This document shows, piece after piece, positions 1 to 64,000 of a stretch of 64,000 nucleotides of DNA. Position 1 is the stretch's first letter. Each line of letters opens with the position of its first letter. The position numbers and the translations under genes are program-made. Source of the DNA: an uncultured Gammaproteobacteria bacterium. GTDB taxonomy: Bacteria > Patescibacteriota > Microgenomatia > UBA8517. Location: the NCBI GenBank assembly GCA_964617045.1, contig CAZTVZ010000002.1, forward strand, positions 76,095-140,094. Direction: 5' to 3'. A model generated the notes under the pieces. It saw only the letters and a program-made list of their open reading frames with translations, ran no database searches and was not told where the DNA came from.

Positions 1-1311
1 TGGATAGTGTCGGCTGTTGTAAATTTTTTGGCTTATTTCAGTGATGTCGGGTTGGCCGCTGCTCTGATTCAAAAGAAAGAATCACCGACAAAAGACGATT
101 ACAGGACAACTTTTTTGGTTCAGCAAATACTTGTGTTGACATTACTTGCCCTCATTTTTATTGGTACTCCGTATATTGTAAAAATTTATAATCTTTCCGA
201 AGCTGGGAAAGTATTATTGTGGTCATTGGGTTTGTCATTATTTTTCTCCTCATTAAAAACTATTCCTTCAATAATGCTCGAGAGAAGATTGGAATTCAAT
301 AAACTTGTAATTCCACAGATAGTTGAAAATTTAATCTATAACCTGGTTGCGGTATTTTTGGCATGGAAAGGATTTGGTTTAACAAGTTTTACTATAGCAA
401 TACTTTTGAGAAGCATTGTGGGTCTTGTTATTATCTATATTCTTCAACCTTGGTTGCCTTGGTTTGCTTTATCGAAAGCTTCTTTGAAAAAACTTTTAAC
501 CTACGGTGTCCCTTATCAGGCAAACACGCTTTTGGCTACATTAAAAGACGACGCAATGACGGCTTTTTTGGGAACATCCCTGGGTTCAGCAGGGGTAGGG
601 TTTCTTGGTTGGGCACAAAAATGGGGACAATCACCGTTAAGATTCTTTATGGATCATGTTCTAAAAGTAACTTTCCCGGCATTTGCCAGAATGCAGGACA
701 ACAAAGAAGAACTAAGAAACTTTTTAACAAGATCAATATTCTTTATTTGTATATTGGTATTCCCAAGCATTATTGGCTTGGTCGTCGTTGCTCCGATTCT
801 GGTACAAATTATTCCCAAGTATGCAAAATGGGCTCCGGCACTTCTTCCCTTGGCTCTTGTTGCCATTAATACAATTTTTGCTGCGGTGACTACGCAATTG
901 ACCAATCTGTTAAATGCGATAGGGCAAATCAAAACGACATTCAAACTTATGGTGATGTGGACAGTTCTTACATGGCTTTTGGTTCCTTTTGCGGCAATTA
1001 GATATGGTGTAGTAGGTGTTGCCGCCGCATATTCCATAATCGGAGCAAGTTCTCTTATTGCAATATATATCGTAAGAAGAAAGGTATATTTTTCCCTTAT
1101 TGATTCTGCAGGTAAACCCCTGGCGGGAGCTGCCTTAATGGGAGTATTTGTTTGGGTACTCAGGAACTATCTTCCCGTAAGCATTTCTTCGGTAATTATC
1201 CTTATTTCATCTGGTCTATTGGTTTATCTTGGATCTATGTTTTTGATAGTAGGACCCGGTTTTATTCAAGACATCAAGAAAAGTTTTCGAACCCTGATGG
1301 CCAGGAAATAG
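1..1311 (+). CDS. Wzx/MOP-superfamily oligosaccharide flippase-like polytopic membrane protein (5' partial; ORF open to window edge)
   Basis: No start codon in window. The 434 aa seen are hydrophobic throughout with about 10-12 TM-like segments and the short-loop pattern of polysaccharide biosynthesis (Wzx) proteins. It is followed directly by GT genes. Confidence 0.55.
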   Translation, partial: WIVSAVVNFLAYFSDVGLAAALIQKKESPTKDDYRTTFLVQQILVLTLLALIFIGTPYIVKIYNLSEAGKVLLWSLGLSLFFSSLKTIPSIMLERRLEFNKLVIPQIVENLIYNLVAVFLAWKGFGLTSFTIAILLRSIVGLVIIYILQPWLPWFALSKASLKKLLTYGVPYQANTLLATLKDDAMTAFLGTSLGSAGVGFLGWAQKWGQSPLRFFMDHVLKVTFPAFARMQDNKEELRNFLTRSIFFICILVFPSIIGLVVVAPILVQIIPKYAKWAPALLPLALVAINTIFAAVTTQLTNLLNAIGQIKTTFKLMVMWTVLTWLLVPFAAIRYGVVGVAAAYSIIGASSLIAIYIVRRKVYFSLIDSAGKPLAGAALMGVFVWVLRNYLPVSISSVIILISSGLLVYLGSMFLIVGPGFIQDIKKSFRTLMARK

Positions 1312-1343
1312 GCAGAAGGGAATAATAGCTGTAAAATATACGT

Positions 1344-2252
1344 ATGAGTAAAATATCCGTTGTAATTAATACCCTGAACGAAGAAAAGAATATCAAAAAA
1401 GCAATTACATCTGTAAAAAGCTTTGCTGACGAAATTGTGGTTGTAGATATGCATTCCGGTGATAAAACGGTAGAGATAGTAAAAGAGATGGGGGCAAAAG
1501 TATATGACCACGAACCGGTAGGCTATGTCGAGCCGGCAAGAAATTTTGCCATTTCAAAAGCGGAAAGCGAATGGGTGTTTATCTTGGATGCCGATGAGGA
1601 AGCTTCCGAAGGATTAGCCAAGAAAATAAAAGAAATTGTAAAAGGAGATATTGGAGATTATTATAGAATCCCGAGAAAAAATATAAACTTTGGAAAGTGG
1701 ATCAAACACGCCAGATGGTGGCCAGACTACAACATCCGGTTATTCAGAAAAGGATGTGTGTCTTGGAATGAAGTCATTCATTCTGTCCCGATGACAACCG
1801 GTCAGGGATTTGAAATCCCTCCAGAAGAGAAGTATGCAATTGTTCATCACAATTATTCCAGTATTTCGGATTATATATCAAGGTTAAACAGATACACCGA
1901 TGTCCAATCGAAATTCTTGAGCAAGAATGGTTATAAATTTGAATGGAAAGATTTGATAGGCAAACCAGTCGGTGAATTTTTGGGGAGATATTTTTCGGGA
2001 GAAGGATATAAAGACGGGCTGCATGGGTTGGCACTATCTGTTTTGCAAGGATTTTCCGAATTTGTAACATATCTTAAAGTTTGGGAGCTTAACAAATTTG
2101 AAGAAAAAAATATTGACATCAAAAAACTGGAAGATGAAGTTCAAAAATCCCAAAAAGAAGTATTGTGGTGGATAAGAGACAGAAGAATCAGTTCCATGTC
2201 GATTATTCCCAAAATGCTGAATAAAATATTTAGAAAGGTAACAAATGGCTAA
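1344..2252 (+). CDS. Glycosyltransferase family 2 (WaaE/KdtX-like subfamily)
   Basis: ATG start. N-terminal 'ISVVINTLNEEKNI' GT2 signature, 'ILDADEE' DXD motif, C-terminal 'HARWWPDYNIRLFRK' motif. Paralog of 3164..3925 and 25988..26854. Confidence 0.75.
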   Translation: MSKISVVINTLNEEKNIKKAITSVKSFADEIVVVDMHSGDKTVEIVKEMGAKVYDHEPVGYVEPARNFAISKAESEWVFILDADEEASEGLAKKIKEIVKGDIGDYYRIPRKNINFGKWIKHARWWPDYNIRLFRKGCVSWNEVIHSVPMTTGQGFEIPPEEKYAIVHHNYSSISDYISRLNRYTDVQSKFLSKNGYKFEWKDLIGKPVGEFLGRYFSGEGYKDGLHGLALSVLQGFSEFVTYLKVWELNKFEEKNIDIKKLEDEVQKSQKEVLWWIRDRRISSMSIIPKMLNKIFRKVTNG

Positions 2253-3162
2253 CCCAAAAGTAAGCGTAATCATACTTAATTGGAACAGAAAAGACGATAC
2301 TGTCGAAACTCTGAAAAGTTTAAATAGAAGTAGTACGACAAATTACGAATTAAACATCATTGTTGTTGACAACGGTTCAACGGATGGGAGCATTGAAGCA
2401 TTCAACAAGATTACGAATATTAAATTTAGACTCATTTCCCTTGATACCAATACCGGTTTTGTTATGGGAAACAATATCGGAATTAAAGCTGCTCTTGAAG
2501 AAGAGGGTGCAGATTATGTACTTACTCTCAATGACGATACGTTGGTTGATAAAAACATGATCAAAAACATGATCAAGTATATTGAGGAAGATAAGTCTGT
2601 TGGCATTACCGTTCCAAAAATATATTTCGCACCAGGATTTGAGTTTAAAGATAAATATCCAAGAGGAGTATCCGGAAAGGTGATTTGGTATGCAGGAGGA
2701 AAAATTGATTGGGACAATGTATATGCAAGCAATTTTGGGGTAGATGATGTTGATAGAGGCCAGTATGACGAAAGAAAAGAAACGGATTTTGCAACTGGTT
2801 GTGCCCTTCTAATAAAAAGAAAAGTTTTGGAGAAAATTGGGATGTTTGATGAAAGATACTTTGCGTACATGGAGGATGTGGATCTTTCTCGAAGGGCTAT
2901 TAATGCAGGTTATAAAGTTGTCTACGTTCCTGAAGCATATATGTGGCACAAGGTATCGCAAAGTTCAGGAATCGGAAGCGAACTAAACGACTATTTTATT
3001 ACCAGGAACAGAATGATTTTTGGCCTTTCATATGCAAAACCAAGAACCAAATTTGCTCTATATCGAGAATCTTTGAAACTCCTTTTCTTCGGTAGAAAGT
3101 GGCAAAGAAGAGGAATACGTGATTATTATCTTCGAAAGTTCGGTAAAGGAAGTTGGAAATAG
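2245..3162 (+). CDS. Glycosyltransferase family 2 (rhamnosyltransferase/WbbL-like)
   Basis: 'VSVIILNWNRKDDTVETLKSL', 'IIVVDNGSTDGS', 'LNDDT' DXD-like and 'YMEDVDLSRRA' motifs typical of GT2 A-type transferases. 8-nt overlap with upstream gene. Confidence 0.75.
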   Translation: MANPKVSVIILNWNRKDDTVETLKSLNRSSTTNYELNIIVVDNGSTDGSIEAFNKITNIKFRLISLDTNTGFVMGNNIGIKAALEEEGADYVLTLNDDTLVDKNMIKNMIKYIEEDKSVGITVPKIYFAPGFEFKDKYPRGVSGKVIWYAGGKIDWDNVYASNFGVDDVDRGQYDERKETDFATGCALLIKRKVLEKIGMFDERYFAYMEDVDLSRRAINAGYKVVYVPEAYMWHKVSQSSGIGSELNDYFITRNRMIFGLSYAKPRTKFALYRESLKLLFFGRKWQRRGIRDYYLRKFGKGSWK

Positions 3163-3163
3163 A

Positions 3164-3925
3164 ATGTTAAAGATCTCCGCAATAATTCCTGCCAAGAATG
3201 AGGAAAAGATGATTGCAGGTGCAATCAAATCTCTGCTATGGTGTGACGAAATCATCGTCGTTGACAACGGATCAACGGATGACACGATAACAATCGCCAA
3301 GAAAATGGGAGCAAAGGTTATCGAATGTGAATCAAAAGAAATCGATTTTAGTAAGCCTCGAAATATGGGAGCGAAAGAGGCAAGCGGAGATTGGCTTTTA
3401 TATGTTGATGCTGACGAAAGGGCAACAGAAGAATTGCGCGTCGAGATTGAAAAAGCAATTGAGAGTTCGGTCTTAAATGCGTATTCTCTTCCCAGACAAA
3501 ACAATTTTCTTGGACACGATATGAGATATGGTGGGTGGTGGCCGGACAGGGTCATGAGATTGATAAGAAAAGAGTCGCTAACAAGATGGGAAGGGAAACT
3601 TCACGAACAACCCGTCATCAAAGGAGATAAAGGTGAACTGGCAACACCTCTTTATCATATAACCCACAGGAGCCTTTCCGAAATGATTGAAAAGACCAAC
3701 AAATGGTCAGTTGTGGAAGCAAAACTGTTGTTTGAATCAAATCATCCTCCAATGACTTGGTGGAGATTTTTATCGGCAGGTTTTCGAGAATTTTGGTTTA
3801 GAGGAATTCGCAAATTAGGATTTTTAGATGGCCCTGTAGGAATTATTGAAATCTTTTTTCAAACGTTTTCAAGGATGATAACATATGCGAAACTTTGGGA
3901 AATGCAAATACAGAAAAATAAATGA
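3164..3925 (+). CDS. Glycosyltransferase family 2 (WaaE-like)
   Basis: The ORF track starts at a GTG (3119). I prefer the ATG at 3164, 2 nt after the upstream stop and with AGGAAG upstream. 'ISAIIPAKNEEKMI', 'IIVVDNGSTDDT', 'YVDADER', 'GGWWPDRVMRLIRK'. Confidence 0.7.
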   Translation: MLKISAIIPAKNEEKMIAGAIKSLLWCDEIIVVDNGSTDDTITIAKKMGAKVIECESKEIDFSKPRNMGAKEASGDWLLYVDADERATEELRVEIEKAIESSVLNAYSLPRQNNFLGHDMRYGGWWPDRVMRLIRKESLTRWEGKLHEQPVIKGDKGELATPLYHITHRSLSEMIEKTNKWSVVEAKLLFESNHPPMTWWRFLSAGFREFWFRGIRKLGFLDGPVGIIEIFFQTFSRMITYAKLWEMQIQKNK

Positions 3926-4941
3926 GAGCAGCAATTGTAAATCCATATTTTGACACCCTAGGAGGAGGAGAAAGATACACATTGGCGGTTGCCACAACCT
4001 TAAGAGATGAAGGATATAACGTTTCCCTTGAATGGAAAGATGAAAGTATAAAAAAGAAACTGGAAGAAAGATTTGGGATAGATTTAACTGGTATCCAGAT
4101 TGTCGATGATGTTAAAAGAGGAGACGGATATGATGTTTGTTTCTGGGTTTCTGACGGAAGCATTCCAACCCTTAAGGCAAGGAAAAACATTCTTCATTTT
4201 CAGGTACCGTTCCACGATGTAAACGGAAAAACACTTATCAATAAAATGAAGTTATTCAGGATAAACAAGGTGATATGTAATTCTCATTTCACTAAAAAAG
4301 TAATTGACGAAGAATTTGGAATATCAAGCGAAGTTGTTTATCCTCCGGTATCTGTAGGAACAATAAAACCGAAGAGAAAAGAAAACATAATCTTATTTGT
4401 TGGTAGATTTTCTCAACTGAAGCAATCCAAAAATCAAGATATATTAGTTGCGGCGTTTCGAAAGTTTTACAACAAGGATCATAAAGAATGGAAAATGGTT
4501 CTATGCGGAGGAACCGAAGTTGGAGGGAAAGAATATTTGGAAGAATTGAAAAAAGAAGCAAAATGTTTTCCGATTGAATTTGTCGAGAATCCTCCTTTTA
4601 AAGTAGTTGCAGATTTATATGGAAGAGCAAAAATTTTTTGGTCGGCAGTTGGATATGGTGCAAAACCCAGTGAGCCGGAAAAGGTAGAGCACTTCGGTAT
4701 TACAGTCGTTGAAGCGATGGCCGCAGGAGCAACACCGGTTGTATATGATGCGGGTGGATATAAAGAATCTGTCGAAAACGGAGTAAACGGATATAGATGG
4801 AACAAAGTATCAGAGCTAATAAAGTTAACAGAAAAAATAATTGATAAAAAAGAATACGTAAAAATGTCAAAAGCAGGAGCGGAGAAAAGTAAGAAATATT
4901 CATATCAAGAATTCTCCAACGAATTTAAAAAATATCTGTAA
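3922..4941 (+). CDS. Glycosyltransferase family 4 (GT-B, retaining)
   Basis: ATGA overlap with upstream gene. C-terminal 'FGITVVEAMAAGATPVVYDAGG' E-x7-E GT4 motif. Confidence 0.7.
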   Translation: MRAAIVNPYFDTLGGGERYTLAVATTLRDEGYNVSLEWKDESIKKKLEERFGIDLTGIQIVDDVKRGDGYDVCFWVSDGSIPTLKARKNILHFQVPFHDVNGKTLINKMKLFRINKVICNSHFTKKVIDEEFGISSEVVYPPVSVGTIKPKRKENIILFVGRFSQLKQSKNQDILVAAFRKFYNKDHKEWKMVLCGGTEVGGKEYLEELKKEAKCFPIEFVENPPFKVVADLYGRAKIFWSAVGYGAKPSEPEKVEHFGITVVEAMAAGATPVVYDAGGYKESVENGVNGYRWNKVSELIKLTEKIIDKKEYVKMSKAGAEKSKKYSYQEFSNEFKKYL

Positions 4942-6458
4942 TGATAAATAGGAAAAACTTAATTACTACCGCATTTCTCATTCTTATATTTGGATTATCT
5001 GTTCTTTTGAGAATGCTTTTTGTTAAATACGGTTCGATATTATTTAGTTATGATCAGGCACGAGACGCCTTCATGGCAAAAGAAATAATTGCAGGAGATT
5101 TGAAAATAATGGGACCACCGGCGTCTATTTTACAAGGACTAAGTCACGGAGTAATTTGGTATTATCTTCTTGCAATATTTTATTCGATTGGACAAGGAAG
5201 TCCTATTGTGGCGGCTTATTCTTACGGGGTAGTTGTTTCTTTGTCGATTTTTTCAATATTCCTTTTGAGTAAAACATTATCCGGTAATGGCAAAATCGGA
5301 TTGGTATCAGCTTTGCTCTGGGCTGTATCTTTTGAAGGAATTCAATATTCAACATGGCTTTCAAATCCTTCGTTGGCATTTATTTTTACCCCCTTAATAT
5401 ATTTGTTTTTATGGTTATGGATAGAAAAGAAAAAATCCATTTATGCACTTGCAGCGGGAATCTTTCTTGGATTATCCGTTCAGGCGAATTTATTTTTAAT
5501 ATATCATTTAATTTCGATAGCAATACTCCTTCTTATTAATAGGGTAAAAATATTATCGAAGCATTCACTTCTATTTGTTGTCGCATTTTTGGTATCAATA
5601 TCAACTTTAATACTGGAGCAGATTAAATTCGGTTTTGCCGGAATCAAAGGAGTTGTGTTCCTTCTGTCCGGAACGGACAAATTCGTGAGTTCAACAGGAT
5701 TTGGTGACTTTTTGATTAATTATTTAAACCAGATTGGGACAGTATTTTCGAATAATCTTTTTCCATATAATCACGCTTTTGGTGGATTGTTGGGAACTAT
5801 TGTTGTTGTATTGACAATTAAGAAATTAATTCAAGACGAGAAAAGGCATAATTGGACCCTCTATATTCTTGTCTTTATGTTTTCTCAAATAATTATTTCA
5901 ATGTTTGGGGGAATGAGCACTCCGTATATCGGAGTTGGTTTGGGTGTGGCAATAATTATTTTAACGACCAACTTAATATTTTCGATCAAATCGTCTGTCG
6001 TTAAAATTCTGACTATTCTGTTTTTTGTATGCATTGGAATATCAACTGTATTTACAAAAGCCGATAAAAGTATTTTTGCAATTCAGGAAGAAATGCGAAT
6101 AGACATAACCCAAGAACTGATTGATTATACTTATCAGGAAAGTAATGGAGAGAAGTTTTCAATTAATACGGTTACGGCTCCCTTGTGGGTTAATACAACC
6201 TGGTCGTATTTATACAAATGGTATGGAATGGAAAAATACGGATATTTACCCAATTTTATTGGAAGAGATCAAATTGGACAAATTGATCAGCTCGGTAGCG
6301 GAAAGCCGGAAAAAACAATATACCTCATTATCGAACCAAGTATTGCCATCCCACAAAGATATATAGATGCTACAATTGCTGAAGAAAATGCGAGATCAAA
6401 AGTTCTTGAAGAGAAAAATTGGAAAACACTTATCGTTCAAAAAAGAATATTAAAATGA
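4941..6458 (+). CDS. Polytopic membrane protein, ArnT/GT-C-like putative glycosyltransferase
   Basis: TAATG overlap. About 11 TM segments. First-loop motif 'SYDQARDAFMAKEIIAGDL' resembles the DExRYAxI motif of ArnT/GT83-type GT-C enzymes. Soluble C-terminal domain. Confidence 0.45.
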   Translation: MINRKNLITTAFLILIFGLSVLLRMLFVKYGSILFSYDQARDAFMAKEIIAGDLKIMGPPASILQGLSHGVIWYYLLAIFYSIGQGSPIVAAYSYGVVVSLSIFSIFLLSKTLSGNGKIGLVSALLWAVSFEGIQYSTWLSNPSLAFIFTPLIYLFLWLWIEKKKSIYALAAGIFLGLSVQANLFLIYHLISIAILLLINRVKILSKHSLLFVVAFLVSISTLILEQIKFGFAGIKGVVFLLSGTDKFVSSTGFGDFLINYLNQIGTVFSNNLFPYNHAFGGLLGTIVVVLTIKKLIQDEKRHNWTLYILVFMFSQIIISMFGGMSTPYIGVGLGVAIIILTTNLIFSIKSSVVKILTILFFVCIGISTVFTKADKSIFAIQEEMRIDITQELIDYTYQESNGEKFSINTVTAPLWVNTTWSYLYKWYGMEKYGYLPNFIGRDQIGQIDQLGSGKPEKTIYLIIEPSIAIPQRYIDATIAEENARSKVLEEKNWKTLIVQKRILK

Positions 6459-7105
6459 AACAAATATCCAAAACTGCAGAGGAACTACACGAACAAGTAC
6501 CAGCAAACTGGTATTATGAGTCTTTAAAAGTTGATCCTTTTCAAAGGTATTGGCACAAAAGAAGATTTGATGAAGTATCAAAAGTGATTAGTCCGGTTAA
6601 AGGAGAAATTCTTGATATTGGAAGTGCCGACGGAATGTTCTCCAAAGTGATACTTGATAAAACCGGTGCGAAAAAATTAATCGGTATCGATGTTCTCAAA
6701 AAATCTGTTGATTGGGCAAATAAACATTGGAAAAAATATCCGATGAAATTTATGGTTGGTGATGCACACAAGTTAAGTTTTAGATCAGGAACCTTTGATG
6801 CGGTTTTTGCATTAGAAGTATTAGAGCATGTTCATAAACCGGTTGAAGTTTTTAAAGAAATAAAAAGAATTCTCAAAAAGAACGGATACGGAATGTTTTT
6901 AGTTCCTTCGGATAATTTTCTTTTTAGAACAATTTGGTGGTTATGGTTACATTTTTACCCCAGAGGATGGGTATGGAAAGAAACGCACATACAAACGTAC
7001 AGAAATAATTATTTGACGAAGGTATGTAAGAAGTCCGGTTTCAAAATTGAAGAGGATAAGAAATTTATTTTGGGTATGTTACATTTAGTAAAGGTTAGAA
7101 AATAA
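6455..7105 (+). CDS. Class I SAM-dependent methyltransferase
   Basis: ATG at 6455 (ATGA overlap; the track's TTG at 6419 is less likely). Motif I 'ILDIGSADGMFS', motif post-I 'LIGIDV', 'FDAVFALEVLEHV'. Confidence 0.7.
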   Translation: MKQISKTAEELHEQVPANWYYESLKVDPFQRYWHKRRFDEVSKVISPVKGEILDIGSADGMFSKVILDKTGAKKLIGIDVLKKSVDWANKHWKKYPMKFMVGDAHKLSFRSGTFDAVFALEVLEHVHKPVEVFKEIKRILKKNGYGMFLVPSDNFLFRTIWWLWLHFYPRGWVWKETHIQTYRNNYLTKVCKKSGFKIEEDKKFILGMLHLVKVRK

Positions 7106-7996
7106 ATGGAAGTATCTATAGTAATACCAAATTATAATGGTAAAGAAATAATCGAGAAGAATTTGCCTCACGTATTAAAAGCAAAAAAATATTTGGGTAA
7201 TAATATCAAGGAAATAATCATTGTTGACGACGGATCGTATGACGACAGTGTAAATTTTATTAAAAAAAGTTTTCCCGAAATCAGATTAATCGTTCACAAA
7301 AAAAATAGAGGTTTTTCTTGTGCTGTTAACACCGGTGCCAGGATGTGTAAAGGGGATCTGATCTGCTTACTAAATTCCGATGTTGTTCCCGAAGAGAAAT
7401 TCTTGGTGAATTCATTGCCTCATTTTAAAGACAAAAAGGTTTTTGCCGTATCACTAAGGGAGAGAGGTTATTCGTGGGCAACAGGCAACTTTCTTAACGG
7501 TTATCTGCACCATGAACAAGGTACGGTTTCCGACAAGACACACTATTCTTTGTGGGCAAGTGGGGGGAGCGCCTTGTTTAGAAGATCAACATGGATGGAG
7601 CTCGGAGGAATGGACGAAAAGGTATTTTCTCCGTTTTACTGGGAGGACATCGATTTATCATATCGGGCAACCAAAAGGGGATATGATGTTTTGTGGGAAC
7701 CGGGATCGGTTGTCGATCACAAACACGAATCCACCGTAAGTAAATTGTCCAAGAAATATGTACAACGAATAAGGGAAAGAAACGAACTTTTGTTTATTTG
7801 GAAAAATATTCATAGTAAGAAATTCATCAGAAATCATATAGGAGCCTTACTTAAAAGGATTATTAAACATCCGGGATATTTGGTTATTTTTGTAATGGCC
7901 TTATCGAAGTTGGGAATTGCCTTGAAAGCAAGGAAGAAAGAAATTAAAGAATCAAAACTTTCCGATGAAGCAGTGTTTCAAAGAGTAACAGCATGA
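7106..7996 (+). CDS. Glycosyltransferase family 2
   Basis: 'VSIVIPNYNGKEII', 'IIIVDDGSYDDS', 'LNSDV', 'YWEDIDLSYRA'. Confidence 0.7.
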   Translation: MEVSIVIPNYNGKEIIEKNLPHVLKAKKYLGNNIKEIIIVDDGSYDDSVNFIKKSFPEIRLIVHKKNRGFSCAVNTGARMCKGDLICLLNSDVVPEEKFLVNSLPHFKDKKVFAVSLRERGYSWATGNFLNGYLHHEQGTVSDKTHYSLWASGGSALFRRSTWMELGGMDEKVFSPFYWEDIDLSYRATKRGYDVLWEPGSVVDHKHESTVSKLSKKYVQRIRERNELLFIWKNIHSKKFIRNHIGALLKRIIKHPGYLVIFVMALSKLGIALKARKKEIKESKLSDEAVFQRVTA

Positions 7997-8817
7997 AACC
8001 ATCAATATCAATTGTTATCGTTAATTACAACACAAAGGATTTGATTGTTGATTGCATCAATTCTATTAAGAAAGACGGTCCCAACGATGCTGAAATAATT
8101 GTGGTGGACAACAATTCAACTGATGGTTCCGTTGAAGCAATCAATAAACTAAAGGGTATAAAAACAATTTTCAACGATAATAATACCGGTTTTGCATTTG
8201 CCAATAATCAAGGAATAAAAATTGCCAAAGGCAAATATGTATTTCTTCTAAACTCTGATACTTACCTTACAAAAGGAGCACTGGAAGATTTGATGAAATT
8301 TGCAGACGAACACGATGATGCGGGTGTCGTTGGTCCCAGACTCCTTAATATTGATAAATCCTTGCAGTATTCATGTTTTCGTTTTCCGACAATTACCAAT
8401 GCTATTAAACAATATTGGTTTGGGGAAAAAGGGCTTTTTGACAAATATGTTCCGGGACTGGATAAACCTTACGAGGTGGATGCTGTTGTCGGCGCGGCTT
8501 TTTTGATGACTCCCAAAGCTCTCGAAAAAGTAGGGGGGTTAGATGAAAGATATTTCTTCTATTTTGAAGACTTGGCTTACTGTAAAAGAGTTCACGAAAA
8601 AGGTTTGAAAGTGTACTATTATCCTAAGCCAAAAATTGTTCACTATCACGGGGCTAGTATTAAAAAAGTAGAAACAGAAGATGCGGGAAGATGGAAGAGA
8701 ATGATCCCTTCCAGTAAGATTTACCACGGCCTCTTCAAGCATTACCTTTTAACCTTTATAATGTTACTAGGCCAGAAATGGTCTAAGTTATATGAAGTTT
8801 TTAAGAAAAATTCGTAA
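7993..8817 (+). CDS. Glycosyltransferase family 2 (rhamnosyltransferase-like)
   Basis: ATGA overlap. 'ISIVIVNYNTKDLIVDCINSI', 'IIVVDNNSTDGS', 'LNSDT', 'YFEDLAYCKR'. Confidence 0.75.
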   Translation: MKPSISIVIVNYNTKDLIVDCINSIKKDGPNDAEIIVVDNNSTDGSVEAINKLKGIKTIFNDNNTGFAFANNQGIKIAKGKYVFLLNSDTYLTKGALEDLMKFADEHDDAGVVGPRLLNIDKSLQYSCFRFPTITNAIKQYWFGEKGLFDKYVPGLDKPYEVDAVVGAAFLMTPKALEKVGGLDERYFFYFEDLAYCKRVHEKGLKVYYYPKPKIVHYHGASIKKVETEDAGRWKRMIPSSKIYHGLFKHYLLTFIMLLGQKWSKLYEVFKKNS

Positions 8818-10486
8818 AGATCTCCCGTATCTGTTTTTTATCCTGCTGTTGACACTTCCGGTATTCATTCGCTTAATAAGACCCGGCTATTTTGTGATGC
8901 AGGATGATCTGCAGGCATTTAGAACCCAGCAGATGGATAAGTGTTTTGAAGATAAGCAATTGCCTTGCAGGTGGGTTCCTGATGCGGGATACCAATACGG
9001 TTATCCTCAGTTTAATTATTATCCGCCATCCGTATATTACTTTAGTGCTTTACTTCATAGAGCGGGTTTCCAGTATATAGATGCAGTTAAGGCAATGTTT
9101 GTGTTGGGATACGTAGTGTCTGCAATTACGATGTATCTATTGGCAAGTTCGGTTTTTAAAAACAGATGGATAGGGTTTGTTTCTTCTCTTTTATATACTT
9201 ATATTCCCTACAAGGCCGTGGAGGTATATGTCAGAGGAGCCTTAAACGAATTTTGGGCTCTTTCCTTTTTCCCGCTTGTTCTTTGGGCATCATATAGATT
9301 AATAAAAAAGGACAAGAAAAAATATCTTCTCTGGTTATCTATTGCCATTGCACTTCTTTTGACGACACACTCACTAACGGCCATGATTTTTATTCCGTTT
9401 GCCGCAGTCTGGGTATTCTTTTGGATATTTCGATTTAAAAAAGAAGTATTCAATAAAAAATTGATTGCCTCCTTGCTTCTAGGTTTTGGTTTATCTGCTT
9501 TTTTTGTATTACCGATGATGTTGGAAAAACAGTATGTTCATGTAGATTCGGTTCTTTCTGGATATTTTGATTACAGGCAACACTTTGTATCACTATATAA
9601 ATTGTTTATCTCGAGAGAATGGGGATACGGTTCTTCAGGATTTCCCAACGAACTTCTTAACCTGTCGGTTGGTGTCGTTCAGTGGGGAGCTGGAATACTT
9701 GCAGTAATCGTAAGCATTCTAAACTTCAAAAAGAAAAACAAATCATATGCCTATCTCGGAATTACGTTGGGTCTAATGACGATTTTCTCCTTGTTCATGA
9801 TTCATATGAAATCCAGTTTTATTTGGACAATGCTACCATTTCTTAAATGGTTGCAATTCCCTTGGAGATTTCTTTCTATTTCAATTGTCTTACTTCCTGT
9901 GTTGGTCGGTGTTTTATTGCATTACACCGGCAAAGCAAAATACGTTATCGGTTCACTGCTTGTTGTCGGAGCAATATTGCTGAATATTCAATTTTTTAAA
10001 GAAAAAGAATGGTTAAACATTACGGATCAGGGCAAATTCTCCGGTCAATATTGGGAAAAACAACTGACAATAAGTATTTTTGATTATCTTCCAATATATG
10101 CGACTCTTCCTCCTGTGGAAAAAGCTCCCGCAGAGCCGGAAGTTTTGGAGGGTGTAGCCAAATTTGAGAATTACGAAAAAGGATCAAATTGGCAAAAAGG
10201 AAAAGTAAAAGTTGAAACCGAAAAGGCCCTTTTGAGAGCTCCGATATACGATTTTCCGGGAATGACTGTTTCTTCATCGGAAAAAATTGTTAAACATATA
10301 AATAATGACTGTCGGGGACAAGAGTTTTGTTTAGGGCTGGTAACTTTTGAACTTGAAAACGGAGACCATGATATTAAAATCGAACTAAAAGATACTCCGA
10401 TAAGAACAATCGGAAATTATTTATCGATATTTTCTGTTTTGTACCTTATTTTCCTTATACTTAAGAGAAATGATGACTTTAATTAA
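8792..10486 (+). CDS. Unclassified GT-C-like polytopic membrane protein (module copy 1 of 3)
   Basis: N-terminal TM then loop 'MQDDLQAFR...QLPCRWVPDAGYQYGYPQFNYYPPSVYY', 'YKAVEVYVRGALNEFWAL', 'REWGYGSSG', 'LQFPWRFLS'. About 12 TM segments, soluble C-terminal domain and a terminal TM anchor. Family uncertain (YfhO- or PTPS-related-like?). Confidence 0.45.
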   Translation: MKFLRKIRKDLPYLFFILLLTLPVFIRLIRPGYFVMQDDLQAFRTQQMDKCFEDKQLPCRWVPDAGYQYGYPQFNYYPPSVYYFSALLHRAGFQYIDAVKAMFVLGYVVSAITMYLLASSVFKNRWIGFVSSLLYTYIPYKAVEVYVRGALNEFWALSFFPLVLWASYRLIKKDKKKYLLWLSIAIALLLTTHSLTAMIFIPFAAVWVFFWIFRFKKEVFNKKLIASLLLGFGLSAFFVLPMMLEKQYVHVDSVLSGYFDYRQHFVSLYKLFISREWGYGSSGFPNELLNLSVGVVQWGAGILAVIVSILNFKKKNKSYAYLGITLGLMTIFSLFMIHMKSSFIWTMLPFLKWLQFPWRFLSISIVLLPVLVGVLLHYTGKAKYVIGSLLVVGAILLNIQFFKEKEWLNITDQGKFSGQYWEKQLTISIFDYLPIYATLPPVEKAPAEPEVLEGVAKFENYEKGSNWQKGKVKVETEKALLRAPIYDFPGMTVSSSEKIVKHINNDCRGQEFCLGLVTFELENGDHDIKIELKDTPIRTIGNYLSIFSVLYLIFLILKRNDDFN

Positions 10487-13400
10487 CAAATATTGGAGAT
10501 TAATTGTAATTACCCTTCTTGGGTTTGCAATTGCTCTACCACTACTAACAAAAGGACCTTTTGCCAATCACGACGAAATGAACCCGATTAGATTTTTGGC
10601 AATAAAAGATTGTATTGAAGACGGACAGTTTCCGTGTAGATGGTCAAAAGATTTAGGTTGGGGGAATGGGTTCCCGATATTCAATTATTATGCACCGGGA
10701 CCTTACTATTTGGGAGCTGTGCTTAGCGAAGTTGTAGGTTACATTAATGCAGAAAAATTATTGGTTTTATTTTCTTTGGTTGCCGGTGGAATGGGCATGT
10801 ATATATTTGTTAAAAAACTTTACAACGAAAACGCCGGGTTCGTTGCCGGTGTACTGTATACAATTGCTCCTTATAAAGCCGTAGATATTTATGTACGTGG
10901 TGCCTTGTCCGAAGCGATGGCACTAGCCATAGTACCGTTTCTATTCCATTTTGCTTATCTTCTTATCAAAGACAAAGAGAAAAAGTACTTTATTTCTTTT
11001 TCCATAACTCTGTTTTTCTTCTTAACAACTCACAACATAATGACGATACTCTTTATCCCGCTTCTTGCACTATTTTCGATAATCATTTTATTTAAAGAAG
11101 GATTGAAAAAGTTACCACTCCTCATTACATCCGGATTGTTGGGGGTTGGATTGTCGGCATTCTATCTATTACCAGCCTTTTTTGAAAAAAAACTTGTTAG
11201 AGTCGATACACTTACCGGAGACTATTATAATTTCCAGAACCATTTTGTATCCCTTAAGCAAATGTTTATTAGTAATTATTGGGGATACGGTTCTTCGGGG
11301 CCTGGACTTGCCGATGGAATGTCGTTCCAAGTCGGGTATGTTCATTGGGCAATTGCTTTAATTGCACTTCTTTTCATAGCAATTAGAGTAATCAACAAAA
11401 AAGTTGCTCTTCAGACCGTATTGTTTGGAATAGTATTTATTCTTTCCGTTTTTATGATGCATAACAAATCTGCCTTTATTTGGCAGATAATACCACTGCT
11501 TAATTATTTACAATTCCCGTGGAGGCTCCTATCGCTTGTTATATTTACGTCTTCGATTTTGGGGGGTTATGTTATAACCCAATTAAAAGGAAAAATTCTT
11601 GATGTTTCCATTATTCTTGTGTCGGTTATTGCGATAATAATTAATTTCAATTATTTCAAACCCGAAAAGTTTTATACCGAATATAATGATCAAAGTTTGT
11701 TTGTCGGAAAAGTGTGGGAAGATCAAAGAAGTGGAATTCTTCTTGATTACCTTCCTGTGGGAGCAATAGAAGCAAGGGAGCCTGCCTCTTCAGTACCATT
11801 AATCAGAGAGGGAGACGGAATTATCTATTCGTACGTCGTTAGATCAAATAGTTTTTCGTTTAAATATATTGCCCAGGAAAATTCATTGTTGGAAATACCC
11901 GTATACTATTTTCCCGAATGGGAGTTGAAAGTTGACGGAAAAGAGAAGGATATTATTAAAAGTGACGTGGGAAGGATCATGGTTGAATTGGAGAAGGGAA
12001 GTCATGAAATAAAAGGTGTTTTTGGGGATACTCCTCTAAGGGATTTCTCAAATTTGTTAAGTCTTCTGTCTTTCCTTGTCCTTGCATTTTTACTGCTCAG
12101 GAAAAGAGTAGAGAAGATAAATATCGATAAAAGGATTGTTGTATTGGCACTTGTATTATCGATTCCTGCTATCTGGAGTTTTATATCCAAGGGTTTATAC
12201 GGGTTTTCGGATGATTCACATATTGGTTGGATGTATGAAATGGATAGGGCAGTCAAGTCTTTCAAATTTCCACCCAGGTTTGTTCCCGACTTAAGCTACG
12301 GATTTGGATATCCCTTGTTTACATTTGTGTATCCTTTGCCTTTCTATCTCGGTGAAGTCTTTCATCTTCTTGGTATGACCCTTGTCGGGAGTTTCAAAAT
12401 GGTTTTGGCATTATCAATTCCCCTCTCAATGCTTGCAATGTACAAATTCCTTAGAGAGTTTATGAAGAAAGAATATTCATTATTGGGATCTGTGATATAT
12501 GTATATGCCCCATATCGGGCAACGGAACTATTTGTAAGGGGAGCGATAGGGGAGATAGTGGCATTTATCTTTATTCCACTTGTTGCGTGGTCTTTCGTCA
12601 AACTAACCAAAGAAAAAAACACAAAATGGATTGCGGCATCGGCATTATCTGTTGCAGCCCTAATTATGTCGCACAATATTATGGCATATATGTTTATGCC
12701 CTTTGCGCTTCTCCTCTTGGTTTTAAGAATTGTTTTCGTTTATCGTAACGATATATCTCAGTATGTTCGTGGATTTATATCAATAATTTTTGGACTTGTT
12801 ATTTCAATATATTTTTGGCTTCCTGCAATAGTGGAAAGCTCGCTGATGCAATACTCCACGGTATTTAATTATTTGGATCATTTTCCGACACTAAAACAAC
12901 TCGTTACTCCTTACTTCGGTCACGGAGCGTCTGTCCCCGGACCATATGACGGAATATCCTTCTATATTGGAGTAATTGGGTTATTTATTGCTCTCGTGGG
13001 AATAGTCCACTTTTTCTTAAAAAGAAATGACTATACCCGGGAGGAAAAAGTATTTGTTGTTTGGGGAATTATTATGTTAGGTGTTTCGGTGTTTATGATG
13101 AATCACCGATCAGCCTTTATCTGGGAAGCAATACCGCTGATTAAATACTTCCAATTCCCGTGGAGATTTTTGGTCCCCGTAATATTTTCTTTGCCGATAT
13201 TCCTAATTGCGTTTGAAAAAAATAGCCCTATTAAATACGCACCCGGGATTTTAGTTATCCTTACAATTCTTGTAAATTCTCAATATTTTATTCCGGAAAG
13301 TTTTTTGGGTAGAACCGATGATTATTATTTAAAAAGATTTGTTCCTTATCCGATTGCAAGCGAAGAGTACAAAACGACTTCCGAGGAGTATTTGAGATTG

Positions 13401-13754
13401 CCTCTTGGTCAAACTGAAAGACCAAAAGAAACAAGGCCTTTGGTTGAAGGAGCGAAAGGTGTTAGGGGAATTGTAAATCTGAATGCCTATGACACTATTA
13501 TATATACCGATTATCCTCAAAGTTTCGTCTTGAATTATAATAAGTATATGTATCCTGGATGGACCGCCCTTGTTGACGGTGTTCCGGCGGATATAAAAGT
13601 GGGAAGTCCTTACGGACAAATCTCATTGGATATTCCAAGAGGAGCACATAAAATTGAAATATATTATAAAGAGACACCATTCAGAACAATTCTGAACATT
13701 GTTTCTTTGGCAGGTTTTATAACTGCAATATATTTATTAGTACGCAAAAAATGA
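10470..13754 (+). CDS. Tandem-duplicated (fused) GT-C-like membrane protein, two modules of the same family as 8792..10486
   Basis: 1094 aa. Module 1 (aa about 1-545): 'NHDEMNPIRF...QFPCRWSKDLGWGNGFPIFNYYAPGPYY', 'YKAVDIYVRGALSEAMAL', 'GYGSSG', 'LQFPWRLLS'. Module 2 (aa about 550-1094): 'SDDSHIGWMYEMDRAV...FPPRFVPDLSYGFGYPLFTFVYPLPFY', 'YRATELFVRGAIGEIVAF', 'FQFPWRFLV'. The junction is in frame with no stop. Confidence 0.45.
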   Translation: MMTLINKYWRLIVITLLGFAIALPLLTKGPFANHDEMNPIRFLAIKDCIEDGQFPCRWSKDLGWGNGFPIFNYYAPGPYYLGAVLSEVVGYINAEKLLVLFSLVAGGMGMYIFVKKLYNENAGFVAGVLYTIAPYKAVDIYVRGALSEAMALAIVPFLFHFAYLLIKDKEKKYFISFSITLFFFLTTHNIMTILFIPLLALFSIIILFKEGLKKLPLLITSGLLGVGLSAFYLLPAFFEKKLVRVDTLTGDYYNFQNHFVSLKQMFISNYWGYGSSGPGLADGMSFQVGYVHWAIALIALLFIAIRVINKKVALQTVLFGIVFILSVFMMHNKSAFIWQIIPLLNYLQFPWRLLSLVIFTSSILGGYVITQLKGKILDVSIILVSVIAIIINFNYFKPEKFYTEYNDQSLFVGKVWEDQRSGILLDYLPVGAIEAREPASSVPLIREGDGIIYSYVVRSNSFSFKYIAQENSLLEIPVYYFPEWELKVDGKEKDIIKSDVGRIMVELEKGSHEIKGVFGDTPLRDFSNLLSLLSFLVLAFLLLRKRVEKINIDKRIVVLALVLSIPAIWSFISKGLYGFSDDSHIGWMYEMDRAVKSFKFPPRFVPDLSYGFGYPLFTFVYPLPFYLGEVFHLLGMTLVGSFKMVLALSIPLSMLAMYKFLREFMKKEYSLLGSVIYVYAPYRATELFVRGAIGEIVAFIFIPLVAWSFVKLTKEKNTKWIAASALSVAALIMSHNIMAYMFMPFALLLLVLRIVFVYRNDISQYVRGFISIIFGLVISIYFWLPAIVESSLMQYSTVFNYLDHFPTLKQLVTPYFGHGASVPGPYDGISFYIGVIGLFIALVGIVHFFLKRNDYTREEKVFVVWGIIMLGVSVFMMNHRSAFIWEAIPLIKYFQFPWRFLVPVIFSLPIFLIAFEKNSPIKYAPGILVILTILVNSQYFIPESFLGRTDDYYLKRFVPYPIASEEYKTTSEEYLRLPLGQTERPKETRPLVEGAKGVRGIVNLNAYDTIIYTDYPQSFVLNYNKYMYPGWTALVDGVPADIKVGSPYGQISLDIPRGAHKIEIYYKETPFRTILNIVSLAGFITAIYLLVRKK

Positions 13755-15013
13755 AACGATTTATCGCAATAATTCTTACAATAGGGATACTTTTAAGAGT
13801 AGGCTTGGCTTTCAGCACTTTCCATGCGGATGTTCAGGCTTTTGATTTTGCCGGTAAGGTAATTGCGGAAGGAAATGTCCTAAATTTCTACGATTATTTA
13901 TGGAATCTTCCAAAAGAGGACCCCATTTTGGAAGTATACCCTCCATATTTATTCAACTATCCTCCGATGGTTTATTTTTTCCTTGGAGGAATTTCCAGAT
14001 TAACCACATGGATGGTTGATCCGTTGATTCACAATAACTTTATCTTTGATTTCCCTTCAACTTTGGGAAATATTAATTTGAATATCCTTCTTTTAATGCT
14101 TAAGCTACCGTATTTTCCTTTTGACATTGCTATTGCGTATCTTCTGATGCGCATGTTTAGTGAAGAAAAGAAAAAGAAATGGATTTTCGCTCTTTGGATG
14201 TTTAATCCAATTAACCTATATGCCACTTACATGATGGGGCAATTTGATATTATACCTACGTTTTTGACGATAGCTGCTCTTTATCTTGTCGTTAAGAATA
14301 AAGAAAGGATTGAGAATAGTAATTTACTATTACCGGCAGCACTTCTTGGTCTTGGGGCAGCATTCAAGATATTTCCTGCATTATTTATTGTTCCCCTTGC
14401 AACTTTGAAGAACAGTTGGTTAGACAGAATAAAAATAATCGCCGTTGGTTTCGGAGTTTATTTTATGACTAATTTTCCGTTTATCTTTTCGAAAGGCTTT
14501 CGTGCAACGGCAATGCTTGCTAATCAAACAACAAAAAGTTTGTATGCACAGATACCAATATCGGGCGGAGAATCCATAATCTTGTTTTTGGCTTTGGCGG
14601 TATTTGCATATATTGTGTTTTGGGTTAAAAAGGTTTTACCTGAAGATTTGTGGAAAAGATTTTTTGTAATGATTTTACTGTTTTTTGTATTTACCCATTA
14701 TCATCCACAATGGTTTCTTTGGCTTACTCCATTTTTACTGATTGATTATGTATATTCCGGCAATAAACACCTGGTTCCGATTAAGATATCGCTTTTGAGC
14801 TTTTTAGGACTACTTACATTCTTTGATCCGGGACTAACGGTATGGTTGTTCGCACCCATAAATAAAGCGCTATACGGCATGTCGGATTTATGGACTCAAA
14901 TCGGAATTAAGCCGGACGTTAATTATGCCAGAAGTATTTTGCATACATTATTTGTCGGTTCTGCACTATATTATATGTACATTCATTTCCCAAGAATTAC
15001 GAAAGGCGATTGA
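13751..15013 (+). CDS. Polytopic membrane protein, putative GT-C (DUF2029/GT87-like?)
   Basis: ATGA overlap. 420 aa with about 10 TM segments. First loop 'FHADVQAFDFAGKV...YPPYLFNYPP'. Family assignment is weak. Confidence 0.3.
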   Translation: MKRFIAIILTIGILLRVGLAFSTFHADVQAFDFAGKVIAEGNVLNFYDYLWNLPKEDPILEVYPPYLFNYPPMVYFFLGGISRLTTWMVDPLIHNNFIFDFPSTLGNINLNILLLMLKLPYFPFDIAIAYLLMRMFSEEKKKKWIFALWMFNPINLYATYMMGQFDIIPTFLTIAALYLVVKNKERIENSNLLLPAALLGLGAAFKIFPALFIVPLATLKNSWLDRIKIIAVGFGVYFMTNFPFIFSKGFRATAMLANQTTKSLYAQIPISGGESIILFLALAVFAYIVFWVKKVLPEDLWKRFFVMILLFFVFTHYHPQWFLWLTPFLLIDYVYSGNKHLVPIKISLLSFLGLLTFFDPGLTVWLFAPINKALYGMSDLWTQIGIKPDVNYARSILHTLFVGSALYYMYIHFPRITKGD

Positions 15014-16986
15014 TGAACGTTACATTGGATATCTTAAAATTCTTTGCATTCTTCCTAATAGTATTTTTTATCCCGGGCTATGTACTTACGAGAAATGCGG
15101 ATATTAAATCAAAAGCAGGAAAGATATTTATTGCTACGGTATTGGGGTTTGCACTTTCAACGGTCACTTATTATCTTCACTCGGTTATTTTTTCTCTTTA
15201 CGTGATTATTCCTTCGATTATTTTTATCATTGGCGGGTATTACAAAGATTTCAGGGGTTTAAAACTACCCCAAAAGAAGGGTCACTTAATTATCTTGGGT
15301 TTAATTATTGCCCTTGGAACATTTTTCCAAAACAACTTAACCTTCAGAACGGGTCTTAATTACGAGTATGGAATCGGTTTTTGGAGTGCGCTTGCGCACG
15401 ATGGAGTTTGGCACCAGGCGCTAATTGCTCAGCTTACCAAAAATATTCCTCCTTTGAATCCCGCTTTGTCCGAATTTACGCTTACAAACTATCATTATTT
15501 TTACGATTTGCTTTTGGCGATAGTAAACAAAATTACTTTAATACCGATTGCCGATTTGGTTTATCGTTATTTTCCAATCATATTTTCTTCTCTTCTGGGA
15601 ATAGGAAGTTATCTTTTAACGGTTAAAATATTCAAAAAAGAAAGTGCAGGAATATTCGCAGCATATTTTTCCTATTTCGGAAGTAGCTTTGGGTGGATTG
15701 TCGAACTTTTTAGAGGAGGAGAAATTATTGCGGGCGAATCCAATTTTTGGGCCAACCAACCCGTTTCTCTAAACATCAATCCTCCATTCGCAATTTCACT
15801 AATATTTTTAATTACCGTCCTATATTTGTTTTCTCTTTATGAAGAAAAACGAGATTATTGGTTATTAGGACTTATGGCAATAATTGCCGGGTTAACAATT
15901 GAGTTTAAAGTATACGGAGGTTTAATTATTCTTTCTTCCTTGCTGGTTCTGGCAATTAAGAAGGCTTTATTTGATAAAGACAGGGTTTTACTGGTGTACG
16001 TATTGATTGCAATCGGTATTGCTGCCGGAGTTTTTATTCCCAATAGTAAGGGAAGTGCATCTTTTGTTACCCTTGTTCCTTTTTGGATTATTCACTCGAT
16101 GATAGATATTGTTGATCGGGTTGGTTGGTGGAGATTGTCTCTGTCGAGGACGGTCGGTTTGGCAGAAAAAGATTGGGTTAAATTTATTGGAGCCGAAGGT
16201 GTCGGATTAATACTGTTCATTTTGGGAAATATCGGGACAAGAATGATTGCTTTTGCGGCACTTCTTTTGATACCGGCAAAAGAATGGTTTAAAAACAATT
16301 CTTATCTGATTTTAATAATTGTTTCCGGAGCATCCGTACTTCCAACGTTGTTATTCGTTCAAAAATCAGACCCTTGGAATATTATTCAATTTACATATTA
16401 TTTTCTTTTTATCGCGGCTATTGTTGCCGCTTACGTTCTCTCGATATTTTTCGAAAAATCAAAAAAATGGGTAGTAATCGTTGGGTTGACGCTTTTATTT
16501 GTGATTACCCCGTTGAGTTCTTTGGGTTCATTCAGAAGTGGATTTCAGGGAAACCCGACATATTTGGATAAAGGCGAACTTGAAGCGTTGAATTATCTTA
16601 AAACGCAAGAAGATGGGGTGGTTCTTACATATCCGTACAATCAGTATCTCAGGTACAGTACCGAAAAAAGACCACTTCCTTTGTGGGCCTATCAAACCAG
16701 TGCATATGTATCAGCTTATTCTCAAAAAGTGACATACCTGGAAGATATGATGCAGCAGGGAATACTTGATGCAGACTTTAAAGACAGAATCAAAAAGATG
16801 GAAGACTTTTTTACCAATAATATGCTGCAACAAGGAGAGGACTCCTTTATTAAAGAAGCAAATATCACTTACGTATACATTCCGCAGGATTTAAGAAGAA
16901 TGGTTAACACCAAACTTCCTTCGGCAAAAATAATATTTGAGAACGAAGGGGCGGTAATATTCAAATATGACTTTACAACTAATTAA
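15013..16986 (+). CDS. Polytopic membrane protein, uncharacterized family (paralog A), putative GT-C-like
   Basis: ATG at 15013 (TGATG overlap). Motifs shared with 16967..18973: 'AHDGVWHQA', 'NYHYFYD', 'YRYFPIIFSSLLGIGSY', 'KKESAGI', 'FWANQ', 'QTSAYVSAYSQKVTY'. C-terminal soluble domain. Confidence 0.4.
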   Translation: MNVTLDILKFFAFFLIVFFIPGYVLTRNADIKSKAGKIFIATVLGFALSTVTYYLHSVIFSLYVIIPSIIFIIGGYYKDFRGLKLPQKKGHLIILGLIIALGTFFQNNLTFRTGLNYEYGIGFWSALAHDGVWHQALIAQLTKNIPPLNPALSEFTLTNYHYFYDLLLAIVNKITLIPIADLVYRYFPIIFSSLLGIGSYLLTVKIFKKESAGIFAAYFSYFGSSFGWIVELFRGGEIIAGESNFWANQPVSLNINPPFAISLIFLITVLYLFSLYEEKRDYWLLGLMAIIAGLTIEFKVYGGLIILSSLLVLAIKKALFDKDRVLLVYVLIAIGIAAGVFIPNSKGSASFVTLVPFWIIHSMIDIVDRVGWWRLSLSRTVGLAEKDWVKFIGAEGVGLILFILGNIGTRMIAFAALLLIPAKEWFKNNSYLILIIVSGASVLPTLLFVQKSDPWNIIQFTYYFLFIAAIVAAYVLSIFFEKSKKWVVIVGLTLLFVITPLSSLGSFRSGFQGNPTYLDKGELEALNYLKTQEDGVVLTYPYNQYLRYSTEKRPLPLWAYQTSAYVSAYSQKVTYLEDMMQQGILDADFKDRIKKMEDFFTNNMLQQGEDSFIKEANITYVYIPQDLRRMVNTKLPSAKIIFENEGAVIFKYDFTTN

Positions 16987-18973
16987 CACCCTATTGATGG
17001 GAGCACTTTTCCTGTTTATTTATTTCGGAGTTATATATCCCGTTGGTTATTTAATTGTTAGAAAATTCAACAAATTATTGAAACCGGTTGAGGTTTTTGG
17101 TCTTTCTATGGCAATATCCATCGTTCTATTTATAGGGATAGCGATTTTGTTCGGAATACTTAAAATTCGGTTTCTGGTTCTTCCGTTGGTGGTTGGAATT
17201 ACCCTTGCAACCTATTGGAAATATAGATTCCCTGTTATCGATTCAATTTTGGTTGTATTCAAAAATAAAATTCTGTTACTTCTTTCCGTAGTGGCGATTA
17301 TCGTTCAAGGAATAATCAATTTTCCCAGCGGGTATTTATATGGCAATGGATATCAATTTTGGAGTTCTCAGGGGAACGACGGATTGTGGCATGTTGCGGT
17401 AATGGAAGAAATTAAAAAGAGTATGCCGATAGAAAACCCGATATACTACGGAGAAAAATTATATAACTATCACTATTTGACCGACGTCTTTATGGGTGAA
17501 TTTGCTCGTTTGTTCCCGTCTTTTACCTCACTCGATTTGTACTTCAGATATTTCCCGATTGTTTTCTCTCTTCTTATCAGTATCGGCGCATATGCTTTCG
17601 TGAGTAGATGGAGTAAATCGGAAAGTGCGGGATATTGGGCAATATTTTTTTCCAGTCTTTCCGGCGGCTTTGGGTATATCGTTACGTTAATAAAAGAAGG
17701 AAGATTGTTTGCCGGAGAAACCATTTTCTGGGCTGCTCAGGGAAACACAATAATAGGGAATCCTCCCCATGCAGTTGCTTACGGTTTGCTGGCAATGTTT
17801 TTACTTTCGATCGCAATATATCTGGAAACAAGAAAGAAAGAAATACTGCTTCTTTCCATATTAACCGGTGCTTTTGTTGCTGGTTTTAAAGTATCCGGTG
17901 GATTTATCCTTTCTGCCGGAATAATTGCTGGAGGATTATTTGATTTTCTTGTTAACAGAAAAAAAGAGATGGTATATATTCCTGTGATTGTTGGTTTATT
18001 AAACTTCGTAACACTTAAGCTTATGACCAAGGGTGCAGATAGTTTTTTGATTTTCGAACCATGGTGGTTTGTCAGAACAACGATTGTTGCGGATGGAAGA
18101 GTCGGAATAATAGATATGGAATTAAGAAGGCAACATTATCTTTCTTTGGGAACTTTTAAAGCAACCTTAAGAGTAATACAACTTGAAGTTGAAGCCTTCC
18201 TTATGTTTTTTGTCGGCAATATGAGTACGCGAATAATCGGATTCTTTCTTATCTTTGCAAATGGGTTTAAGGGGGTTGGAAAGTTCTTTAAAGATACGAT
18301 GAGTATCATTTTAATTTCTTCCGCCTTGGCGGGATTGGGAATAGTACTTCTATTTGTTCAGAAGGGAATAGCATACAATCTTATTCAGTTTTTCCAATAC
18401 TCTATTTTGATAATGGGTTTTTTGAGTGCCGCAGCAATGCCAATTATTTTGAAAAGGATTAAACCAAAAATAATTAAAACTGCATTTGCTTTTTTGATAA
18501 TAATAATTTCCGTACCGACTGTTATTGGTAATGTTGTCGAATTTTACGGAAAAGGACGATCAGCATTGGCCGTCGTCAGCAACAGCGAAATTGAAGCCTT
18601 AGAATATTTAAAAACATCAACACCAAATGATTCGGTAATTCTTACATACCCATTCGATGGAAATGCCCATTATGGGTATAAAGAACAACCATGGCCGATA
18701 TCAGTGTGGTACTCGACAGCTTACGTTTCTGCACTTTCCTCTAGAAAAACATATTTCAGCAATGAAGGGCAGGTTGATATATTAGGTATTCCAATTAAAG
18801 AAAGAAGAGAAGAAGTACTGGCCTTTTTCAATGACCCGAAGATTGATAGAAAACAGTATCTGAATGATAAAGGAATAGATTATGTTTACGTTCTTAAAAA
18901 AGATTATCCCAAACAGTTGGATTTGGAAATATATTATGAGAGTAGAGACGTTATAATTTACTGGAATATATGA
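16967..18973 (+). CDS. Polytopic membrane protein, uncharacterized family (paralog B), putative GT-C-like
   Basis: 'GNDGLWHVA', 'NYHYLTD', 'FRYFPIVFSLLISIGAY', 'KSESAGY', 'FWAAQ', 'STAYVSALSSRKTY'. Tandem paralog of 15013..16986. Confidence 0.4.
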   Translation: MTLQLINTLLMGALFLFIYFGVIYPVGYLIVRKFNKLLKPVEVFGLSMAISIVLFIGIAILFGILKIRFLVLPLVVGITLATYWKYRFPVIDSILVVFKNKILLLLSVVAIIVQGIINFPSGYLYGNGYQFWSSQGNDGLWHVAVMEEIKKSMPIENPIYYGEKLYNYHYLTDVFMGEFARLFPSFTSLDLYFRYFPIVFSLLISIGAYAFVSRWSKSESAGYWAIFFSSLSGGFGYIVTLIKEGRLFAGETIFWAAQGNTIIGNPPHAVAYGLLAMFLLSIAIYLETRKKEILLLSILTGAFVAGFKVSGGFILSAGIIAGGLFDFLVNRKKEMVYIPVIVGLLNFVTLKLMTKGADSFLIFEPWWFVRTTIVADGRVGIIDMELRRQHYLSLGTFKATLRVIQLEVEAFLMFFVGNMSTRIIGFFLIFANGFKGVGKFFKDTMSIILISSALAGLGIVLLFVQKGIAYNLIQFFQYSILIMGFLSAAAMPIILKRIKPKIIKTAFAFLIIIISVPTVIGNVVEFYGKGRSALAVVSNSEIEALEYLKTSTPNDSVILTYPFDGNAHYGYKEQPWPISVWYSTAYVSALSSRKTYFSNEGQVDILGIPIKERREEVLAFFNDPKIDRKQYLNDKGIDYVYVLKKDYPKQLDLEIYYESRDVIIYWNI

Positions 18974-20574
18974 GAAAAGCTTTCTTGCTGGGGATAATAT
19001 TGTTGTTTGCTTTTATAGTAAGAATCGTGGGGATAAACGAAGTTCCTTTGTATGGCGATGAACTTACAATTACCCAGGATGCATATTCTATTCTTCAAAC
19101 AGGTAAAGACGTTACCGGAAAAACACTACCGCTAACATTTTCAATGGGTGCCGGCAGGCCCGGAGGATATGTTTATTTTTCTGTTCCTTTTGTTTCACTT
19201 TTTGGACCAGGCGCGTATGGAGTTAGAATGCTCTCAATTATTTCCGGAGTGGGTATTGTTCTTGCAGGATATTTATTGAGTAGAAAACTCTTTTCAGAAA
19301 AAATTGCGATAATTACGGCATTTTTAACTGCGATATCCCCTTGGGCAATTAATTTAAGTAGGGGAGGATATGAGGCGAACTTTGCCCTCATGCTTTGCAT
19401 GTTTGCTATATACGCTTTTCTAGAGGCAAAGGGGAAACCGATTTGTTATCCGATATCGGCAGCACTATTGGGTCTTACGATTTTTACTTATCCCACTTTC
19501 AAATTGACGATTCCCCTATTCATCATCCCCCTTCTTTGGTATGTGGGAGGAATTAAAGAAATATTTGTTAAAAAGAATATCTTCTATCTTTTGGTTTCAA
19601 TTATTATCGGCATAAGCTTTATCGGATTGTCGATAAATGAAACGTTTAACAACAATTCCGAAGAAAGATTCGGCAGGATTAATATTTTTTCCTCTGAGGA
19701 TATCCAGAGAAACATAACGGAGGAAGTAATAAACGAAAGGAGAATTGTGGATGTATCATATGCTGACAGGTTGTTCCACAACAAGGTCATCAAAAATGTC
19801 GAGTATTTTATTGAGAATTACTTGGATAACTTTTCGATTCAATATCTTTTTACGAAGGGAGACGGTAATCCTCGGCACAACATGACCCAGACTGGTGTCC
19901 TGTTTACGGTAGAAATATTAACACTATTGCTTGGTCTGTATGCAATTTCGCAAAAAGAGAAAAAGGGAATGATAATGCTTCTTTCGTGGGTTTTGATTAC
20001 TCCGATTGCAACTTCCATTGTCGGGGTTCCCCACTCTTTAAGAAACGCATTTATGTTTCCGGCTCTTTCAATGATATCTGCATATGGTGTTTTTCTGTTA
20101 AGCAGTAACAAGAGAAAAATAGTCTTTACTCTGTTTGTGCTTGGACTATTTGTTCAGTTTATTTTCCAAATGGAGAGGTTGTATCTGGTTTCGGCAAAGG
20201 AATATGAAAAATCTTGGTCTTATCCTGCAAAAAGAGCTTCGGAAATTGCCGCATCGGAAACAGATAGATACGACCATGTAATTCTTTCGGACCGAATCGA
20301 TTCAGTGGAGTATGCGTATCCGGTATATGCAAGGGTGGATTCCAAGTTGGTTCAGGAGCAAAATCTAAACACTTCGTTAATCGGAAGCCTTCCTTTAAAA
20401 ACTTACGGAAATGTAAGCATTGGAAGAATTCCCGAAGGAGAATTGCCGAAATTTATCGATTCTATTCCGGGATCCGTTTTGTTTATCGGAAGTGAATACT
20501 ACGATATTAAATCGGGAGAAGTAATTAAATTTACAGATCCTATGCTAAATCTGTCGATTGTGCGAAAAGAATAA
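18970..20574 (+). CDS. GT-C glycosyltransferase, PMT_2/GT39-like (protein O-mannosyltransferase-like)
   Basis: ATGA overlap. First loop 'PLYGDELTITQDAYSILQTGKD' (DE motif), 'GVRMLSIISGVGIVLAGYLLSRKLF'. Shares the C-terminal 'FTKGDGNPRH' motif with 21410.. and 23053... Confidence 0.55.
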   Translation: MRKAFLLGIILLFAFIVRIVGINEVPLYGDELTITQDAYSILQTGKDVTGKTLPLTFSMGAGRPGGYVYFSVPFVSLFGPGAYGVRMLSIISGVGIVLAGYLLSRKLFSEKIAIITAFLTAISPWAINLSRGGYEANFALMLCMFAIYAFLEAKGKPICYPISAALLGLTIFTYPTFKLTIPLFIIPLLWYVGGIKEIFVKKNIFYLLVSIIIGISFIGLSINETFNNNSEERFGRINIFSSEDIQRNITEEVINERRIVDVSYADRLFHNKVIKNVEYFIENYLDNFSIQYLFTKGDGNPRHNMTQTGVLFTVEILTLLLGLYAISQKEKKGMIMLLSWVLITPIATSIVGVPHSLRNAFMFPALSMISAYGVFLLSSNKRKIVFTLFVLGLFVQFIFQMERLYLVSAKEYEKSWSYPAKRASEIAASETDRYDHVILSDRIDSVEYAYPVYARVDSKLVQEQNLNTSLIGSLPLKTYGNVSIGRIPEGELPKFIDSIPGSVLFIGSEYYDIKSGEVIKFTDPMLNLSIVRKE

Positions 20575-20596
20575 CAATCTGTTATTATCTTCCCAA

Positions 20597-21337
20597 ATGA
20601 AGAGAAACTCCAAAGTTGTTATAGTAATGCCGGCTTATAATGCCCAAAAAACGGTTAGGAATACTTTCAAAGAAATTCCTCCCAAATTCAGGAAACACAT
20701 AATACTTGTTGATGATAATTCAAAAGATTCCACTGTTAATGTTGCGAAGAAGTTGGGGATTAAAGTCTTTGAACATACCAACAATATCGGTTACGGCGGT
20801 AATCAAAAGACTTGTTATTGGGAGGCTCTGAAATTGAATCCGGATGTAATTGTAATGCTTCACCCTGATTATCAATACGACGCAACCCTTATTGAAGATC
20901 TGATAGACCCTATCCTTAAAGGAAAACGTGATTATATGTTTGGCAGCAGAATAAATAGTCGAGGACAAGCACTCAAAGGCGGAATGCCAATGCTAAAATA
21001 CATACTCAACCGAATTGATACCATTATCGAAAATATACTGTTGGGAGTTAATTTCAGTGAACATTTTTCCGGTTTTCGGGCGTATTCCAAAAAACTTCTT
21101 AAAAGAGTTCCTTTTCAGAGATTTTCCAACGATTTTGTTTTTGATCAACAAATTAAAGTGTCCGCAATCAGTTATGGCATGAAAATCGGAGAAATTCCTA
21201 TTCCTACGCGATATCACGAAAAATCTTCTTCAATTAATTATCTTAAGGGTGCAAAGTTTTTAATTGAAACTTATATTGTTATTTTCCTCTTTATGCTTCA
21301 CAAATCGGGAATACTAAAGTCAAGGTTGTTTAAATGA
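20597..21337 (+). CDS. GT2 polyprenol-phosphate glycosyltransferase (DPM1/GtrB-like sugar-phosphate-lipid synthase)
   Basis: ATG at 20597 (the track's GTG at 20558 lies inside the upstream gene). 'VVIVMPAYNAQKT', 'ILVDDNSKDST', 'FGSR', 'SGFRAYSKKLL'. No C-terminal TM domain. Confidence 0.6.
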   Translation: MKRNSKVVIVMPAYNAQKTVRNTFKEIPPKFRKHIILVDDNSKDSTVNVAKKLGIKVFEHTNNIGYGGNQKTCYWEALKLNPDVIVMLHPDYQYDATLIEDLIDPILKGKRDYMFGSRINSRGQALKGGMPMLKYILNRIDTIIENILLGVNFSEHFSGFRAYSKKLLKRVPFQRFSNDFVFDQQIKVSAISYGMKIGEIPIPTRYHEKSSSINYLKGAKFLIETYIVIFLFMLHKSGILKSRLFK

Positions 21338-21409
21338 TTAATTACGAGATACTCTTGAAAACACCATTTCTCAGCCATTTAGAGCCTTTTTGTATTAAAA
21401 TAGAATAGT

Positions 21410-23056
21410 ATGAAATCTAAACTGATTCAGTGGTTGCTTGTTACGGCAATTCTGCTTATTGGTTTTGCTGCAAGATTTTACAAAGTAACCGAAGTTCCTC
21501 CGTCATTGAATTGGGATGAGACATCTATTGCATACAACGCTTATTCGATTCTAACCTCAGGCAAGGACGAGTGGGGAGTTAGTTTCCCTTTAAATTTCAA
21601 ATCATACGGTGAATACAAATTACCGGTGCAAATATATGCTTCTATTCCTGGTATTTTTGTATTTGGACTTAATGAACTGGGGGTAAGAATAACTCCAATT
21701 GTTTACGGCACCCTCACCATTCTTCTCTTGTATTTTTTGGCGAAAGAACTGTTCGATAAAAAAGTTGCCTTGATATCCTCTTTCTTTTTAGCAATATCAC
21801 CCTGGCACATACAACTTACCAGGGCTTCGTTTGAATCCTCGTTTTCCGTATTATGGGTTCTGCTCGGACTACTTCTTCTTGTCAAAGGATTGAAAAAACC
21901 GTGGCTGTGGGTTTTATCCGTAATCCCATTTGCAATATCCGTTTATACATATAACAGTGCAAGAATATTCACACCCCTTATCATAATTGCTTTTGGTATT
22001 ATCTATTTCAAAAAAGTAATTCCCCATGTCAAACAAATTGTTGTATCGGGATTGTTGTTTTTTGGTTTAATGGCTCCAATTATTCTTTCGATATTCACGG
22101 GAGAAGCAGCTGCCAGATATAAGTTGGTTAGTGTTACGGACGAGAAGGGTCTAATACCGAGAATCGAACAGCAAAGAAACCTTTCAACATATCCCAAAGT
22201 GATAACAAATTTAATTCACAACAGATACACATACGTTGGTTATTATTCGATCAGAAACTATGTTTCTCATTTCGCTCCTGATTTCTTGTTTATTTCAGGG
22301 GCCGGTCATAAACAACATCATCCACAAAAAGTCGGAGAAATGTTTTTGATTCAAGCACCATTTGTAATCTGGGGAATCGTGCAACTGATAAGAAAGAAAA
22401 ATAAATACAACGGATTATTATTTGCTTGGTTATTGTTAACCTTTGTTCCCGTGTCTTTAACAAACGATAGTATTCCTCACGCGCTAAGAACCGTAATCGC
22501 AGCACCTATTTACCAAATATTTACAGCAGTTGGAATTGTTGAGCTTTTCAATTTATTAAAAGGCAAACGATTAATAGTTGCCTCTCTGATGTTGGGAATA
22601 GCAACGATTATTAGTTTCTATCTTTATTACCACCATTTAATTGTCGATTATCCCAGATTGTATTCCCAAGCTTGGCAATATGGCTATAAACAGGTTGTGG
22701 AATATATATCCGATCATGAAGACGAATATGATTTGGTGGTGTTTTCCAGATCCTATGGTGAGCCGCACATGTTTACATTATTTTTTAAGATGTACGACCC
22801 CGAAAGATATCAGAAAGCGGATAAAGTGATTCAGGTGGATCCTAACGATTGGATTAAAATATACAGTTTTGATAAATACAGGTTCCCGGATCTGAGCGAA
22901 CCGGGAACAATGTACAAAGATCTTGTTAAAGAAAACCCGGGTAAAGAGATATTATTTATCGGTAAACACGAAGACTTTGTTGACGGTCAAAAAGTACTTC
23001 TTAACGTTAAATTTTTGGATGGGCAGGATGCCTTCGACATCGTGGACAATAAATGA
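21410..23056 (+). CDS. GT-C glycosyltransferase, PMT_2/GT39-like (paralog 1)
   Basis: 'VPPSLNWDETSIAYNAYSILTSGKDEWG' DE motif, 'FGLNELGVR', 'ISGAGHKQHHP'. About 50% identical over the N-terminus to 23053..24666. Confidence 0.55.
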   Translation: MKSKLIQWLLVTAILLIGFAARFYKVTEVPPSLNWDETSIAYNAYSILTSGKDEWGVSFPLNFKSYGEYKLPVQIYASIPGIFVFGLNELGVRITPIVYGTLTILLLYFLAKELFDKKVALISSFFLAISPWHIQLTRASFESSFSVLWVLLGLLLLVKGLKKPWLWVLSVIPFAISVYTYNSARIFTPLIIIAFGIIYFKKVIPHVKQIVVSGLLFFGLMAPIILSIFTGEAAARYKLVSVTDEKGLIPRIEQQRNLSTYPKVITNLIHNRYTYVGYYSIRNYVSHFAPDFLFISGAGHKQHHPQKVGEMFLIQAPFVIWGIVQLIRKKNKYNGLLFAWLLLTFVPVSLTNDSIPHALRTVIAAPIYQIFTAVGIVELFNLLKGKRLIVASLMLGIATIISFYLYYHHLIVDYPRLYSQAWQYGYKQVVEYISDHEDEYDLVVFSRSYGEPHMFTLFFKMYDPERYQKADKVIQVDPNDWIKIYSFDKYRFPDLSEPGTMYKDLVKENPGKEILFIGKHEDFVDGQKVLLNVKFLDGQDAFDIVDNK

Positions 23057-24666
23057 AAATTATTTCGAAAATCATTTTACTTTTGATCATTCTTTCGGGA
23101 ATATTTTTGAGATTTTATAAATTGGAAAGTGTTCCCCCGTCGTTATCATGGGATGAAGCATCTTTTTCTTATAATGCATACACAATTGCGAACTGGGGCA
23201 AAGACGAATGGGGAAAAGTACTTCCCTTTGCTTTCAAATCGTTTGGAGAGTACAAAAACCCGGTTGATATATATATCGCAGTACCCTTCATTAAAGTATT
23301 TGGCCTTAACGAATTGGGAACCAGATTCCCGGCGGCATTGTTTGGAGCGGTAAACATCTTACTAGTCTATTTATTGGGAAAAAGACTTTTCAAAAACGAA
23401 GTCGTTGGTCTTTTTGCTGCATTTTCTTTTGCCATTTCACCATATAACATTCAATTTTCCAGACACCATCATGAACTTAATATTGCTTTGTTTTTCTATC
23501 TCCTTGGTCTTTGGTCTATCATCGGTGCAATTAATAAAGACAAGGTAAAAGGAATGATCTTGGGTTTTGTCAGTTTGGCTATTCCTCTTCTAACATATAA
23601 TGCCGCCAAGATAATTATTCCTCTTACGGTGTTGGGACTCTCAATTATATATTTCAAATATTTTATTAAACATTTAAAGTATTCGTTCGTTGCGGGAATA
23701 ATAGTGCTTGGCATATTCCTCTTTACTTTTTTTGGAGGAGGTTTGTCTGGCAGATCCAGATTATCCCAGGTTGCATTTAAACAGACAGATATCGAACAAA
23801 CATATTTATACAAGAAAACAAAAATTAGAAGGTTGGGACAAATAGAACTTGTTTTCAAGCAATATCCTTTGCATTTTTCAAGCGAATATCTTCTTGAAAG
23901 AGGAGACAAAAACTATAGACATTCAACAGGTGTGATAGGTGAGTATTATAAAATGGACGTTTTTTTGATGCTTCTCGGATTGGGTTATCTGGGATACCTG
24001 ATAATAAAAAAGAAATCGAAAGAAGCACTCCTTTTGTTGGGGGTTATTCTTATTGCCCCTCTTCCTTCTTCTATTGCCAGTGAGGCACCACATGCAGGAA
24101 GAACTATGTTTATGAACGGTTCTTGGCATATCCTGGTCGGTTTGGGATTTATGTTTCTTGTTTCCCAATTAAAACAAAAATTGGTTAAATGGTTGGTTAT
24201 CGGTCTACTGTTGGCAGGTTATGGATTTCAAATGTACGGATATCTGGATTTTCTTTTCAACGATTATGCGAAAAAATATGCAATTGATTGGCAGTACGGA
24301 ATGAAACAGATCGTCGAAACAATTAAAAAACAGGATCCCGAATCCGTACAAAGCGTATATATGACAATAGACAGATGTCAGCCACACATATTCTTTTTGT
24401 ATTATCTCGGTACCGACGTAAATTCGTACAATAAAACAATGATTGTAAATGAAGGACCGAAAAGCGGATGCGAAATAATTAATTCTTTCGAAAAATACAA
24501 TTTCGGAACATGGGATTTCGTGTGGTCCAGACCAATTCAGGGTGTTTATTATGTTTTAACACCAAATGAATATTCGGGACTTGCACACATCAACGATTTC
24601 ACCGTTATTGAAAAGATTCAATATCCTGACGGATCGGATGCATATTTTATCGTTACTTCCTACTGA
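23053..24666 (+). CDS. GT-C glycosyltransferase, PMT_2/GT39-like (paralog 2)
   Basis: ATGA overlap. 'VPPSLSWDEASFSYNAYTIANWGKDEWG', 'FGLNELGTR', 'ERGDKNYRHS'. Confidence 0.55.
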   Translation: MKIISKIILLLIILSGIFLRFYKLESVPPSLSWDEASFSYNAYTIANWGKDEWGKVLPFAFKSFGEYKNPVDIYIAVPFIKVFGLNELGTRFPAALFGAVNILLVYLLGKRLFKNEVVGLFAAFSFAISPYNIQFSRHHHELNIALFFYLLGLWSIIGAINKDKVKGMILGFVSLAIPLLTYNAAKIIIPLTVLGLSIIYFKYFIKHLKYSFVAGIIVLGIFLFTFFGGGLSGRSRLSQVAFKQTDIEQTYLYKKTKIRRLGQIELVFKQYPLHFSSEYLLERGDKNYRHSTGVIGEYYKMDVFLMLLGLGYLGYLIIKKKSKEALLLLGVILIAPLPSSIASEAPHAGRTMFMNGSWHILVGLGFMFLVSQLKQKLVKWLVIGLLLAGYGFQMYGYLDFLFNDYAKKYAIDWQYGMKQIVETIKKQDPESVQSVYMTIDRCQPHIFFLYYLGTDVNSYNKTMIVNEGPKSGCEIINSFEKYNFGTWDFVWSRPIQGVYYVLTPNEYSGLAHINDFTVIEKIQYPDGSDAYFIVTSY

Positions 24667-24707
24667 CAATCTTCCAATTCCATAATATTGTCGTATAATT
24701 GGCCATA

Positions 24708-25973
24708 ATGAAAGTTGCAATAATAGGCGCCGGCTTTGTTGGATTAAGTGCTGCCTTAAATTTGTTGGAAAAAGATGTAGATGTAACATTGTTTGAGAAG
24801 GACTCAATTCCCGGAGGTTTGGCCAACGGATTTAAGGAACCGGAATGGAGATGGAGTTTGGAAAAACATTATCATCATATATTTACTTCTGACAAAATTG
24901 TTCTTGATCTGGCAAATAAAGTAGGACAGAGAATAATATTCAATACACCCGAAACACTCTCCTTTTACGAAGGGGAAGCATTCAGATTGGACAGTCCAAT
25001 GTCTCTACTCGAATTTGGAAAGATTAGTTTTGCCGATAGGGTTAGAACTGGAATTATTCTTCTTTATCTAAAAATTACTTCCGATTGGAAAAAACTGGAA
25101 AGTATTACCGCCGAGAGTTTTATCACAAAATGGATGGGTGAAAAATCGTGGGAAATATTGTGGAAACCACTCTTTGTAAAAAAGTTCGGTAAAGAATATA
25201 AAAAAATACCGGCATCCTGGTTTTGGGCAAGAATTAAAAAAAGAAGTCAGTCATTGGGATATCCGGAAGGAGGGTTTGATTCTTTTTCGGGGAAAATTGC
25301 CGATAAGATAATAAAGAAAAAGGGAGTAATTAAATATCGTGAATTTGTTAAATCCATTAAACCCCACAAAGAAGGGTTTTCGATTGAAACGAACAAGAAT
25401 AAATACTCTTTTGACAAGGTAATATGTACTTTGCCCTCTTCATTGTTTGTAAAAATGGTAAAAGGATTGCCACAGAAATACACAGACAAACTGTTGGGGT
25501 TAAAAGGAATAGGTGCAGTTAACCTAATAATTGAACTTGAGAAACCGTTTATGAAAGGATACTGGTTGAGCATCAACGATATGGATATTCCTTTCCTTTG
25601 TGTCGTGGAACAAACAAATTACATGGAAAGAAGGTATTACGATGGATCAAGGATTTTATATGTGGGGAATTATTTACCTGCAAATCATGAATACTTCGAT
25701 TTAAATGCAAGGCAAATATTAAGTAGATACATGAAGGGGTTGAAACAAATAAATCCCGATTTCAACTACGACTGGATTAAAAGCTTAAAAGTTTTTAAGG
25801 CACCATATGCACAACCGCTGGTGGAAAAAAATTATTCGAAGAAGATACCGGATCTGAAGACTCCCTTAAGGAATCTGTTCTTGGCAAATATCGAACAGGT
25901 GTATCCCTGGGATAGGGGAACCAATTATTCCGTTGAACTTGGTTCTAAAGTTGCCGAGCTTACCCTGGAATAA
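24708..25973 (+). CDS. FAD/NAD(P)-binding oxidoreductase, UDP-galactopyranose-mutase-like/amine-oxidase-like flavoprotein
   Basis: ATG at 24708 gives 'MKVAIIGAGFVGLSAA' (Rossmann GxGxxG); the track's TTG at 24699 is less likely. 'EKD...GGLANGF' and 'HYHHIFTSD' resemble the Glf 'GAHIFHTND' region. Confidence 0.5.
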   Translation: MKVAIIGAGFVGLSAALNLLEKDVDVTLFEKDSIPGGLANGFKEPEWRWSLEKHYHHIFTSDKIVLDLANKVGQRIIFNTPETLSFYEGEAFRLDSPMSLLEFGKISFADRVRTGIILLYLKITSDWKKLESITAESFITKWMGEKSWEILWKPLFVKKFGKEYKKIPASWFWARIKKRSQSLGYPEGGFDSFSGKIADKIIKKKGVIKYREFVKSIKPHKEGFSIETNKNKYSFDKVICTLPSSLFVKMVKGLPQKYTDKLLGLKGIGAVNLIIELEKPFMKGYWLSINDMDIPFLCVVEQTNYMERRYYDGSRILYVGNYLPANHEYFDLNARQILSRYMKGLKQINPDFNYDWIKSLKVFKAPYAQPLVEKNYSKKIPDLKTPLRNLFLANIEQVYPWDRGTNYSVELGSKVAELTLE

Positions 25974-25987
25974 TATACTTCATATAT

Positions 25988-26854
25988 ATGGCCAAGATTT
26001 CGGTTGTTCTTGCTACCCGTAATGAAGAATCTAATATTGCGGGATGTTTGAATTCGGTTAAAGATTTTGCTTCGGAAATGATCGTTGTAGACGAGGGATC
26101 TTCAGATAAAACGGTAGATATCGCCAAATCTTTGGGTGCAAAAGTTGAAATTGTACGTCACGAAACGATTTTCCACAAAACAAAACAAAAAGCCCTTGAT
26201 CTTGCTACCGGTGAGTGGATACTTCAAATGGACGCAGACGAACGGGTAAGCAGCAGGTTGGGTAAAGAGATCAAACAAATAGTACACATGTCAGAAGAAG
26301 AACTGAATGATTATCAGGACGAAGTATTAAACAACAAACTATTTAGAAAACATCAAGCATTGATTGCGAAGAGAGATGGAAAGATAGGGACAGAAAGTGG
26401 TCCTTATTATGCATTTTTTGTTCCAAGACTAAATTATTTTTTGGGTAAATATTTGAGATACGGTGGGGTATACCCGGATGGTGTAATCAGACTTGTAAGA
26501 AAAGGAAAAGCATTCTTTCCGGCCAAGGATGTTCATGAACAAATGACCGTATTGGGCAAAGTGGGTTGGTTGAAAAACGATTTGATTCATATGGCCGACC
26601 CGACATTCAAAAGATATCTTGAAAGAAACTCGAGATATGTAAATCTTCTTTCGCTGGAGCTAAAAAGCAACAAGGTAAAAAAGAACCTGTTTACTTTCTT
26701 GGATTATATGTTTATCAAACCTGCTTATTGGTTAATATTGACTCAAATCAGACACAAAGGAATATTGGATGGTTGGCAGGGTATGGTGTTTTCTTTTTTC
26801 TCGGCATTAAGGTTTCCGAAAGCATATATTAAATACTTAAAAATCAATGATTAA
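25988..26854 (+). CDS. Glycosyltransferase family 2 (WaaE-like)
   Basis: 'ISVVLATRNEESNI', 'MIVVDEGSSDKT', 'QMDADERV', 'GGVYPDGVIRLVRK'. Confidence 0.75.
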   Translation: MAKISVVLATRNEESNIAGCLNSVKDFASEMIVVDEGSSDKTVDIAKSLGAKVEIVRHETIFHKTKQKALDLATGEWILQMDADERVSSRLGKEIKQIVHMSEEELNDYQDEVLNNKLFRKHQALIAKRDGKIGTESGPYYAFFVPRLNYFLGKYLRYGGVYPDGVIRLVRKGKAFFPAKDVHEQMTVLGKVGWLKNDLIHMADPTFKRYLERNSRYVNLLSLELKSNKVKKNLFTFLDYMFIKPAYWLILTQIRHKGILDGWQGMVFSFFSALRFPKAYIKYLKIND

Positions 26855-27893
26855 AGTTGCTATAGATTCAGGTCCCTTAAAAAGCGGAGATTCTGTGAGG
26901 GGTATTGGATTTCATACAAAACTTCTGACAGAACATATGACCAAAGTTAAAGATGTGAGATTCGATATCGTTGATGTCAGAAAAGAAAACCTCGATTCCT
27001 ATGATTTAATCCACTACCAGAAATTCCACCCGTATTTCCTGAGCATTCCATTAACTAAGAAGAAAAAGAGTGTGATCACGATACACGATCTTATATACCT
27101 CCTTTATCCCGATAAATATCCTTCGGGTATTAGAGGAAGAATAATATACGAAATGCAAAAGATATTGGTTAAAAGAATGGATGCAATAATAACCATATCG
27201 GAAACGTCTAAGAAGGATATTGTAAGATTTCTTGGAATTCCGGCTGAAAAGATATTCCCCGTTCATTTGGCGGCAAGGGATACGTTTAAGGTAATAACCA
27301 ATCAAAAATATCTCGATAGTGTAAAGAAGAAATATGCTTTACCGGAGAAATTTGTTTTGTATGTTGGTGATGTTAATTACAATAAAAATTTACCTACTTT
27401 ATGCAAAGCCGTAAAAGCAGCAAAGACAACGCTTGTAATTGTAGGTAAACAAGCAGTAAGTAAAGATTTTGATAAGAATCATCCGGAGAACAAATCCTTG
27501 GTTAAACTTCTTAAAGAGTACGGAAACGACAAGGCGATTAAAAGATTGGGGTTTGTAGACGACGAAGATCTTGTTGCAATATATAACTTGGCAACCGTAT
27601 ATGTACAACCCTCGTTCTATGAGGGATTTGGACTCCCACTTTTGGAGGCTTTCGCATGCAAGCTGCCCGTTATTGCATCAAAAATACAAGCGCATGTGGA
27701 AATCGGAGGAGAAGCTCCTTTGTATGTTGATCCGAAAAAATATGAAGATTTTTCGGAAAAGATAAGAATGGTAATGAACGACGAGAAATTAAGAAAAGAT
27801 ATGATATCAAAAGGTCTTGATAAAGTTTCGGAATACTCATGGGACAAAACTGCAAATGAAACGGCTGAAGTCTATCGCAAAATCACTCAATGA
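26847..27893 (+). CDS. Glycosyltransferase family 4
   Basis: 'YEGFGLPLLEAFACKLPVIAS' GT4 motif. 8-nt overlap upstream. Confidence 0.7.
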   Translation: MIKVAIDSGPLKSGDSVRGIGFHTKLLTEHMTKVKDVRFDIVDVRKENLDSYDLIHYQKFHPYFLSIPLTKKKKSVITIHDLIYLLYPDKYPSGIRGRIIYEMQKILVKRMDAIITISETSKKDIVRFLGIPAEKIFPVHLAARDTFKVITNQKYLDSVKKKYALPEKFVLYVGDVNYNKNLPTLCKAVKAAKTTLVIVGKQAVSKDFDKNHPENKSLVKLLKEYGNDKAIKRLGFVDDEDLVAIYNLATVYVQPSFYEGFGLPLLEAFACKLPVIASKIQAHVEIGGEAPLYVDPKKYEDFSEKIRMVMNDEKLRKDMISKGLDKVSEYSWDKTANETAEVYRKITQ

Positions 27894-29055
27894 TTTTCAG
27901 AAAATATTAATCCTCTTTTTGGTTTGGAGGGTCGTACTGTTTGTAATTGCGTATCTTGCAACGATATTTATCCCAACATGGGGAGGTTGGTATCCGTATG
28001 TTGAGAGGTCTCTTGAAATAACGGGACTTCCGTCGTGGATATGGGGATTTGGAGGGTTTGACGGTGTGCATTACCTTCGGATTGCACAAAACGGTTATGT
28101 TACCGGTTCTCAGGCATTTTTCCCCATATATCCTGTTGTTATCAATTTGTTAAGTAGAATTATTCCTGTTGCTAATTATTATGATCCTCAGTTTTTTGTG
28201 AATACCAATTTCTTTTATGCTGGAATGATAATCTCAAATTTGATATTTATTCCGGCTCTGTGGGTTGTAAAAAAACTATTTGATACATATACCGAAAGTA
28301 GATATTCATGGTTGGCAATTATACTTCTTCTTGTTTTTCCTACGTCATTTTACTTTGGAGCGATATATACGGAGTCGATATTTCTCTTTTTTGCAGCAAG
28401 TACACTCTACTTTTACAAGAAAGGTAATTATTTTCTTGCAGGATTGTTCGGAATACTTACCTCCGCTACAAAGATTGTTGGTATCGCCATCCCCGGAATA
28501 ATGATAATAGATGCCTTAATTGGGCTTTGGAAAAGAGAGATGAAAGGGAAGAATTGGAGAACGCTCTTTTCGGGTATCGTGGGATCATTGGGGCTTCTTT
28601 CCTATATGGCTTATCTTCAGGTTAAATTTGGTGATGCACTTCTTTTTTTGAATTCTCAACCAATGTTTGGTGCAGGAAGAAGCGCAGAGCCGGTGATAAC
28701 TCTTCCTCAAGTATTCTATAGATATTTCAAGATTCTTTCGTCAATTCCGCCAACCGAGATGAGATTCTATAACGCATTGTTTGAACTTCTGCTCACAATA
28801 ACAATTTTGGTTGTACTGCTGGTTTCTGTTAAAAAAATTAAATTCAGTTATTGGTTGGCAACTCTTGCAATGATAATTGTACCTACTTTAACGGGCACAT
28901 TTTCTTCAATGCCTAGATACATCCTGGTAGCATTCTTATTGTTTCCGTTTATTGCCAGCAGGCTCAAAAAAGCCTATACTCCAGTTGCAATCGCCCTGGG
29001 GATCCTGGGCGTTATTTGTATCGCCCTATTTACCAAGGGATATTGGGTAGCTTAA
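27856..29055 (+). CDS. PIG-V/Gpi18-like (GT76-like) mannosyltransferase-type polytopic membrane protein
   Basis: First ATG in the track ORF (the track begins at TTG 27817). 'GGFDGVHYLRIAQNGYVTGSQAFFPIYPVV' matches the PIG-V 'D..HYL.IA..GY...AFFP.FP' signature. About 9 TM segments. Confidence 0.5.
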   Translation: MKRLKSIAKSLNDFQKILILFLVWRVVLFVIAYLATIFIPTWGGWYPYVERSLEITGLPSWIWGFGGFDGVHYLRIAQNGYVTGSQAFFPIYPVVINLLSRIIPVANYYDPQFFVNTNFFYAGMIISNLIFIPALWVVKKLFDTYTESRYSWLAIILLLVFPTSFYFGAIYTESIFLFFAASTLYFYKKGNYFLAGLFGILTSATKIVGIAIPGIMIIDALIGLWKREMKGKNWRTLFSGIVGSLGLLSYMAYLQVKFGDALLFLNSQPMFGAGRSAEPVITLPQVFYRYFKILSSIPPTEMRFYNALFELLLTITILVVLLVSVKKIKFSYWLATLAMIIVPTLTGTFSSMPRYILVAFLLFPFIASRLKKAYTPVAIALGILGVICIALFTKGYWVA

Positions 29056-29712
29056 ATGAAAATATATATTGTAGTTCCGGCTTACAACGAAGGAAAACGT
29101 ATCGGAAAAGTTCTTAAAGAACTAAAAGCTCAAAGACTTCCCGTTATTGTTGTTGACGATGGCTCCAAAGATAATACCTACAAAGAAGCTTTAAAAAGTA
29201 AATATCTTGTATTAAAACACAGAATTAATTTGGGTAAGGGTGCTGCAATGAAAACAGGTGCAATGGCAGCGTTCAAATTGGGAGCTGATGCCGTTATCTT
29301 TATGGATTCGGATGGACAACACAAGGTTGAAGATTTGCCAAATTTTACTAAAGCCTTGAATACAAAGACCGATATTGTTTTTGGTTCACGAAATCTGGGT
29401 TTAAAAATGCCTTTTGTAAGATTTGCTGGGAATAAGGTTGCTTCAGTTTTTGTAAATATTCTATTTGGAATTTATGTCTCCGACTTGGTGTGTGGTTTTA
29501 GGGCAATTACGAAAAAGGCGTTTACCAAAATAATGTGGGAATCTACGGGATATGGAGTCGAAACCGAAATGGTAATTCGTACCGCAAAGTCGGGTTTAAT
29601 GCATTGTGAAGTACCCGTTAAGACGGTATACTATGACCAGTATAAGGGTGTTAGCATTATGGATGCTTTTGACATCCTTTTTAGTGTTTTAAGATGGAGA
29701 ATTAAATTATGA
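29056..29712 (+). CDS. GT2 polyprenol-phosphate glycosyltransferase (DPM1/GtrB-like)
   Basis: 'IYIVVPAYNEGKRI', 'VIVVDDGSKDNT', 'FMDSDGQH', 'FGSRNLG', 'CGFRAITKKAF'. Confidence 0.65.
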   Translation: MKIYIVVPAYNEGKRIGKVLKELKAQRLPVIVVDDGSKDNTYKEALKSKYLVLKHRINLGKGAAMKTGAMAAFKLGADAVIFMDSDGQHKVEDLPNFTKALNTKTDIVFGSRNLGLKMPFVRFAGNKVASVFVNILFGIYVSDLVCGFRAITKKAFTKIMWESTGYGVETEMVIRTAKSGLMHCEVPVKTVYYDQYKGVSIMDAFDILFSVLRWRIKL

Positions 29713-30053
29713 TTTTGGGATTACAGGTAGCAGCAATAGTATTTTCATTGACCATGATTTATTTGGCCGTGCTTCACTTTAAAAAAGGCGAAATTGATTC
29801 AATGGAAATTGCATCATGGATTGTGATTTGGGTCATCACAATTTTGATTGTGATATTCCCTGATATCGTAAGAGTTTTTGCTCAATCCTTTGCTGTATCA
29901 AGACTGCTTGACCTTCTTATCGCCGGCGGGTTTGTTCTTGTTATTTCAATGGTTGCATCAACTTATGTTAAATCCAGAAGAATTGAGAAAAAACTTGAAG
30001 ATTTTATCCGAAAAGAAGCCTTGAAAAATATTGATAAGAAAAGCAAGAAATGA
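29709..30053 (+). CDS. Small 3-4 TM membrane protein (DUF2304-like partner of polyprenol-P glycosyltransferases)
   Basis: ATGA overlap with the DPM1-like gene. 114 aa with hydrophobic segments and a basic C-terminal tail. Confidence 0.4.
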   Translation: MILGLQVAAIVFSLTMIYLAVLHFKKGEIDSMEIASWIVIWVITILIVIFPDIVRVFAQSFAVSRLLDLLIAGGFVLVISMVASTYVKSRRIEKKLEDFIRKEALKNIDKKSKK

Positions 30054-30832
30054 AATCTTATCCCAAGATATCTATTGTTGTTCCCTCATTAAATAAGGGT
30101 AGATATATTGAACAAACTCTCCAATCAATAATAGATCAAAAATACCCGAATCTTGAAGTGATCATTAAAGATGGCGGTTCGTCAGATAATTCAATTGAAA
30201 TTATTAATAAATTTATTAAGAAATATAAAAATACATTTAAATTGATTGTGAGCAAAGACAAAGGGCAATGGGACGCGATAAACAAAGGCTTTTCAATGGC
30301 AACCGGAGATTTGCTTGGATTTATTAATGCTGATGATATGTATGCAAAAAAAGCCCTGATTAATATTGTTAAGGCTTATTCTGCAAACCCCGATAGCCAA
30401 TGGTTCGCAGGAGAAGGGAAAACGGTCGATGAAATGGGTAGAGAATGTTCGACGTTCACCGATAATTATAAAAATTGGCTTCTAAAACAAAATAGGTACA
30501 AGTTTCTCCTTGCTATAAATTATTTGTTTCAACCTTCCGTGTTTATAACTAAAAAATGTTTTAAAAAATATGGACCTTTTGTTGGGGAAGGAAAATATGT
30601 AATGGAGTACGACATGTGGTTAAAGATCGCAAAAACAGAAATGCCTACTCTAATACAGAAAGTGGTTTCAGAGTTTAGACTTACAAGGGAAGGTGCTTCG
30701 ATAAAGGAATACAGGAAGCTGTTGAAGGCTGATGAAAAAATATTGGAAAATCAATCCGATGACATATTTACCAATATGGTCCACTATGTACACAACATTG
30801 CTCGGATAATAATCGTATACTTTTTTAAATGA
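30050..30832 (+). CDS. Glycosyltransferase family 2
   Basis: ATGA overlap. 'ISIVVPSLNKGRYIEQTLQSI', 'VIIKDGGSSDNS', 'INADD'. Confidence 0.7.
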   Translation: MKSYPKISIVVPSLNKGRYIEQTLQSIIDQKYPNLEVIIKDGGSSDNSIEIINKFIKKYKNTFKLIVSKDKGQWDAINKGFSMATGDLLGFINADDMYAKKALINIVKAYSANPDSQWFAGEGKTVDEMGRECSTFTDNYKNWLLKQNRYKFLLAINYLFQPSVFITKKCFKKYGPFVGEGKYVMEYDMWLKIAKTEMPTLIQKVVSEFRLTREGASIKEYRKLLKADEKILENQSDDIFTNMVHYVHNIARIIIVYFFK

Positions 30833-32286
30833 AAACTAAACTTATATTCTTTGGTATTGTGTTAATCACTCTCATTCTTTATCTACCTTCTTTTAATGTT
30901 TTTTATACGAATGATGATTTCTTTTTGTTAAAAATATCTCAAGCGAACAATATTTCTGAATTTATGAACTTTTTTAATTTTACAAAAGGGCCGGACGGAC
31001 TAGGGATGTATAGACCTTTAACGATACAAGTGTTTTATTTTCTTGCCCATTCTCTTTTTAATCTAAATCCTTTTCCGATGCATGTTGTTGTGTTTATTGT
31101 CTTTACCCTACTTCTTTATTCAATTTTCCTGTTGTCACGGAAATTGTTTGGATATTTGAAGGTTAAAAATAAAGACAATCCGAGCTTGTTGGTGGTGTTT
31201 CTTTATGCAATGTCCGCAACTCATTTCGGTCATATGTATTATCTGGCAACATTCCAAGAGGTTGCGATGACTTTATTTTCGGTCGTATGTATTTATTATT
31301 ACTTAAACTTTCTTGATAATAAGAATATAACAAGCATATTTTTATCTTTCATGATGTTTGTTTTGGCGTTGCTTTCTAAAGAAAATGCAGTCGTTATCCC
31401 TGGTTTATTATTTTCCACGTATTTATTTAGGCAGATTGCTGTTAAAGATAAAATCGTGCTGGTTAATGTTGTAAAACAACTTGCACCTTTTGCCATATTA
31501 TTGTCAATATATTTATATTTCCATTTTTTTGTGTATGGTTTGGCCACAGGGGATAGTTATGTGTGGGATTTTTCAATTAGAAAGATTTTGAATACTCTTT
31601 CGTGGTATTTACTGTGGTCGTTTAATATTCCTGAAATGTTTGTTGACTTTGTTGGACCTGGTTTGAAAATAAATCCCAATCTAATGAAATATTGGGCCGA
31701 TGAAACAACAGCAATTGTTTTAGGGTTTTTGATTATAGTTTTAACAATGGGAATTGTATTTATAAAAACTAAAACATCAAAGCAACTTTTATCCCTCTTG
31801 TTGTTTTCTGGAATGGGCTTTGTTGTATCTTTAGTTCCTGTTCTTTTTCTTCCAATTCATAAATTTACCTTTTACCTCACTCTTCCTTTGGTTTTCATTA
31901 CGATGAATGTGGCGTATTTACTAATCGAGAGAAACAAATTACTTGTATATGTTTTTGTTGTTTCCTGGTTGTTTACTTCATACAATACGCTTTGTTTGAC
32001 CAACAAAACCCATTGGATTACTCGTGGCCAAGAAATTGCGCAAGAAGTAAATAAATTTATAACCACAAATATATTAGAGTTTGAAGGAAAATCTTTAGTG
32101 TTTGTTGATACTCAAGAAGATGAGCCACTTCCATGGAGCCCAACGGAAATTGTAAAAACTGCGTTATCAAACCAAAATTACTTCGATGTATATTTTCCCA
32201 AGCAATTTATCACCATAACGTACAGTGAAACCAGCAATGAGATTATTCCTAATGCAATACACTCTAGACAATTTTTAGGTTATTAA
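30829..32286 (+). CDS. Polytopic membrane protein, putative GT-C
   Basis: ATGA overlap. 'FYTNDDFFLLKISQ' DD motif after TM1, about 11 TM segments, soluble C-terminal domain. Confidence 0.4.
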   Translation: MKTKLIFFGIVLITLILYLPSFNVFYTNDDFFLLKISQANNISEFMNFFNFTKGPDGLGMYRPLTIQVFYFLAHSLFNLNPFPMHVVVFIVFTLLLYSIFLLSRKLFGYLKVKNKDNPSLLVVFLYAMSATHFGHMYYLATFQEVAMTLFSVVCIYYYLNFLDNKNITSIFLSFMMFVLALLSKENAVVIPGLLFSTYLFRQIAVKDKIVLVNVVKQLAPFAILLSIYLYFHFFVYGLATGDSYVWDFSIRKILNTLSWYLLWSFNIPEMFVDFVGPGLKINPNLMKYWADETTAIVLGFLIIVLTMGIVFIKTKTSKQLLSLLLFSGMGFVVSLVPVLFLPIHKFTFYLTLPLVFITMNVAYLLIERNKLLVYVFVVSWLFTSYNTLCLTNKTHWITRGQEIAQEVNKFITTNILEFEGKSLVFVDTQEDEPLPWSPTEIVKTALSNQNYFDVYFPKQFITITYSETSNEIIPNAIHSRQFLGY

Positions 32287-32292
32287 AGATAT

Positions 32293-33087
32293 ATGGATAC
32301 TAATCAAATTAAAACATATGAAAGTCTTTACAAGAGAAAAGAGTTTCGCAATTTGGATTTGTCAGATTACAAAATTACTGATGGTGAAATTATTCATGGA
32401 AAGAAAGTTCTTGTAGTTGGTATCGGAACTGCAAGAGATATCCGTTACTTATTAGGTAAAAATACAGTATGGGGAATCGATAATTCAACTGAAGCAGTTC
32501 GTTTCTCCAAAAAATTGGGTATAAATGCTACTGTTGGTAATGTTGAAGAAAAGCTTCCTTATATCAAAGATTATTTTGACATAGTGGTAATAAAAGATGT
32601 ACTTGAGCATGTTGATGATTCGGTTTCACTGCTTAAAGAATGTCGTAGGGTATTAAATAAAAATGGTTATATTGTTGCAAGTGTTCCTAATCATTTTTAT
32701 TTTCCTTTTAGAATAAGAATACTTTTTGGGAGCAACATGATATGGAAAAGTATCGGTCACGATCATACGAAGTTGTTTGATGAATGGAATTATATGCATA
32801 AGCGTTTTTTTACATGGAGAGGTTTTAATAAAATGATAACAATAAGTGGCTTAAAGATTGTCAAATCGTATTGGGACTTCGGAACACTTGCACACTACAA
32901 TCAACCAGATATTGTATTAAGGTACTTATCTCAAATCAAACTCAAGAATACACTTCTGTTAAATGTGTTAAAACTATCATGGAAGGTATTTTGTTTAATA
33001 TTTCCCTCTACAGTTAGATCAAAAATTGTATCATTAAGTCCAGATTTATTATGTGCAGGTTTTTACTCGCATTTAAAGAAAAAATAA
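32293..33087 (+). CDS. Class I SAM-dependent methyltransferase
   Basis: 'VLVVGIGTARDI' motif I, 'VWGIDNS', 'FDIVVIKDVLEHV'. Confidence 0.65.
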   Translation: MDTNQIKTYESLYKRKEFRNLDLSDYKITDGEIIHGKKVLVVGIGTARDIRYLLGKNTVWGIDNSTEAVRFSKKLGINATVGNVEEKLPYIKDYFDIVVIKDVLEHVDDSVSLLKECRRVLNKNGYIVASVPNHFYFPFRIRILFGSNMIWKSIGHDHTKLFDEWNYMHKRFFTWRGFNKMITISGLKIVKSYWDFGTLAHYNQPDIVLRYLSQIKLKNTLLLNVLKLSWKVFCLIFPSTVRSKIVSLSPDLLCAGFYSHLKKK

Positions 33088-34010
33088 AACACCATCTACC
33101 CCTATTATGTTTAGGAACATTATTTGGTATATATCTTACGTTCAATATCCTTGAAACGTATTATTTCCCGGGCCTTGTAAAAAAATACTTGTTTTTTCCA
33201 AAAGAAATAGTTTTAATCCCCTTTTATTATTTTGTGATTCTCTTTGGCAAACAATTAAAAGAAGTAAGGATATTATTTCCGATTTTAAAGATGTTGCTGT
33301 TGATTTTGGCAGCAATATTTCTGACATTATTAGCTATCGAATCAATATACTATTCAAATTATGTGCTGAAAACATACCATATACACATCATTGAAGTGCT
33401 AAATCTTTTTACATTTTTTGGAATGATATTCATATTGATAAATAATACGAAAATTATCAAATTATTTATCAAGAGCAAAGCTTATCTTATTCGCATTTTG
33501 ACAATAGTATCAGTTGTTACCATAGCGATATATTTACATATTAATTTTGTTAGCACAATGAATTATGGTCTTGGAGAATTAATGTTTATTATCAAAAATA
33601 GTAATTACGATTATGAACAAAAAAGAGCTTATCGTTGGAGGGATATAGATGCGTATATTGATTTAATAATTAACAATACTCCTCCAGATGCGATTATATT
33701 AATTCCACCACTAACTGAAAAATGGCAAACAATCGGGAATGGTGCAGTTGTCAAATATTTTATTCGACCACGAAAAACTGTGAATGGTGATTTTTCAGAA
33801 AAATTTGCATATTTCGATTGTGCACTTTTTGTTAGCGGGGAATATTATATTGAAACAAGAATGTTCAATATTTGGCCGAACCAAAAACATGATGCTAAAA
33901 GAATAATATTTTTTAATAATTTAACAAAATCGTATCAAGAAATATTCTCAAACTATTATCCTGATGACACAAGATATTCGAACACTTACGGACTTTTTTG
34001 CGTGAATTAA
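33051..34010 (+). CDS. Hypothetical membrane-anchored protein
   Basis: 319 aa with N-terminal TM segments and a soluble C-terminal region ('RWRDIDAYIDLIINNTPPDAIILIPP'). No recognisable family. Start uncertain; it overlaps the upstream gene by 37 nt. Confidence 0.3.
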   Translation: MCRFLLAFKEKIKHHLPLLCLGTLFGIYLTFNILETYYFPGLVKKYLFFPKEIVLIPFYYFVILFGKQLKEVRILFPILKMLLLILAAIFLTLLAIESIYYSNYVLKTYHIHIIEVLNLFTFFGMIFILINNTKIIKLFIKSKAYLIRILTIVSVVTIAIYLHINFVSTMNYGLGELMFIIKNSNYDYEQKRAYRWRDIDAYIDLIINNTPPDAIILIPPLTEKWQTIGNGAVVKYFIRPRKTVNGDFSEKFAYFDCALFVSGEYYIETRMFNIWPNQKHDAKRIIFFNNLTKSYQEIFSNYYPDDTRYSNTYGLFCVN

Positions 34011-34011
34011 T

Positions 34012-35304
34012 ATGTTTACTCTTTTACTAATTGTTCAAATGTTTTTAGGTAGTCTAATCGTAAAAAGCATTAACAAATCTGCCAAATTGATAGAGATCTT
34101 GGGATTGGGATTTTTTGTTGGTCATGGATTATATTCGTTGGTGTTATTTCTACTTTTATATTTAGGTTTAAAACCAAACATTGCCAGTAGCGTCTTTGCA
34201 ATTTTTATATTGATTACGGCATCAACATTGTCTTATCTATTATCTAAACCAATAACCAATCATATTAGTACTAAATTTAATTTCAAAAATAAATTGGGGA
34301 AAACCAAACCATTATTGTATTTGATATTGTTCGTGATTGCCCTTTCTCTTGTTAGTAACATATATTGGCCCCCTTTTGACTGGGATTCTGCGGCACTTTA
34401 TGACATGCGAGCGTTAAAGATAATCGAGATGGGCTCGCTTGATGCAATAAATGGTGAGTTTTATTACTTGACTTATCCCTTTTTCACAACAATGAGCCAT
34501 TTGTCGGCTTATGTAATGGGTGCAAAAAATCCAAGTTGTTTGTATACAATTTATTTATCACTTTATTTATCATGCTTATTCTGTGTTTATAAGTTGAAGA
34601 GTTTGTTTCCATTGGTTCTTATTGTTTTAAATACACTAATATTTCAGCATTCAACAATGGCTTATACAAATCTACCCTACACGATATATTTTACATTATC
34701 TGTAGCATACCTATATAAATGGTTAAAAACGAAAACCATTTCTTATCTATATTTGTCTTCATTATTACTTCCATTGAGTTATTGGACAAGGAGTTTTGAG
34801 CCATTTTGGATTTTGCCAATTTTGTGTGTTTTATATATGAGTATAAGAAATCGACAAATATATCCACTTATTACATACACTTTACCATTATTTGTAGTAA
34901 TGTATTTTTGGAAAAAATATTTGATATTATCTGGAATTCCTACTGGAGGTGCTCTTACGGAATATGGGGGATTATTCTCAAAACTCAATTATTCATCTAT
35001 TGTGCTTTCAGATTCAGTCAAATATATTATAGAAAATTTGTTGTTTCCAAATTTCTTATTAATAATAATCTATATTGCGTCAACTATTATTAAATTATTA
35101 AAAAACAAGAATCTCAATATTATTGACTATTTTATATTTGGAATCGTAGCGATTTGTTTTGCCGGAACGTATCTATATAGATTAAATGGGATATATGATG
35201 ATTGGATCCAGTTGGGTGAATCGTACAAAAGAATATCTATGATTTTTGTTCCATTATTTTCGATTCAAATATATATTAATATATTTAAAAGCACTCATGA
35301 ATAA
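34012..35304 (+). CDS. Polytopic membrane protein, ArnT/GT-C-like
   Basis: First loop 'WPPFDWDSAALYDMRALKIIEMGSLD' is the same D..A.R......G motif class as 4941.., 38961.. and 47474... About 11 TM segments. Confidence 0.4.
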   Translation: MFTLLLIVQMFLGSLIVKSINKSAKLIEILGLGFFVGHGLYSLVLFLLLYLGLKPNIASSVFAIFILITASTLSYLLSKPITNHISTKFNFKNKLGKTKPLLYLILFVIALSLVSNIYWPPFDWDSAALYDMRALKIIEMGSLDAINGEFYYLTYPFFTTMSHLSAYVMGAKNPSCLYTIYLSLYLSCLFCVYKLKSLFPLVLIVLNTLIFQHSTMAYTNLPYTIYFTLSVAYLYKWLKTKTISYLYLSSLLLPLSYWTRSFEPFWILPILCVLYMSIRNRQIYPLITYTLPLFVVMYFWKKYLILSGIPTGGALTEYGGLFSKLNYSSIVLSDSVKYIIENLLFPNFLLIIIYIASTIIKLLKNKNLNIIDYFIFGIVAICFAGTYLYRLNGIYDDWIQLGESYKRISMIFVPLFSIQIYINIFKSTHE

Positions 35305-36091
35305 ACCCTTTTTTTCAATAATCACTTGCACTCTGAATAGTGATCAATACATCAATAAAAATATCCAATCTGTACGTAGTCAATGTTTTAAAAATTACGA
35401 ACATATAATAATTGATGGATATTCAAAGGATTTAACAATGGATATTATAAACAGATATCGATTCGCTGATAATCAGAAGGTAATTGTAAAAAAGCAAAAA
35501 CCAAAAGGTGTTACAGCGGCATTCAACAAAGGAATTGGTGTGTCTAAGGGTAAATATGTAATCCATCTTAATTCTGATGATTATTTATACGATAATAACG
35601 TGCTGAATGATGTCTATATATATCTAAAAAAGAACACTCATCTTGATTGGATATTCGGTAAAGTAGTCGTACGAACAAAAAAAGGAGTAAAAATTGGCAC
35701 GATTCCACATTTCAATTTTATGGGTAAATATGGAAAATTTATCTTAAGAATGATTAACGTGGTACCTCATCAATCAGTGTTTATTAAAAAGGATATATTT
35801 AATAAATTTGGTTTATTTGATCGAAATATAAAATACCTCCCTGATTATGAATATTGGTTGAGAATTTGCAATAAAACAAAATGGGAATTCCTTGACCGTG
35901 TAATAGCAGTATTCATTGCTAGGCATAATTCGGTATCGATGTCTGAAAGAAATATGGTTAAAAACAAAATTGAAACAATAAAATATCATACAAAATATTG
36001 CTCATCTTTTGAGAGTATCTTATTCCAAATTATTAATTATAATTTCATTATTAAAACAATAAGAAAACTTAGAAACAATTTTGTTTTATGA
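35297..36091 (+). CDS. Glycosyltransferase family 2
   Basis: ATG at 35297 gives 'MNKPFFSIITCTLNSDQYI' (8-nt overlap). 'IIIDGYSKDLT', 'LNSDD'. Confidence 0.7.
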   Translation: MNKPFFSIITCTLNSDQYINKNIQSVRSQCFKNYEHIIIDGYSKDLTMDIINRYRFADNQKVIVKKQKPKGVTAAFNKGIGVSKGKYVIHLNSDDYLYDNNVLNDVYIYLKKNTHLDWIFGKVVVRTKKGVKIGTIPHFNFMGKYGKFILRMINVVPHQSVFIKKDIFNKFGLFDRNIKYLPDYEYWLRICNKTKWEFLDRVIAVFIARHNSVSMSERNMVKNKIETIKYHTKYCSSFESILFQIINYNFIIKTIRKLRNNFVL

Positions 36092-36810
36092 AATCAGTAA
36101 GTAAAAAAACCAAGTTAAAAAATAGATATTCAATCGTTATGGATTATTTATTACGAATAATTTTGCCTCGACAAGCTTATGGGGTATTCCATATAATGAG
36201 AATAATATTGAAAGAATACGGATATTGGAACAGTATAAAAAATAAATGCATCACCGATAAAGATGGAAGATATATTCCATGGTTTACTTACCCAGCTTAT
36301 GAATTCATTAACTCACTTGATCTAAAAAATAAAACAGTATTTGAATGGGGCTCTGGGCACTCAACAGTATATTGGTCAAAAAAGTGCAAAAGTGTTACAA
36401 GTGTTGAGGATAATAAAGAGTGGTATGAAAAAATTTCCCGATTTCTTAATAGGTGTAAAAATGTAAATCTAATATTCTCTAAAGACAAAGAAGAATATCT
36501 GGATTCGATTAAAGCTGCTAATTTTAGTTATGATTTAATTATTATCGATGGGTCTTATCGAATTGAGTGTTTAAAAAAGGCTGTCGGTTTAATAAATGAT
36601 GGCGGATTCATAATATTTGACAATTCTGATTGGTATGAAAAACCAATTAATGAAATAATAAGAAATGCTTGGTTAAAAATTGATTTCAATGGTTTCTCTC
36701 CAACGAATGAATATACTTCAAGAACCTCAATATTATTCTCTGTAAAATCATCATTGAAACAAAAAAATAGATACCAAACGATTGGCGGAATAAAGGCAAA
36801 TTTGAATTAA
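36088..36810 (+). CDS. Class I methyltransferase-like protein (O-methyltransferase-type fold, tentative)
   Basis: ATGA overlap. 'VFEWGSGHSTVYW' (Gly-rich motif I-like) and 'YDLIIIDGS' (motif resembling the catechol-OMT 'DFVFIDADK'). Confidence 0.4.
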   Translation: MKSVSKKTKLKNRYSIVMDYLLRIILPRQAYGVFHIMRIILKEYGYWNSIKNKCITDKDGRYIPWFTYPAYEFINSLDLKNKTVFEWGSGHSTVYWSKKCKSVTSVEDNKEWYEKISRFLNRCKNVNLIFSKDKEEYLDSIKAANFSYDLIIIDGSYRIECLKKAVGLINDGGFIIFDNSDWYEKPINEIIRNAWLKIDFNGFSPTNEYTSRTSILFSVKSSLKQKNRYQTIGGIKANLN

Positions 36811-37718
36811 TGATTTATTCAAGAAAAACAAAAGTCCCCGTATTGTTGATTATATATAACAGACCTCAGTATACAAAAAAAATATTGAAATCTATAAATA
36901 AATATGGCCCTTCAATCTTATATATAGCCGCAGATGGGTGGAAAGACAAAGAGGATAGATATAAATGCCTAAGTGCAAGAAATCAAACAAATCATTTTAA
37001 ATGGGGTTGTCCCATAGAAACAGTCTTCCGCAAAAAAAATTTAGGATGTGGAAAGGCAGTTTCTAAGGCGATAACATGGTTTTTTAAAAACAACACCAAA
37101 GGTATTATTCTCGAAGACGATTGTCTGCCCAATGAAGATTTTTATTATTATTGTGACCAAATGTTGAATCGATATGAGTATAACGGAAAAATTATGCACA
37201 TTAGTGGTGTTAATTATTTACCCAATAAATTGAAAAAAAGAAATGGATACTATTTTTCGAAAATGACACATGTTTGGGGGTGGGCCACATGGAGACGGGC
37301 TTGGCGAAAATATGATTATAAAATGACCAGATGGGGCACATCAATAACAAAAAATACATTTTCAAATAATTATGACGTACTTCATGAACGTAATTACTGG
37401 TCATCAATATTTGACATAGTAAAAAAGAGGAAGATAGATACTTGGGATTATCAATGGCTCTATTCATGTTGGGTTAATGAAGGCTTATCAATAAATCCAG
37501 GTGTAAATCTCGTAAAAAACATTGGAATTGAAAAAGACGGGACACACACAAAAAATAAAATAAATGGAATTGAAAACAAACTCGAAAAATTTTCATATCC
37601 ACTTAAAAACCCTAGTGTTGTTGCAAGAGATATTAATAGGGACAGATATGTTATTGAAAATATATTTAGACCAAAATTCTATTCTTCACTATATTTGAAG
37701 ATAAGATATTTTCTATGA
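36810..37718 (+). CDS. GnT-I-like (GT13-like) glycosyltransferase
   Basis: TAATG overlap. 'VPVLLIIYNRPQYTKKILKSI' and 'IILEDDCLPNEDFYYY' resemble the GnT-I N-terminal and 'EDD' catalytic-region motifs. Confidence 0.45.
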   Translation: MIYSRKTKVPVLLIIYNRPQYTKKILKSINKYGPSILYIAADGWKDKEDRYKCLSARNQTNHFKWGCPIETVFRKKNLGCGKAVSKAITWFFKNNTKGIILEDDCLPNEDFYYYCDQMLNRYEYNGKIMHISGVNYLPNKLKKRNGYYFSKMTHVWGWATWRRAWRKYDYKMTRWGTSITKNTFSNNYDVLHERNYWSSIFDIVKKRKIDTWDYQWLYSCWVNEGLSINPGVNLVKNIGIEKDGTHTKNKINGIENKLEKFSYPLKNPSVVARDINRDRYVIENIFRPKFYSSLYLKIRYFL

Positions 37719-38980
37719 AAAATAATAATAAAGTATTAAAAATAGTATATGTAAACACTTTTGACAAAATTGGAGGAGCGGCAAGAGTAATGATGGATTT
37801 GAAAAAGTGTTTAGAAAACAAATGTTCAATCAAAGTACTTGTCGGATATAAAATGTCCGATGACAAAAATATTAATATAGTAAATCAAACAATTATTGTA
37901 AAAAACAATAAACTGTATAAAATTTTGCAAAAAATTATTTATAAAATTCGATATTTAAGATCCTTTTTATTCTCAAACGATATTGACTGCTTTTCAAACG
38001 ATTCTTTGATTAACCATCCATGGATAAAAGAAGCTGACATTGTTCATTTTCATAATATTCACGGTAATTATATTAATATCGAATCACTAAATATTATATC
38101 CAAATCTAAACCAATCATATTGACCACGCATGATTTATGGTCAATGACCGCCCACTGTGGAACCTGCGAAAAATGCAAAAATTGGAATAAGGGAAAGCAT
38201 TTTACCCCTGGCTTATTTCACTATCAAGGAATGCTTTGCGATAACAAGGAATACTTGTGGAATAAGAAAAAAAACATATTCAACAGATCAGTTAAATGTT
38301 TTGTTTTACCTTCTAGGTGGATTCAGAATAAATATTACAAAAGTTATCTTTCAAAATGTAATAATATTGTAATAAATAATGGTGTCCAAATTGTAGCGAA
38401 AAAATATACCAGTAAATCAATAGCCAGACGAAATCTTAATTTGCCGAACAGAAAGACTTTGTTGTTTATTGCAAACGGAGGAAGAAATAATCCATCAAAA
38501 GGTGGAGATATTGTGACAAAGTTATCTTTAAAAGAAAAATATAAAAATGTTAACTTTTTGATTATTGGAGAAAAAGAAAGCAAACGTATTAACAACATGG
38601 TAATTTTGCCTTATCTTGATCACAAAAAATTGAGCGAATATTACATGGCTTCTGATATATTCTTATTTCCATCTCTTGCAGAAAATTTTCCCCTTGTTAC
38701 CCTCGAGGCAATGTCGTACGGCTTACCAATTGTATCTTTTGGTGTTGGAGGTATCCCAGAACAAGTAGTCCATAAAGTTAATGGTTACATTTCAAAATAT
38801 AAAGACATTCAAGATTTAACGAATGGCATCGATTATTATTTGCGAATGTCAAAAAAAGACCTTGAACATGTTGGAAAAATCAATATAAGAAAAGTAAAGA
38901 AATATTATTCTAACAAAAAAATGGCAAATGAATATTACAAACTATATATGAAGACGAAAAATGCGAAAACACATATTTAA
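37715..38980 (+). CDS. Glycosyltransferase family 4
   Basis: ATGA overlap. 'LAENFPLVTLEAMSYGLPIVSFGVGGIPE'. Confidence 0.7.
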   Translation: MKNNNKVLKIVYVNTFDKIGGAARVMMDLKKCLENKCSIKVLVGYKMSDDKNINIVNQTIIVKNNKLYKILQKIIYKIRYLRSFLFSNDIDCFSNDSLINHPWIKEADIVHFHNIHGNYINIESLNIISKSKPIILTTHDLWSMTAHCGTCEKCKNWNKGKHFTPGLFHYQGMLCDNKEYLWNKKKNIFNRSVKCFVLPSRWIQNKYYKSYLSKCNNIVINNGVQIVAKKYTSKSIARRNLNLPNRKTLLFIANGGRNNPSKGGDIVTKLSLKEKYKNVNFLIIGEKESKRINNMVILPYLDHKKLSEYYMASDIFLFPSLAENFPLVTLEAMSYGLPIVSFGVGGIPEQVVHKVNGYISKYKDIQDLTNGIDYYLRMSKKDLEHVGKINIRKVKKYYSNKKMANEYYKLYMKTKNAKTHI

Positions 38981-40574
38981 TATAATTTCAATATCTATTC
39001 TATTTTTTATTTGGATATTAACCTCTAGTTATTTCAGAAGTCACAACTATTTGGAATTTTCCGATGGAGCAAAATACGCTTCAATTGCAAAAAATTATGT
39101 TGAAGGTAGGGGTTTGAGCAATAGTTTTAGTTTTTTTTATTCCAATTTGATAGTTGATCCTAATTCTAATACTTTTAATCTTTCAGGAATTGAACCTGTA
39201 TATCCGCTTGTTATGTCCTTGACCTTCAAGTTGTTCGGAATTAATGATAATTCAGTTATATTAACCTCTTCAATATTTTTGTTTACCACATCTCTTTTGA
39301 TATTTTTGATAGCAGTACAATTTAACAAAAAGTTTCTTGGTCTACTTGCTGGAATTTCAATTCTTTTGGATATAAATTTTGGAACATATTCTATTGGGGG
39401 TGGTATGGAAACATTTTTTACTACCCTAATTCTATTCCTTTTCTGGCTTATTCTTAAACAAAGAATGATTACCGACTACTTAGCGATTTTAGTTTCACTT
39501 GTTATGTATTTTACTAAACAACAAGCATTTATATATATTACAGGTGCTTTGTTGCTATATTTGCTCTTGAACAACAAATATAAATTAGCAATTATCAAAA
39601 TTGCAATTATTAGCATCGGCTTCTTAATATTTGACGCACTTATATTAACAAAGATTAATGGCAAATATTATTTGTATTCGATTCTTTTTCAAGGAATAAA
39701 TGTTATTCAAAGTGTAGCCACAGATCCAAATGCGACATCCTTGTTAAGGGGGGGTGCTGGTAGCAAGATTGAACTGAAATTTGTGATTACAAATATTTTT
39801 TATAACTTATATAATTTTTATAAATTACTACCCAATATTGGATCCCCATACTTGTTTGCATTATTTGTTTTAGGTCTATTATGTAAATTTAAAAATAATC
39901 GTTACAGGTTGTTTGTGCATTCTGTTCTATTTACAATATTATTAACAATAATTGTTACATCATCTTCAATACCCCTTTATAGGTATTTGCACCCAGTATT
40001 GCCATTAGGATATTTACTCGGCATTATAATGTTGGGAAAAATGGTTGAACTAATTAACAAACATAACTGTTATGCAAATTTATATAAATTCAAATACTTA
40101 ATTTTGCTCACGTTGGTGTTCGTTTTTTCTTATGGTAAAACGTTGGGTCATCTATTTCTGGACTCTAGATTTTCGAGTAAAATTTATGACAAAAACAAGC
40201 CCCCAATTTATGTCCGGTTGGCATCGGAGGTAAAAAATAAAATACCCAATACTTCGATAGTTCTTACAAACCTAGATACATGGGGGAGTTGGTATGGCAA
40301 CAAAAGCACAGTTTGGTACCCATTCAAACCTGAAATGATAAAGCCCGAGGATGGACAAAAAAACATTTATAATGCAATTTATTTGACATCATATTTGATG
40401 GATGACAATAACTATTATATGGGTGATGAATGGAGGCAAATTTTTTACAATCCAGAAAACATCGAAAATGATTTTATTCGCGAAAATTACCAACTAAAAG
40501 AGATAATCGAAATACCGGCAGAAGAAACATATGAAAAACAAGCAGCCAGAGCAGTTCTTCTTGTAAGAAAATGA
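38961..40574 (+). CDS. Polytopic membrane protein, ArnT/GT83-like GT-C
   Basis: 'FSDGAKYASIAKNYVEGRGL' (D-x-x-K/R-Y-A-x-I-A motif as in ArnT), about 12 TM segments, soluble C-terminal domain. Confidence 0.45.
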   Translation: MRKHIFNIISISILFFIWILTSSYFRSHNYLEFSDGAKYASIAKNYVEGRGLSNSFSFFYSNLIVDPNSNTFNLSGIEPVYPLVMSLTFKLFGINDNSVILTSSIFLFTTSLLIFLIAVQFNKKFLGLLAGISILLDINFGTYSIGGGMETFFTTLILFLFWLILKQRMITDYLAILVSLVMYFTKQQAFIYITGALLLYLLLNNKYKLAIIKIAIISIGFLIFDALILTKINGKYYLYSILFQGINVIQSVATDPNATSLLRGGAGSKIELKFVITNIFYNLYNFYKLLPNIGSPYLFALFVLGLLCKFKNNRYRLFVHSVLFTILLTIIVTSSSIPLYRYLHPVLPLGYLLGIIMLGKMVELINKHNCYANLYKFKYLILLTLVFVFSYGKTLGHLFLDSRFSSKIYDKNKPPIYVRLASEVKNKIPNTSIVLTNLDTWGSWYGNKSTVWYPFKPEMIKPEDGQKNIYNAIYLTSYLMDDNNYYMGDEWRQIFYNPENIENDFIRENYQLKEIIEIPAEETYEKQAARAVLLVRK

Positions 40575-41287
40575 TGCTATCAAATACTCAACATGTTAAA
40601 AATTTGAAAATATCAAAAGGAGATCGGATTCTTGATGTCGGTGGTAGCATGAAACAACATACGGATATTCAGATAGATACTCTTGTCGATATTATTCGTC
40701 CAGAAGAATCAAAATATAATAGATCAAAATTGCATGCGAAGCATTTTGTGAAATGCGATTTTGTTAAAGAAAAACTTCCTTTTAAAGATAAAGAATTTGA
40801 TGTTTGTCTTTGTACACATGTTCTTGAAGACTTGTACGACCCGTTCCCTTTGATTAATGAGATGTCACGTGTTGCAAAAAGAGGATATATCGCAACCCCT
40901 TCAATGGGAAAAGATATTGAATTTACAAAAATAAATTTTTCTGATTGGAAAACCGGAGCAAGAAGATTGCCCGGAGTATCACATCACAAGTGGTTGTTTT
41001 ATATGAAGGATGGAAAGATGGTTGTGTTGCCCAAAAATTATCCGTTACTTTATTCATCAGACTTCCATGTTTCCAAATGGTTGGGAGAGGAGGAGTTTAG
41101 ATATTTTTGGAAAGGAAAAATTGAATATGTCGAAAAAACAGATATTGATTTCAAAAAATTAATTAATGAGTATCGAATTTGGTTTAGAAACAATAAAAAA
41201 TATATCAAGAAATCTCCTGTGTTGTTGTATTTGGATAATCCTTTCAATATCGTAAAAGAATATTTGAAACTTCTAATCAAAAAATAA
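40571..41287 (+). CDS. Methyltransferase-like protein (class I fold, tentative)
   Basis: ATGA overlap. 'GDRILDVGGSMKQ' motif I-like, 'FDVCLCTHVLEDLYDP'. Confidence 0.4.
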   Translation: MMLSNTQHVKNLKISKGDRILDVGGSMKQHTDIQIDTLVDIIRPEESKYNRSKLHAKHFVKCDFVKEKLPFKDKEFDVCLCTHVLEDLYDPFPLINEMSRVAKRGYIATPSMGKDIEFTKINFSDWKTGARRLPGVSHHKWLFYMKDGKMVVLPKNYPLLYSSDFHVSKWLGEEEFRYFWKGKIEYVEKTDIDFKKLINEYRIWFRNNKKYIKKSPVLLYLDNPFNIVKEYLKLLIKK

Positions 41288-41288
41288 A

Positions 41289-41305
41289 TTCGATTAATTA
41301 TCGAA
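41289..41305. promoter_or_regulatory. 17-bp palindrome TTCGAT-TAATT-ATCGAA in the 37-bp gap before the second flippase gene
   Basis: Read directly: ttcgattaattatcgaa is a 6-bp inverted repeat around a 5-nt AT core. It sits in one of the few intergenic gaps, between the stop at 41287 and the GTG at 41325. Function unknown (operator or weak hairpin). Confidence 0.3.
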
Positions 41306-41324
41306 TAATGATAAAATTCAGATA

Positions 41325-42602
41325 GTGAAAAAATATTTAAGTCGAGCATATTCTCTTGCAACTTCGGGTACCGCAAAAGATACATATATTTTGTTTATCG
41401 GTAATATATTTGCTGCTTTTTTGGGTTTTGTTACTACCTTGGTGTTGGCAAGATCTTTGAGCATTTCCGATTTTGGAGTATATTCAGCAGCAACAAATTT
41501 GATAGTAATTATTAGCTCCCTTACTGACTTGGGAATATCAAGTGGTTTGGTAAGCTTTGCGTCAGCTGCTTTTTCATCTGGAGAAACGAAAAAGGCATAT
41601 GAATATTCTAAGGCTGCTTTTTTAATAAAAATATTTGCAACAATTCCTCTCGTTCTTTTTACAATAATTTTCGCCCAATTCGTATCGAATAATTGGTTGG
41701 CAACAACAGATCCGATGGTGTCAGTATGGGTCGGTGTCGTATCCCTTGTTGCTGTAATTTGGGGATTTATTCCATATATCCTTCAATCTAAAAAATTATT
41801 CCTGAAAGGAGTAATAATCGATATTTCTTTGAGTTTACCAAAAGCAGTAATTCCATACCTCTTGATGATTTTTGGACTTCTTACCGTCAATACTTCTATG
41901 GCTGCATTTGCTGTTAGTGCAGCAATTGCGGGTATGGTTAGTTTTGCTTTTGTCGGTTTCGGATTTTTAAAATCAAAACCGTCAAAAGAGACATATGTAG
42001 AACTGGCAAAATTTTCCAGTTGGATCGGGATAAACCGAATAATATCTTCAATATCGGGGAAACTTGATGTTCAGATGCTTGCTGCAATGGCCGGTGCTAC
42101 ACTTACAGGTTTGTATTCTATCCCAATGAGATTATCTTCTATCATTATTGTATTCGCGTCCAGTTTTTCTGCGGTTTTGGCTCCTCGCTTTGCTTCTTTT
42201 GGGGACAAAATAAAAGAAAAAAGGTATTTAATCAAAGCTTCTTTGGTGATTATTCCCATTATTTTTGGAATTCTTCTTGTTACGTACTATGCAAAACCGT
42301 TTGTGCTAATTCTTTTTGGTGATAAATACCTTGAAAGTGTTCCCGTGTTCCAAGCATTATGTCTCGTTTTAATCCCTTATATTATTTCCGTACCTCCTGT
42401 TGCAGCAATTATTTATTCTATGAAGAAAACAAAATATATTGGCCTCTTTTCTTTTTATCAAATTGCCGCAATTTTCTTAATTAATTATTTCCTGATTCCA
42501 ATCTATGGCGCCTTTGCCCCGGCGATTTCTTTTGGTGTTGTGTATCTTAGCTTGGCAATTTACTCTTGGATAATCGTGTTTAAACACTACTGGATAAAAT
42601 GA
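41325..42602 (+). CDS. Wzx/MOP-superfamily oligosaccharide flippase
   Basis: GTG start after a 37-bp gap. 425 aa with about 12 TM segments. 'ILFIGNIFAAFLGFVTTLVLARSL' is a typical Wzx N-terminus. Confidence 0.55.
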   Translation: MKKYLSRAYSLATSGTAKDTYILFIGNIFAAFLGFVTTLVLARSLSISDFGVYSAATNLIVIISSLTDLGISSGLVSFASAAFSSGETKKAYEYSKAAFLIKIFATIPLVLFTIIFAQFVSNNWLATTDPMVSVWVGVVSLVAVIWGFIPYILQSKKLFLKGVIIDISLSLPKAVIPYLLMIFGLLTVNTSMAAFAVSAAIAGMVSFAFVGFGFLKSKPSKETYVELAKFSSWIGINRIISSISGKLDVQMLAAMAGATLTGLYSIPMRLSSIIIVFASSFSAVLAPRFASFGDKIKEKRYLIKASLVIIPIIFGILLVTYYAKPFVLILFGDKYLESVPVFQALCLVLIPYIISVPPVAAIIYSMKKTKYIGLFSFYQIAAIFLINYFLIPIYGAFAPAISFGVVYLSLAIYSWIIVFKHYWIK

Positions 42603-43525
42603 GCAAAATTAGGATAACTGCCCACATGATGGTTAAAAATGAGGCTCGTTTTGTATGGTATTCAATCATGTCCGTGTTGGATTATGTGGATAGAATAAGA
42701 ATTTGGGATACAGGGAGTAATGACGGAACAGTTGAAATAATTGAATCGTTGATAAAAGAATACAAGGGTAACACTCAAATTATCTTCAAGAAAGTTCAAG
42801 AAAAAGAATTTGACGAAGGAAGATATCGAGAAGCAATGCTTCTTGAATGTTGTGACCCAAATACAACCGAAAATGATATTGGGACATTTTCAGTTATGAG
42901 ACAGCAAATGCTCAATGAAACCATATATGACTGGATTATTATGGTGGACGGGGATGAAGTTTGGTGGAAAGATTCGATTAAGGAACTGACAGACACAATA
43001 AGGGAAAAGGGTAGGGAGTATGAATCCATAGTTGTACCCACGGTCAATCTTGTCGGAGACATATACCATTATCAAGAAGAAAAAGCTGGGAAATATAAAT
43101 TTTTTGGTAAAACCGGACATTACAATTTGCGAGCGTTCAGTAGAGATATTCCTGGCTTACATTCTTCCACTAAACCCCATGGAATATGGGGATGGGAAGA
43201 TAAAGATTGTGTAATGATTCAAGATAGGGATCCCAAGAACATCTTGTTTCTAAATACTCCATATATGCACGCAACACACCTTCAAAGATCCGGAAATATT
43301 GTTTTAGAAAAAGGAGTCTATAAAAGAGCAAAAAAATTAAAACACGAAATTGGTTTTTCTTTTCCAAAAGACTATTTCTATCCAGAATCCTTTTTTTACT
43401 TGAGACCGGATATCGTTAGTAGCCCATGGATTAAAATGGGGTTGTTGTTCAAAATTCGTTCATATCTTGAAACACCATTCAGAATGTTAAAAAGAAGATT
43501 GTTCAAGAGTAAAGTTGGTTATTAA
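42599..43525 (+). CDS. GT2-like glycosyltransferase (divergent)
   Basis: ATGA overlap. 'ITAHMMVKNEARFV', 'IWDTGSNDGT', 'IIMVDGDEVWW' DXD. Confidence 0.45.
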   Translation: MSKIRITAHMMVKNEARFVWYSIMSVLDYVDRIRIWDTGSNDGTVEIIESLIKEYKGNTQIIFKKVQEKEFDEGRYREAMLLECCDPNTTENDIGTFSVMRQQMLNETIYDWIIMVDGDEVWWKDSIKELTDTIREKGREYESIVVPTVNLVGDIYHYQEEKAGKYKFFGKTGHYNLRAFSRDIPGLHSSTKPHGIWGWEDKDCVMIQDRDPKNILFLNTPYMHATHLQRSGNIVLEKGVYKRAKKLKHEIGFSFPKDYFYPESFFYLRPDIVSSPWIKMGLLFKIRSYLETPFRMLKRRLFKSKVGY

Positions 43526-45110
43526 CGTGATTAACTCCTTTAATAAAGTAAGAAACAAAAAATACTATTCGATAGCACACGAAGGAAGCGATGACACGAG
43601 TCATCCCGCCATGAAGCTTTTGAAAAACATTGCTGGTGAAGTAGATAAGGTTTTAGATTTGGGGTGTGGAGAGGGAACAAGATTGAATCATGTAATCCCG
43701 AACGGGAAAATTGGCTACGGAATAGATATTAGTAGTATTGCCATAGATGCAGCAAAAAAGAAATATCCACACCATTTCCAAGTAGGAAATCTGGAAAAAC
43801 TGCCTTATAAAGATAGCTTTTTTGATTTGGTATATTCTGCGTATGTTTTTGAGCATCTCGATAATCCGGAAAAAGTAATAAAAGAAGGCCTGAGAGTGTT
43901 AAAAAAAGGTGGTTACTTTCTTGTTGTTTGTCCTAATTACGGTTCTCCAAACAGAGCCTCACCTCCATTTTTGGGAAATAGGATTAGTAAATTAATCAAA
44001 GGATATTACGATGACATATTTCACCCCAAGAACTTGGATTGGAAAAAAGTAAATCCGATTGCAACTGAAAGCCAATACGAAATTGATTGGGATACGACAA
44101 TTGAACCCTATCTAGGATCGCTTGTAAGATATCTGTCTAACAAAGGATTAAAGATTGTGTATTCCAGTTCCTGCTGGGAAAGAGAAGAAAGAAAAGTCAA
44201 ATATCTTCAAAGGGTAATTAGACTACTTGGGGAAAGAAACATTTACCCCTTCAATAAATGGGGCCCTCATTTATTGATTGTTGCCAAGAAGGGGGGGGGA
44301 GATTGCGAGCTTTGCGGAAACGATTCATATAATCAACTGTTCAAAAAAGATAGATATGAAATATTACAATGCAAAAAATGTAAATTGGTTAAAACAAGCG
44401 GAGTATCCGAAATTGATTATTCCGATTACCACAGAGACAGCGATTATGAAAAATTCAACGAACATTTTCGAAATATATTCCAGAATATATATTCATTGGT
44501 ATCCAGGTATGTTTCCAGACCCGCGAAAATTCTCGAAATAGGATGCTCGACGGGAACCTTGTTATCTTTGTTTAAAGAAAATGGATGGGAAGTGTGGGGT
44601 ATTGAACCGTCAAAGAGTTTTTGGAACGCCCAGGAAAAAGGAATAAAAGTATTGGGAGTAAGCTTGTTGGAAGCAAAGCTGGAAGAAGCCAGTTTTGATT
44701 TGGTTGTTATTAATCACACATTGGAGCACATGTCCAAGCCGCTGGATAATCTGAAAAAAGTATACAAACTTCTTAAGAAAGGAGGAAAGATATATATTGG
44801 TGTTCCTAATTTTGACAGCCTGGACTCAAGGTTGTGGAAAAGTAAATGGAAGATGCTTTTACCCGAGGAGCATAATTTTCAATACACACCGCAAACTTTA
44901 AAAAAAGTATTGGAAAAAGTCGGTTTTAAGATAGTTGAAACGAGAACCAACGAAGGAATCTGGTCTTTAAACAGTCCCTTGAAAGGATTAGTTGACGAAA
45001 TTAAAAACAGAAAAAGGGCGTTTTTGATAGATTTAATTAGTTCACCTTTTGCTCTATTTTCGACCATTGTTAACAAAGGATCCAATTTGATAGTAATTGC
45101 CGAGAAATAA
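43515..45110 (+). CDS. Dual class I SAM-methyltransferase fusion with central C4 zinc ribbon
   Basis: Domain 1 'VLDLGCGEGTRL...FDLVYSAYVFEHL'. Linker 'CELCGND...CKKCKL'. Domain 2 'ILEIGCSTGTLL...FDLVVINHTLEHM'. Start uncertain: the track starts at TTG 43515, with GTG 43527 and ATG 43611 as alternatives. Confidence 0.6.
   Translation: MVINVINSFNKVRNKKYYSIAHEGSDDTSHPAMKLLKNIAGEVDKVLDLGCGEGTRLNHVIPNGKIGYGIDISSIAIDAAKKKYPHHFQVGNLEKLPYKDSFFDLVYSAYVFEHLDNPEKVIKEGLRVLKKGGYFLVVCPNYGSPNRASPPFLGNRISKLIKGYYDDIFHPKNLDWKKVNPIATESQYEIDWDTTIEPYLGSLVRYLSNKGLKIVYSSSCWEREERKVKYLQRVIRLLGERNIYPFNKWGPHLLIVAKKGGGDCELCGNDSYNQLFKKDRYEILQCKKCKLVKTSGVSEIDYSDYHRDSDYEKFNEHFRNIFQNIYSLVSRYVSRPAKILEIGCSTGTLLSLFKENGWEVWGIEPSKSFWNAQEKGIKVLGVSLLEAKLEEASFDLVVINHTLEHMSKPLDNLKKVYKLLKKGGKIYIGVPNFDSLDSRLWKSKWKMLLPEEHNFQYTPQTLKKVLEKVGFKIVETRTNEGIWSLNSPLKGLVDEIKNRKRAFLIDLISSPFALFSTIVNKGSNLIVIAEK
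44291..44299 (+). repeat. G9 homopolymeric tract inside the dual-methyltransferase CDS (encodes KK-GGG-D)
   Basis: Read directly: 'aagaagggggggggagat'. It is the only run of 8 or more G/C that I found in this AT-rich window. Confidence 0.9.
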
Positions 45111-45129
45111 TTTTGTTATTTCTCTTTAA

Positions 45130-46482
45130 ATGCTTCAAAATACATATATGGTAAAGAAAAATTATTTGTTACCGATTATTCTTGGGGGACATCTTCTAAT
45201 TTTAATTCTTACCAGTTTCACAGCTTGGCCGGAGATGCTTGCTTGGCCATATCTGATAATGAAAGGATGGTTGCCCTATAAAGATATTGCTATTGCACAT
45301 ACACCTTTCCTTCTGTTTGACTTATCGCTTGTGTATAAAGTATTCGGTGCTGGACCGATGCAAATTCAAATATATTCCTGGATTATTACTCTTCTTACCG
45401 ATTTGGTTATTTATTTTGTCGTAAGCAGGCTCCACAACAAGAAAGTTGCTTTATGGACACTGTTACTTTTTGTCCCTTTAAACATTTTTTACGAAGGGAA
45501 CGGATTGTGGTTTGATCATTTACTGGGACCCCTGGTTATTCTTTCCTACTATTTTATTAAAAAAGAAAAATATCTTACAGCAGGACTTATGTGGGGGTTG
45601 GCGTTTATGACCAAACAAACGGCCATATGGTTTCTCCCCGGAGTAATATATCTATTTTGGGGAAAAGATTTACTGTTCAAATTAAAGGAATATGCATGTG
45701 GTTTCTTGATTCCGATAACAATTACATTTGTTGTTTTCCAGCTGTTGGGAATACTTCCAAACTTTTTGTATTGGGCTTTTCAGTTTGGTGTTTACACCCT
45801 CCCCAGGGCAATGGGTCAAATTGATTACCCCTCAATAAGACAAATAATTGTTTCTCTTGCTCCAATCGCAATTATGATTCCGGTCTTGATAGCGGAAAAA
45901 AGAAAATATTTTGCCTTGATTCTTTTGGGTGTATTGGGAATAATGGGAGCCAATCCAAGATGGGAATTATTTCATTTCCAACCGGGCCTTCCTTTTATTG
46001 CCATAATTGGGGGTCTTGTTCTTTCCGGAGAAATAAAACTGAAAGGTTATCTAAGGGGTTTCTTTCTGTTGTTTGCGATAGGAATTATTGTTTTGTCTTT
46101 TAGATCAATAAGAACATCTTTTATGAAAGAAGATAGATTTTTGGAAAGTGCAGTAATAAGTACTGCCAACAAAATTAACGAAGCGACAAAACCAGGCGAT
46201 AAGATATTTGTTCTAAATTCTTGGGACAGTTTATATGCACTTTCCGACAGAATGCCTTCAGTCAGACCTCTTATTCCACAACTAGAGTGGTACTATACCG
46301 ACAAAATTGATGGTTATGTTTCGGCTAAGCTGCTGGATAATTTACCCGATATTGTTGTGATGCAACCATATACTAAAACAGGGTTGTCATCATTCGTGCC
46401 GGAAAAGGTAACTGACGTGATTTTTAAATATTATTCAACCGATTCTGTCATTGAGAATAAATTCTGGATATTAAAACCTTAA
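45130..46482 (+). CDS. Polytopic membrane protein, putative GT-C (GT87/DUF2029-like?)
   Basis: 450 aa with about 10 TM segments. No firm family motif. Confidence 0.3.
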   Translation: MLQNTYMVKKNYLLPIILGGHLLILILTSFTAWPEMLAWPYLIMKGWLPYKDIAIAHTPFLLFDLSLVYKVFGAGPMQIQIYSWIITLLTDLVIYFVVSRLHNKKVALWTLLLFVPLNIFYEGNGLWFDHLLGPLVILSYYFIKKEKYLTAGLMWGLAFMTKQTAIWFLPGVIYLFWGKDLLFKLKEYACGFLIPITITFVVFQLLGILPNFLYWAFQFGVYTLPRAMGQIDYPSIRQIIVSLAPIAIMIPVLIAEKRKYFALILLGVLGIMGANPRWELFHFQPGLPFIAIIGGLVLSGEIKLKGYLRGFFLLFAIGIIVLSFRSIRTSFMKEDRFLESAVISTANKINEATKPGDKIFVLNSWDSLYALSDRMPSVRPLIPQLEWYYTDKIDGYVSAKLLDNLPDIVVMQPYTKTGLSSFVPEKVTDVIFKYYSTDSVIENKFWILKP

Positions 46483-46485
46483 CAA

Positions 46486-47502
46486 ATGAAAATAGCCATA
46501 TTAAATATTTACCAAAATTCGGTGTACAGGGGAGCGGAGACATATGTTGATCAGTTGGCAAAAAGATTAAGCAAGAAACATGAGGTTCATTTAATAGTTG
46601 GAAATAATAAGGTGCAAGAAAGGTGGCCTCTGTTGTGGAGAGTGTATCTTGATCCTCAAAGTATAACAATCGCAAAATTCACCCTGAAAAATATTGGTAA
46701 AATTTGGAAAGAAAAATACGATGTTGTTATCCCGACAAACGGAGGATGGCAACCGGCATTTATTAGATTGGTTACCTGGTTATATGGCGGAAAAATGATT
46801 ATCTCTGGTCAATCGGGAATGGGTTGGGATGACAGAAACAATCTATGGTCTTTTCCCGATGTGTTTATTGCCCTTTCAAATAAAGCAAAAAAATGGGCAA
46901 AAAATGTTAATCCATTTGTAAAAGTGGAAAAGATTCCCAACGGAGTTGATACAAAAGTATTCAAACCCACAGGAAGAAAATATATAACCGATTTGCCGAA
47001 ACCAATTGTTCTTTGTGTTGGTGCATTAACAAAAACAAAAAGAATAGATTTAACCATTAAAGCAGTTGCCGGACTCAAGAAAGGGAGCTTGTTAATTGCA
47101 GCCGGAGGAGGGGATATGAAAGAAGAATATTCCAAACTCGCCAAAGATTTATTGGGAGATAGATGCAATATAATAAAAGTTCCCCACAATGAAATGCCAA
47201 AAGTATATAGGGCTTGTGATGTTTTCTCTCTTGCTTCCGAGCCTTATTATTCTTTTGAAATTGTATTAACGGAAGCAATGGCGACCGGATTGCCCGTTGT
47301 TGCCAACAGAGACGACATCAGAAGGGAAATTGTCGGGGACTCGGGTGTATTGGTAAATCCAACAAATATTAAAGCGTACAGCTTAGCTTTGGAAACAGCA
47401 ATGAAATTAAAATGGGGTAAAAAACCCATTCGACAAGCGAAAAAATTCGACTGGGATATAGTTGCAGAAAAATATGAAAAAATCCTTGCGAATCTTTCTT
47501 AA
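46486..47502 (+). CDS. Glycosyltransferase family 4
   Basis: 'FEIVLTEAMATGLPVVANRDDIRREIVGDSGVLV', N-terminal 'YRGAETYVDQLAKRL'. Confidence 0.65.
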   Translation: MKIAILNIYQNSVYRGAETYVDQLAKRLSKKHEVHLIVGNNKVQERWPLLWRVYLDPQSITIAKFTLKNIGKIWKEKYDVVIPTNGGWQPAFIRLVTWLYGGKMIISGQSGMGWDDRNNLWSFPDVFIALSNKAKKWAKNVNPFVKVEKIPNGVDTKVFKPTGRKYITDLPKPIVLCVGALTKTKRIDLTIKAVAGLKKGSLLIAAGGGDMKEEYSKLAKDLLGDRCNIIKVPHNEMPKVYRACDVFSLASEPYYSFEIVLTEAMATGLPVVANRDDIRREIVGDSGVLVNPTNIKAYSLALETAMKLKWGKKPIRQAKKFDWDIVAEKYEKILANLS

Positions 47503-48739
47503 GAAATATCAAATTGAGTTAGTGTTTTTCCTTTTGTTAGTTATTGCTGTTGTTGTACGTTTTTATAATTATGAGAGTAGAATTGTTTTTGATTCAGAGC
47601 AAGCACGCTCACTAATCGTTTCCGGCAATTATGTTAAAGATAAGTTCTCACTTCTTGGACAAGAATATTTTAGATCCACTTCTTCGGGCCATAAACTATT
47701 TTCCGGAGCAATTTTTAGTTATCTTTTATTACCGATTCAATTATTGGCAAATTATGATGCATATAAAATTACACAATTCTTTACATTATTAAATTTATTT
47801 TCCGGAATTATTCTTTTCATCGTTGCTTCAAAATTGTGGGGTAAAAAGGTTGGTTTGATGTCGGGAACTTTATTCCTATTCAGCGATATGATGATTAAGC
47901 ACTCTTTGTTTATATGGATTCTAAACTGGGTTCCGCTTTTGGGAGTCCTTGCAATTTATGCTTTGCATTACTTCAATAAGAATAAAAAGATTGCCAGCGT
48001 GCTATCTTTGGGGTTAATCCTCGGAATGGGAATTAATTTTCATTACCCAATCCTGTTCTTTGCAGGTTTAGTCGGGATTTATATTTTATTTAAATCCAGA
48101 AACAGATTAATTTCGGCAATTATTTATGTTCTGGGTTTAGTTGTTGGAAACTTGCCAACCTTATTATTTGATTTGAGGCACGATTGGTACCATATCAGAA
48201 CGTTAATCCAGTACATACTCGATGCGTTTAACGGAAACGGACAAAACTTTTCTTATTATTACCTATTTTTAATTTGGCCAGCACTGTGTGTGTTTGTATC
48301 ATTACTCTTTATTAGAGTTTTGAAGAAAAACATATTGTTGGTGTTTGCAATCGTAATTTATGTTGTTCTAAATCTAAACTCGAAATGGGTTAATTTTTCT
48401 TCAGCAAAAGAAATGCCGCCAGGTCTTGTGTACAAAGATATTATTACTGCGTCCGAAATAATTGCGAAAGATAAACCCGAAAGATTTAATGTTTCAACAT
48501 TGTTCGGTTTTGATGCGAGGGGATACATTTTAAGATATCCACTTGAGTTTAATTATGGATATACTCCTTCTGGTGTCGAAGAGTATAAAGAGCTGGATTC
48601 GTTATATGTCATGGCATTAGGGGATGGTGATATAAAAAACCCCTCGAGATATGAACTTAAAACGTATCTGCCATATAATTATGAATTACTGGGAGAAGTA
48701 AATTCTAAATATCAGATATACAAATTAACAAAGAAATGA
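47474..48739 (+). CDS. Polytopic membrane protein, ArnT/GT-C-like
   Basis: First ATG in the track ORF, at 47474 (the track begins at TTG 47462). 'VFDSEQARSLIVSGNYV' loop motif. About 11 TM segments. Confidence 0.4.
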   Translation: MKKSLRIFLKKYQIELVFFLLLVIAVVVRFYNYESRIVFDSEQARSLIVSGNYVKDKFSLLGQEYFRSTSSGHKLFSGAIFSYLLLPIQLLANYDAYKITQFFTLLNLFSGIILFIVASKLWGKKVGLMSGTLFLFSDMMIKHSLFIWILNWVPLLGVLAIYALHYFNKNKKIASVLSLGLILGMGINFHYPILFFAGLVGIYILFKSRNRLISAIIYVLGLVVGNLPTLLFDLRHDWYHIRTLIQYILDAFNGNGQNFSYYYLFLIWPALCVFVSLLFIRVLKKNILLVFAIVIYVVLNLNSKWVNFSSAKEMPPGLVYKDIITASEIIAKDKPERFNVSTLFGFDARGYILRYPLEFNYGYTPSGVEEYKELDSLYVMALGDGDIKNPSRYELKTYLPYNYELLGEVNSKYQIYKLTKK

Positions 48740-49575
48740 AAATATCAGTAATTATTCCGGTATACAACGAGGAGAAGGTGATACTAAGTTGCCTGAACTC
48801 TCTTGAACAACAAACACACAAGGATTTTGAAGTGATCCTTGTCGATGACGGATCATCTGACAAGACTGGGGAGATGGTTAATCTTTTTAAAACTGAACGG
48901 TTTGAACTTACTTTACTTCAGCAAAATCATCTTGGTCCGGGTGCTGCCAGGAACTTGGCTTCTAAAAAAGCAAAAGGAAACATTTTGGTGTTTGTAGATG
49001 CTGATATGACCTTCGATATTCACTTTTTGGAAAACCTTATTAAACCAATTGTCCTTGGAAAAGAAAAAGGAACATTTTCCAAAGAAGAATATGTTTCAAA
49101 CTGGATTAATATATGGTCAAGGTGTTGGAATATTAACGAGGGATGGGAAAAAGAAAGAAGACACCCAAAAAATTATCCGAATAGACAAAAAGTATTCAGG
49201 GCAATTCTCAAAGAAGAATTTGAAAGAGTTGGAGGGTTTACACCTGGAGGATACAACGATGATTGGAGTCTTTCCGAAAAGTTGGGTTATGATGCGGGAG
49301 AGGCAGTTGGTGCAACTTTCTATCATGCAAACCCATCTAGCTTGAAAGAAGTATTTTTTCACGCCAAGTGGGTGGGGAAGAGGCAGTATAAACTGGGGAT
49401 AATTGGAAAACTGATTGCTCTGGTCAGAGTGTCACTGCCGGTATCAATAATTATTGGAGTACTCAAATCAATTATTTATGTGACTCCCCCTTTTATAATA
49501 TTCAAATTATTGTACGACGCAGGTGTGTTTATCGGGATTGTGGAATCTGTGGCAACAAATAAATTAGCCAAGTAA
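48736..49575 (+). CDS. Glycosyltransferase family 2
   Basis: ATGA overlap. 'ISVIIPVYNEEKVI', 'VILVDDGSSDKT', 'VDADM'. Confidence 0.7.
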   Translation: MKISVIIPVYNEEKVILSCLNSLEQQTHKDFEVILVDDGSSDKTGEMVNLFKTERFELTLLQQNHLGPGAARNLASKKAKGNILVFVDADMTFDIHFLENLIKPIVLGKEKGTFSKEEYVSNWINIWSRCWNINEGWEKERRHPKNYPNRQKVFRAILKEEFERVGGFTPGGYNDDWSLSEKLGYDAGEAVGATFYHANPSSLKEVFFHAKWVGKRQYKLGIIGKLIALVRVSLPVSIIIGVLKSIIYVTPPFIIFKLLYDAGVFIGIVESVATNKLAK

Positions 49576-51008
49576 TGATTAATTTAATTCTTACTGCCCT
49601 AACTGGATTTTTGGTTAGAATGTTTCGGATAACCGAATCTTTTTGGCATGATGAGGCGATTGGGATATCAATAGTAGAGAGATACTCTTTACAAGAAATT
49701 ATTTCGAATTACCTTCCTTTAGATAACCATCCTCCCCTTTATTATCTGACCCTTGATATATGGACAAACATTTTCGGATACAGTGAACTTTGGATTCGAT
49801 TATTGTCGGTATTCTTGGGTATTGGCACCATTGTTCTTGTCTACTATATATACCAAGAAATATCCGGCAAAAAATCCGTATTGGCAAGCCTGCTTCTTGC
49901 AATATCCCCTTTGTTTATCTACTTCACGCAGGAGGCAAGAATGTACAGTATGGCTGCATTTTTTACCTCTCTGGCAGTTTTGTTCTTTTTAAGAACTTTT
50001 GGTAAACATAATCCTTGGAATTACTTATGGTTTGCGGTAGGACTTTTGGGAATGTTTTTCTCCGACTACATGCCGGTATTCATGTACCCGGTATTTATCA
50101 TTTTTGCGATAATCAGAAAACAAAAATGGTCTTGGTGGAAATGGTTTTTACTCTCACATATACCACTTCTGGTATTTGGAGTTATGTGGATTCCGATTTT
50201 ATTACAGCAATTATCGAGCATGAGCCAGCAAGTTCAGGTATTCCCCATGTGGAAGCAATTGGTTGGTGGTTTTTCGATTAAACACATCTTACTGCTTCCG
50301 ATAAAAATGATTGTTGGAATGACCAATTTTGAAAACAAAAATATCTATTATGGAATGGTTCTAGTTGCTTCGATCCCTTACGTTTACGTTTTGGCAAAAG
50401 GATTAAACAGTTTCAAGAAGAATATTCTCGTTTGGCTTTGGCTGTTGGTACCCCCAGCTCTGGCATTTATTGTATCCTCGGTTGTTCCCGTGTTTAACTT
50501 TTTTAGATTTATATATATTCTTCCCGCTTTTGCTTTGCTTCTTGCCGTTAATGCCAAGAATGAGAACTTTGGGAAATTAAGTAATTATGTTATTCCCACA
50601 CTCCTGATTATTCCTTCGTTTTTCCATGTTTATTATCAGACTAAATCAATTACATATCGTGAGAACTGGAAACAAGCAGTACAAGATGTCGAATCGAGAA
50701 TAAAGGATGATGAAATAGTTCTCTTGGAATACCCACATACTTTACCCGGATATTATTGGTATTCACAAAAGAAAGACATGGTATTGCCTGCAATAACAAA
50801 ATTCCAAAACACGAAAGAAGAAATTGACGCATATATTCCCGAGATAACAAAGAATGTTAATGGAATATATTACTTTGAATATTTGCGGGATGTGACAGAT
50901 CCTCAGAGATTAGTTGAAAGAGTCCTTCTACAGGAGGGCTTTCAGACTGCTGATATTCTTGACGGATTTTCGGGTGTTGGCCAGGTAACTTACTTTAAGC
51001 GTAAATAG
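49575..51008 (+). CDS. GT-C glycosyltransferase, GT39/GT83-like
   Basis: TAATG overlap. 'ITESFWHDEAIGISIVERY' DE motif after TM1, about 12 TM segments, C-terminal soluble domain. Confidence 0.5.
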   Translation: MINLILTALTGFLVRMFRITESFWHDEAIGISIVERYSLQEIISNYLPLDNHPPLYYLTLDIWTNIFGYSELWIRLLSVFLGIGTIVLVYYIYQEISGKKSVLASLLLAISPLFIYFTQEARMYSMAAFFTSLAVLFFLRTFGKHNPWNYLWFAVGLLGMFFSDYMPVFMYPVFIIFAIIRKQKWSWWKWFLLSHIPLLVFGVMWIPILLQQLSSMSQQVQVFPMWKQLVGGFSIKHILLLPIKMIVGMTNFENKNIYYGMVLVASIPYVYVLAKGLNSFKKNILVWLWLLVPPALAFIVSSVVPVFNFFRFIYILPAFALLLAVNAKNENFGKLSNYVIPTLLIIPSFFHVYYQTKSITYRENWKQAVQDVESRIKDDEIVLLEYPHTLPGYYWYSQKKDMVLPAITKFQNTKEEIDAYIPEITKNVNGIYYFEYLRDVTDPQRLVERVLLQEGFQTADILDGFSGVGQVTYFKRK

Positions 51009-51023
51009 CAAGTATAATAGGCT

Positions 51024-52103
51024 ATGCGCATTGGAATAGATATCTCTCAAATTGTCTACGGTACGGGTGTCTCTTTTTATACAAAAGAATTAGTCAAGAA
51101 TCTTCTTCGTTATGATAGAGAAAACGAGTATGTTCTTTACGGGGGATCTTTGCGACGAATCCCCGATCTTAAATCGTTTTCCTCATCTTTGGCGGGGAAA
51201 TTCACAACTAAGTTTTTGCCGATCCCTCCCTCAATTGCTGATTTTCTTTGGAACCAGATTCATTTCCCCAAGATTGAAAAATTTACGGGACAATTGGATG
51301 TATATCATTCTTCGGATTGGACACAGGCCCCGAGTGATGCCTTTAAGGTTACAACCATTCACGATATGGCACCTTTTAAGTATCCCCAGTTTACAAACAA
51401 AAAAATTATTGAAGTTCATAAAAGAAGGCTTAATTGGATTAATAAAGAAGCAGATAGAATTATAGTTCCTTCAAACGCAACCAAGAATGATTTGGTAAAG
51501 CTTGGTATGGATGAAGAAAAGATCAGGGTTATTTATGAAGCTCCGGGAGAAATATTCAAACCCGCTTTGAAAAGCGAAATAGAATCCATTAAAAGAAAGT
51601 ATAAGATCCCGGGAGAGTATGTGTTTGTTGTAGGTGTGGGTGGAAGGAAAAACACGGACAAAACCATAAGTGCCTTCGAGCTTGCAAGAGCGGGGAAAAA
51701 TTTAACTCTCGTATTGGCCGGAAAAGGAAGTGAAATATACACCAACGAAAGAAACATTAGAGGAGTCGGGCAGGTCGGAGACAAAGAACTTGCTACTCTT
51801 TACTCCGGTGCAAGTGCTCTTGTCTATGCTTCTCTTTACGAAGGGTTTGGGTTGGTTATTTTGCAGGCTTTTGCTTGCGGATGCCCTGTTGTAACATCAA
51901 ATAAATCAAGCATGAAAGAGATTGCTGGAGACGCTGCCGTTTTGGTTGATCCAGATAGTGTTGGATCCATTGTCGAAGGCCTTAAAAAGGCTCTTGCGGG
52001 TCCACAAGGATTAATTAAAAAGGGTTCCGAGAGAGTAAAAGAATTCTCTTGGGAAAAAGCTGCAAGAGAAACAATAAATGTCTACAAGGAGGCTATAAAA
52101 TGA
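51024..52103 (+). CDS. Glycosyltransferase family 4
   Basis: 'YEGFGLVILQAFACGCPVVTSNKSSMKEIAGDAAVLVDP'. Confidence 0.75.
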   Translation: MRIGIDISQIVYGTGVSFYTKELVKNLLRYDRENEYVLYGGSLRRIPDLKSFSSSLAGKFTTKFLPIPPSIADFLWNQIHFPKIEKFTGQLDVYHSSDWTQAPSDAFKVTTIHDMAPFKYPQFTNKKIIEVHKRRLNWINKEADRIIVPSNATKNDLVKLGMDEEKIRVIYEAPGEIFKPALKSEIESIKRKYKIPGEYVFVVGVGGRKNTDKTISAFELARAGKNLTLVLAGKGSEIYTNERNIRGVGQVGDKELATLYSGASALVYASLYEGFGLVILQAFACGCPVVTSNKSSMKEIAGDAAVLVDPDSVGSIVEGLKKALAGPQGLIKKGSERVKEFSWEKAARETINVYKEAIK

Positions 52104-53221
52104 TAATAGGGATAGACGGTAACGAAGCAAACATTCAAAATAGGGTTGGAGTAAACCAATACGGGTACGAACTCCTGCATTCTCTGCGAAAACTACAGGA
52201 AGAATGGAAGAATTCGCATAAGGTCATAGTTTTCCTTAAAAACGAGCCTCTTCCCGACATGCCCAAGCCTTCTGAACACTTTAAGTATAAGGTTCTTCCG
52301 GGTGGAGGAGCATGGATAATAAAAACTCTTACTCCTTATTTGTTTAAGGCTAAAGACAAACCTGATATATTTTTCTCGCCTAGCCACTATGTTCCCCCAA
52401 TATCTCCTGTGCCAATGGTGTGCTCGATTATGGACCTCGGATACCTCGTATTTTCGGGACAATTTAAAAAATATGACTTCTGGCAGTTAACTTTGTGGAG
52501 TGCTTATTCGATATTGGTATCAAAACGGGTCATAGCGATATCAAATAGTACAAAGAAAGACATTGTACGACACTATCCCTTTGCCTCGAGAAAGACGGTT
52601 GTTACCCTACTGGCGTATGATAATAAAACTTTCAATCTGAACGTTCCCGAAAAAGATGTGCGACGTATCCGAAAAACCTACTCTATAGTCGATGACTATA
52701 TCTTGTACCTTTCAACCTTGAAGCCAAGCAAGAATGTCGAGGGTCTTTTGGAGGCGTACAGTAAAATTAAGAATGCCCCCACACTTGTAATAGCAGGAAA
52801 GAAAGGGTGGCTTTACGAATCCATTTTTGAAAAGGTTCAAAATCTTGGTATTGAAAGTAAAGTTATTTTTACGGACTTTATTCCAGACGAAGACAGGGCT
52901 CCTTTAATCGCCGGAGCAAAACTTTTTGTTCTTCCTTCTTTTTGGGAGGGATTTGGTCTCGATGTTCTCAATGCCATGGCATGTGGAGTGCCTGTTGTGT
53001 GTTCGAATGTCGGTAGTTTGCCGGAGGTGGCAGGGGAAGCGGGTATTTTGGTTGACCCGTATAATATGGATAGTATTAAAGAGGGAATTGAAAAAGTGCT
53101 TTCGATGAACTCAACAGAATATACTAGAATAGTAGAGAAGGGTTTGGAACAGGTTAAAAAGTTTTCTTGGGAGAAAACTGTCAGAGAAACCCTAAAGGTA
53201 TTGGAAAATGTTCAGAGATAG
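52100..53221 (+). CDS. Glycosyltransferase family 4
   Basis: ATG at 52100 (ATGA overlap) gives 'MIIGIDGNEA'. 'WEGFGLDVLNAMACGVPVVCSNVGSLPEVAGEAGILVDP'. Confidence 0.75.
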   Translation: MIIGIDGNEANIQNRVGVNQYGYELLHSLRKLQEEWKNSHKVIVFLKNEPLPDMPKPSEHFKYKVLPGGGAWIIKTLTPYLFKAKDKPDIFFSPSHYVPPISPVPMVCSIMDLGYLVFSGQFKKYDFWQLTLWSAYSILVSKRVIAISNSTKKDIVRHYPFASRKTVVTLLAYDNKTFNLNVPEKDVRRIRKTYSIVDDYILYLSTLKPSKNVEGLLEAYSKIKNAPTLVIAGKKGWLYESIFEKVQNLGIESKVIFTDFIPDEDRAPLIAGAKLFVLPSFWEGFGLDVLNAMACGVPVVCSNVGSLPEVAGEAGILVDPYNMDSIKEGIEKVLSMNSTEYTRIVEKGLEQVKKFSWEKTVRETLKVLENVQR

Positions 53222-53801
53222 AATGGGAAATAAACTTTCCTTCGGGAAAGTAATAGAAAAAGTGGGAAATAGAATATATTCCTACTTTGCCGACTTTGGA
53301 TTAATGCTTATCAGGTGGGTCGGACATATTCCTTTTCATTTTGTGCGCAACATTGTTTATCGTATCTCGGGAATGAAATTGGGAAAACGGGCAACTATTC
53401 ATATGTGGGCAAGTTTCTTTAATCTAAAAAATATCGAGATAGGTGAGGGAACCATTATAGGTGATCATGCATTTTTGGATGGCAGGGCAAAATTGAAAAT
53501 AGGGAAAGAAGTGGATATCGCTTCTTCGATTATGATTTACAATTCCGAACATGATTTAACAAGTGACGACTTCCACGCAATTACCGAACCGGTTGAAATT
53601 GGAGACCACGTATTTATCGGTCCGCGGGTTACAATAATGCCCGGGGTGAAAATTGGTGACGGGGCGGTTGTTGCCGGAGGAGCGGTTGTTGTTAAGGGTG
53701 TTCCCGAAAGAGCAATCGTAGGTGGAGTACCCGCAAAAGAAATCGGAGAAAGAAAAGGATCCCTTGACTATAAACTTGGTAGAGCAAGGTTGTTCCAATA
53801 A
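53208..53801 (+). CDS. Hexapeptide-repeat (LbH) sugar O-acetyltransferase
   Basis: Left-handed beta-helix repeats 'IGDHVFIGPRVTIMPGVKIGDGAVVAGGAVVVKGVPERAIVGGVPAK'. Alternative in-frame ATG at 53223. Confidence 0.75.
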   Translation: MFRDRMGNKLSFGKVIEKVGNRIYSYFADFGLMLIRWVGHIPFHFVRNIVYRISGMKLGKRATIHMWASFFNLKNIEIGEGTIIGDHAFLDGRAKLKIGKEVDIASSIMIYNSEHDLTSDDFHAITEPVEIGDHVFIGPRVTIMPGVKIGDGAVVAGGAVVVKGVPERAIVGGVPAKEIGERKGSLDYKLGRARLFQ

Positions 53802-54370
53802 TGCTTAAAAAATTTCTCTTTCTTTTTTATTGTCTTTTCTCTTTGTTTTTTTTAATCTATCTGGTTGTACCTGGACCCGACAGTATTACTGACTTTCCCC
53901 CTCTTCCTACTTCTTTAAAATCTTCTCTTGAAGGAGATACTATCCAGGTGCCGAATGTCTCTGCATATTTTTCCGACAATTTCAGAAACGAGGCGGTCAA
54001 GTACTATAAAGATGCATATCAGAAGAACACTCCTTTTTTCTTTCCACCCTTGAGGCTTAACCATCCTCCTGAATATGCCTATACAGTGATTAAAGATCAA
54101 ACCGAAAGTACATACATTGAAGAATATACTTATCCTTTCAGGGATTCATTGTATGTTAACGGAATGGAGCCTGTGAACGAAGACGGAACCCCCAGGTTTA
54201 CCGGAGCATCTAAATATAAAATCGATGACGTGGAATATTCCACCAAAGTCACACTTAGATACTACCCTTCAAATATCGTAAGCAGATTAATTCTATGGGT
54301 GGGAATTAATTTTTCAATTATTATTCTTTATGTGACTGGAAGGAGGCTTTTTGCAAATGGCCAAACTTGA
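53801..54370 (+). CDS. Hypothetical protein with N-terminal signal-anchor TM
   Basis: TAATG overlap. 189 aa: an N-terminal hydrophobic segment, a soluble domain and a C-terminal TM. No family recognised. Confidence 0.3.
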   Translation: MLKKFLFLFYCLFSLFFLIYLVVPGPDSITDFPPLPTSLKSSLEGDTIQVPNVSAYFSDNFRNEAVKYYKDAYQKNTPFFFPPLRLNHPPEYAYTVIKDQTESTYIEEYTYPFRDSLYVNGMEPVNEDGTPRFTGASKYKIDDVEYSTKVTLRYYPSNIVSRLILWVGINFSIIILYVTGRRLFANGQT

Positions 54371-55256
54371 ATTAATTTTTCTTAATTACAAAACGGCGGA
54401 AATGACAATGGATGCAATAAAAAGCATTTATGACAATCCTCCAGATTGTTCGTATCGTGTATGGCTTGTGGACAATGCATCAAACGATGGGTCCTTGGAG
54501 AAAATAAAGAAAGCTTTTCCTGAGGTTAAAACAATTGCCAATCCGGAAAACTCCGGTTTTGCGATTGGAAATAATCTTGCCATCAAAGAGGCGTATCCCG
54601 ATGGAGAGTATTATCTCCTAATAAATACGGATACCATTGTATACAAGGATTCACTTAATGCGCTTGTTAAGTTCGCGGACAAATCGGATCATGGGATAGT
54701 AAGCTGTTATCTCACCAATCCAGACGGATCGTTTCAACCCAACTGTGGAGATCTTCCTACATTTATTCCGATGATGACATGGTTAACGGGAATTGACGAT
54801 TTATTTAAAAAGGTAGTAAATATTCCTTCCTATCATCAGGAAAGTAAAAAGTATTATGTTGATGGAAAAACAGTTGGATGGATATCCGGATCGGTATTTT
54901 TGATCAAAAAAGAAACAATAGAGAAAATCGGAATGCTTGACGAAAAAATATTTATGTACGGAGAAGATGTTGAATATTGCTGGAAAGCAAAAAGAGCTGG
55001 AATAAGCTGTGGGTGGACGGATAAAGGAAAAATACTGCACATCGGAGGAGCAAGTTCAGATAAACCGAAATTGAGACAGTGGGCGGGGGAGTTTAAAGGA
55101 TTATTTTACCTGTATAAAAAGTTTTATGGATTCGTTCCTTCTCTCGCAGTACGATTAATGTCGTACGTTTTTATTTTTCTAAGAGCTATAGCATTTATGT
55201 TAATGGGTAAATTTGATCATGCAAAAACATATGTCCAAGTTATCGGAAATATTTGA
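54357..55256 (+). CDS. Glycosyltransferase family 2 (rhamnosyltransferase-like)
   Basis: ATG at 54357. 'LELIFLNYKTAEMTMDAIKSI', 'VWLVDNASNDGS', 'INTDT', 'YGEDVEYCWKA'. Confidence 0.75.
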   Translation: MAKLELIFLNYKTAEMTMDAIKSIYDNPPDCSYRVWLVDNASNDGSLEKIKKAFPEVKTIANPENSGFAIGNNLAIKEAYPDGEYYLLINTDTIVYKDSLNALVKFADKSDHGIVSCYLTNPDGSFQPNCGDLPTFIPMMTWLTGIDDLFKKVVNIPSYHQESKKYYVDGKTVGWISGSVFLIKKETIEKIGMLDEKIFMYGEDVEYCWKAKRAGISCGWTDKGKILHIGGASSDKPKLRQWAGEFKGLFYLYKKFYGFVPSLAVRLMSYVFIFLRAIAFMLMGKFDHAKTYVQVIGNI

Positions 55257-56682
55257 AAAAGTTCTCTATTGGGCGGTACTTGTTCTAATACTGTTCATAC
55301 CGCTATTTATGAAGTTCCCCCTCTTGGGGGTACAGGGAACGTTTGTTTCCGTAAGATCCGAAGATATTCTTATTGCTGCCACTTATCTTGTATGGCTACT
55401 TTATTTGATTGTATCGGGAAAAATAAAAGTATTTTTTAAAGATAAACTACATATAACTTTCTTGGTATTCTTTATTGTGGGTTTTGTTTCACTATTTTCG
55501 GCTGCATATATCACATATACGGCAGGTATTAAATTGGGGCTACTACACTTCTTAAGAAGGATAGAAATGATAATGCTTCTTCCGATGGTTGCATCAATAA
55601 TTAAAAATAAAAAGCAGGCATATTTCTATCTTTTTTCATTATCTTTGGTGGTATTTATTGTTAATTTTTATGCTTTGGGGCAGAAATTTCTTCAGTTCCC
55701 GGCTGTTTCTACAACCAATTCGGAGCTATCAAAAGGCGTCGTCTACTATATTCAACCTTTTGACAGAATAATATCTACATTCGGTGGGCACTATGACCTT
55801 GCCGTATTTTTATTAATGTTCTTGTCGATTGCTTCGGCAACCGTCATTTATACGTTAAAAAAGAAAACTGTTTTGGGAATTTGGCTTTTAGGTCTTGCGG
55901 GTATTTCAGGAGTAATACTTGTGATGACGGCAGCCAGGCTTTCATTCTTTGCCGCGATATTCGGGATTATTGCTGGACTGATCTTTTCTGGAAACAAGAA
56001 ATTTATTTTGGGAATTGTTATCCTCGCAACAATTGCGGTCGCATATCCTTCACAGCTTAGAGATCGACTTGTTTCTACCTTTACGGTAACAATTAAAAGA
56101 AGTTGGGACGGTTATTTTTCGAACAAAGACGAAAACTCGGGTAGGTCAAAATTAAACATTCCGACACTTCCTTTAACGTGGGAACAGCAAGCAAAAGAAG
56201 AATCATCGAATTCGGCTCAGGTTAATACCGGGGAACCTGCAGATATTGTACCCGGAGAGCCCGTAGATTCTACGGATTTGGGTGTATATCGATCTTTTGA
56301 AATACGAATACGCGCTGAGTGGCCGCGAGCTATACGTGCTTTTACCAAGAATCCCTTGTTGGGTACGGGATACTCCTCGATCGGTTTGGCAACGGATAAT
56401 GATTACCTAAGACTATTGGGAGAAATCGGAATACTTGGTGCAACGGCTTTCTTCTTTGTTCTTTACGAGGTAATAAGGAGAGTTGTTATGGTATTCAAAA
56501 ACTCGGATGGATTTACCAAATATCTCGCCGCAGGAGTACTTGCTATGATTACAGCTTTTCTTATAAATGCTTTGTTTATCGATGTGTTTGAAGCAAGTAA
56601 AACGGCATCTTTATTCTGGATTATTCTGGGAATTACTTTGGGGTTATATAATATCGAATATGGGAATAAAAAAGATAATTGA
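55219..56682 (+). CDS. O-antigen ligase/Wzy-like polymerase family membrane protein
   Basis: About 11 TM segments plus a large loop. 'NPLLGTGYSSIGLATDNDYLRLLGEIGILG' matches the Wzy_C signature. ATG starts at 55219 or 55231. Confidence 0.6.
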   Translation: MQKHMSKLSEIFEKVLYWAVLVLILFIPLFMKFPLLGVQGTFVSVRSEDILIAATYLVWLLYLIVSGKIKVFFKDKLHITFLVFFIVGFVSLFSAAYITYTAGIKLGLLHFLRRIEMIMLLPMVASIIKNKKQAYFYLFSLSLVVFIVNFYALGQKFLQFPAVSTTNSELSKGVVYYIQPFDRIISTFGGHYDLAVFLLMFLSIASATVIYTLKKKTVLGIWLLGLAGISGVILVMTAARLSFFAAIFGIIAGLIFSGNKKFILGIVILATIAVAYPSQLRDRLVSTFTVTIKRSWDGYFSNKDENSGRSKLNIPTLPLTWEQQAKEESSNSAQVNTGEPADIVPGEPVDSTDLGVYRSFEIRIRAEWPRAIRAFTKNPLLGTGYSSIGLATDNDYLRLLGEIGILGATAFFFVLYEVIRRVVMVFKNSDGFTKYLAAGVLAMITAFLINALFIDVFEASKTASLFWIILGITLGLYNIEYGNKKDN

Positions 56683-58123
56683 ATCAAAAGCCTTTAGGAT
56701 AACAGTATTAATAGGAATAATTATTGGAGCCTTTATAGTTAGGTTATATAAAATTAACGAACCGTTGGCTGATTGGCATTCCTGGAGACAAGTAGATACG
56801 GCATCAGTCTCAAGAACATATGTTGAACAAGGAATTGATCTTCTAAACCCCCGATACCATGATGTTTCAAGTATTCAAACGGGTATACCCAATCCCAAAG
56901 GACTTCGTTTGGTTGAATTACCAATATTTAATGTAATTCATGCTTTTTTGACAATTAGTTTCCCAAATTTATCTTTGGAGTTTTGGGGAAGAATGACATC
57001 AATAATATTTTCCTTGTTCTCGGTTTTGTTCTTATTTTTATTGGGAGAAAGATACATCGGAAAATGGGGCGGAATACTTGCGGCATTTTTCTTTGCCTTT
57101 ATTCCGTTCAATATTTTCTACAGTAGGGTGATTCTTCCTGAGCCAACCGCTGTTGCATTGTCGTTGGGTGCATTGTGGTTTTTTTCTCAATTTATCGAAA
57201 AAGACAATCAAACTTATCTTTACATATCTGCCGTTGTGTTTTGTTTGGCACTTCTCGTAAAACCGTTTTCAATTTTCTATGCCGTACCGATGATTTGGCT
57301 TATCAGAAATAAATGGGGGGATATTACTTATGTATTTAAAAATTCCAAGCTTCTTATTAAGTTTTTGATATTTGCCAACATTATCCTTGTTCCCATTCTT
57401 CTTTGGAGATATTTACTGTCACTTCACCCCGAAGGTGTTCCTTTCTTTACATGGGCTTTTAATGGTGACCATATTCGTTTTAGGCCATCATTCTGGAGAT
57501 GGATATTTGCAGAAAGATTGGGAAAGATGATTCTGGGTATATGGGGTATAGTACCTTTTATTTTTTCCATTATTCAAAAGGGGAAAAGTGATTTTGTGAG
57601 ATATTTCATGATCGGAGCATTTTTATATGTATCGACTATTGCAACAGCAAACGTGAGACACGATTATTATCAAACGTTTATTATTCCGATGGTAGCTTTT
57701 GGTGTTGCAGCGGGGGGATATTATCTTTGGAATCAAAACATATTCAACAAATTAATTACCAGAACGCTATTTGTCTTTTCAACTTTACTGATGTTGATGG
57801 TCGGATATTTCCAGGTTATCGATTTATATAATATTAACCATCCGGAAATAATTCGTGTTGGAGCAAGAGTAGACGAAATAACACCCAAAGATTCTTTGGT
57901 TGTTGCACCGTATAACGGAGATACGGCATTTTTGTACCAAACCAAAAGATGGGGATGGCCGGCTGTTGATTCCGATATCGATAATATTATTGCCAGAGGA
58001 GCAGATTATTATGTTTCGGTTAATTATGACGATGACACAAATAAATTTATGAAAAGATTTGTAACGGTTGAGAAAACTCCAGAATATATTATCCTTGATT
58101 TACATAAGGAGATATCACAATGA
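56660..58123 (+). CDS. Polytopic membrane protein, GT-C-like
   Basis: ATG at 56660 (the track starts at 56567, inside the upstream gene). 'LADWHSWRQVDTASVSRTYVEQGID' loop motif, about 11 TM segments, soluble C-terminus. Confidence 0.45.
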   Translation: MGIKKIIESKAFRITVLIGIIIGAFIVRLYKINEPLADWHSWRQVDTASVSRTYVEQGIDLLNPRYHDVSSIQTGIPNPKGLRLVELPIFNVIHAFLTISFPNLSLEFWGRMTSIIFSLFSVLFLFLLGERYIGKWGGILAAFFFAFIPFNIFYSRVILPEPTAVALSLGALWFFSQFIEKDNQTYLYISAVVFCLALLVKPFSIFYAVPMIWLIRNKWGDITYVFKNSKLLIKFLIFANIILVPILLWRYLLSLHPEGVPFFTWAFNGDHIRFRPSFWRWIFAERLGKMILGIWGIVPFIFSIIQKGKSDFVRYFMIGAFLYVSTIATANVRHDYYQTFIIPMVAFGVAAGGYYLWNQNIFNKLITRTLFVFSTLLMLMVGYFQVIDLYNINHPEIIRVGARVDEITPKDSLVVAPYNGDTAFLYQTKRWGWPAVDSDIDNIIARGADYYVSVNYDDDTNKFMKRFVTVEKTPEYIILDLHKEISQ

Positions 58124-59307
58124 AAGTATTAATGCTTACTCCATACCTTCCCTTCCCACCTCTTTCGGGTGGACAGACAAGATCATATAACCTTATTAAG
58201 AATCTGTCGAAACACCACGAAATAACGCTATTTTCTCTAATTAAGGACGACTCGGAAAAGAAATATGTCAAAGAGCTGGAAAAATACTGTAAAAAGGTAA
58301 GAGTTTTTAAAAGATCCAAATCTCCATGGACACTCAGAAATATTTTACTTACCGGTTTCTCTCAATACCCATTCCTGGTTATCAGAAATTTGGTTCCTGA
58401 AGAAAAAAGGGCAGTTGAGCAGGAATTAAAAAAAGAAAAATATGATCTGATTCATGCAGAGTGTTTTTATGTAATGCCTCATATTCCTAAAACAAACATT
58501 CCGATTTTGATGGTAGAGCAGACAATAGAATATTCGGTATATAAACACTTTGTTGAAGACCAGGCTCCTTTTCTGATCAGACCACTTCTGTGGTTGGATG
58601 TTCTTAAATTGAAACATTGGGAAACGACTATATGGAAATCGGCAGACAAAGTGGTTGCAATGTCTGATTCGGACAAAAAAGCAATGACAGGACTTGTACC
58701 CGGACTTAATATCGATATTGTCCCGAACGGAATAGACATTGAATATTTTTCCAGAGAACAAAAAGAGACTCAGGATCACCCCAAAGTTTTATATGTGGGA
58801 AACTTTAAATGGTTACAAAATGTTGAAGCTGTCGATCTTCTTATTGACGAAGTATGGCCGAAAATGAAGAAAGCCATACCGAATCTGAAACTATGGATCG
58901 TTGGGATGAATATTACCGATGGAATAAAAGAAAAAGCAGTAGGTGATATTGAAATAACGGAAGCGATACCTGATATAAGAGATGCATATTCGAGTGCAAC
59001 TGTTCTTGTCACTCCGATTAAGGGACCGGGAGGAACAAGGCTTAAAATACTGGAAGCAATGGCTTCCGGAATGCCTATCGCAACCACCTCGGTAGGTGCA
59101 GAGGGATTGGAAGTAACCAACGGTGAACAAATGCTTATATCCGACGACATGGACGAATTGGCAAACAAAGCCGTGCAAATAATTAAAGATAAAGAACTTG
59201 CCAAAAAACTGGGTAATAACGCCAGAAAATTTGTGAGAGAAAAGTTTTCTTGGGAGATAAGTGCAAATGCTCTTGATAAAATATATAAAGAGGCAACCAA
59301 AAAATGA
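58120..59307 (+). CDS. Glycosyltransferase family 4
   Basis: ATGA overlap. 'PYLPFPPLSGGQTRSYNL', 'GTRLKILEAMASGMPIATTSVGAEGL'. Confidence 0.75.
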   Translation: MKVLMLTPYLPFPPLSGGQTRSYNLIKNLSKHHEITLFSLIKDDSEKKYVKELEKYCKKVRVFKRSKSPWTLRNILLTGFSQYPFLVIRNLVPEEKRAVEQELKKEKYDLIHAECFYVMPHIPKTNIPILMVEQTIEYSVYKHFVEDQAPFLIRPLLWLDVLKLKHWETTIWKSADKVVAMSDSDKKAMTGLVPGLNIDIVPNGIDIEYFSREQKETQDHPKVLYVGNFKWLQNVEAVDLLIDEVWPKMKKAIPNLKLWIVGMNITDGIKEKAVGDIEITEAIPDIRDAYSSATVLVTPIKGPGGTRLKILEAMASGMPIATTSVGAEGLEVTNGEQMLISDDMDELANKAVQIIKDKELAKKLGNNARKFVREKFSWEISANALDKIYKEATKK

Positions 59308-60209
59308 GTAGACCTGAACTTTCGATAGTAATTCTTAATTACAATACACGCGATCTTACTCTGGACTGTTTGGCTTCCTTGAGAAAAGTAAAAAACGAAT
59401 CGGATTTTGAAATTATCCTTTGTGACAACGGTTCTTCGGATGGTTCGGTAGAAGCAATTAAAGAAAAATACCCGGAAGTAATTATTATTGAGAATAATGC
59501 CAACTTGGGATTTGCCAAAGGAAACAATGCCGCAAAAAACATTGCCAAGGGTGAATATATTCTTTTCCTAAATACCGACACTATTGTATATAAAGATACA
59601 ATCAGAAAGACCCTGGATTATCTTAAAGAACATAAAGATGTTGGAGCAGTAACATGCAAATTGGTTCTCAATGACGGTTCTTTGGACAAAGATGCGAGAA
59701 GATCTTTCCCTACGCCATGGGTATCTTTTACACACTTGGCACTTCCGCTGGATCGACTATTTCCCAAATCAAAACTTTTTGCCAGGTACTGGTATGGATA
59801 TATTTCTCCCGACACAACTCACGATGCGGACGTATTGCAAGGAGCTTATTTCCTTGCACCAAAGAAACTGCTTGATGAGGTAGGATGGTTTGACGAGGAT
59901 TATTTCCTGGACGGAGAAGATATCGATTTATGTTGGAAAATAAAGGAAAAAGGATATCGTTTGGTATATTATCCGGAAGTATCCATTCTTCACCTTAAGG
60001 GTGCGACCAAAGGAAAAACAAAAAAGGTTCAACGCAGCAAAATCTCTTTAAAAGACAAAATGAAATTTAGAATGTCGGGGGTAAACTCGATGGAGATATT
60101 TTATCGAAAAAGAATGTGGAAGCATTATCCAATGACCGTTAACATACTGGTAATTATCGGAATTAAAACTATTAAGCTTTTAAGAATTATTAAACTTATC
60201 CTCCAATGA
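59304..60209 (+). CDS. Glycosyltransferase family 2 (rhamnosyltransferase-like)
   Basis: ATGA overlap. 'LSIVILNYNTRDLTLDCLASL', 'IILCDNGSSDGS', 'LNTDT', 'LDGEDIDLCWK'. Confidence 0.75.
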   Translation: MSRPELSIVILNYNTRDLTLDCLASLRKVKNESDFEIILCDNGSSDGSVEAIKEKYPEVIIIENNANLGFAKGNNAAKNIAKGEYILFLNTDTIVYKDTIRKTLDYLKEHKDVGAVTCKLVLNDGSLDKDARRSFPTPWVSFTHLALPLDRLFPKSKLFARYWYGYISPDTTHDADVLQGAYFLAPKKLLDEVGWFDEDYFLDGEDIDLCWKIKEKGYRLVYYPEVSILHLKGATKGKTKKVQRSKISLKDKMKFRMSGVNSMEIFYRKRMWKHYPMTVNILVIIGIKTIKLLRIIKLILQ

Positions 60210-61348
60210 AAATTGTAATTGATGCTAGGTTGTACGGACTCGAAAATGCAGGTCTTGGTCGTTATGTAATGAATTTAATTAGAAATCTCCAAAATTTCGA
60301 CAAAGATAATGAATATGTACTAATTCTTCGAAAGAAATACTACGAATCCCTAAAACTACCCAAAAAATGGTCGAAAGTGCTATTTGATCACAGACACTAT
60401 AGCTTCAATGAACAACTATTGCTTCCTAAATTATTAAAAAGTATAAACCCCGATTTGGTTCATTTTCCCCATTTCAACGTTCCTGTTTTCTATTCCGGTC
60501 CTTTTGTTGTAACTATTCACGATATATTGATGCACAGACAAAGCGGGCTACAGGCCACAACTCTCCCTGCGCCAATATATTTTCTTAAAAGATTCGGATA
60601 TCACAGAGTGTTTGAATATGCCGTTAATGCATCAAAAGCAATTGTTGTTCCAAGCAAATTTGTAAAATCAGAGATAGAAAAGTTCTACAAACTAGATGAA
60701 GATAAAATCAAAGTAACCTACGAAGGATTCGATGAAAAAATCGAAAATACGATTTCACCGGATAAAGTACTTAAAAAATACAACATCAGGAAACCATACT
60801 TTATTTATGCAGGAAATGCATATCCTCACAAAAATATTGCAAGATTAATTGAAGCAGTAGTTGAATTGAATAAAACAAAAAAAGACAAAGTAGTTCTGGC
60901 CCTTGTTTCCGCCAGAAGTGTATTTTTGGAAAAACTTGAACAATTAATAAAAAAGCATCAGGCAATTCCTTATATCAAACCTTTGGGTTTTGTTCCTGAC
61001 GAAGATCTTGGAGTGCTGTTGTCCAATTCTTCTGGTTTTACTTTTCCTTCATTGTCGGAAGGCTTCGGCCTTCCCGGACTTGAAGCTTTATCTTCAAAAA
61101 CACTACTCTTAGCATCAGATATTCCGGTATTTAAAGAGATATATAAAGATTCGGCTACGTATTTTGATCCCTTGGATGTAAATTCAATAAAAGAAAAGTT
61201 GAACAGCGTGCTTAATTTGAAAGAAGAAGAAAGAAATAAGCTTGTGGAAAAAGGAATTCAATTTGCAAAAAGATACTCATGGGATAAAATGGCCAGAGAA
61301 ACTTTAAATGTCTATAAAAGTTGCCTTGGTTTACGACCGGGTAAATAA
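60206..61348 (+). CDS. Glycosyltransferase family 4
   Basis: ATGA overlap. 'SEGFGLPGLEALSSKTLLLASDIPVFKEIYKDSATYFDP'. Confidence 0.75.
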   Translation: MKIVIDARLYGLENAGLGRYVMNLIRNLQNFDKDNEYVLILRKKYYESLKLPKKWSKVLFDHRHYSFNEQLLLPKLLKSINPDLVHFPHFNVPVFYSGPFVVTIHDILMHRQSGLQATTLPAPIYFLKRFGYHRVFEYAVNASKAIVVPSKFVKSEIEKFYKLDEDKIKVTYEGFDEKIENTISPDKVLKKYNIRKPYFIYAGNAYPHKNIARLIEAVVELNKTKKDKVVLALVSARSVFLEKLEQLIKKHQAIPYIKPLGFVPDEDLGVLLSNSSGFTFPSLSEGFGLPGLEALSSKTLLLASDIPVFKEIYKDSATYFDPLDVNSIKEKLNSVLNLKEEERNKLVEKGIQFAKRYSWDKMARETLNVYKSCLGLRPGK

Positions 61349-62396
61349 ATGGGGTGGTGCCGAAAGAGTTCTTCTTGCCCTTCACGAAATTTTTCCTAAA
61401 GCACCTCTTTTTACTACGGTATATTCAAAACAGAAAGCTCGATGGGCGAATGTGTTTCCAAAAGTGAACACTTCGTTTTTGGGAAAATTTTTATGGCTTC
61501 AAGACAAACACGAATTGCTGGGTACTTTCACACCCTTGGCTTCGGAATCTTTGGACTTATCTGAATACGATTTTGTTATTTCAGTCATATCGGAATCTGC
61601 CAAAGGAATTATTACCGGACCAAAAACAAAACATATATGTTACATGCTTACTCCGACAAGATATCTGTGGAGCGGTTACGAGGAATATTTTAAAAACCCG
61701 ATTCTTAGATTATTATCTTTACCCGTTATCAAATACCTTAAATGGTGGGATTATGCTGCTGCCAGAAGACCCGATGAAATAATATCTATTTCGAATGAGG
61801 TTAAAAAAAGAGTAAAAAAATATTACGGACTTGGTTCAAAAGTAATTTTCCCTCCAGTAAACGTGCAAATATCAGCTAAGGATAAAAAAGAACTGAAGAA
61901 AAAAAGGAATTATTACCTCATGGTTGGAAGATTGGTTCCTTATAAAAGATTCGATTTGGCAATAAAAGCATTTAATAAAATAAAAGAACCCTTGTATATA
62001 GTCGGTACAGGTTACGACCTTCCCAGACTTCTTGGTATTTCCAATCAAAATGTTAAGTTTTTAGGTCGGGTAAGTGAAGCCAAACTAAAAAAACTATACC
62101 TGGGAGCAAAAGCATTCATTTTTCCCCAAGAAGAAGATTTTGGTATTGTTGCAGTGGAAGCACAGTCGTATGGTGTTCCGGTAATTGCATACAAAGCGGG
62201 TGGGGCACTTGATACAGTGGTAGATAAAGAGACGGGAATTTTCTTTTCGAAGCAGGAAGTTGACAGTTTGGTGGATGCTATTGCACAATTTAATAACACT
62301 AAGTTTTCACAGAGAAAACTTTTAGCAAACGCAAAAAAGTTTTCCAAGGAAAGGTTTAAAAGAGAATTTAGAAAAACAATTGATGGAAGATTATAA
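61308..62396 (+). CDS. Glycosyltransferase family 4
   Basis: 'IKVALVYDRVNKWGGAERV' is a typical GT4 N-terminus. 'EEDFGIVAVEAQSYGVPVIAYKAGGALDTV'. Confidence 0.7.
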   Translation: MSIKVALVYDRVNKWGGAERVLLALHEIFPKAPLFTTVYSKQKARWANVFPKVNTSFLGKFLWLQDKHELLGTFTPLASESLDLSEYDFVISVISESAKGIITGPKTKHICYMLTPTRYLWSGYEEYFKNPILRLLSLPVIKYLKWWDYAAARRPDEIISISNEVKKRVKKYYGLGSKVIFPPVNVQISAKDKKELKKKRNYYLMVGRLVPYKRFDLAIKAFNKIKEPLYIVGTGYDLPRLLGISNQNVKFLGRVSEAKLKKLYLGAKAFIFPQEEDFGIVAVEAQSYGVPVIAYKAGGALDTVVDKETGIFFSKQEVDSLVDAIAQFNNTKFSQRKLLANAKKFSKERFKREFRKTIDGRL

Positions 62397-63489
62397 GGAT
62401 CACATATACGCATTAATCTTCTGCGGTGGTGGAGGAACCAGGCTATGGCCGTTCTCCAGAGAAAAACGACCCAAACAATTCCTCAAAATTAAAGGATCGA
62501 AAACGCTAATTAAACAAACTTTTGACAGAGTATCTTCGTTTGTGCCGGTAGAAAGAATATTTGTGGTTACAGTCCCGGATTATACGGATGAGGTGGCGGA
62601 AATGATGAATGAAGTACCCAGAAGCCAGGTTCTAGTTGAGCCGGCAAGAAGAAATACTGCAATGGCTGCCGCTTTGGGTGCAGCAGCAATATTTAAAAAA
62701 GACCCTACGGCAATTATTGTAAACATTTGGGCTGACCATTTAATTCCGGATAAGGATGATTACAAGAGGGCAATGTTTGCCGGTGCCAAGGCGGCTTCCG
62801 ATGGACTAAACCTTGTAACGACCGGAATTAAACCAAGATATCCCCATACCGGATTCGGATATATCAAAAAAGGTGAGCTGTATGATTCCGAAGGGGGAGA
62901 GCCGGTTTATAAAATTGATAAATTTGCCGAAAAGCCAGACTTGGAAACCGCAAAGAAATATTTGAAAGCAGGAGATTACCTGTGGCACCAGGGAACTTTC
63001 ATTTGGAGAGTTGATGCTTTTATGGAAGCTTTGAAAAAATACGCCAAACCTACGTATGAAAGAATGGGCGAAATAATTGATCATTTGGGAGAAGTAGGCG
63101 GTAAAGACAAAATAATAAAAGCATATATGGCGGCACCCGATTTATCGATCGACGTGGCCGTAGCGGAGAAGGCCCCGAATTTTTTGGTCACAGAAGCGAA
63201 TTTTGAATGGTGGGATGTGGGGGATTTTAATGTTCTATGGAATGTCGAAGAAAAAGACAAAGACGGGAATGTTGTCCTGACGGATGAAGGGGGAGAATAT
63301 ATCGGTATTGAGACAAAAGACTCAATGATTATTTCCGAAGACAACCGATTGGTTGCCACCTATGGAGTTGACAATATAGTTGTTGTAGCCACAAAAGATG
63401 CGGTACTGGTAATACCAAAAAGTGAAGCACAAAGCGTAAAAAAGATAGTTGAGCAGATAAAAGAGGAAAATAAGAAGAATTTCCTGTAA
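62383..63489 (+). CDS. manC: Mannose-1-phosphate guanylyltransferase (GDP-mannose pyrophosphorylase), nucleotidyltransferase domain only
   Basis: ATG at 62383. 'ALIFCGGGGTRLWPFSREKRPKQFL' is the canonical GMP/ManC signature. About 368 aa with no cupin/PMI domain. Confidence 0.8.
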   Translation: MEDYKDHIYALIFCGGGGTRLWPFSREKRPKQFLKIKGSKTLIKQTFDRVSSFVPVERIFVVTVPDYTDEVAEMMNEVPRSQVLVEPARRNTAMAAALGAAAIFKKDPTAIIVNIWADHLIPDKDDYKRAMFAGAKAASDGLNLVTTGIKPRYPHTGFGYIKKGELYDSEGGEPVYKIDKFAEKPDLETAKKYLKAGDYLWHQGTFIWRVDAFMEALKKYAKPTYERMGEIIDHLGEVGGKDKIIKAYMAAPDLSIDVAVAEKAPNFLVTEANFEWWDVGDFNVLWNVEEKDKDGNVVLTDEGGEYIGIETKDSMIISEDNRLVATYGVDNIVVVATKDAVLVIPKSEAQSVKKIVEQIKEENKKNFL

Positions 63490-63502
63490 TATAGCCAAGC
63501 TT

Positions 63503-64000
63503 ATGTTATTTAACGTAGTTAAAAGATTAATGGATATAACGGTAGCCTCCGTTGGTATCCTGTTCTTTTCACCGATAATGCTTGTTACGGCAATTGCAAT
63601 CAAACTGACAAGCAAAGGCCCCGTATTTGCAGAAACTCCCAAACGGGTGGGAATGAACGGTAAAACCTTCAATCCATATAAATTCAGATCAATGATCGCA
63701 AATGCACACAAGCTATTAAAGACCGACCCAAGATTCAAGAAACTGTTCGAGGAATACAAAAAATCAAATTACAAATTACACGACGACCCCAGAATTACAC
63801 CGGTTGGAAAATTTATCAGAAAACATTCCATTGATGAGGTTCCCCAATTTCTTAATGTACTTAAAGGGGAAATGAGTGTTGTTGGACCAAGACCGTATTA
63901 TCCTGACGAACTTGAGGATCAGTTAAATAAAAATCCTGACAAGAAAAAACACTTGAAAGACGTTCTTTCCGTAAGGCCGGGAATAACCGGATATTGGCAG
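63503..64000 (+). CDS. Initiating phosphoglycosyltransferase, bacterial sugar transferase family (PglC/WbaP C-domain-like); 3' partial
   Basis: Not in the ORF track because it runs off the window end. ATG at 63503 gives 'MLFNVVKRLMDITVASVGILFFSPIMLVTAIAIKLTSKGPVFAETPKRVGMNGKTFNPYKFRSM...DEVPQFLNVLKGEMSVVGPRP', the bacterial sugar transferase signature. Confidence 0.8.
   Translation, partial: MLFNVVKRLMDITVASVGILFFSPIMLVTAIAIKLTSKGPVFAETPKRVGMNGKTFNPYKFRSMIANAHKLLKTDPRFKKLFEEYKKSNYKLHDDPRITPVGKFIRKHSIDEVPQFLNVLKGEMSVVGPRPYYPDELEDQLNKNPDKKKHLKDVLSVRPGITGYWQ

Follow-up and report, generated by a model that had tools for sequence, protein, structure and literature searches.

Bacterial GT-C glycosyltransferases of the PMT_2 family with a known acceptor (GacL, GtlB, GttB, GtcC, CsdD/F and GtsC) glycosylate LTA, WTA or wall polysaccharides and are mostly encoded beside their own GT-A synthase (PMC8035078). 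The structural top matches described for these enzymes are the same as those found for the locus presented here (PMC8035078). For the DUF2304 proteins GacJ and Rv3632 a role was described in bioRxiv 10.1101/180810.

In the window, the whole 64-kb stretch of DNA that was analysed, three GT-C proteins (A, B and C) are encoded together with one embedded GT2 (GT2e). On balance, these four genes are probably a slice of a large conserved envelope-glycan assembly cluster of Microgenomates (CPR), here of an ultrasmall bacterium.

Gene organization

The order GT-C, GT2, GT-C, GT-C, claimed previously from the sequence, was confirmed, and all four ORFs were found in place. GT-C A (18970-20574; plus strand, as all genes mentioned in the following) is a polytopic membrane glycosyltransferase of 534 aa with a match to PF13231 PMT_2 at E 5.9e-11. 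It is followed by GT2e (20597-21337; 246 aa; PF00535, E 8.7e-19), B (21410-23056; 548 aa; PF13231, E 1.6e-11; PF02366, 29 bits) and C (23053-24666; 537 aa; PF13231, E 6.6e-12; PF02366, 28 bits). The stop of B and the start of C overlap (ATGA). The ATG at 20597 is the most likely start of GT2e. A mechanical start at TTG 20558 is disfavoured, since gene callers on three independent contigs choose the ATG.

The description of these genes as a self-contained unit did not hold. The ATG of A and the stop codon of the gene before it (16967-18973) overlap, this gene is translationally coupled to A, and a second synthase pair and about 10 more GT-Cs share the co-oriented cluster. The upstream gene encodes a membrane protein of 668 aa with about 12 TM helices, for which no Pfam family was matched. 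It is a paralog of the protein encoded at 15010-16986, and its homologs adjoin the A gene in most relatives. Likewise, the trio proved to be an arbitrary cut: about 14 GT-C genes, including GT87 and YfhO-like types, are present in the window, and further paralog types of the family (D and E) occur in relatives. The entire window is a glycan cluster on one strand and also carries two Wzx proteins, a Wzy_C-like protein, about 20 GT2/GT4 enzymes, methyltransferases, an acyltransferase and ManC. An initiating phosphoglycosyltransferase, an LCP ligase or a GtrA-type flippase was not recognised within the 64 kb, and no promoter or terminator signals above shuffled controls were detected.

Further upstream, a YfhO/PTPS_related GT-C fusion of 1094 aa (10470-13754) consists of two modules, which are separate genes in relatives. 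The adjacent GT87-family GT-C (13751-15013; PF09594, E 5.4e-9) has orthologs in relatives with up to 64% identity. Downstream of C an FAD/amine-oxidase-like flavoprotein is encoded (24699-25973; PF01593, E 2.3e-22). It is weakly UDP-galactopyranose-mutase-like, with PDB UGM matches at about E 6e-4, and a counterpart near B was found in only one of 62 species representatives. A GT2 (25988-26854; PF00535), a GT4 (26847-27893; PF00534, E 1.3e-33) and an 8-TM protein (27817-29055), whose orthologs match PF04188 Mannosyl_trans2 (PIG-V-like GT-C), follow. The next gene encodes a second GT2 resembling polyprenyl-phosphate sugar synthases (29056-29712; PF00535, E 3e-23). This protein is a paralog of GT2e (31% identity, blastp E 2.5e-28) with orthologs of 52-63% identity. 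The DUF2304 small membrane protein encoded beside it (29709-30053; PF10066, E 6.9e-18) is, by sequence, its predicted activator partner of the GacJ/Rv3632 type.

Conservation in relatives

Gene neighbourhoods were counted within 10 kb around B in 62 Microgenomates species representatives. A core block B-D-C-GT2-GT4-GT-C is kept in 52-60 of these species. B is the most conserved member, with orthologs of 50-60% identity across Woesebacteria, Daviesbacteria and Shapirobacteria. Orthologs of C were present downstream of B in 56/62 species and orthologs of A within 10 kb of B in 31/62. The GT2 at 25988-26854, which directly follows the conserved B-D-C block, has an ortholog downstream of B in 60/62 species; the GT4 was found in 55 and the PIG-V-like protein in 52. 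Relatives hold up to eight paralogous GT-Cs, and their clusters additionally carry MptA_B, PIG-V-like and DUF2079 GT-Cs. The separate ortholog series (B 50-60%, A 41-49% and C 35-46% identity), compared with 25-33% between paralogs, fit fixed, non-redundant steps.

GT2e was detected within 10 kb of B in 19/62 species, always upstream of B. In the other 43 it is absent from this range; hence A, B and C are regarded as candidate users of its product. Homologs of GT2e in relatives are 70-78% identical, and all five that were looked up lie inside PMT_2 GT-C arrays.

The GT-C proteins

The proposed paralogy of the three GT-Cs was verified, with identities of 29% for A-B (E 1e-52), 29% for A-C (about E 2e-36) and 32% for B-C (E 6.5e-77). 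Also correct was the Asp-Glu dyad in outer loop 1 (YGDE in A, NWDE in B and SWDE in C), which falls in a single aligned column. The column N34 W35 D36 E37 is invariant among 38 B orthologs, and in a set of 18 family members conservation of the dyad reaches at least 90%. A block 'GD.N.RH', described as C-terminal and common to all three, does exist in a later loop of A (FTKGDGNPRH) and C (LERGDKNYRH). It is located near the middle of the roughly 540-residue proteins (about aa 293-304), and B and all its orthologs carry GAGHKQHH or GAPHRQHH instead.

In the HMM search A, B and C, like all 18 family members, matched PMT_2. The gathering score of PF02366 was passed by 12/18 members, including B and C. 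Beyond the Pfam clan level, no sequence match of this family to solved or curated families was detectable.

In B, about 11 membrane helices are combined with an alpha/beta domain at the C-terminus (about aa 440-548). Its AF2 model (pLDDT 83, pTM 0.85) showed a generic GT-C fold in Foldseek, with probability 1.0 to AglB, STT3, PglB, ArnT, ALG12, ALG9, Pmt4 and AftD; AftB, AftA and EmbC were matched as well. The highest target-normalised TM-score was obtained with ALG12 (0.64). ArnT was second only to ALG12 as whole-chain match (TMq 0.58, TMt 0.59). OST subunits and Pmt4 were found at E 1e-8 to 1e-5, and Pmt1/2 matched partially (TM about 0.3, E 0.04-0.2). The similarity to Pmt1/2/4 was no better than that to ArnT, OST or ALG enzymes.

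The embedded GT2

GT2e is a predicted polyprenyl-phosphate sugar synthase, judged by its best sequence and predicted-fold matches, namely archaeal DPMS, ArnC and GtrB. Its earlier placement in the DPM1/GtrB/ArnC class is in agreement with NCBIfam, PDB, Foldseek and hhalign. The best NCBIfam matches were AglJ, PpgS and Dol-P-hexose transferase, every one under the cut-off. The sole significant PDB sequence match was the DPMS of P. furiosus (5mlz), with E 1.4e-6 by sequence and 2.1e-8 by profile. With the AF2 model (pLDDT 85) DPMS (TMq 0.71), ArnC and GtrB were the leading Foldseek matches; soluble GpgS-type GT-A enzymes gave similar E-values. A probability of 95% was obtained with hhalign against E. 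coli ArnC. In this protein a GT-A domain is joined by a single short hydrophobic helix at the C-terminus. It has none of the TM helices present in GtrB, ArnC and PfDPMS, and an invariant HPD is found where DPMS and ArnC carry DAD.

Function of the locus

We consider it somewhat more probable than the contrary that the locus is a multi-component transmembrane glycosylation line with an envelope glycan as acceptor. The claim that a lipid-linked sugar is made inside and used outside by the GT-Cs is well supported by the GT2 class. This logic of donor synthase and GT-C transferase is reasonable because the GT-Cs carry the acidic dyad in loop 1 and the GT2 belongs to the DPM1/GtrB/ArnC class. GT2e, soluble and membrane-peripheral, would load polyprenyl phosphate with a hexose-type sugar at the cytoplasmic face, using a nucleotide sugar as donor, as homology and fold suggest. 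The lipid-linked monosaccharide would then be flipped, and two Wzx-type flippases are encoded in the window. On the outer face A, B and C may each take the polyprenyl-phosphate sugar and attach it at a different position or linkage, with the Asp-Glu of loop 1 as putative catalytic or metal-binding centre. From the context, the acceptor would be a glycan and not a polypeptide; candidates are a polysaccharide of the cell wall, a lipoglycan or a lipid-linked precursor after flipping. Such a scheme would be akin to GacI/J/L, CsbB/YfhO, Csd, the PPM/DPA-dependent GT-Cs of mycobacteria or ALG3/9/12 of the ER. The fold likeness extends to protein-modifying GT-Cs (OST, Pmt4) as well, so that a protein acceptor keeps a low probability.

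According to the sequence-only reading, GT2e makes polyprenyl-phosphate mannose, and A, B and C are PMT-like enzymes, each specialised for its acceptor, which attach sugar to Ser/Thr residues in secreted, S-layer or pilin proteins. Pilin glycosylation of the TfpW type by a GT-C and the Pmt1/2/4 subfamilies are possible analogues. The loop-1 dyad, the PF02366 scores, the Foldseek matches to OST subunits and Pmt4, and ManC, which serves GDP-mannose, are in line with this, and the three paralog lines are ancient, like the eukaryotic PMT subfamilies. Nevertheless, we regard protein O-mannosylation as unlikely. The dyad and both HMMs are not diagnostic, since they are common to ArnT: the E. coli enzyme scores 211 bits with PF02366 and 37 bits with PF13231, and its PDETRY aligns with the WDE of the trio. 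Membership in GT39 was not borne out. Even with the threshold relaxed to E 0.1, the PMT_4TMC module was detected in none of the 18 family members. The bacterial Pmt equivalog gave 17.8 bits, with the cut-off at 800, and neither sequence nor profile search gave a PDB match to Pmt. The fold matches to Pmt1/2 are partial, and the C-terminal soluble domain of these proteins is absent from the PMT architecture (PMC12331936). Furthermore, the genes lie inside a polysaccharide-type cluster and are translationally coupled to it, and characterised bacterial pairs of PMT_2 and GT2 modify teichoic acids or cell-wall polysaccharides (PMC8035078).

That the head group of a membrane lipid or glycolipid is modified in the manner of ArnT, as a lipid A-like or glycolipid decoration, is very improbable. 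ArnT is a near-best whole-chain fold match and shares the TM core and C-terminal outer domain with the family, JGI labels homologs as 'ArnT-like', and a GT2 adjoining a GT-C recalls the layout of arnC/arnT. However, hhalign against E. coli ArnT gave a probability of 19%, for the N-terminus alone, no NCBIfam ArnT match was obtained, and genes of the arnA/B/D type are lacking in the window. In general, CPR bacteria are taken to be monoderms that lack LPS. The choice between ArnT-type and PMT-like, on which the sequence-only reading was to be judged, ended with neither, given the missing arn context and the low hhalign probability. Somewhat less improbable, but still doubtful, is an incidental adjacency, with GT2e as an ordinary cytoplasmic GT2 extending a polyprenyl-diphosphate-linked oligosaccharide and the donors for the GT-Cs coming from elsewhere, e.g. 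from the GT2 and DUF2304 pair (29056-30053). That pair is a recognised synthase-activator combination, and GT2e is missing near B in most species. The lack of TM helices, the HPD instead of DxD, the NCBIfam scores under every equivalog cut-off and the GpgS-type matches point in the same direction. On the other side, sequence, profile and fold consistently led to polyprenyl-phosphate sugar synthases, GT2e is related to the PpgS-like GT2 at 29056, and the homologs looked up all lie inside GT-C arrays. The high conservation of GT2e suggests a core donor-forming step.

Comparison with known systems

The GT39 Pmts (yeast Pmt1/2/4, M. tuberculosis Pmt) with DPM1/Ppm1 resemble the locus in the GT-C fold, the loop-1 dyad and the dependence on a DPM1-class synthase. 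They differ in that the family described here has neither PMT_4TMC nor a MIR domain nor a Pmt equivalog match and possesses a C-terminal soluble domain, and in that its fold is less similar to theirs than to ArnT or ALG12. With the lipid A aminoarabinose pathway of ArnC/ArnT (GT2/GT83) it shares a GT2 synthase near a GT-C with loop-1 dyad and C-terminal outer domain, but Ara4N biosynthesis genes are absent and the profile similarity is very weak. ALG3/ALG9/ALG12 of the ER lumen are also paralogous GT-Cs, each adding one sugar at a defined site of a flipped lipid-linked glycan, and these mannosyltransferases depend on a single lipid-monophosphate donor, Dol-P-Man. They are eukaryotic, and the likeness is at fold level only, with 13-14% identity.

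The assembly of LM, LAM and arabinogalactan in Corynebacteriales (PimE/GT87, MptA/B, AftA-D, Emb; PpgS-Rv3632-Rv3779) likewise employs serial GT-Cs, an extracytoplasmic glycan and polyprenyl-phosphate monosaccharide donors. Genes for GT87, MptA_B-family proteins and a DUF2304-partnered synthase occur in this cluster or its orthologs, and AftD, AftB, AftA and EmbC were among the Foldseek matches. In contrast to these systems, whose likeness to A, B and C is restricted to the fold, the genes described here form a single co-oriented cluster and belong to a CPR bacterium with about 1 Mb of DNA, not to an actinobacterium.

The transmembrane glycosylation systems of monoderms (GacI/GacJ/GacK/GacL, CsbB-GtcA-YfhO, CsdA-F and GtsABC; PMC8035078) have in common with the locus a GT-A/GT2 synthase adjoining a PMT_2- or YfhO-type GT-C, a Wzx-type flippase, a DUF2304 partner for the second synthase and the structural top matches AftD, ArnT, STT3, AglB and PglB (PMC8035078). 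These systems have one GT-C, whereas here one synthase, with HPD for DxD and devoid of TM helices, is located among three paralogous GT-Cs, a number that rises to eight in relatives.

Results

The four open reading frames described in the sequence-only reading were recovered at the same positions, all on the forward strand. The GT-C paralogs A (534 aa), B (548 aa) and C (537 aa) are encoded at 18970-20574, 21410-23056 and 23053-24666. For GT2e, the GT2 glycosyltransferase embedded between A and B, the mechanical ORF spans 20558-21337; the ATG at 20597 is its most likely start (246 aa), as gene callers chose it on three independent metagenome contigs with the identical locus.

The paralogy of A, B and C was borne out, with identities of 29% for A and B (E 1e-52), 29% for A and C (E 2e-36) and 32% for B and C (E 6.5e-77). 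All three match PF13231 PMT_2 (E 6e-11, 2e-11 and 7e-12 for A, B and C), as do 18 of 18 members of their family. The proposed loop-1 DE motif is present in each (YGDE in A, NWDE in B, SWDE in C), where it opens outer loop 1 and falls into one aligned column. Across 38 B orthologs this column does not vary (N34-W35-D36-E37), and its conservation in the 18-member family alignment is 90% or more. The second block, 'GD.N.RH', had been described as common to the three proteins and C-terminal. It was found in A (GDGNPRH) and C (GDKNYRH), while B and all B orthologs carry GAGHKQHH or GAPHRQHH at this position, and it lies mid-protein, ahead of the last group of membrane helices. Further family-wide invariants are a second Asp in loop 1 (GKD), an R...E pair (SRxxxE) and the Arg in PHALR.

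AlphaFold2, given 38 orthologs, yielded a confident model of B (pLDDT 83, pTM 0.85). In it, the protein has roughly 11 membrane helices, its C-terminus (approximately aa 440-548) forms an alpha/beta domain, and the first outer-loop helix begins with the DE dyad. Simple hydropathy under-counts the helices (7-9 vs about 11 in the model) and was left out of topology claims. A Foldseek comparison of the model with the PDB gave 25 matches at E<=1e-3, all of them GT-C enzymes with probability 1.0. AglB, STT3 and PglB were matched with E 1e-8 to 1e-6, the best E-values being those of OST subunits. ArnT followed with E 2e-6 (TMq/TMt 0.58/0.59), ALG12 reached TMq/TMt of 0.57/0.64 and Pmt4 0.46/0.50; ALG9, AftD, AftB, AftA and EmbC were weaker matches. 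Pmt1/Pmt2 were matched partially, with E 0.04 to 0.2 and TM of about 0.3. Pmt1/2/4 are hence not favoured over other GT-C families by the fold of B, ArnT and ALG12 having the better TM values in this comparison.

Membership of A, B and C in the PMT/GT39 family, as put forward in the sequence-only reading, was not upheld. The PMT family is defined by PF02366 and PF16192 (PMT_4TMC), which together form the 11-TM PMT core (PMC12331936). PF02366, a model that is not PMT-specific and also matches E. coli ArnT, was matched by 12 of 18 family members; B (29.2 bits) and C (28.1 bits) lie slightly over its gathering score of 22.7, and no match was obtained for A in the Pfam scan. PMT_4TMC was absent from A, B and C at E<=0.01 and from 18 of 18 family members at E<=0.1. 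The NCBIfam model for bacterial Pmt (NF058602) was matched by C alone, with 17.8 bits against a cut-off of 800. When B was searched against the PDB with phmmer and as a profile, neither Pmt nor ArnT was found, and the sole match was a non-significant STT3 segment (E 0.14). Characteristic features of MtPMT are an Rx2Y motif in loop 5 and a WW-like hairpin in EL4 (PMC12331936). As far as alignment and model allow a comparison, the family has an invariant Arg in PHALR (R360 of B) but no x2Y spacing, and the model of B shows no beta-hairpin within residues 230-312.

As control for the PMT models, ArnT of E. coli, an enzyme modifying lipid A, was scanned. Its scores were 211 bits for PF02366 'PMT' and 37 bits for PF13231 'PMT_2', and in a profile alignment its PDETRY was placed against the WDE of the family. 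Thus, neither the names PMT and PMT_2 nor the DE dyad hold information on the acceptor. A classification as ArnT-type (GT83) lipid A modifiers was also rejected. The family profile aligned to E. coli ArnT with an hhalign probability of 18.7% over 138 N-terminal columns, no NCBIfam ArnT match was obtained for A, B and C, and Pfam annotation of the 57 window ORFs revealed no arn-type genes (arnA/B/D, ArnE/F flippase). The automatic names of homologs are in conflict, with 'glycosyltransferase family 39 protein' at NCBI vs 'ArnT-like' at JGI; as the control with E. coli ArnT shows, such names tell nothing about the acceptor. By sequence and predicted fold, A, B and C belong to the GT-C superfamily (GT-C_A fold) and are assignable neither to GT39 nor to GT83; their family is uncharacterised.

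GT2e had been proposed as a DPM1-class synthase, and this proposal held. The protein matches PF00535, and its top NCBIfam models, AglJ (5.8e-22), PpgS (6.6e-14) and Dol-P-hexose transferase (1.7e-11), are all polyprenyl-phosphate sugar synthases. It falls into no curated equivalog, membership of which would fix the sugar specificity; its scores stay far below the thresholds, with 78 bits vs a cut-off of 325 for AglJ and 52 vs 370 for PpgS. Pyrococcus DPMS was the sole notable PDB match (E 1.4e-6 by sequence, 2.1e-8 by profile), and E. coli ArnC was aligned with 95% probability by hhalign. With the GT2e model (pLDDT 85), DPMS, ArnC and GtrB occupied Foldseek ranks 1-5. Soluble GpgS-type enzymes followed at ranks 6-8 with slightly weaker E-values, above some GtrB/ArnC chains; since they are so close behind, the fold ranking supports the synthase class rather than proving it. 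An HPD that is invariant in the GT2e family (MLHPDYQYD, alignment A3) is located at the position of the DAD (DxD) of DPMS and ArnC. A TM pair is missing from GT2e, whose only hydrophobic helix is short and C-terminal (aa 215-236). Taken with the predicted fold, the profile matches identify GT2e as a polyprenyl-phosphate sugar synthase-type enzyme among GT-C transferases. The gene of ManC (GDP-mannose) is found 41 kb downstream.

The window is AT-rich (GC about 0.36) and is tiled by 57 ORFs of 150 aa or more, every one of them on the forward strand. All 2-kb bins show positive GC skew, and the cumulative sum rises monotonically. A strand composition disparity, described as unusual, was reported for a complete Microgenomates genome (PMC7143001). 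The TGA of an upstream gene for a 668-aa membrane protein is overlapped by the ATG of A (atATGAg), and the stop of B is overlapped by the ATG of C in the same manner. Gaps at the four-gene locus are only 22, 72 and 32 nt long, the first two lying between A and GT2e and between GT2e and B. In a consensus scan of 13-31 kb, promoter- and terminator-like sites were no commoner than in shuffled controls, and none framed A-GT2e-B-C. Hence, the four genes do not form a delimited sub-operon, and the self-contained unit of the sequence-only reading was given up. Two paralogous membrane proteins of about 660 aa (30% identity, 12-13 TM, no Pfam family) are encoded at 15010-16986 and 16967-18973; in most Microgenomates, homologs of the latter neighbour the A gene, as a rule in opposite orientation.

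Judged by its gene content, the entire 64 kb is one glycan cluster. It comprises two Wzx-type flippase genes (7-1311 and 41325-42602), a gene for a Wzy_C-like protein, about 20 GT2/GT4 genes, and genes for a hexapeptide acyltransferase, ManC and five methyltransferases. About 14 genes are of GT-C type. Apart from A, B and C, these include PMT_2-like GT-Cs at 4941, 38961, 45130, 49575, 56567 and, weakly, 30829, a PTPS/YfhO-like GT-C at 8792, a two-module PTPS/YfhO fusion at 10470-13754 (1094 aa), a GT87 GT-C starting at 13751 and the two family-less 12-13-TM proteins starting at 15010 and 16967, all on the forward strand. No GtrA family match was found among window ORFs of at least 80 aa. Both modules of the fusion are YfhO/PTPS_related and correspond to adjacent separate genes in relatives (540 and 527 aa in L004). 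The fusion is probably real, as gene calling on another, independent contig from a metagenome (L001) also gave one fused product, of 1093 aa.

Another GT2 of synthase type (29056-29712, 218 aa) shares 31% identity with GT2e; the DUF2304 gene behind it overlaps it by 4 nt. The DUF2304 proteins GacJ and Rv3632 stimulate the synthases GacI and PpgS (bioRxiv 10.1101/180810), and the pair at 29056-30053 shows the same pairing as GacI/GacJ and PpgS/Rv3632.

Some further genes of the window deserve mention. The gene directly after C (24699-25973) encodes an FAD/amine-oxidase-like flavoprotein that weakly resembles UDP-galactopyranose mutase. It was located near B in only one of 62 species representatives; in L004, L006 and L008, the three relatives inspected gene by gene, a short-chain dehydrogenase is found near the conserved GT2 instead. 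GC drops to 0.285-0.30 at 32000-40000, compared with 0.35-0.38 elsewhere in the window, and the proteins at 33051, 34012, 36088 and 36810 in this stretch have no Pfam family; this part of the cluster may be variable or acquired. A 531-aa protein (43515-45110) contains two tandem class-I SAM methyltransferase domains. The Wzy_C-like protein (55213-56682, 489 aa) is polytopic, and its match to Wzy_C (O-antigen ligase) is sub-threshold; candidate roles are those of a polymerase, a ligase or a PglL-type O-oligosaccharyltransferase, so that polymer ligation or protein glycosylation might also proceed through it.

By the names of its homologs, the organism belongs to the Microgenomates group of CPR/Patescibacteria, close to Woesebacteria. 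For the conservation of the cluster, the window proteins were mapped onto 80 species-representative loci around B orthologs; the counts rest on the 62 of them that reach 8 kb or more beyond B in both directions. Orthologs of the GT2 at 25988 (60/62) and of C (56/62) were found downstream of B, and orthologs of the GT4 at 26847 (55/62) and of the PIG-V-like GT-C at 27817 (52/62) near it. Between B and C an extra paralog, D, is present in 52 of the 62 loci (about 450-520 aa, approximately 30% identical to B). The window lacks D, and B and C overlap directly, as seen in comparison with L004, L006, L008, L010 and L012. A orthologs lie within 10 kb of B in 31/62 and the GT2 plus DUF2304 pair in 14/62 species (orthologs 52-63% identical); this pair is recurrent, not universal, in Microgenomates clusters. 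On average, five genes of the A/B/C family were counted per locus, and the relatives' clusters also hold MptA_B-family, DUF2079 and Mannosyl_trans2 GT-Cs. From the first three relatives GT2e could be taken for a lineage-specific insertion. This was rejected, as homologs of 70-78% identity occur across Microgenomates, five of five that were looked up independently lie inside PMT_2 GT-C arrays, and GT2e is found within 10 kb of B, always upstream, in 19/62 species. Two small conserved ORFs of the relatives, one for a TM-anchored beta-rich protein and one for a small polytopic membrane protein, were considered as acceptor proteins and discarded; neither is Ser/Thr/Pro-rich.

Orthologs share 50-60% identity for B, 41-49% for A and 35-46% for C, compared with 25-33% between paralogs. 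Since the orthologs form separate series with identities above the between-paralog level, the duplications are, as far as sequences tell, old and the copies non-redundant. In a comparison across Woesebacteria and Daviesbacteria, B (55-60% identity) and GT2e (70-78%) rank with the better conserved proteins. The family seems to be typical of Microgenomates.

Discussion

Genomes of CPR/Patescibacteria are minimal, yet at least 64 kb are spent here on one glycan cluster. For a genome size of 0.8-1 Mb, taken from complete relatives (0.80-1.08 Mb), this share is estimated at 6-8%. In the literature on CPR/Patescibacteria with GT-C, GT39, PMT or glycosylation, no relevant study of these genes was found. 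By analogy, the logic of the cluster is already known from multi-component transmembrane glycosylation or GT-C assembly lines; noteworthy are the conservation of the family and the share of a tiny genome given to the cluster. The layout of multi-component transmembrane glycosylation, with a synthase gene adjoining GT-C genes, is present at the locus and recurs in relatives. The lipid-linked sugar would be flipped, for which the Wzx-type proteins are the only candidates, and would then serve as substrate for A, B and C on the outer face.

As putative acceptor of A, B and C we favour a glycan, i.e. a wall polysaccharide, a lipoglycan or a flipped lipid-linked precursor. Their genes lie within a polysaccharide-type cluster, to which they are linked by translational coupling, and are accompanied by GT87/PimE-like, MptA_B, PIG-V-like and YfhO-like GT-Cs, families which in known systems act on glycans or glycolipids. 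A protein acceptor, the central idea of the sequence-only reading, appears unlikely to us; OST and Pmt4 among the fold matches speak for it, and the Wzy_C-like gene could provide a PglL-type route. Those PMT_2 GT-Cs which are paired with a GT-A synthase and whose acceptor is known all glycosylate LTA, WTA or wall polysaccharides (table in PMC8035078), and their structural top matches are the same as for B, which argues for the glycan acceptor. Several ancient, separately conserved paralogs would likewise fit sequential, position-specific steps on a glycan, proposed here as in ALG3/9/12 or the mycobacterial Mpt/Aft enzymes.

Beyond the acceptor, we suggest with considerable reserve that Microgenomates, even with genomes of about 1 Mb, keep a lineage-wide, conserved extracytoplasmic assembly line building a defined lipoglycan or wall glycan. 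It would consist of at least five ancient paralogous GT-Cs of the uncharacterised family (A, B, D, C and a further type, E, known from relatives) together with GT87-, MptA_B-, PIG-V- and YfhO-like enzymes, and two polyprenyl-phosphate sugar synthases would serve as feeders. The identity of the product would reveal the surface make-up of these uncultivated episymbionts. If the proposal is true, the product is a core component of their envelope and possibly involved in host attachment. Functionally, it would then be the counterpart of mycobacterial lipomannan/arabinogalactan or of the products of the ER lumenal ALG steps.

Follow-up and report, generated by a model that had tools for sequence, protein, structure and literature searches.

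Systems similar to the locus considered here have been described in streptococci and in Mycobacterium tuberculosis. In the former, the DUF2304 protein GacJ (113 aa, 3 TM segments) co-purifies with GacI and raises GacI activity (bioRxiv 10.1101/180810); in the latter, Rv3632, a homologue of GacJ/DUF2304, stimulates PpgS (bioRxiv 10.1101/180810; PMC3485146; bioRxiv 10.1101/2022.05.16.492151). The lipid-linked monosaccharide is consumed in both systems by a GT-C enzyme, GacL and Rv3779, respectively (bioRxiv 10.1101/180810; PMC3485146; bioRxiv 10.1101/2022.05.16.492151), and both characterised synthases with a DUF2304 partner yield HexNAc-P-polyprenol (bioRxiv 10.1101/180810; bioRxiv 10.1101/2022.05.16.492151). 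Note that GacL has been placed in the GT-C superfamily by HHpred only (bioRxiv 10.1101/180810). The GT-C enzyme Rv3779 hands the sugar to a wall polymer; the M. tuberculosis system and its counterpart in Corynebacterium glutamicum (Cgp_0393/Cgp_0658) both function in the galactosamine decoration of arabinogalactan. The latter is a Corynebacteriales-specific polymer (bioRxiv 10.1101/2022.05.16.492151) and is not expected as an acceptor in Patescibacteria.

The window, i.e. the whole stretch of 64,000 nucleotides that was analysed, contains three consecutive genes encoding a GT-C membrane protein, a short GT2 and a DUF2304 protein (Table 1). As in the GacI/GacJ/GacL cluster, a short GT2 is followed by a DUF2304 protein of about 113 aa with three TM segments, and a GT-C belongs to the same cluster; the GT2 is likened to GacI by description. 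Differences from the streptococcal cluster are that the GT-C belongs to the PF04188/PIG-V family, that the nearest Wzx gene is 11 kb away and that the host is a Patescibacterium. The mycobacterial synthase PpgS (Rv3631) is the best curated match of the GT2, from end to end. In M. tuberculosis the gene numbering (Rv3631/3632 versus Rv3779) places the GT-C apart from the synthase pair, whereas it abuts the pair here.

On balance, and with moderate confidence, we regard the trio as a bacterial unit of three components for extracytoplasmic glycosylation, comparable to GacI/GacJ/GacL and PpgS/Rv3632/Rv3779. The short GT2 would act on the cytoplasmic side and charge polyprenyl phosphate with a single sugar taken from a nucleotide sugar; in the membrane, the DUF2304 protein would bind and stimulate this GT2. 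A translocator would flip the polyprenyl-P-sugar to the outer face, where the PIG-V-like GT-C (with Asp69 in its first external loop) would glycosylate an envelope acceptor from the lipid-phosphate-sugar donor. This acceptor would probably be pre-assembled by the co-conserved cytoplasmic GT2 of 288 aa and the GT4. We infer that the GT-C consumes the product of the short GT2; the assignments of acceptor and flippase are likewise putative. The precedents of PpgS and GacI slightly favour a HexNAc as the sugar, mannose not being established. Streptococci and mycobacteria already provide examples of the scheme as such; the present locus would add a member whose GT-C is a distant relative of an enzyme of the eukaryotic GPI-anchor pathway.

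Table 1. Features of the window that are relevant to the three-gene locus.
Feature	Coordinates	Strand	Remarks
Wzx-type gene	7-1311		
AglJ-like GT2	20558-21337		
GT2, 288 aa, not synthase-like	25988..26854	+	PF00535 E 1e-16
GT4 cytoplasmic glycosyltransferase	26847..27893	+	PF00534 E 1.3e-33; most constant GT-C neighbour
Alternative TTG start of the PIG-V-like GT-C	27817	+	ORF 27817..29055, 412 aa
PIG-V-like (PF04188 family) GT-C membrane glycosyltransferase	27856..29055	+	399 aa ORF
Short GT2, predicted GacI/PpgS-type polyprenyl-phosphate-sugar synthase	29056..29712	+	218 aa; PF00535
DUF2304 small membrane protein (GacJ/Rv3632 family)	29709..30053	+	114 aa; PF10066
GT2, 260 aa, start overlapping the DUF2304 stop	30050..30832	+	PF00535 E 1.1e-25
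Second polytopic GT-C-like protein, 485 aa	30829..32286	+	PF13231 (PMT_2) weak: E 1.3e-4, 22.7 bits, below cutoff
Wzx-type (Polysacc_synt) flippase candidate	41325..42602	+	PF01943 E 2.7e-22; PF13440 E 1.6e-13

The gene junctions were read directly. The TAA stop of the GT-C is followed immediately by the ATG of the GT2 (29055/29056, zero spacer), whereas ATGA overlaps join the GT2 to the DUF2304 gene (29709-29712) and the latter to the next GT2 (30050-30053); the start of the GT-C is overlapped by 38 nt by the upstream GT4. An earlier note on this DNA had listed the three open reading frames, motifs in the first two and the translational coupling of the last two. The frames and motifs were found again, and the coupling corresponds to an ATGA overlap. 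In the 399-aa protein, GGFDGVHYLRIAQNGY corresponds to residues 66-81 (nt 28051-28098) and AFFPIYP to residues 87-93 (nt 28114-28134); in the GT2, DSDGQH, FGSR and CGFRA occupy residues 84-89, 109-112 and 146-150.

Sequence comparison shows the 399-aa protein to be homologous to eukaryotic PIG-V and to belong to the PF04188/PIG-V family, as the earlier note had proposed; fragment scores, homologue matches, hhalign and a vertebrate HMM agree on this point. The HMM search suggested there held for part of the protein: hmmscan of the full-length sequence against PF04188 gave no match, even at E <= 10, whereas residues 1-260, 50-250 and 59-240 scored 35.9, 39.3 and 37.2 bits (fragment E 7e-10 to 7.5e-9) and exceeded the gathering threshold of 22.4 bits. 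The full-length miss is a dropout in the HMMER prefilter, i.e. a filter artefact rather than a true negative. A protein with 98% identity (P0001) reached 35 bits, and 47 of 50 homologues matched PF04188 (best E 1.2e-16). An hhalign comparison of the bacterial profile with a vertebrate PIG-V profile gave a probability of 97.2 and an E-value of 3e-11 over 200 columns, spanning residues 13-221 here and 5-215 in the human protein. With filters off, a vertebrate-only PIG-V HMM assigned 40.6 bits to the 399-aa protein (E 4.6e-13 among 55 window proteins) and at most 4.6 bits to the other 54, which include 11 further GT-Cs. Judged from these scores, the resemblance is specific to PIG-V rather than to GT-C enzymes generally.

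Eukaryotic PIG-V/Gpi18 (GPI mannosyltransferase II, CAZy GT76) shares with the 399-aa protein about 200 N-terminal residues, the GT-C fold and the Asp of the first loop. The motifs WDAEHFLFIAEHGY..AFFPGFP and YSE(A/S)LF of PIG-V correspond to FDGVHYLRIAQNGY..AFFPIYP and YTESIF here, and the next helices align too; the likeness is not limited to the short quoted block, as had been considered in the earlier note, but reaches past it. It is confined to the N-terminal part: PF04188 matches span profile positions ~54-254 of 443, no alignment of the C-terminal half with PIG-V was obtained beyond about residue 220, and the C-terminal domain match to the vertebrate HMM was non-significant (i-E 12). 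The eukaryotic protein is also longer (~493 versus 399 aa). The first luminal loop of PIG-V carries an acidic D/ExE motif (PMC6056205, Table 1). Here, the first external loop, predicted to be catalytic, comprises residues ~39-116 and contains the invariant D69 in FDGVHY. Human D67-A-E69 aligns with D69-G-V71, i.e. half of the motif is conserved; throughout the bacterial family the Asp is invariant, whereas the second acidic residue is replaced by a nearly invariant Val. An AF2 model (pLDDT 87.9, pTM 0.90), whose top Foldseek matches were STT3, AglB, PglB, EmbC, Pmt4, ALG9/12, ArnT and PimE, predicts that the protein adopts the GT-C fold: it is polytopic and has a long first external loop with the conserved Asp. 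No GPI pathway context, as for PIG-V, was found among the window proteins scanned.

The short GT2 matches PF00535 with an E-value of 3e-23. Among NCBIfam models, PpgS (polyprenyl-P-GalNAc synthase) scored best with 104 bits, GT2 residues 3-212 covering model positions 2-220 of 226. Since the equivalog cutoff is 370 bits, far above this score, sugar specificity is not transferable; the candidate assignment as a PpgS orthologue, which would imply GalNAc specificity, was rejected in favour of homology. Among solved structures, Pyrococcus Dol-P-Man synthase (5mlz, E 1.5e-13) and ArnC come closest, in agreement with the earlier view of a polyprenyl-phosphate glycosyltransferase relative. The more specific labels "mannosyltransferase" and "DPM1-like" could not be confirmed, given the PpgS match and the HexNAc products of the characterised synthases. 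The protein has neither a C-terminal nor any other TM segment, whereas the other of the two full-length synthase-like GT2s of the window has one at residues 229-253. D35, D84-x-D86, Q88, H89, R112, R122 and D143 are invariant in 34 paired GT2s. From its sequence, we classify the protein as a polyprenyl-phosphate-sugar synthase homologue of the GacI/PpgS type.

The guess that the 114-aa protein might belong to DUF2304 proved correct (PF10066, E 6.9e-18). It has three hydrophobic/TM segments and a basic C-terminal helix; F12, W37, P51, R65 and D68 are invariant among 34 sequences, and there is no second DUF2304 protein in the window. By analogy to GacJ and Rv3632, it is presumed to be the activating partner of the GT2. 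The pairing itself was found to be obligate: a DUF2304 gene directly follows the GT2 in 65 of 68 independent metagenome loci, and 43 directly adjacent pairs occur in genome loci, most commonly with an overlap of 4 nt (spacing -4). GT2 and DUF2304 constitute a portable two-gene module.

The link of this module to the PIG-V-like GT-C is lineage-specific. In a forward survey, biased by the choice of loci that all carry the PIG-V-like gene, the pair lay downstream in 41 of the 66 loci that offered 5 kb of room; about 25 of the 66 lacked a nearby DUF2304 pair. When loci were instead chosen via the GT2, a PIG-V-like gene was found within 4.5 kb in 12 of 41 GT2-DUF2304 loci; for the closest GT2 relatives, it lies upstream in about 9 of 11. 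The three-gene unit is not fixed as a whole. Steadier neighbours of the PIG-V-like GT-C are the GT2 and GT4 encoded upstream of it. The GT4 immediately precedes the GT-C in 57 of 73 loci (tblastn) and is found no more than 4 kb away in almost every locus with room (HMM); the 288-aa GT2, which matches the nucleotide-binding half only of the synthase profile, has a counterpart upstream of the GT4 in most related loci, giving a GT2-GT4-GT-C block. A counterpart of the 260-aa GT2 comes after DUF2304 in many related loci.

Pfam matches among the window proteins scanned (to ~55.3 kb) comprise PMT_2, GT87, YfhO/PTPS-related, GT2 and GT4 families. In agreement with the comparison drawn in the earlier note, the genes upstream are PMT_2-family GT-Cs lying on both sides of the second synthase-like GT2. 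At least 12 GT-C enzymes face two synthase-like GT2s, so a donor is probably common to several GT-Cs; in an island of such density (12 GT-Cs, two synthases) adjacency is weak evidence. No GtrA-like or Wzx-like flippase gene adjoins the trio. The Wzx-type candidate at 41325..42602, 11 kb downstream, is a possible translocator. In one related locus (L013), a 424-aa polytopic protein encoded two genes past the GT-C is putatively Wzx-like by appearance.

A less probable explanation is that two modules are merely adjacent. The GT-C would then act with the upstream GT2 and GT4 on a donor from another synthase (e.g. the AglJ-like GT2), and the pair would feed the block of the 260-aa GT2 and the 485-aa GT-C-like protein, which may use the lipid-linked sugar instead, or several other GT-Cs of the island. 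The GT2-GT4-GT-C order is indeed more constant than GT-C-GT2-DUF2304, the PIG-V-like gene is infrequent in the reverse survey, and there are two synthases to at least 12 GT-Cs in the window. Extra genes are inserted exactly between GT-C and GT2 in ~17 loci (an Fcl-like epimerase in L003), which suggests two separable modules, and GT2-DUF2304-GT2(-GT-C2) travels as a block in L003, L008, L012, L016 and L017, where an orthologue of the 485-aa protein lies downstream of GT2-DUF2304-GT2. However, a GT-C2-like gene follows the pair in 8 of 41 pair-bearing loci only, no second GT-C being detected downstream in 33, so it is not a general consumer; the nearest GT-C is the PIG-V-like gene in most of these loci, and GT-C stop and GT2 start abut without spacer here. 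It is unlikely that the polyprenyl-P-sugar of the pair primes, in the manner of AglJ, a lipid-linked oligosaccharide that would be extended in the cytoplasm by the overlapping 260-aa GT2 and further GT2/GT4 enzymes, flipped by a Wzx-type protein and, once outside, either polymerised or passed on en bloc. An archaeal lipid-linked sugar can serve as glycan primer rather than as single-sugar donor; the Haloferax N-glycan is built on dolichyl monophosphate, with AglJ acting first. AglJ is the second-best curated match of the short GT2 (88 bits), the next GT2 overlaps the DUF2304 gene, and there are two Wzx-type flippases in the window. Moreover, DPANN archaeal contigs (Woesearchaeota-type) carry GT2-DUF2304 pairs with 40-47% identity directly downstream of AglB/STT3 and upstream of GT9. 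The position of AglB/STT3 in the same slot fits a general order of GT-C, synthase and DUF2304, as in the three-component unit. In contrast to the archaeal AglJ/AglB loci, the window proteins scanned yielded no STT3-type transferase; both studied synthases with a DUF2304 partner supply monosaccharide donors to GT-C enzymes, and those PIG-V-family enzymes whose activity is known add single sugars.

Least probable is a functional GPI mannosyltransferase II, an activity defined by alpha-1,6-mannosyl transfer to Man-GlcN-(acyl)PI. The GT-C would then use polyprenyl-P-mannose to put an alpha-1,6-mannose on a glycolipid anchor, of the phosphatidylinositol type or another, begun by the adjacent GT4, and a bacterium would have a GPI/PIM-like anchor. 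The specific homology to PIG-V, rather than to other GT-C families, the conserved first-loop Asp and HY/FFP motifs, and the tight, wide link to a GT4, a CAZy family that also contains PIG-A and PimA/PimB, point in this direction. Against it stand the end of homology near residue 220, the conserved Val in place of the second acidic residue, and the adjacent synthase, which resembles the HexNAc type more than the mannose type and differs in this from the setting of PIG-V. Furthermore, there were no matches to PF05007 or PF03901 (PIG-M/GT50, PIG-B/GT22) among the window proteins scanned, to ~55.3 kb, and none of the PimA, MshA and PIG-A models matched the GT4 specifically. A broader idea, which we consider very unlikely, is that the widely conserved GT2-GT4-PIG-V-like block of Microgenomates builds a membrane glycolipid anchor, the GT4 starting it inside like PIG-A/PimA and the PIG-V homologue extending it outside, and that CPR bacteria and DPANN archaea have exchanged the GT2-DUF2304 donor module, which would serve AglB in the archaea. 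If true, the eukaryotic GPI mannosyltransferase II step would have in this block a counterpart among prokaryotes, perhaps one related to its ancestor.

The bacterial family to which the GT-C of the proposed three-component unit belongs is large. The earlier statement that bacterial members are uncommon is wrong: a word-indexed search gave 2,105 hits, and 15,219 cluster representatives were found at E <= 1e-3. The PIG-V-like family occurs in 343 species genomes, mostly of Microgenomates. A literature search found no experiment on bacterial PF04188 members; the label used by JGI for them is already "Gpi18-like mannosyltransferase".

The ORFs surrounding the PIG-V-like GT-C agree with the earlier note: the three proteins are encoded as it described, and all peptide strings quoted from them were found in the translations. 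The junctions, which were read directly, are tight. The GT4 gene overlaps the start of the PIG-V-like gene by 38 nt, the TAA stop of the latter abuts the ATG of the short GT2, and an ATGA overlap is found between the short GT2 and the DUF2304 gene and again between the DUF2304 gene and the next GT2. A scan of positions 24600-32400 for promoters and terminators found them no more often than shuffling would predict and was uninformative.

Coordinates of features in the window and, where a locus is named, in related loci
Feature	Position	Strand	Length	Remark
Wzx-type flippase	7-1311			Pfam scans
Protein with two GT-C-type regions	10470-13754		1,094 aa	PTPS_related/YfhO 57-433, PMT_2 622-752
Large ORF	15010-16986		658 aa	No Pfam match at E<=1e-3
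Large ORF	16967-18973		668 aa	No Pfam match at E<=1e-3
Second synthase-like GT2	20558-21337			Own C-terminal TM segment
FAD-dependent amine-oxidase/phytoene-desaturase-like protein	24699-25973		424 aa	Just upstream of GT2-GT4-GT-C block
Upstream GT2	25988-26854		288 aa	
Upstream GT4	26847-27893			
PIG-V-like GT-C	27856-29055	+	399 aa	412 aa from alternative TTG start at 27817
Short GT2	29056-29712	+	218 aa	
DUF2304 protein	29709-30053	+	114 aa	
GT-C, weak PMT_2	30829-32286			
ORFs in low-GC segment	33051-34010, 34012-35304, 36088-36810, 36810-37718			No Pfam match
Wzx-type flippase	41325-42602			Pfam scans
Large ORF	47462-48739		425 aa	No Pfam match at E<=1e-3
GT2	54351-55256			
STT3/AglB, locus L130	4827-7985			MBS3105530.1
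STT3/AglB, locus L110	55-3816			PPIase domain
STT3/AglB, locus L143	4457-7876			PPIase domain
STT3/AglB, locus L160	4791-7976			
Epimerase/reductase, locus L003	7202-8155		~310 aa	Between PIG-V-like gene and pair
Epimerase/reductase, locus L013	7131-7952			Between PIG-V-like gene and pair

The assignment of the 399-aa protein to the PIG-V family, which the earlier note proposed to check with PF04188, gave a divided result. Run full-length against Pfam with hmmscan, the protein failed to match PF04188 at thresholds of E<=0.01 and E<=10 alike, whichever start codon was used; fragments cut from it (residues 1-260, 50-250 and 59-240) reached 35.9-39.3 bits, and a homologue that is 98% identical scored 35 bits, the gathering cutoff being 22.4 bits. 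A PF04188-negative reading is overturned by these scores, and the full-length miss is therefore a dropout of the HMMER prefilter. Because a genuine family member was silently missed in this way, a Pfam scan of a polytopic membrane protein that finds nothing can be a prefilter artefact and should be repeated on fragments or without filters. A precomputed PF04188 match exists for nearly all of 2,105 database homologues, several of which carry the JGI label 'Gpi18-like mannosyltransferase'. When 50 family members were scanned individually, 47 matched PF04188 (best E 1.2e-16), and 25 matched PMT_2 and seven GT87 with much weaker E-values.

For a comparison with the eukaryotic enzymes, vertebrate 'GPI mannosyltransferase 2' sequences were fetched with a human PIGV sequence that served as bait only (best match 97% identical to it); 19 vertebrate PIG-V sequences were aligned and converted to a profile and an HMM. 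Compared profile to profile, the vertebrate sequences and the bacterial family aligned with a probability of 97.2% and an E-value of 3e-11 over 200 columns, bacterial residues 13-221 matching human residues 5-215; the resemblance thus reaches well past the short block on which it had been noticed. With all filters off, the vertebrate-only HMM matched a single one of 55 window proteins, the PIG-V-like GT-C (40.6 bits, E 4.6e-13), and the best score among the other 11 window GT-C proteins was 4.6 bits. The homology to PIG-V is therefore real, specific and far longer than the quoted block. PDB sequences, searched with the protein itself and with a profile of its family, yielded only chance chitinase matches (E ~0.4).

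The family is large. When 1.84 billion cluster representatives were searched by profile without filters, 15,219 of them matched at E<=1e-3, 10,214 at E<=1e-10 and 1,649 at E<=1e-30, and 343 genomes of a species-representative set encode a relative; these numbers refute the statement that bacterial members are uncommon. Among the best 80 of the 343 with a lineage name, Woese-, Davies-, Curtiss-, Gottesman-, Chisholm- and Pacebacteria, i.e. Microgenomates/Patescibacteria, overwhelmingly prevail. The literature searched contained neither a characterised bacterial PF04188/GT76 protein nor a report on CPR GT-C glycosylation. The analysis ties this bacterial branch, which comprises more than 10,000 sequence clusters and has no studied member in that literature, to a conserved GT2-GT4 block. 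The three proteins encoded at 27856-30053 are present in NCBI without names. The Microgenomates-type gene order, with proteins 35-48% identical, also occurs in many genome records entered as 'uncultured Gammaproteobacteria', 'Pseudomonadales' or 'Spirochaetia' (among them loci L006, L008-L010, L012, L020, L023, L051 and L069); these are probably taxonomically mislabelled Patescibacteria MAGs.

The 114-aa protein, for which DUF2304 had been suggested, does belong to this family (PF10066, E 6.9e-18). It contains three hydrophobic segments, and its C-terminal helix is basic; no solved relative was found among PDB sequences. Its partner, the short GT2, matches PF00535 (E 3e-23). The best curated family of this GT2 is PpgS, with an end-to-end alignment of 104 bits that is far under the 370-bit equivalog cutoff, followed by AglJ (88 bits) and a haloarchaeal dolichyl-phosphate hexose transferase (68 bits); among solved structures, Pyrococcus Dol-P-Man synthase (5mlz, E 1.5e-13) and ArnC come closest. 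In an alignment of 34 DUF2304 proteins extending to ~20% identity, only F12, W37, P51, R65 and D68 are invariant, R65..D68 being located just ahead of the third TM segment. Like the conserved basic C-terminal helix (EKKLE..R..AL), this pair of residues is a candidate for contact with the partner GT2 or for a functional role towards it.

Two characterised systems are a direct precedent for the pair. In S. pyogenes, the gene for the 113-aa, 3-TM DUF2304 protein GacJ comes right after gacI. GacJ co-purifies with GacI, a GT2, and makes it produce more GlcNAc-P-undecaprenol; with this lipid the GT-C GacL decorates polyrhamnose (bioRxiv 10.1101/180810). The GacJ homologue Rv3632 stimulates PpgS (noted in bioRxiv 10.1101/180810), the polyprenyl-phospho-GalNAc synthase of M. 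tuberculosis, and the GT-C Rv3779 passes the resulting sugar to arabinogalactan (PMC3485146); a PpgS-type system is also conserved in Corynebacterium glutamicum (bioRxiv 10.1101/2022.05.16.492151).

How constant the arrangement is was assessed from both sides. In a forward survey of 82 loci selected for carrying a PIG-V-like gene, HMMs built from the loci located a short GT2 (median 226 aa) directly followed by a DUF2304 gene downstream of it in 49; among the 66 loci whose sequence continues for 5 kb or more downstream, the pair was present in 41. A single inserted gene often displaces the pair by ~1 kb, which is why a tblastn count with a narrow distance window (16/78) was an underestimate and was replaced by these counts. 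The GT4 lies directly upstream in 57/73 loci (tblastn) and within 4 kb upstream in nearly all loci with room (HMM); it and the 288-aa GT2 are more constant neighbours of the PIG-V-like gene than the pair is. In the reverse survey, which comprised 80 metagenome loci selected through the short GT2, a DUF2304 gene follows in 65 of the 68 loci with room, and a PIG-V-like gene is found within 4.5 kb upstream in only 12/41, mostly beside the closest GT2 relatives. The idea of a fixed three-gene unit has to be given up on this count; the association of the pair with the PIG-V-like gene is specific to Microgenomates.

In more distant loci of the reverse survey, a 900-1250-aa STT3/AglB-type oligosaccharyltransferase (PF02516, E 1e-33 to 1e-42) directly precedes GT2-DUF2304 and a GT9 follows; in two of them it is fused to a C-terminal PPIC-type peptidyl-prolyl isomerase (PPIase) domain. 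One such protein, MBS3105530.1, is from a Candidatus Woesearchaeota archaeon, and the module is therefore common to CPR bacteria and DPANN archaea. In one further locus, DUF2142 and PMT_2 proteins stand on either side of the pair. Given the 65/68 count and the different upstream families, GT2-DUF2304 is thus a near-obligate, portable two-gene module which accompanies different GT-C families by lineage. The STT3/AglB-adjacent pairs, seen in about 13 of the 21 metagenome loci inspected, are 40-47% identical to that of the window.

In L003, at the same position in ~17 related loci and likewise in L013, a gene for an NAD-dependent epimerase/reductase falls precisely at the junction of the PIG-V-like gene with the pair; the window lacks it. 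The L003 protein matches GDP-L-fucose synthase best (295 bits, below cutoff); the insertion might point to a 6-deoxyhexose in the lineages concerned.

Judged by its gene families, the window is one large glycosylation island, in which all but two ORFs of at least 150 aa are on the + strand; it contains no tRNA gene (positions 1-64000). Pfam scans, which covered most ORFs up to ~53.2 kb and one GT2 beyond, identified twelve GT-C-type proteins (seven above-threshold and one weak PMT_2, two YfhO/PTPS-related, one GT87 and one PIG-V-like), ~12 GT2s, ~7 GT4s and several methyltransferases. Only the short GT2 (329 bits) and the second synthase-like GT2 (133 bits) match a profile of DUF2304-paired synthases over the full length, and there is just one DUF2304 gene. 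Since only two donor synthases face a dozen GT-Cs, several of the latter probably draw on each donor, and adjacency alone is weak evidence of an exclusive partnership. An own C-terminal TM anchor had been expected in GT2s lacking DUF2304; this was not supported (0/15 unpaired close homologues vs 3/43 paired), and the contrast is valid only between the two synthase-like GT2s of the window.

The best-supported reading, which we hold with moderate confidence, is a three-component glycosylation scheme. It starts from what is observed, namely the families, the folds, the GT2-DUF2304 pairing and the gene overlaps. At the inner membrane face, GT2 and DUF2304 protein would make a polyprenyl-P-monosaccharide, which would then be flipped outward; the PIG-V-like GT-C would move a sugar from such a donor onto an extracytoplasmic acceptor, partly built by the conserved upstream GT2 and GT4. 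Here we infer the flippase, the acceptor and the link between donor and consumer. The sugar is likewise an extrapolation: by analogy with the precedents HexNAc is slightly favoured, mannose is unsupported, and no nucleotide-sugar biosynthesis genes pointing to a sugar were found in the scanned portions. The scheme keeps the families and the general logic of the earlier note and drops its terms 'uncommon', 'mannosyl' and 'three-gene unit'.

That the PIG-V-like GT-C and GT2-DUF2304 are two independent modules which merely adjoin is a less probable alternative; the portability of the pair fits it, and the abutting genes and the recurrence of the pair in the forward survey fit a common function. 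Priming of a lipid-linked oligosaccharide in the manner of AglJ, with the overlapping downstream GT2 as extender, appears unlikely; AglJ is the second-best curated match of the short GT2. We consider it very improbable that the PIG-V-like GT-C is a true GPI/PIM-like anchor mannosyltransferase; the homology to the vertebrate enzyme would suit this function, and the precedents of the pair lean towards HexNAc. The downstream 485-aa GT-C (30829-32286) was rejected as general consumer, being present in only 8/41 pair-bearing loci; it is a possible partner of the pair in this genome.

Under the three-component scheme, the system is a novel example of an already known type, and its general interest is moderate to low. 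To our knowledge, hardly anything is known about envelope chemistry in Patescibacteria (CPR), although at least 64 kb of this genome serve it. One slice of the island is now tied to a mechanism for which experiments in other bacteria set a precedent, and this offers a concrete, testable entry to the CPR cell envelope; the main use of the analysis is as a starting point for its study.

Further observations concern neighbouring genes. The 424-aa protein matches NCBIfam PRK07233 'hypothetical protein' (415 bits, cutoff 252) and has a counterpart in two related loci, L017 and L060; in four others (L001, L002, L003 and L013), a short-chain dehydrogenase gene is located between GT2 and GT4. The PMT_2 region of the 1,094-aa protein scored 20.4 bits (E 6.3e-4), under the cutoff of 26.1; this protein, one of the two YfhO/PTPS-related GT-Cs, may have arisen by fusion of two glycosyltransferases of the membrane. 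At 30001-40000, beginning just past the DUF2304 gene, GC content falls from ~0.36-0.37 to 0.285-0.32 and is back up by ~42 kb; this segment may be a variable or recently acquired part of the island.
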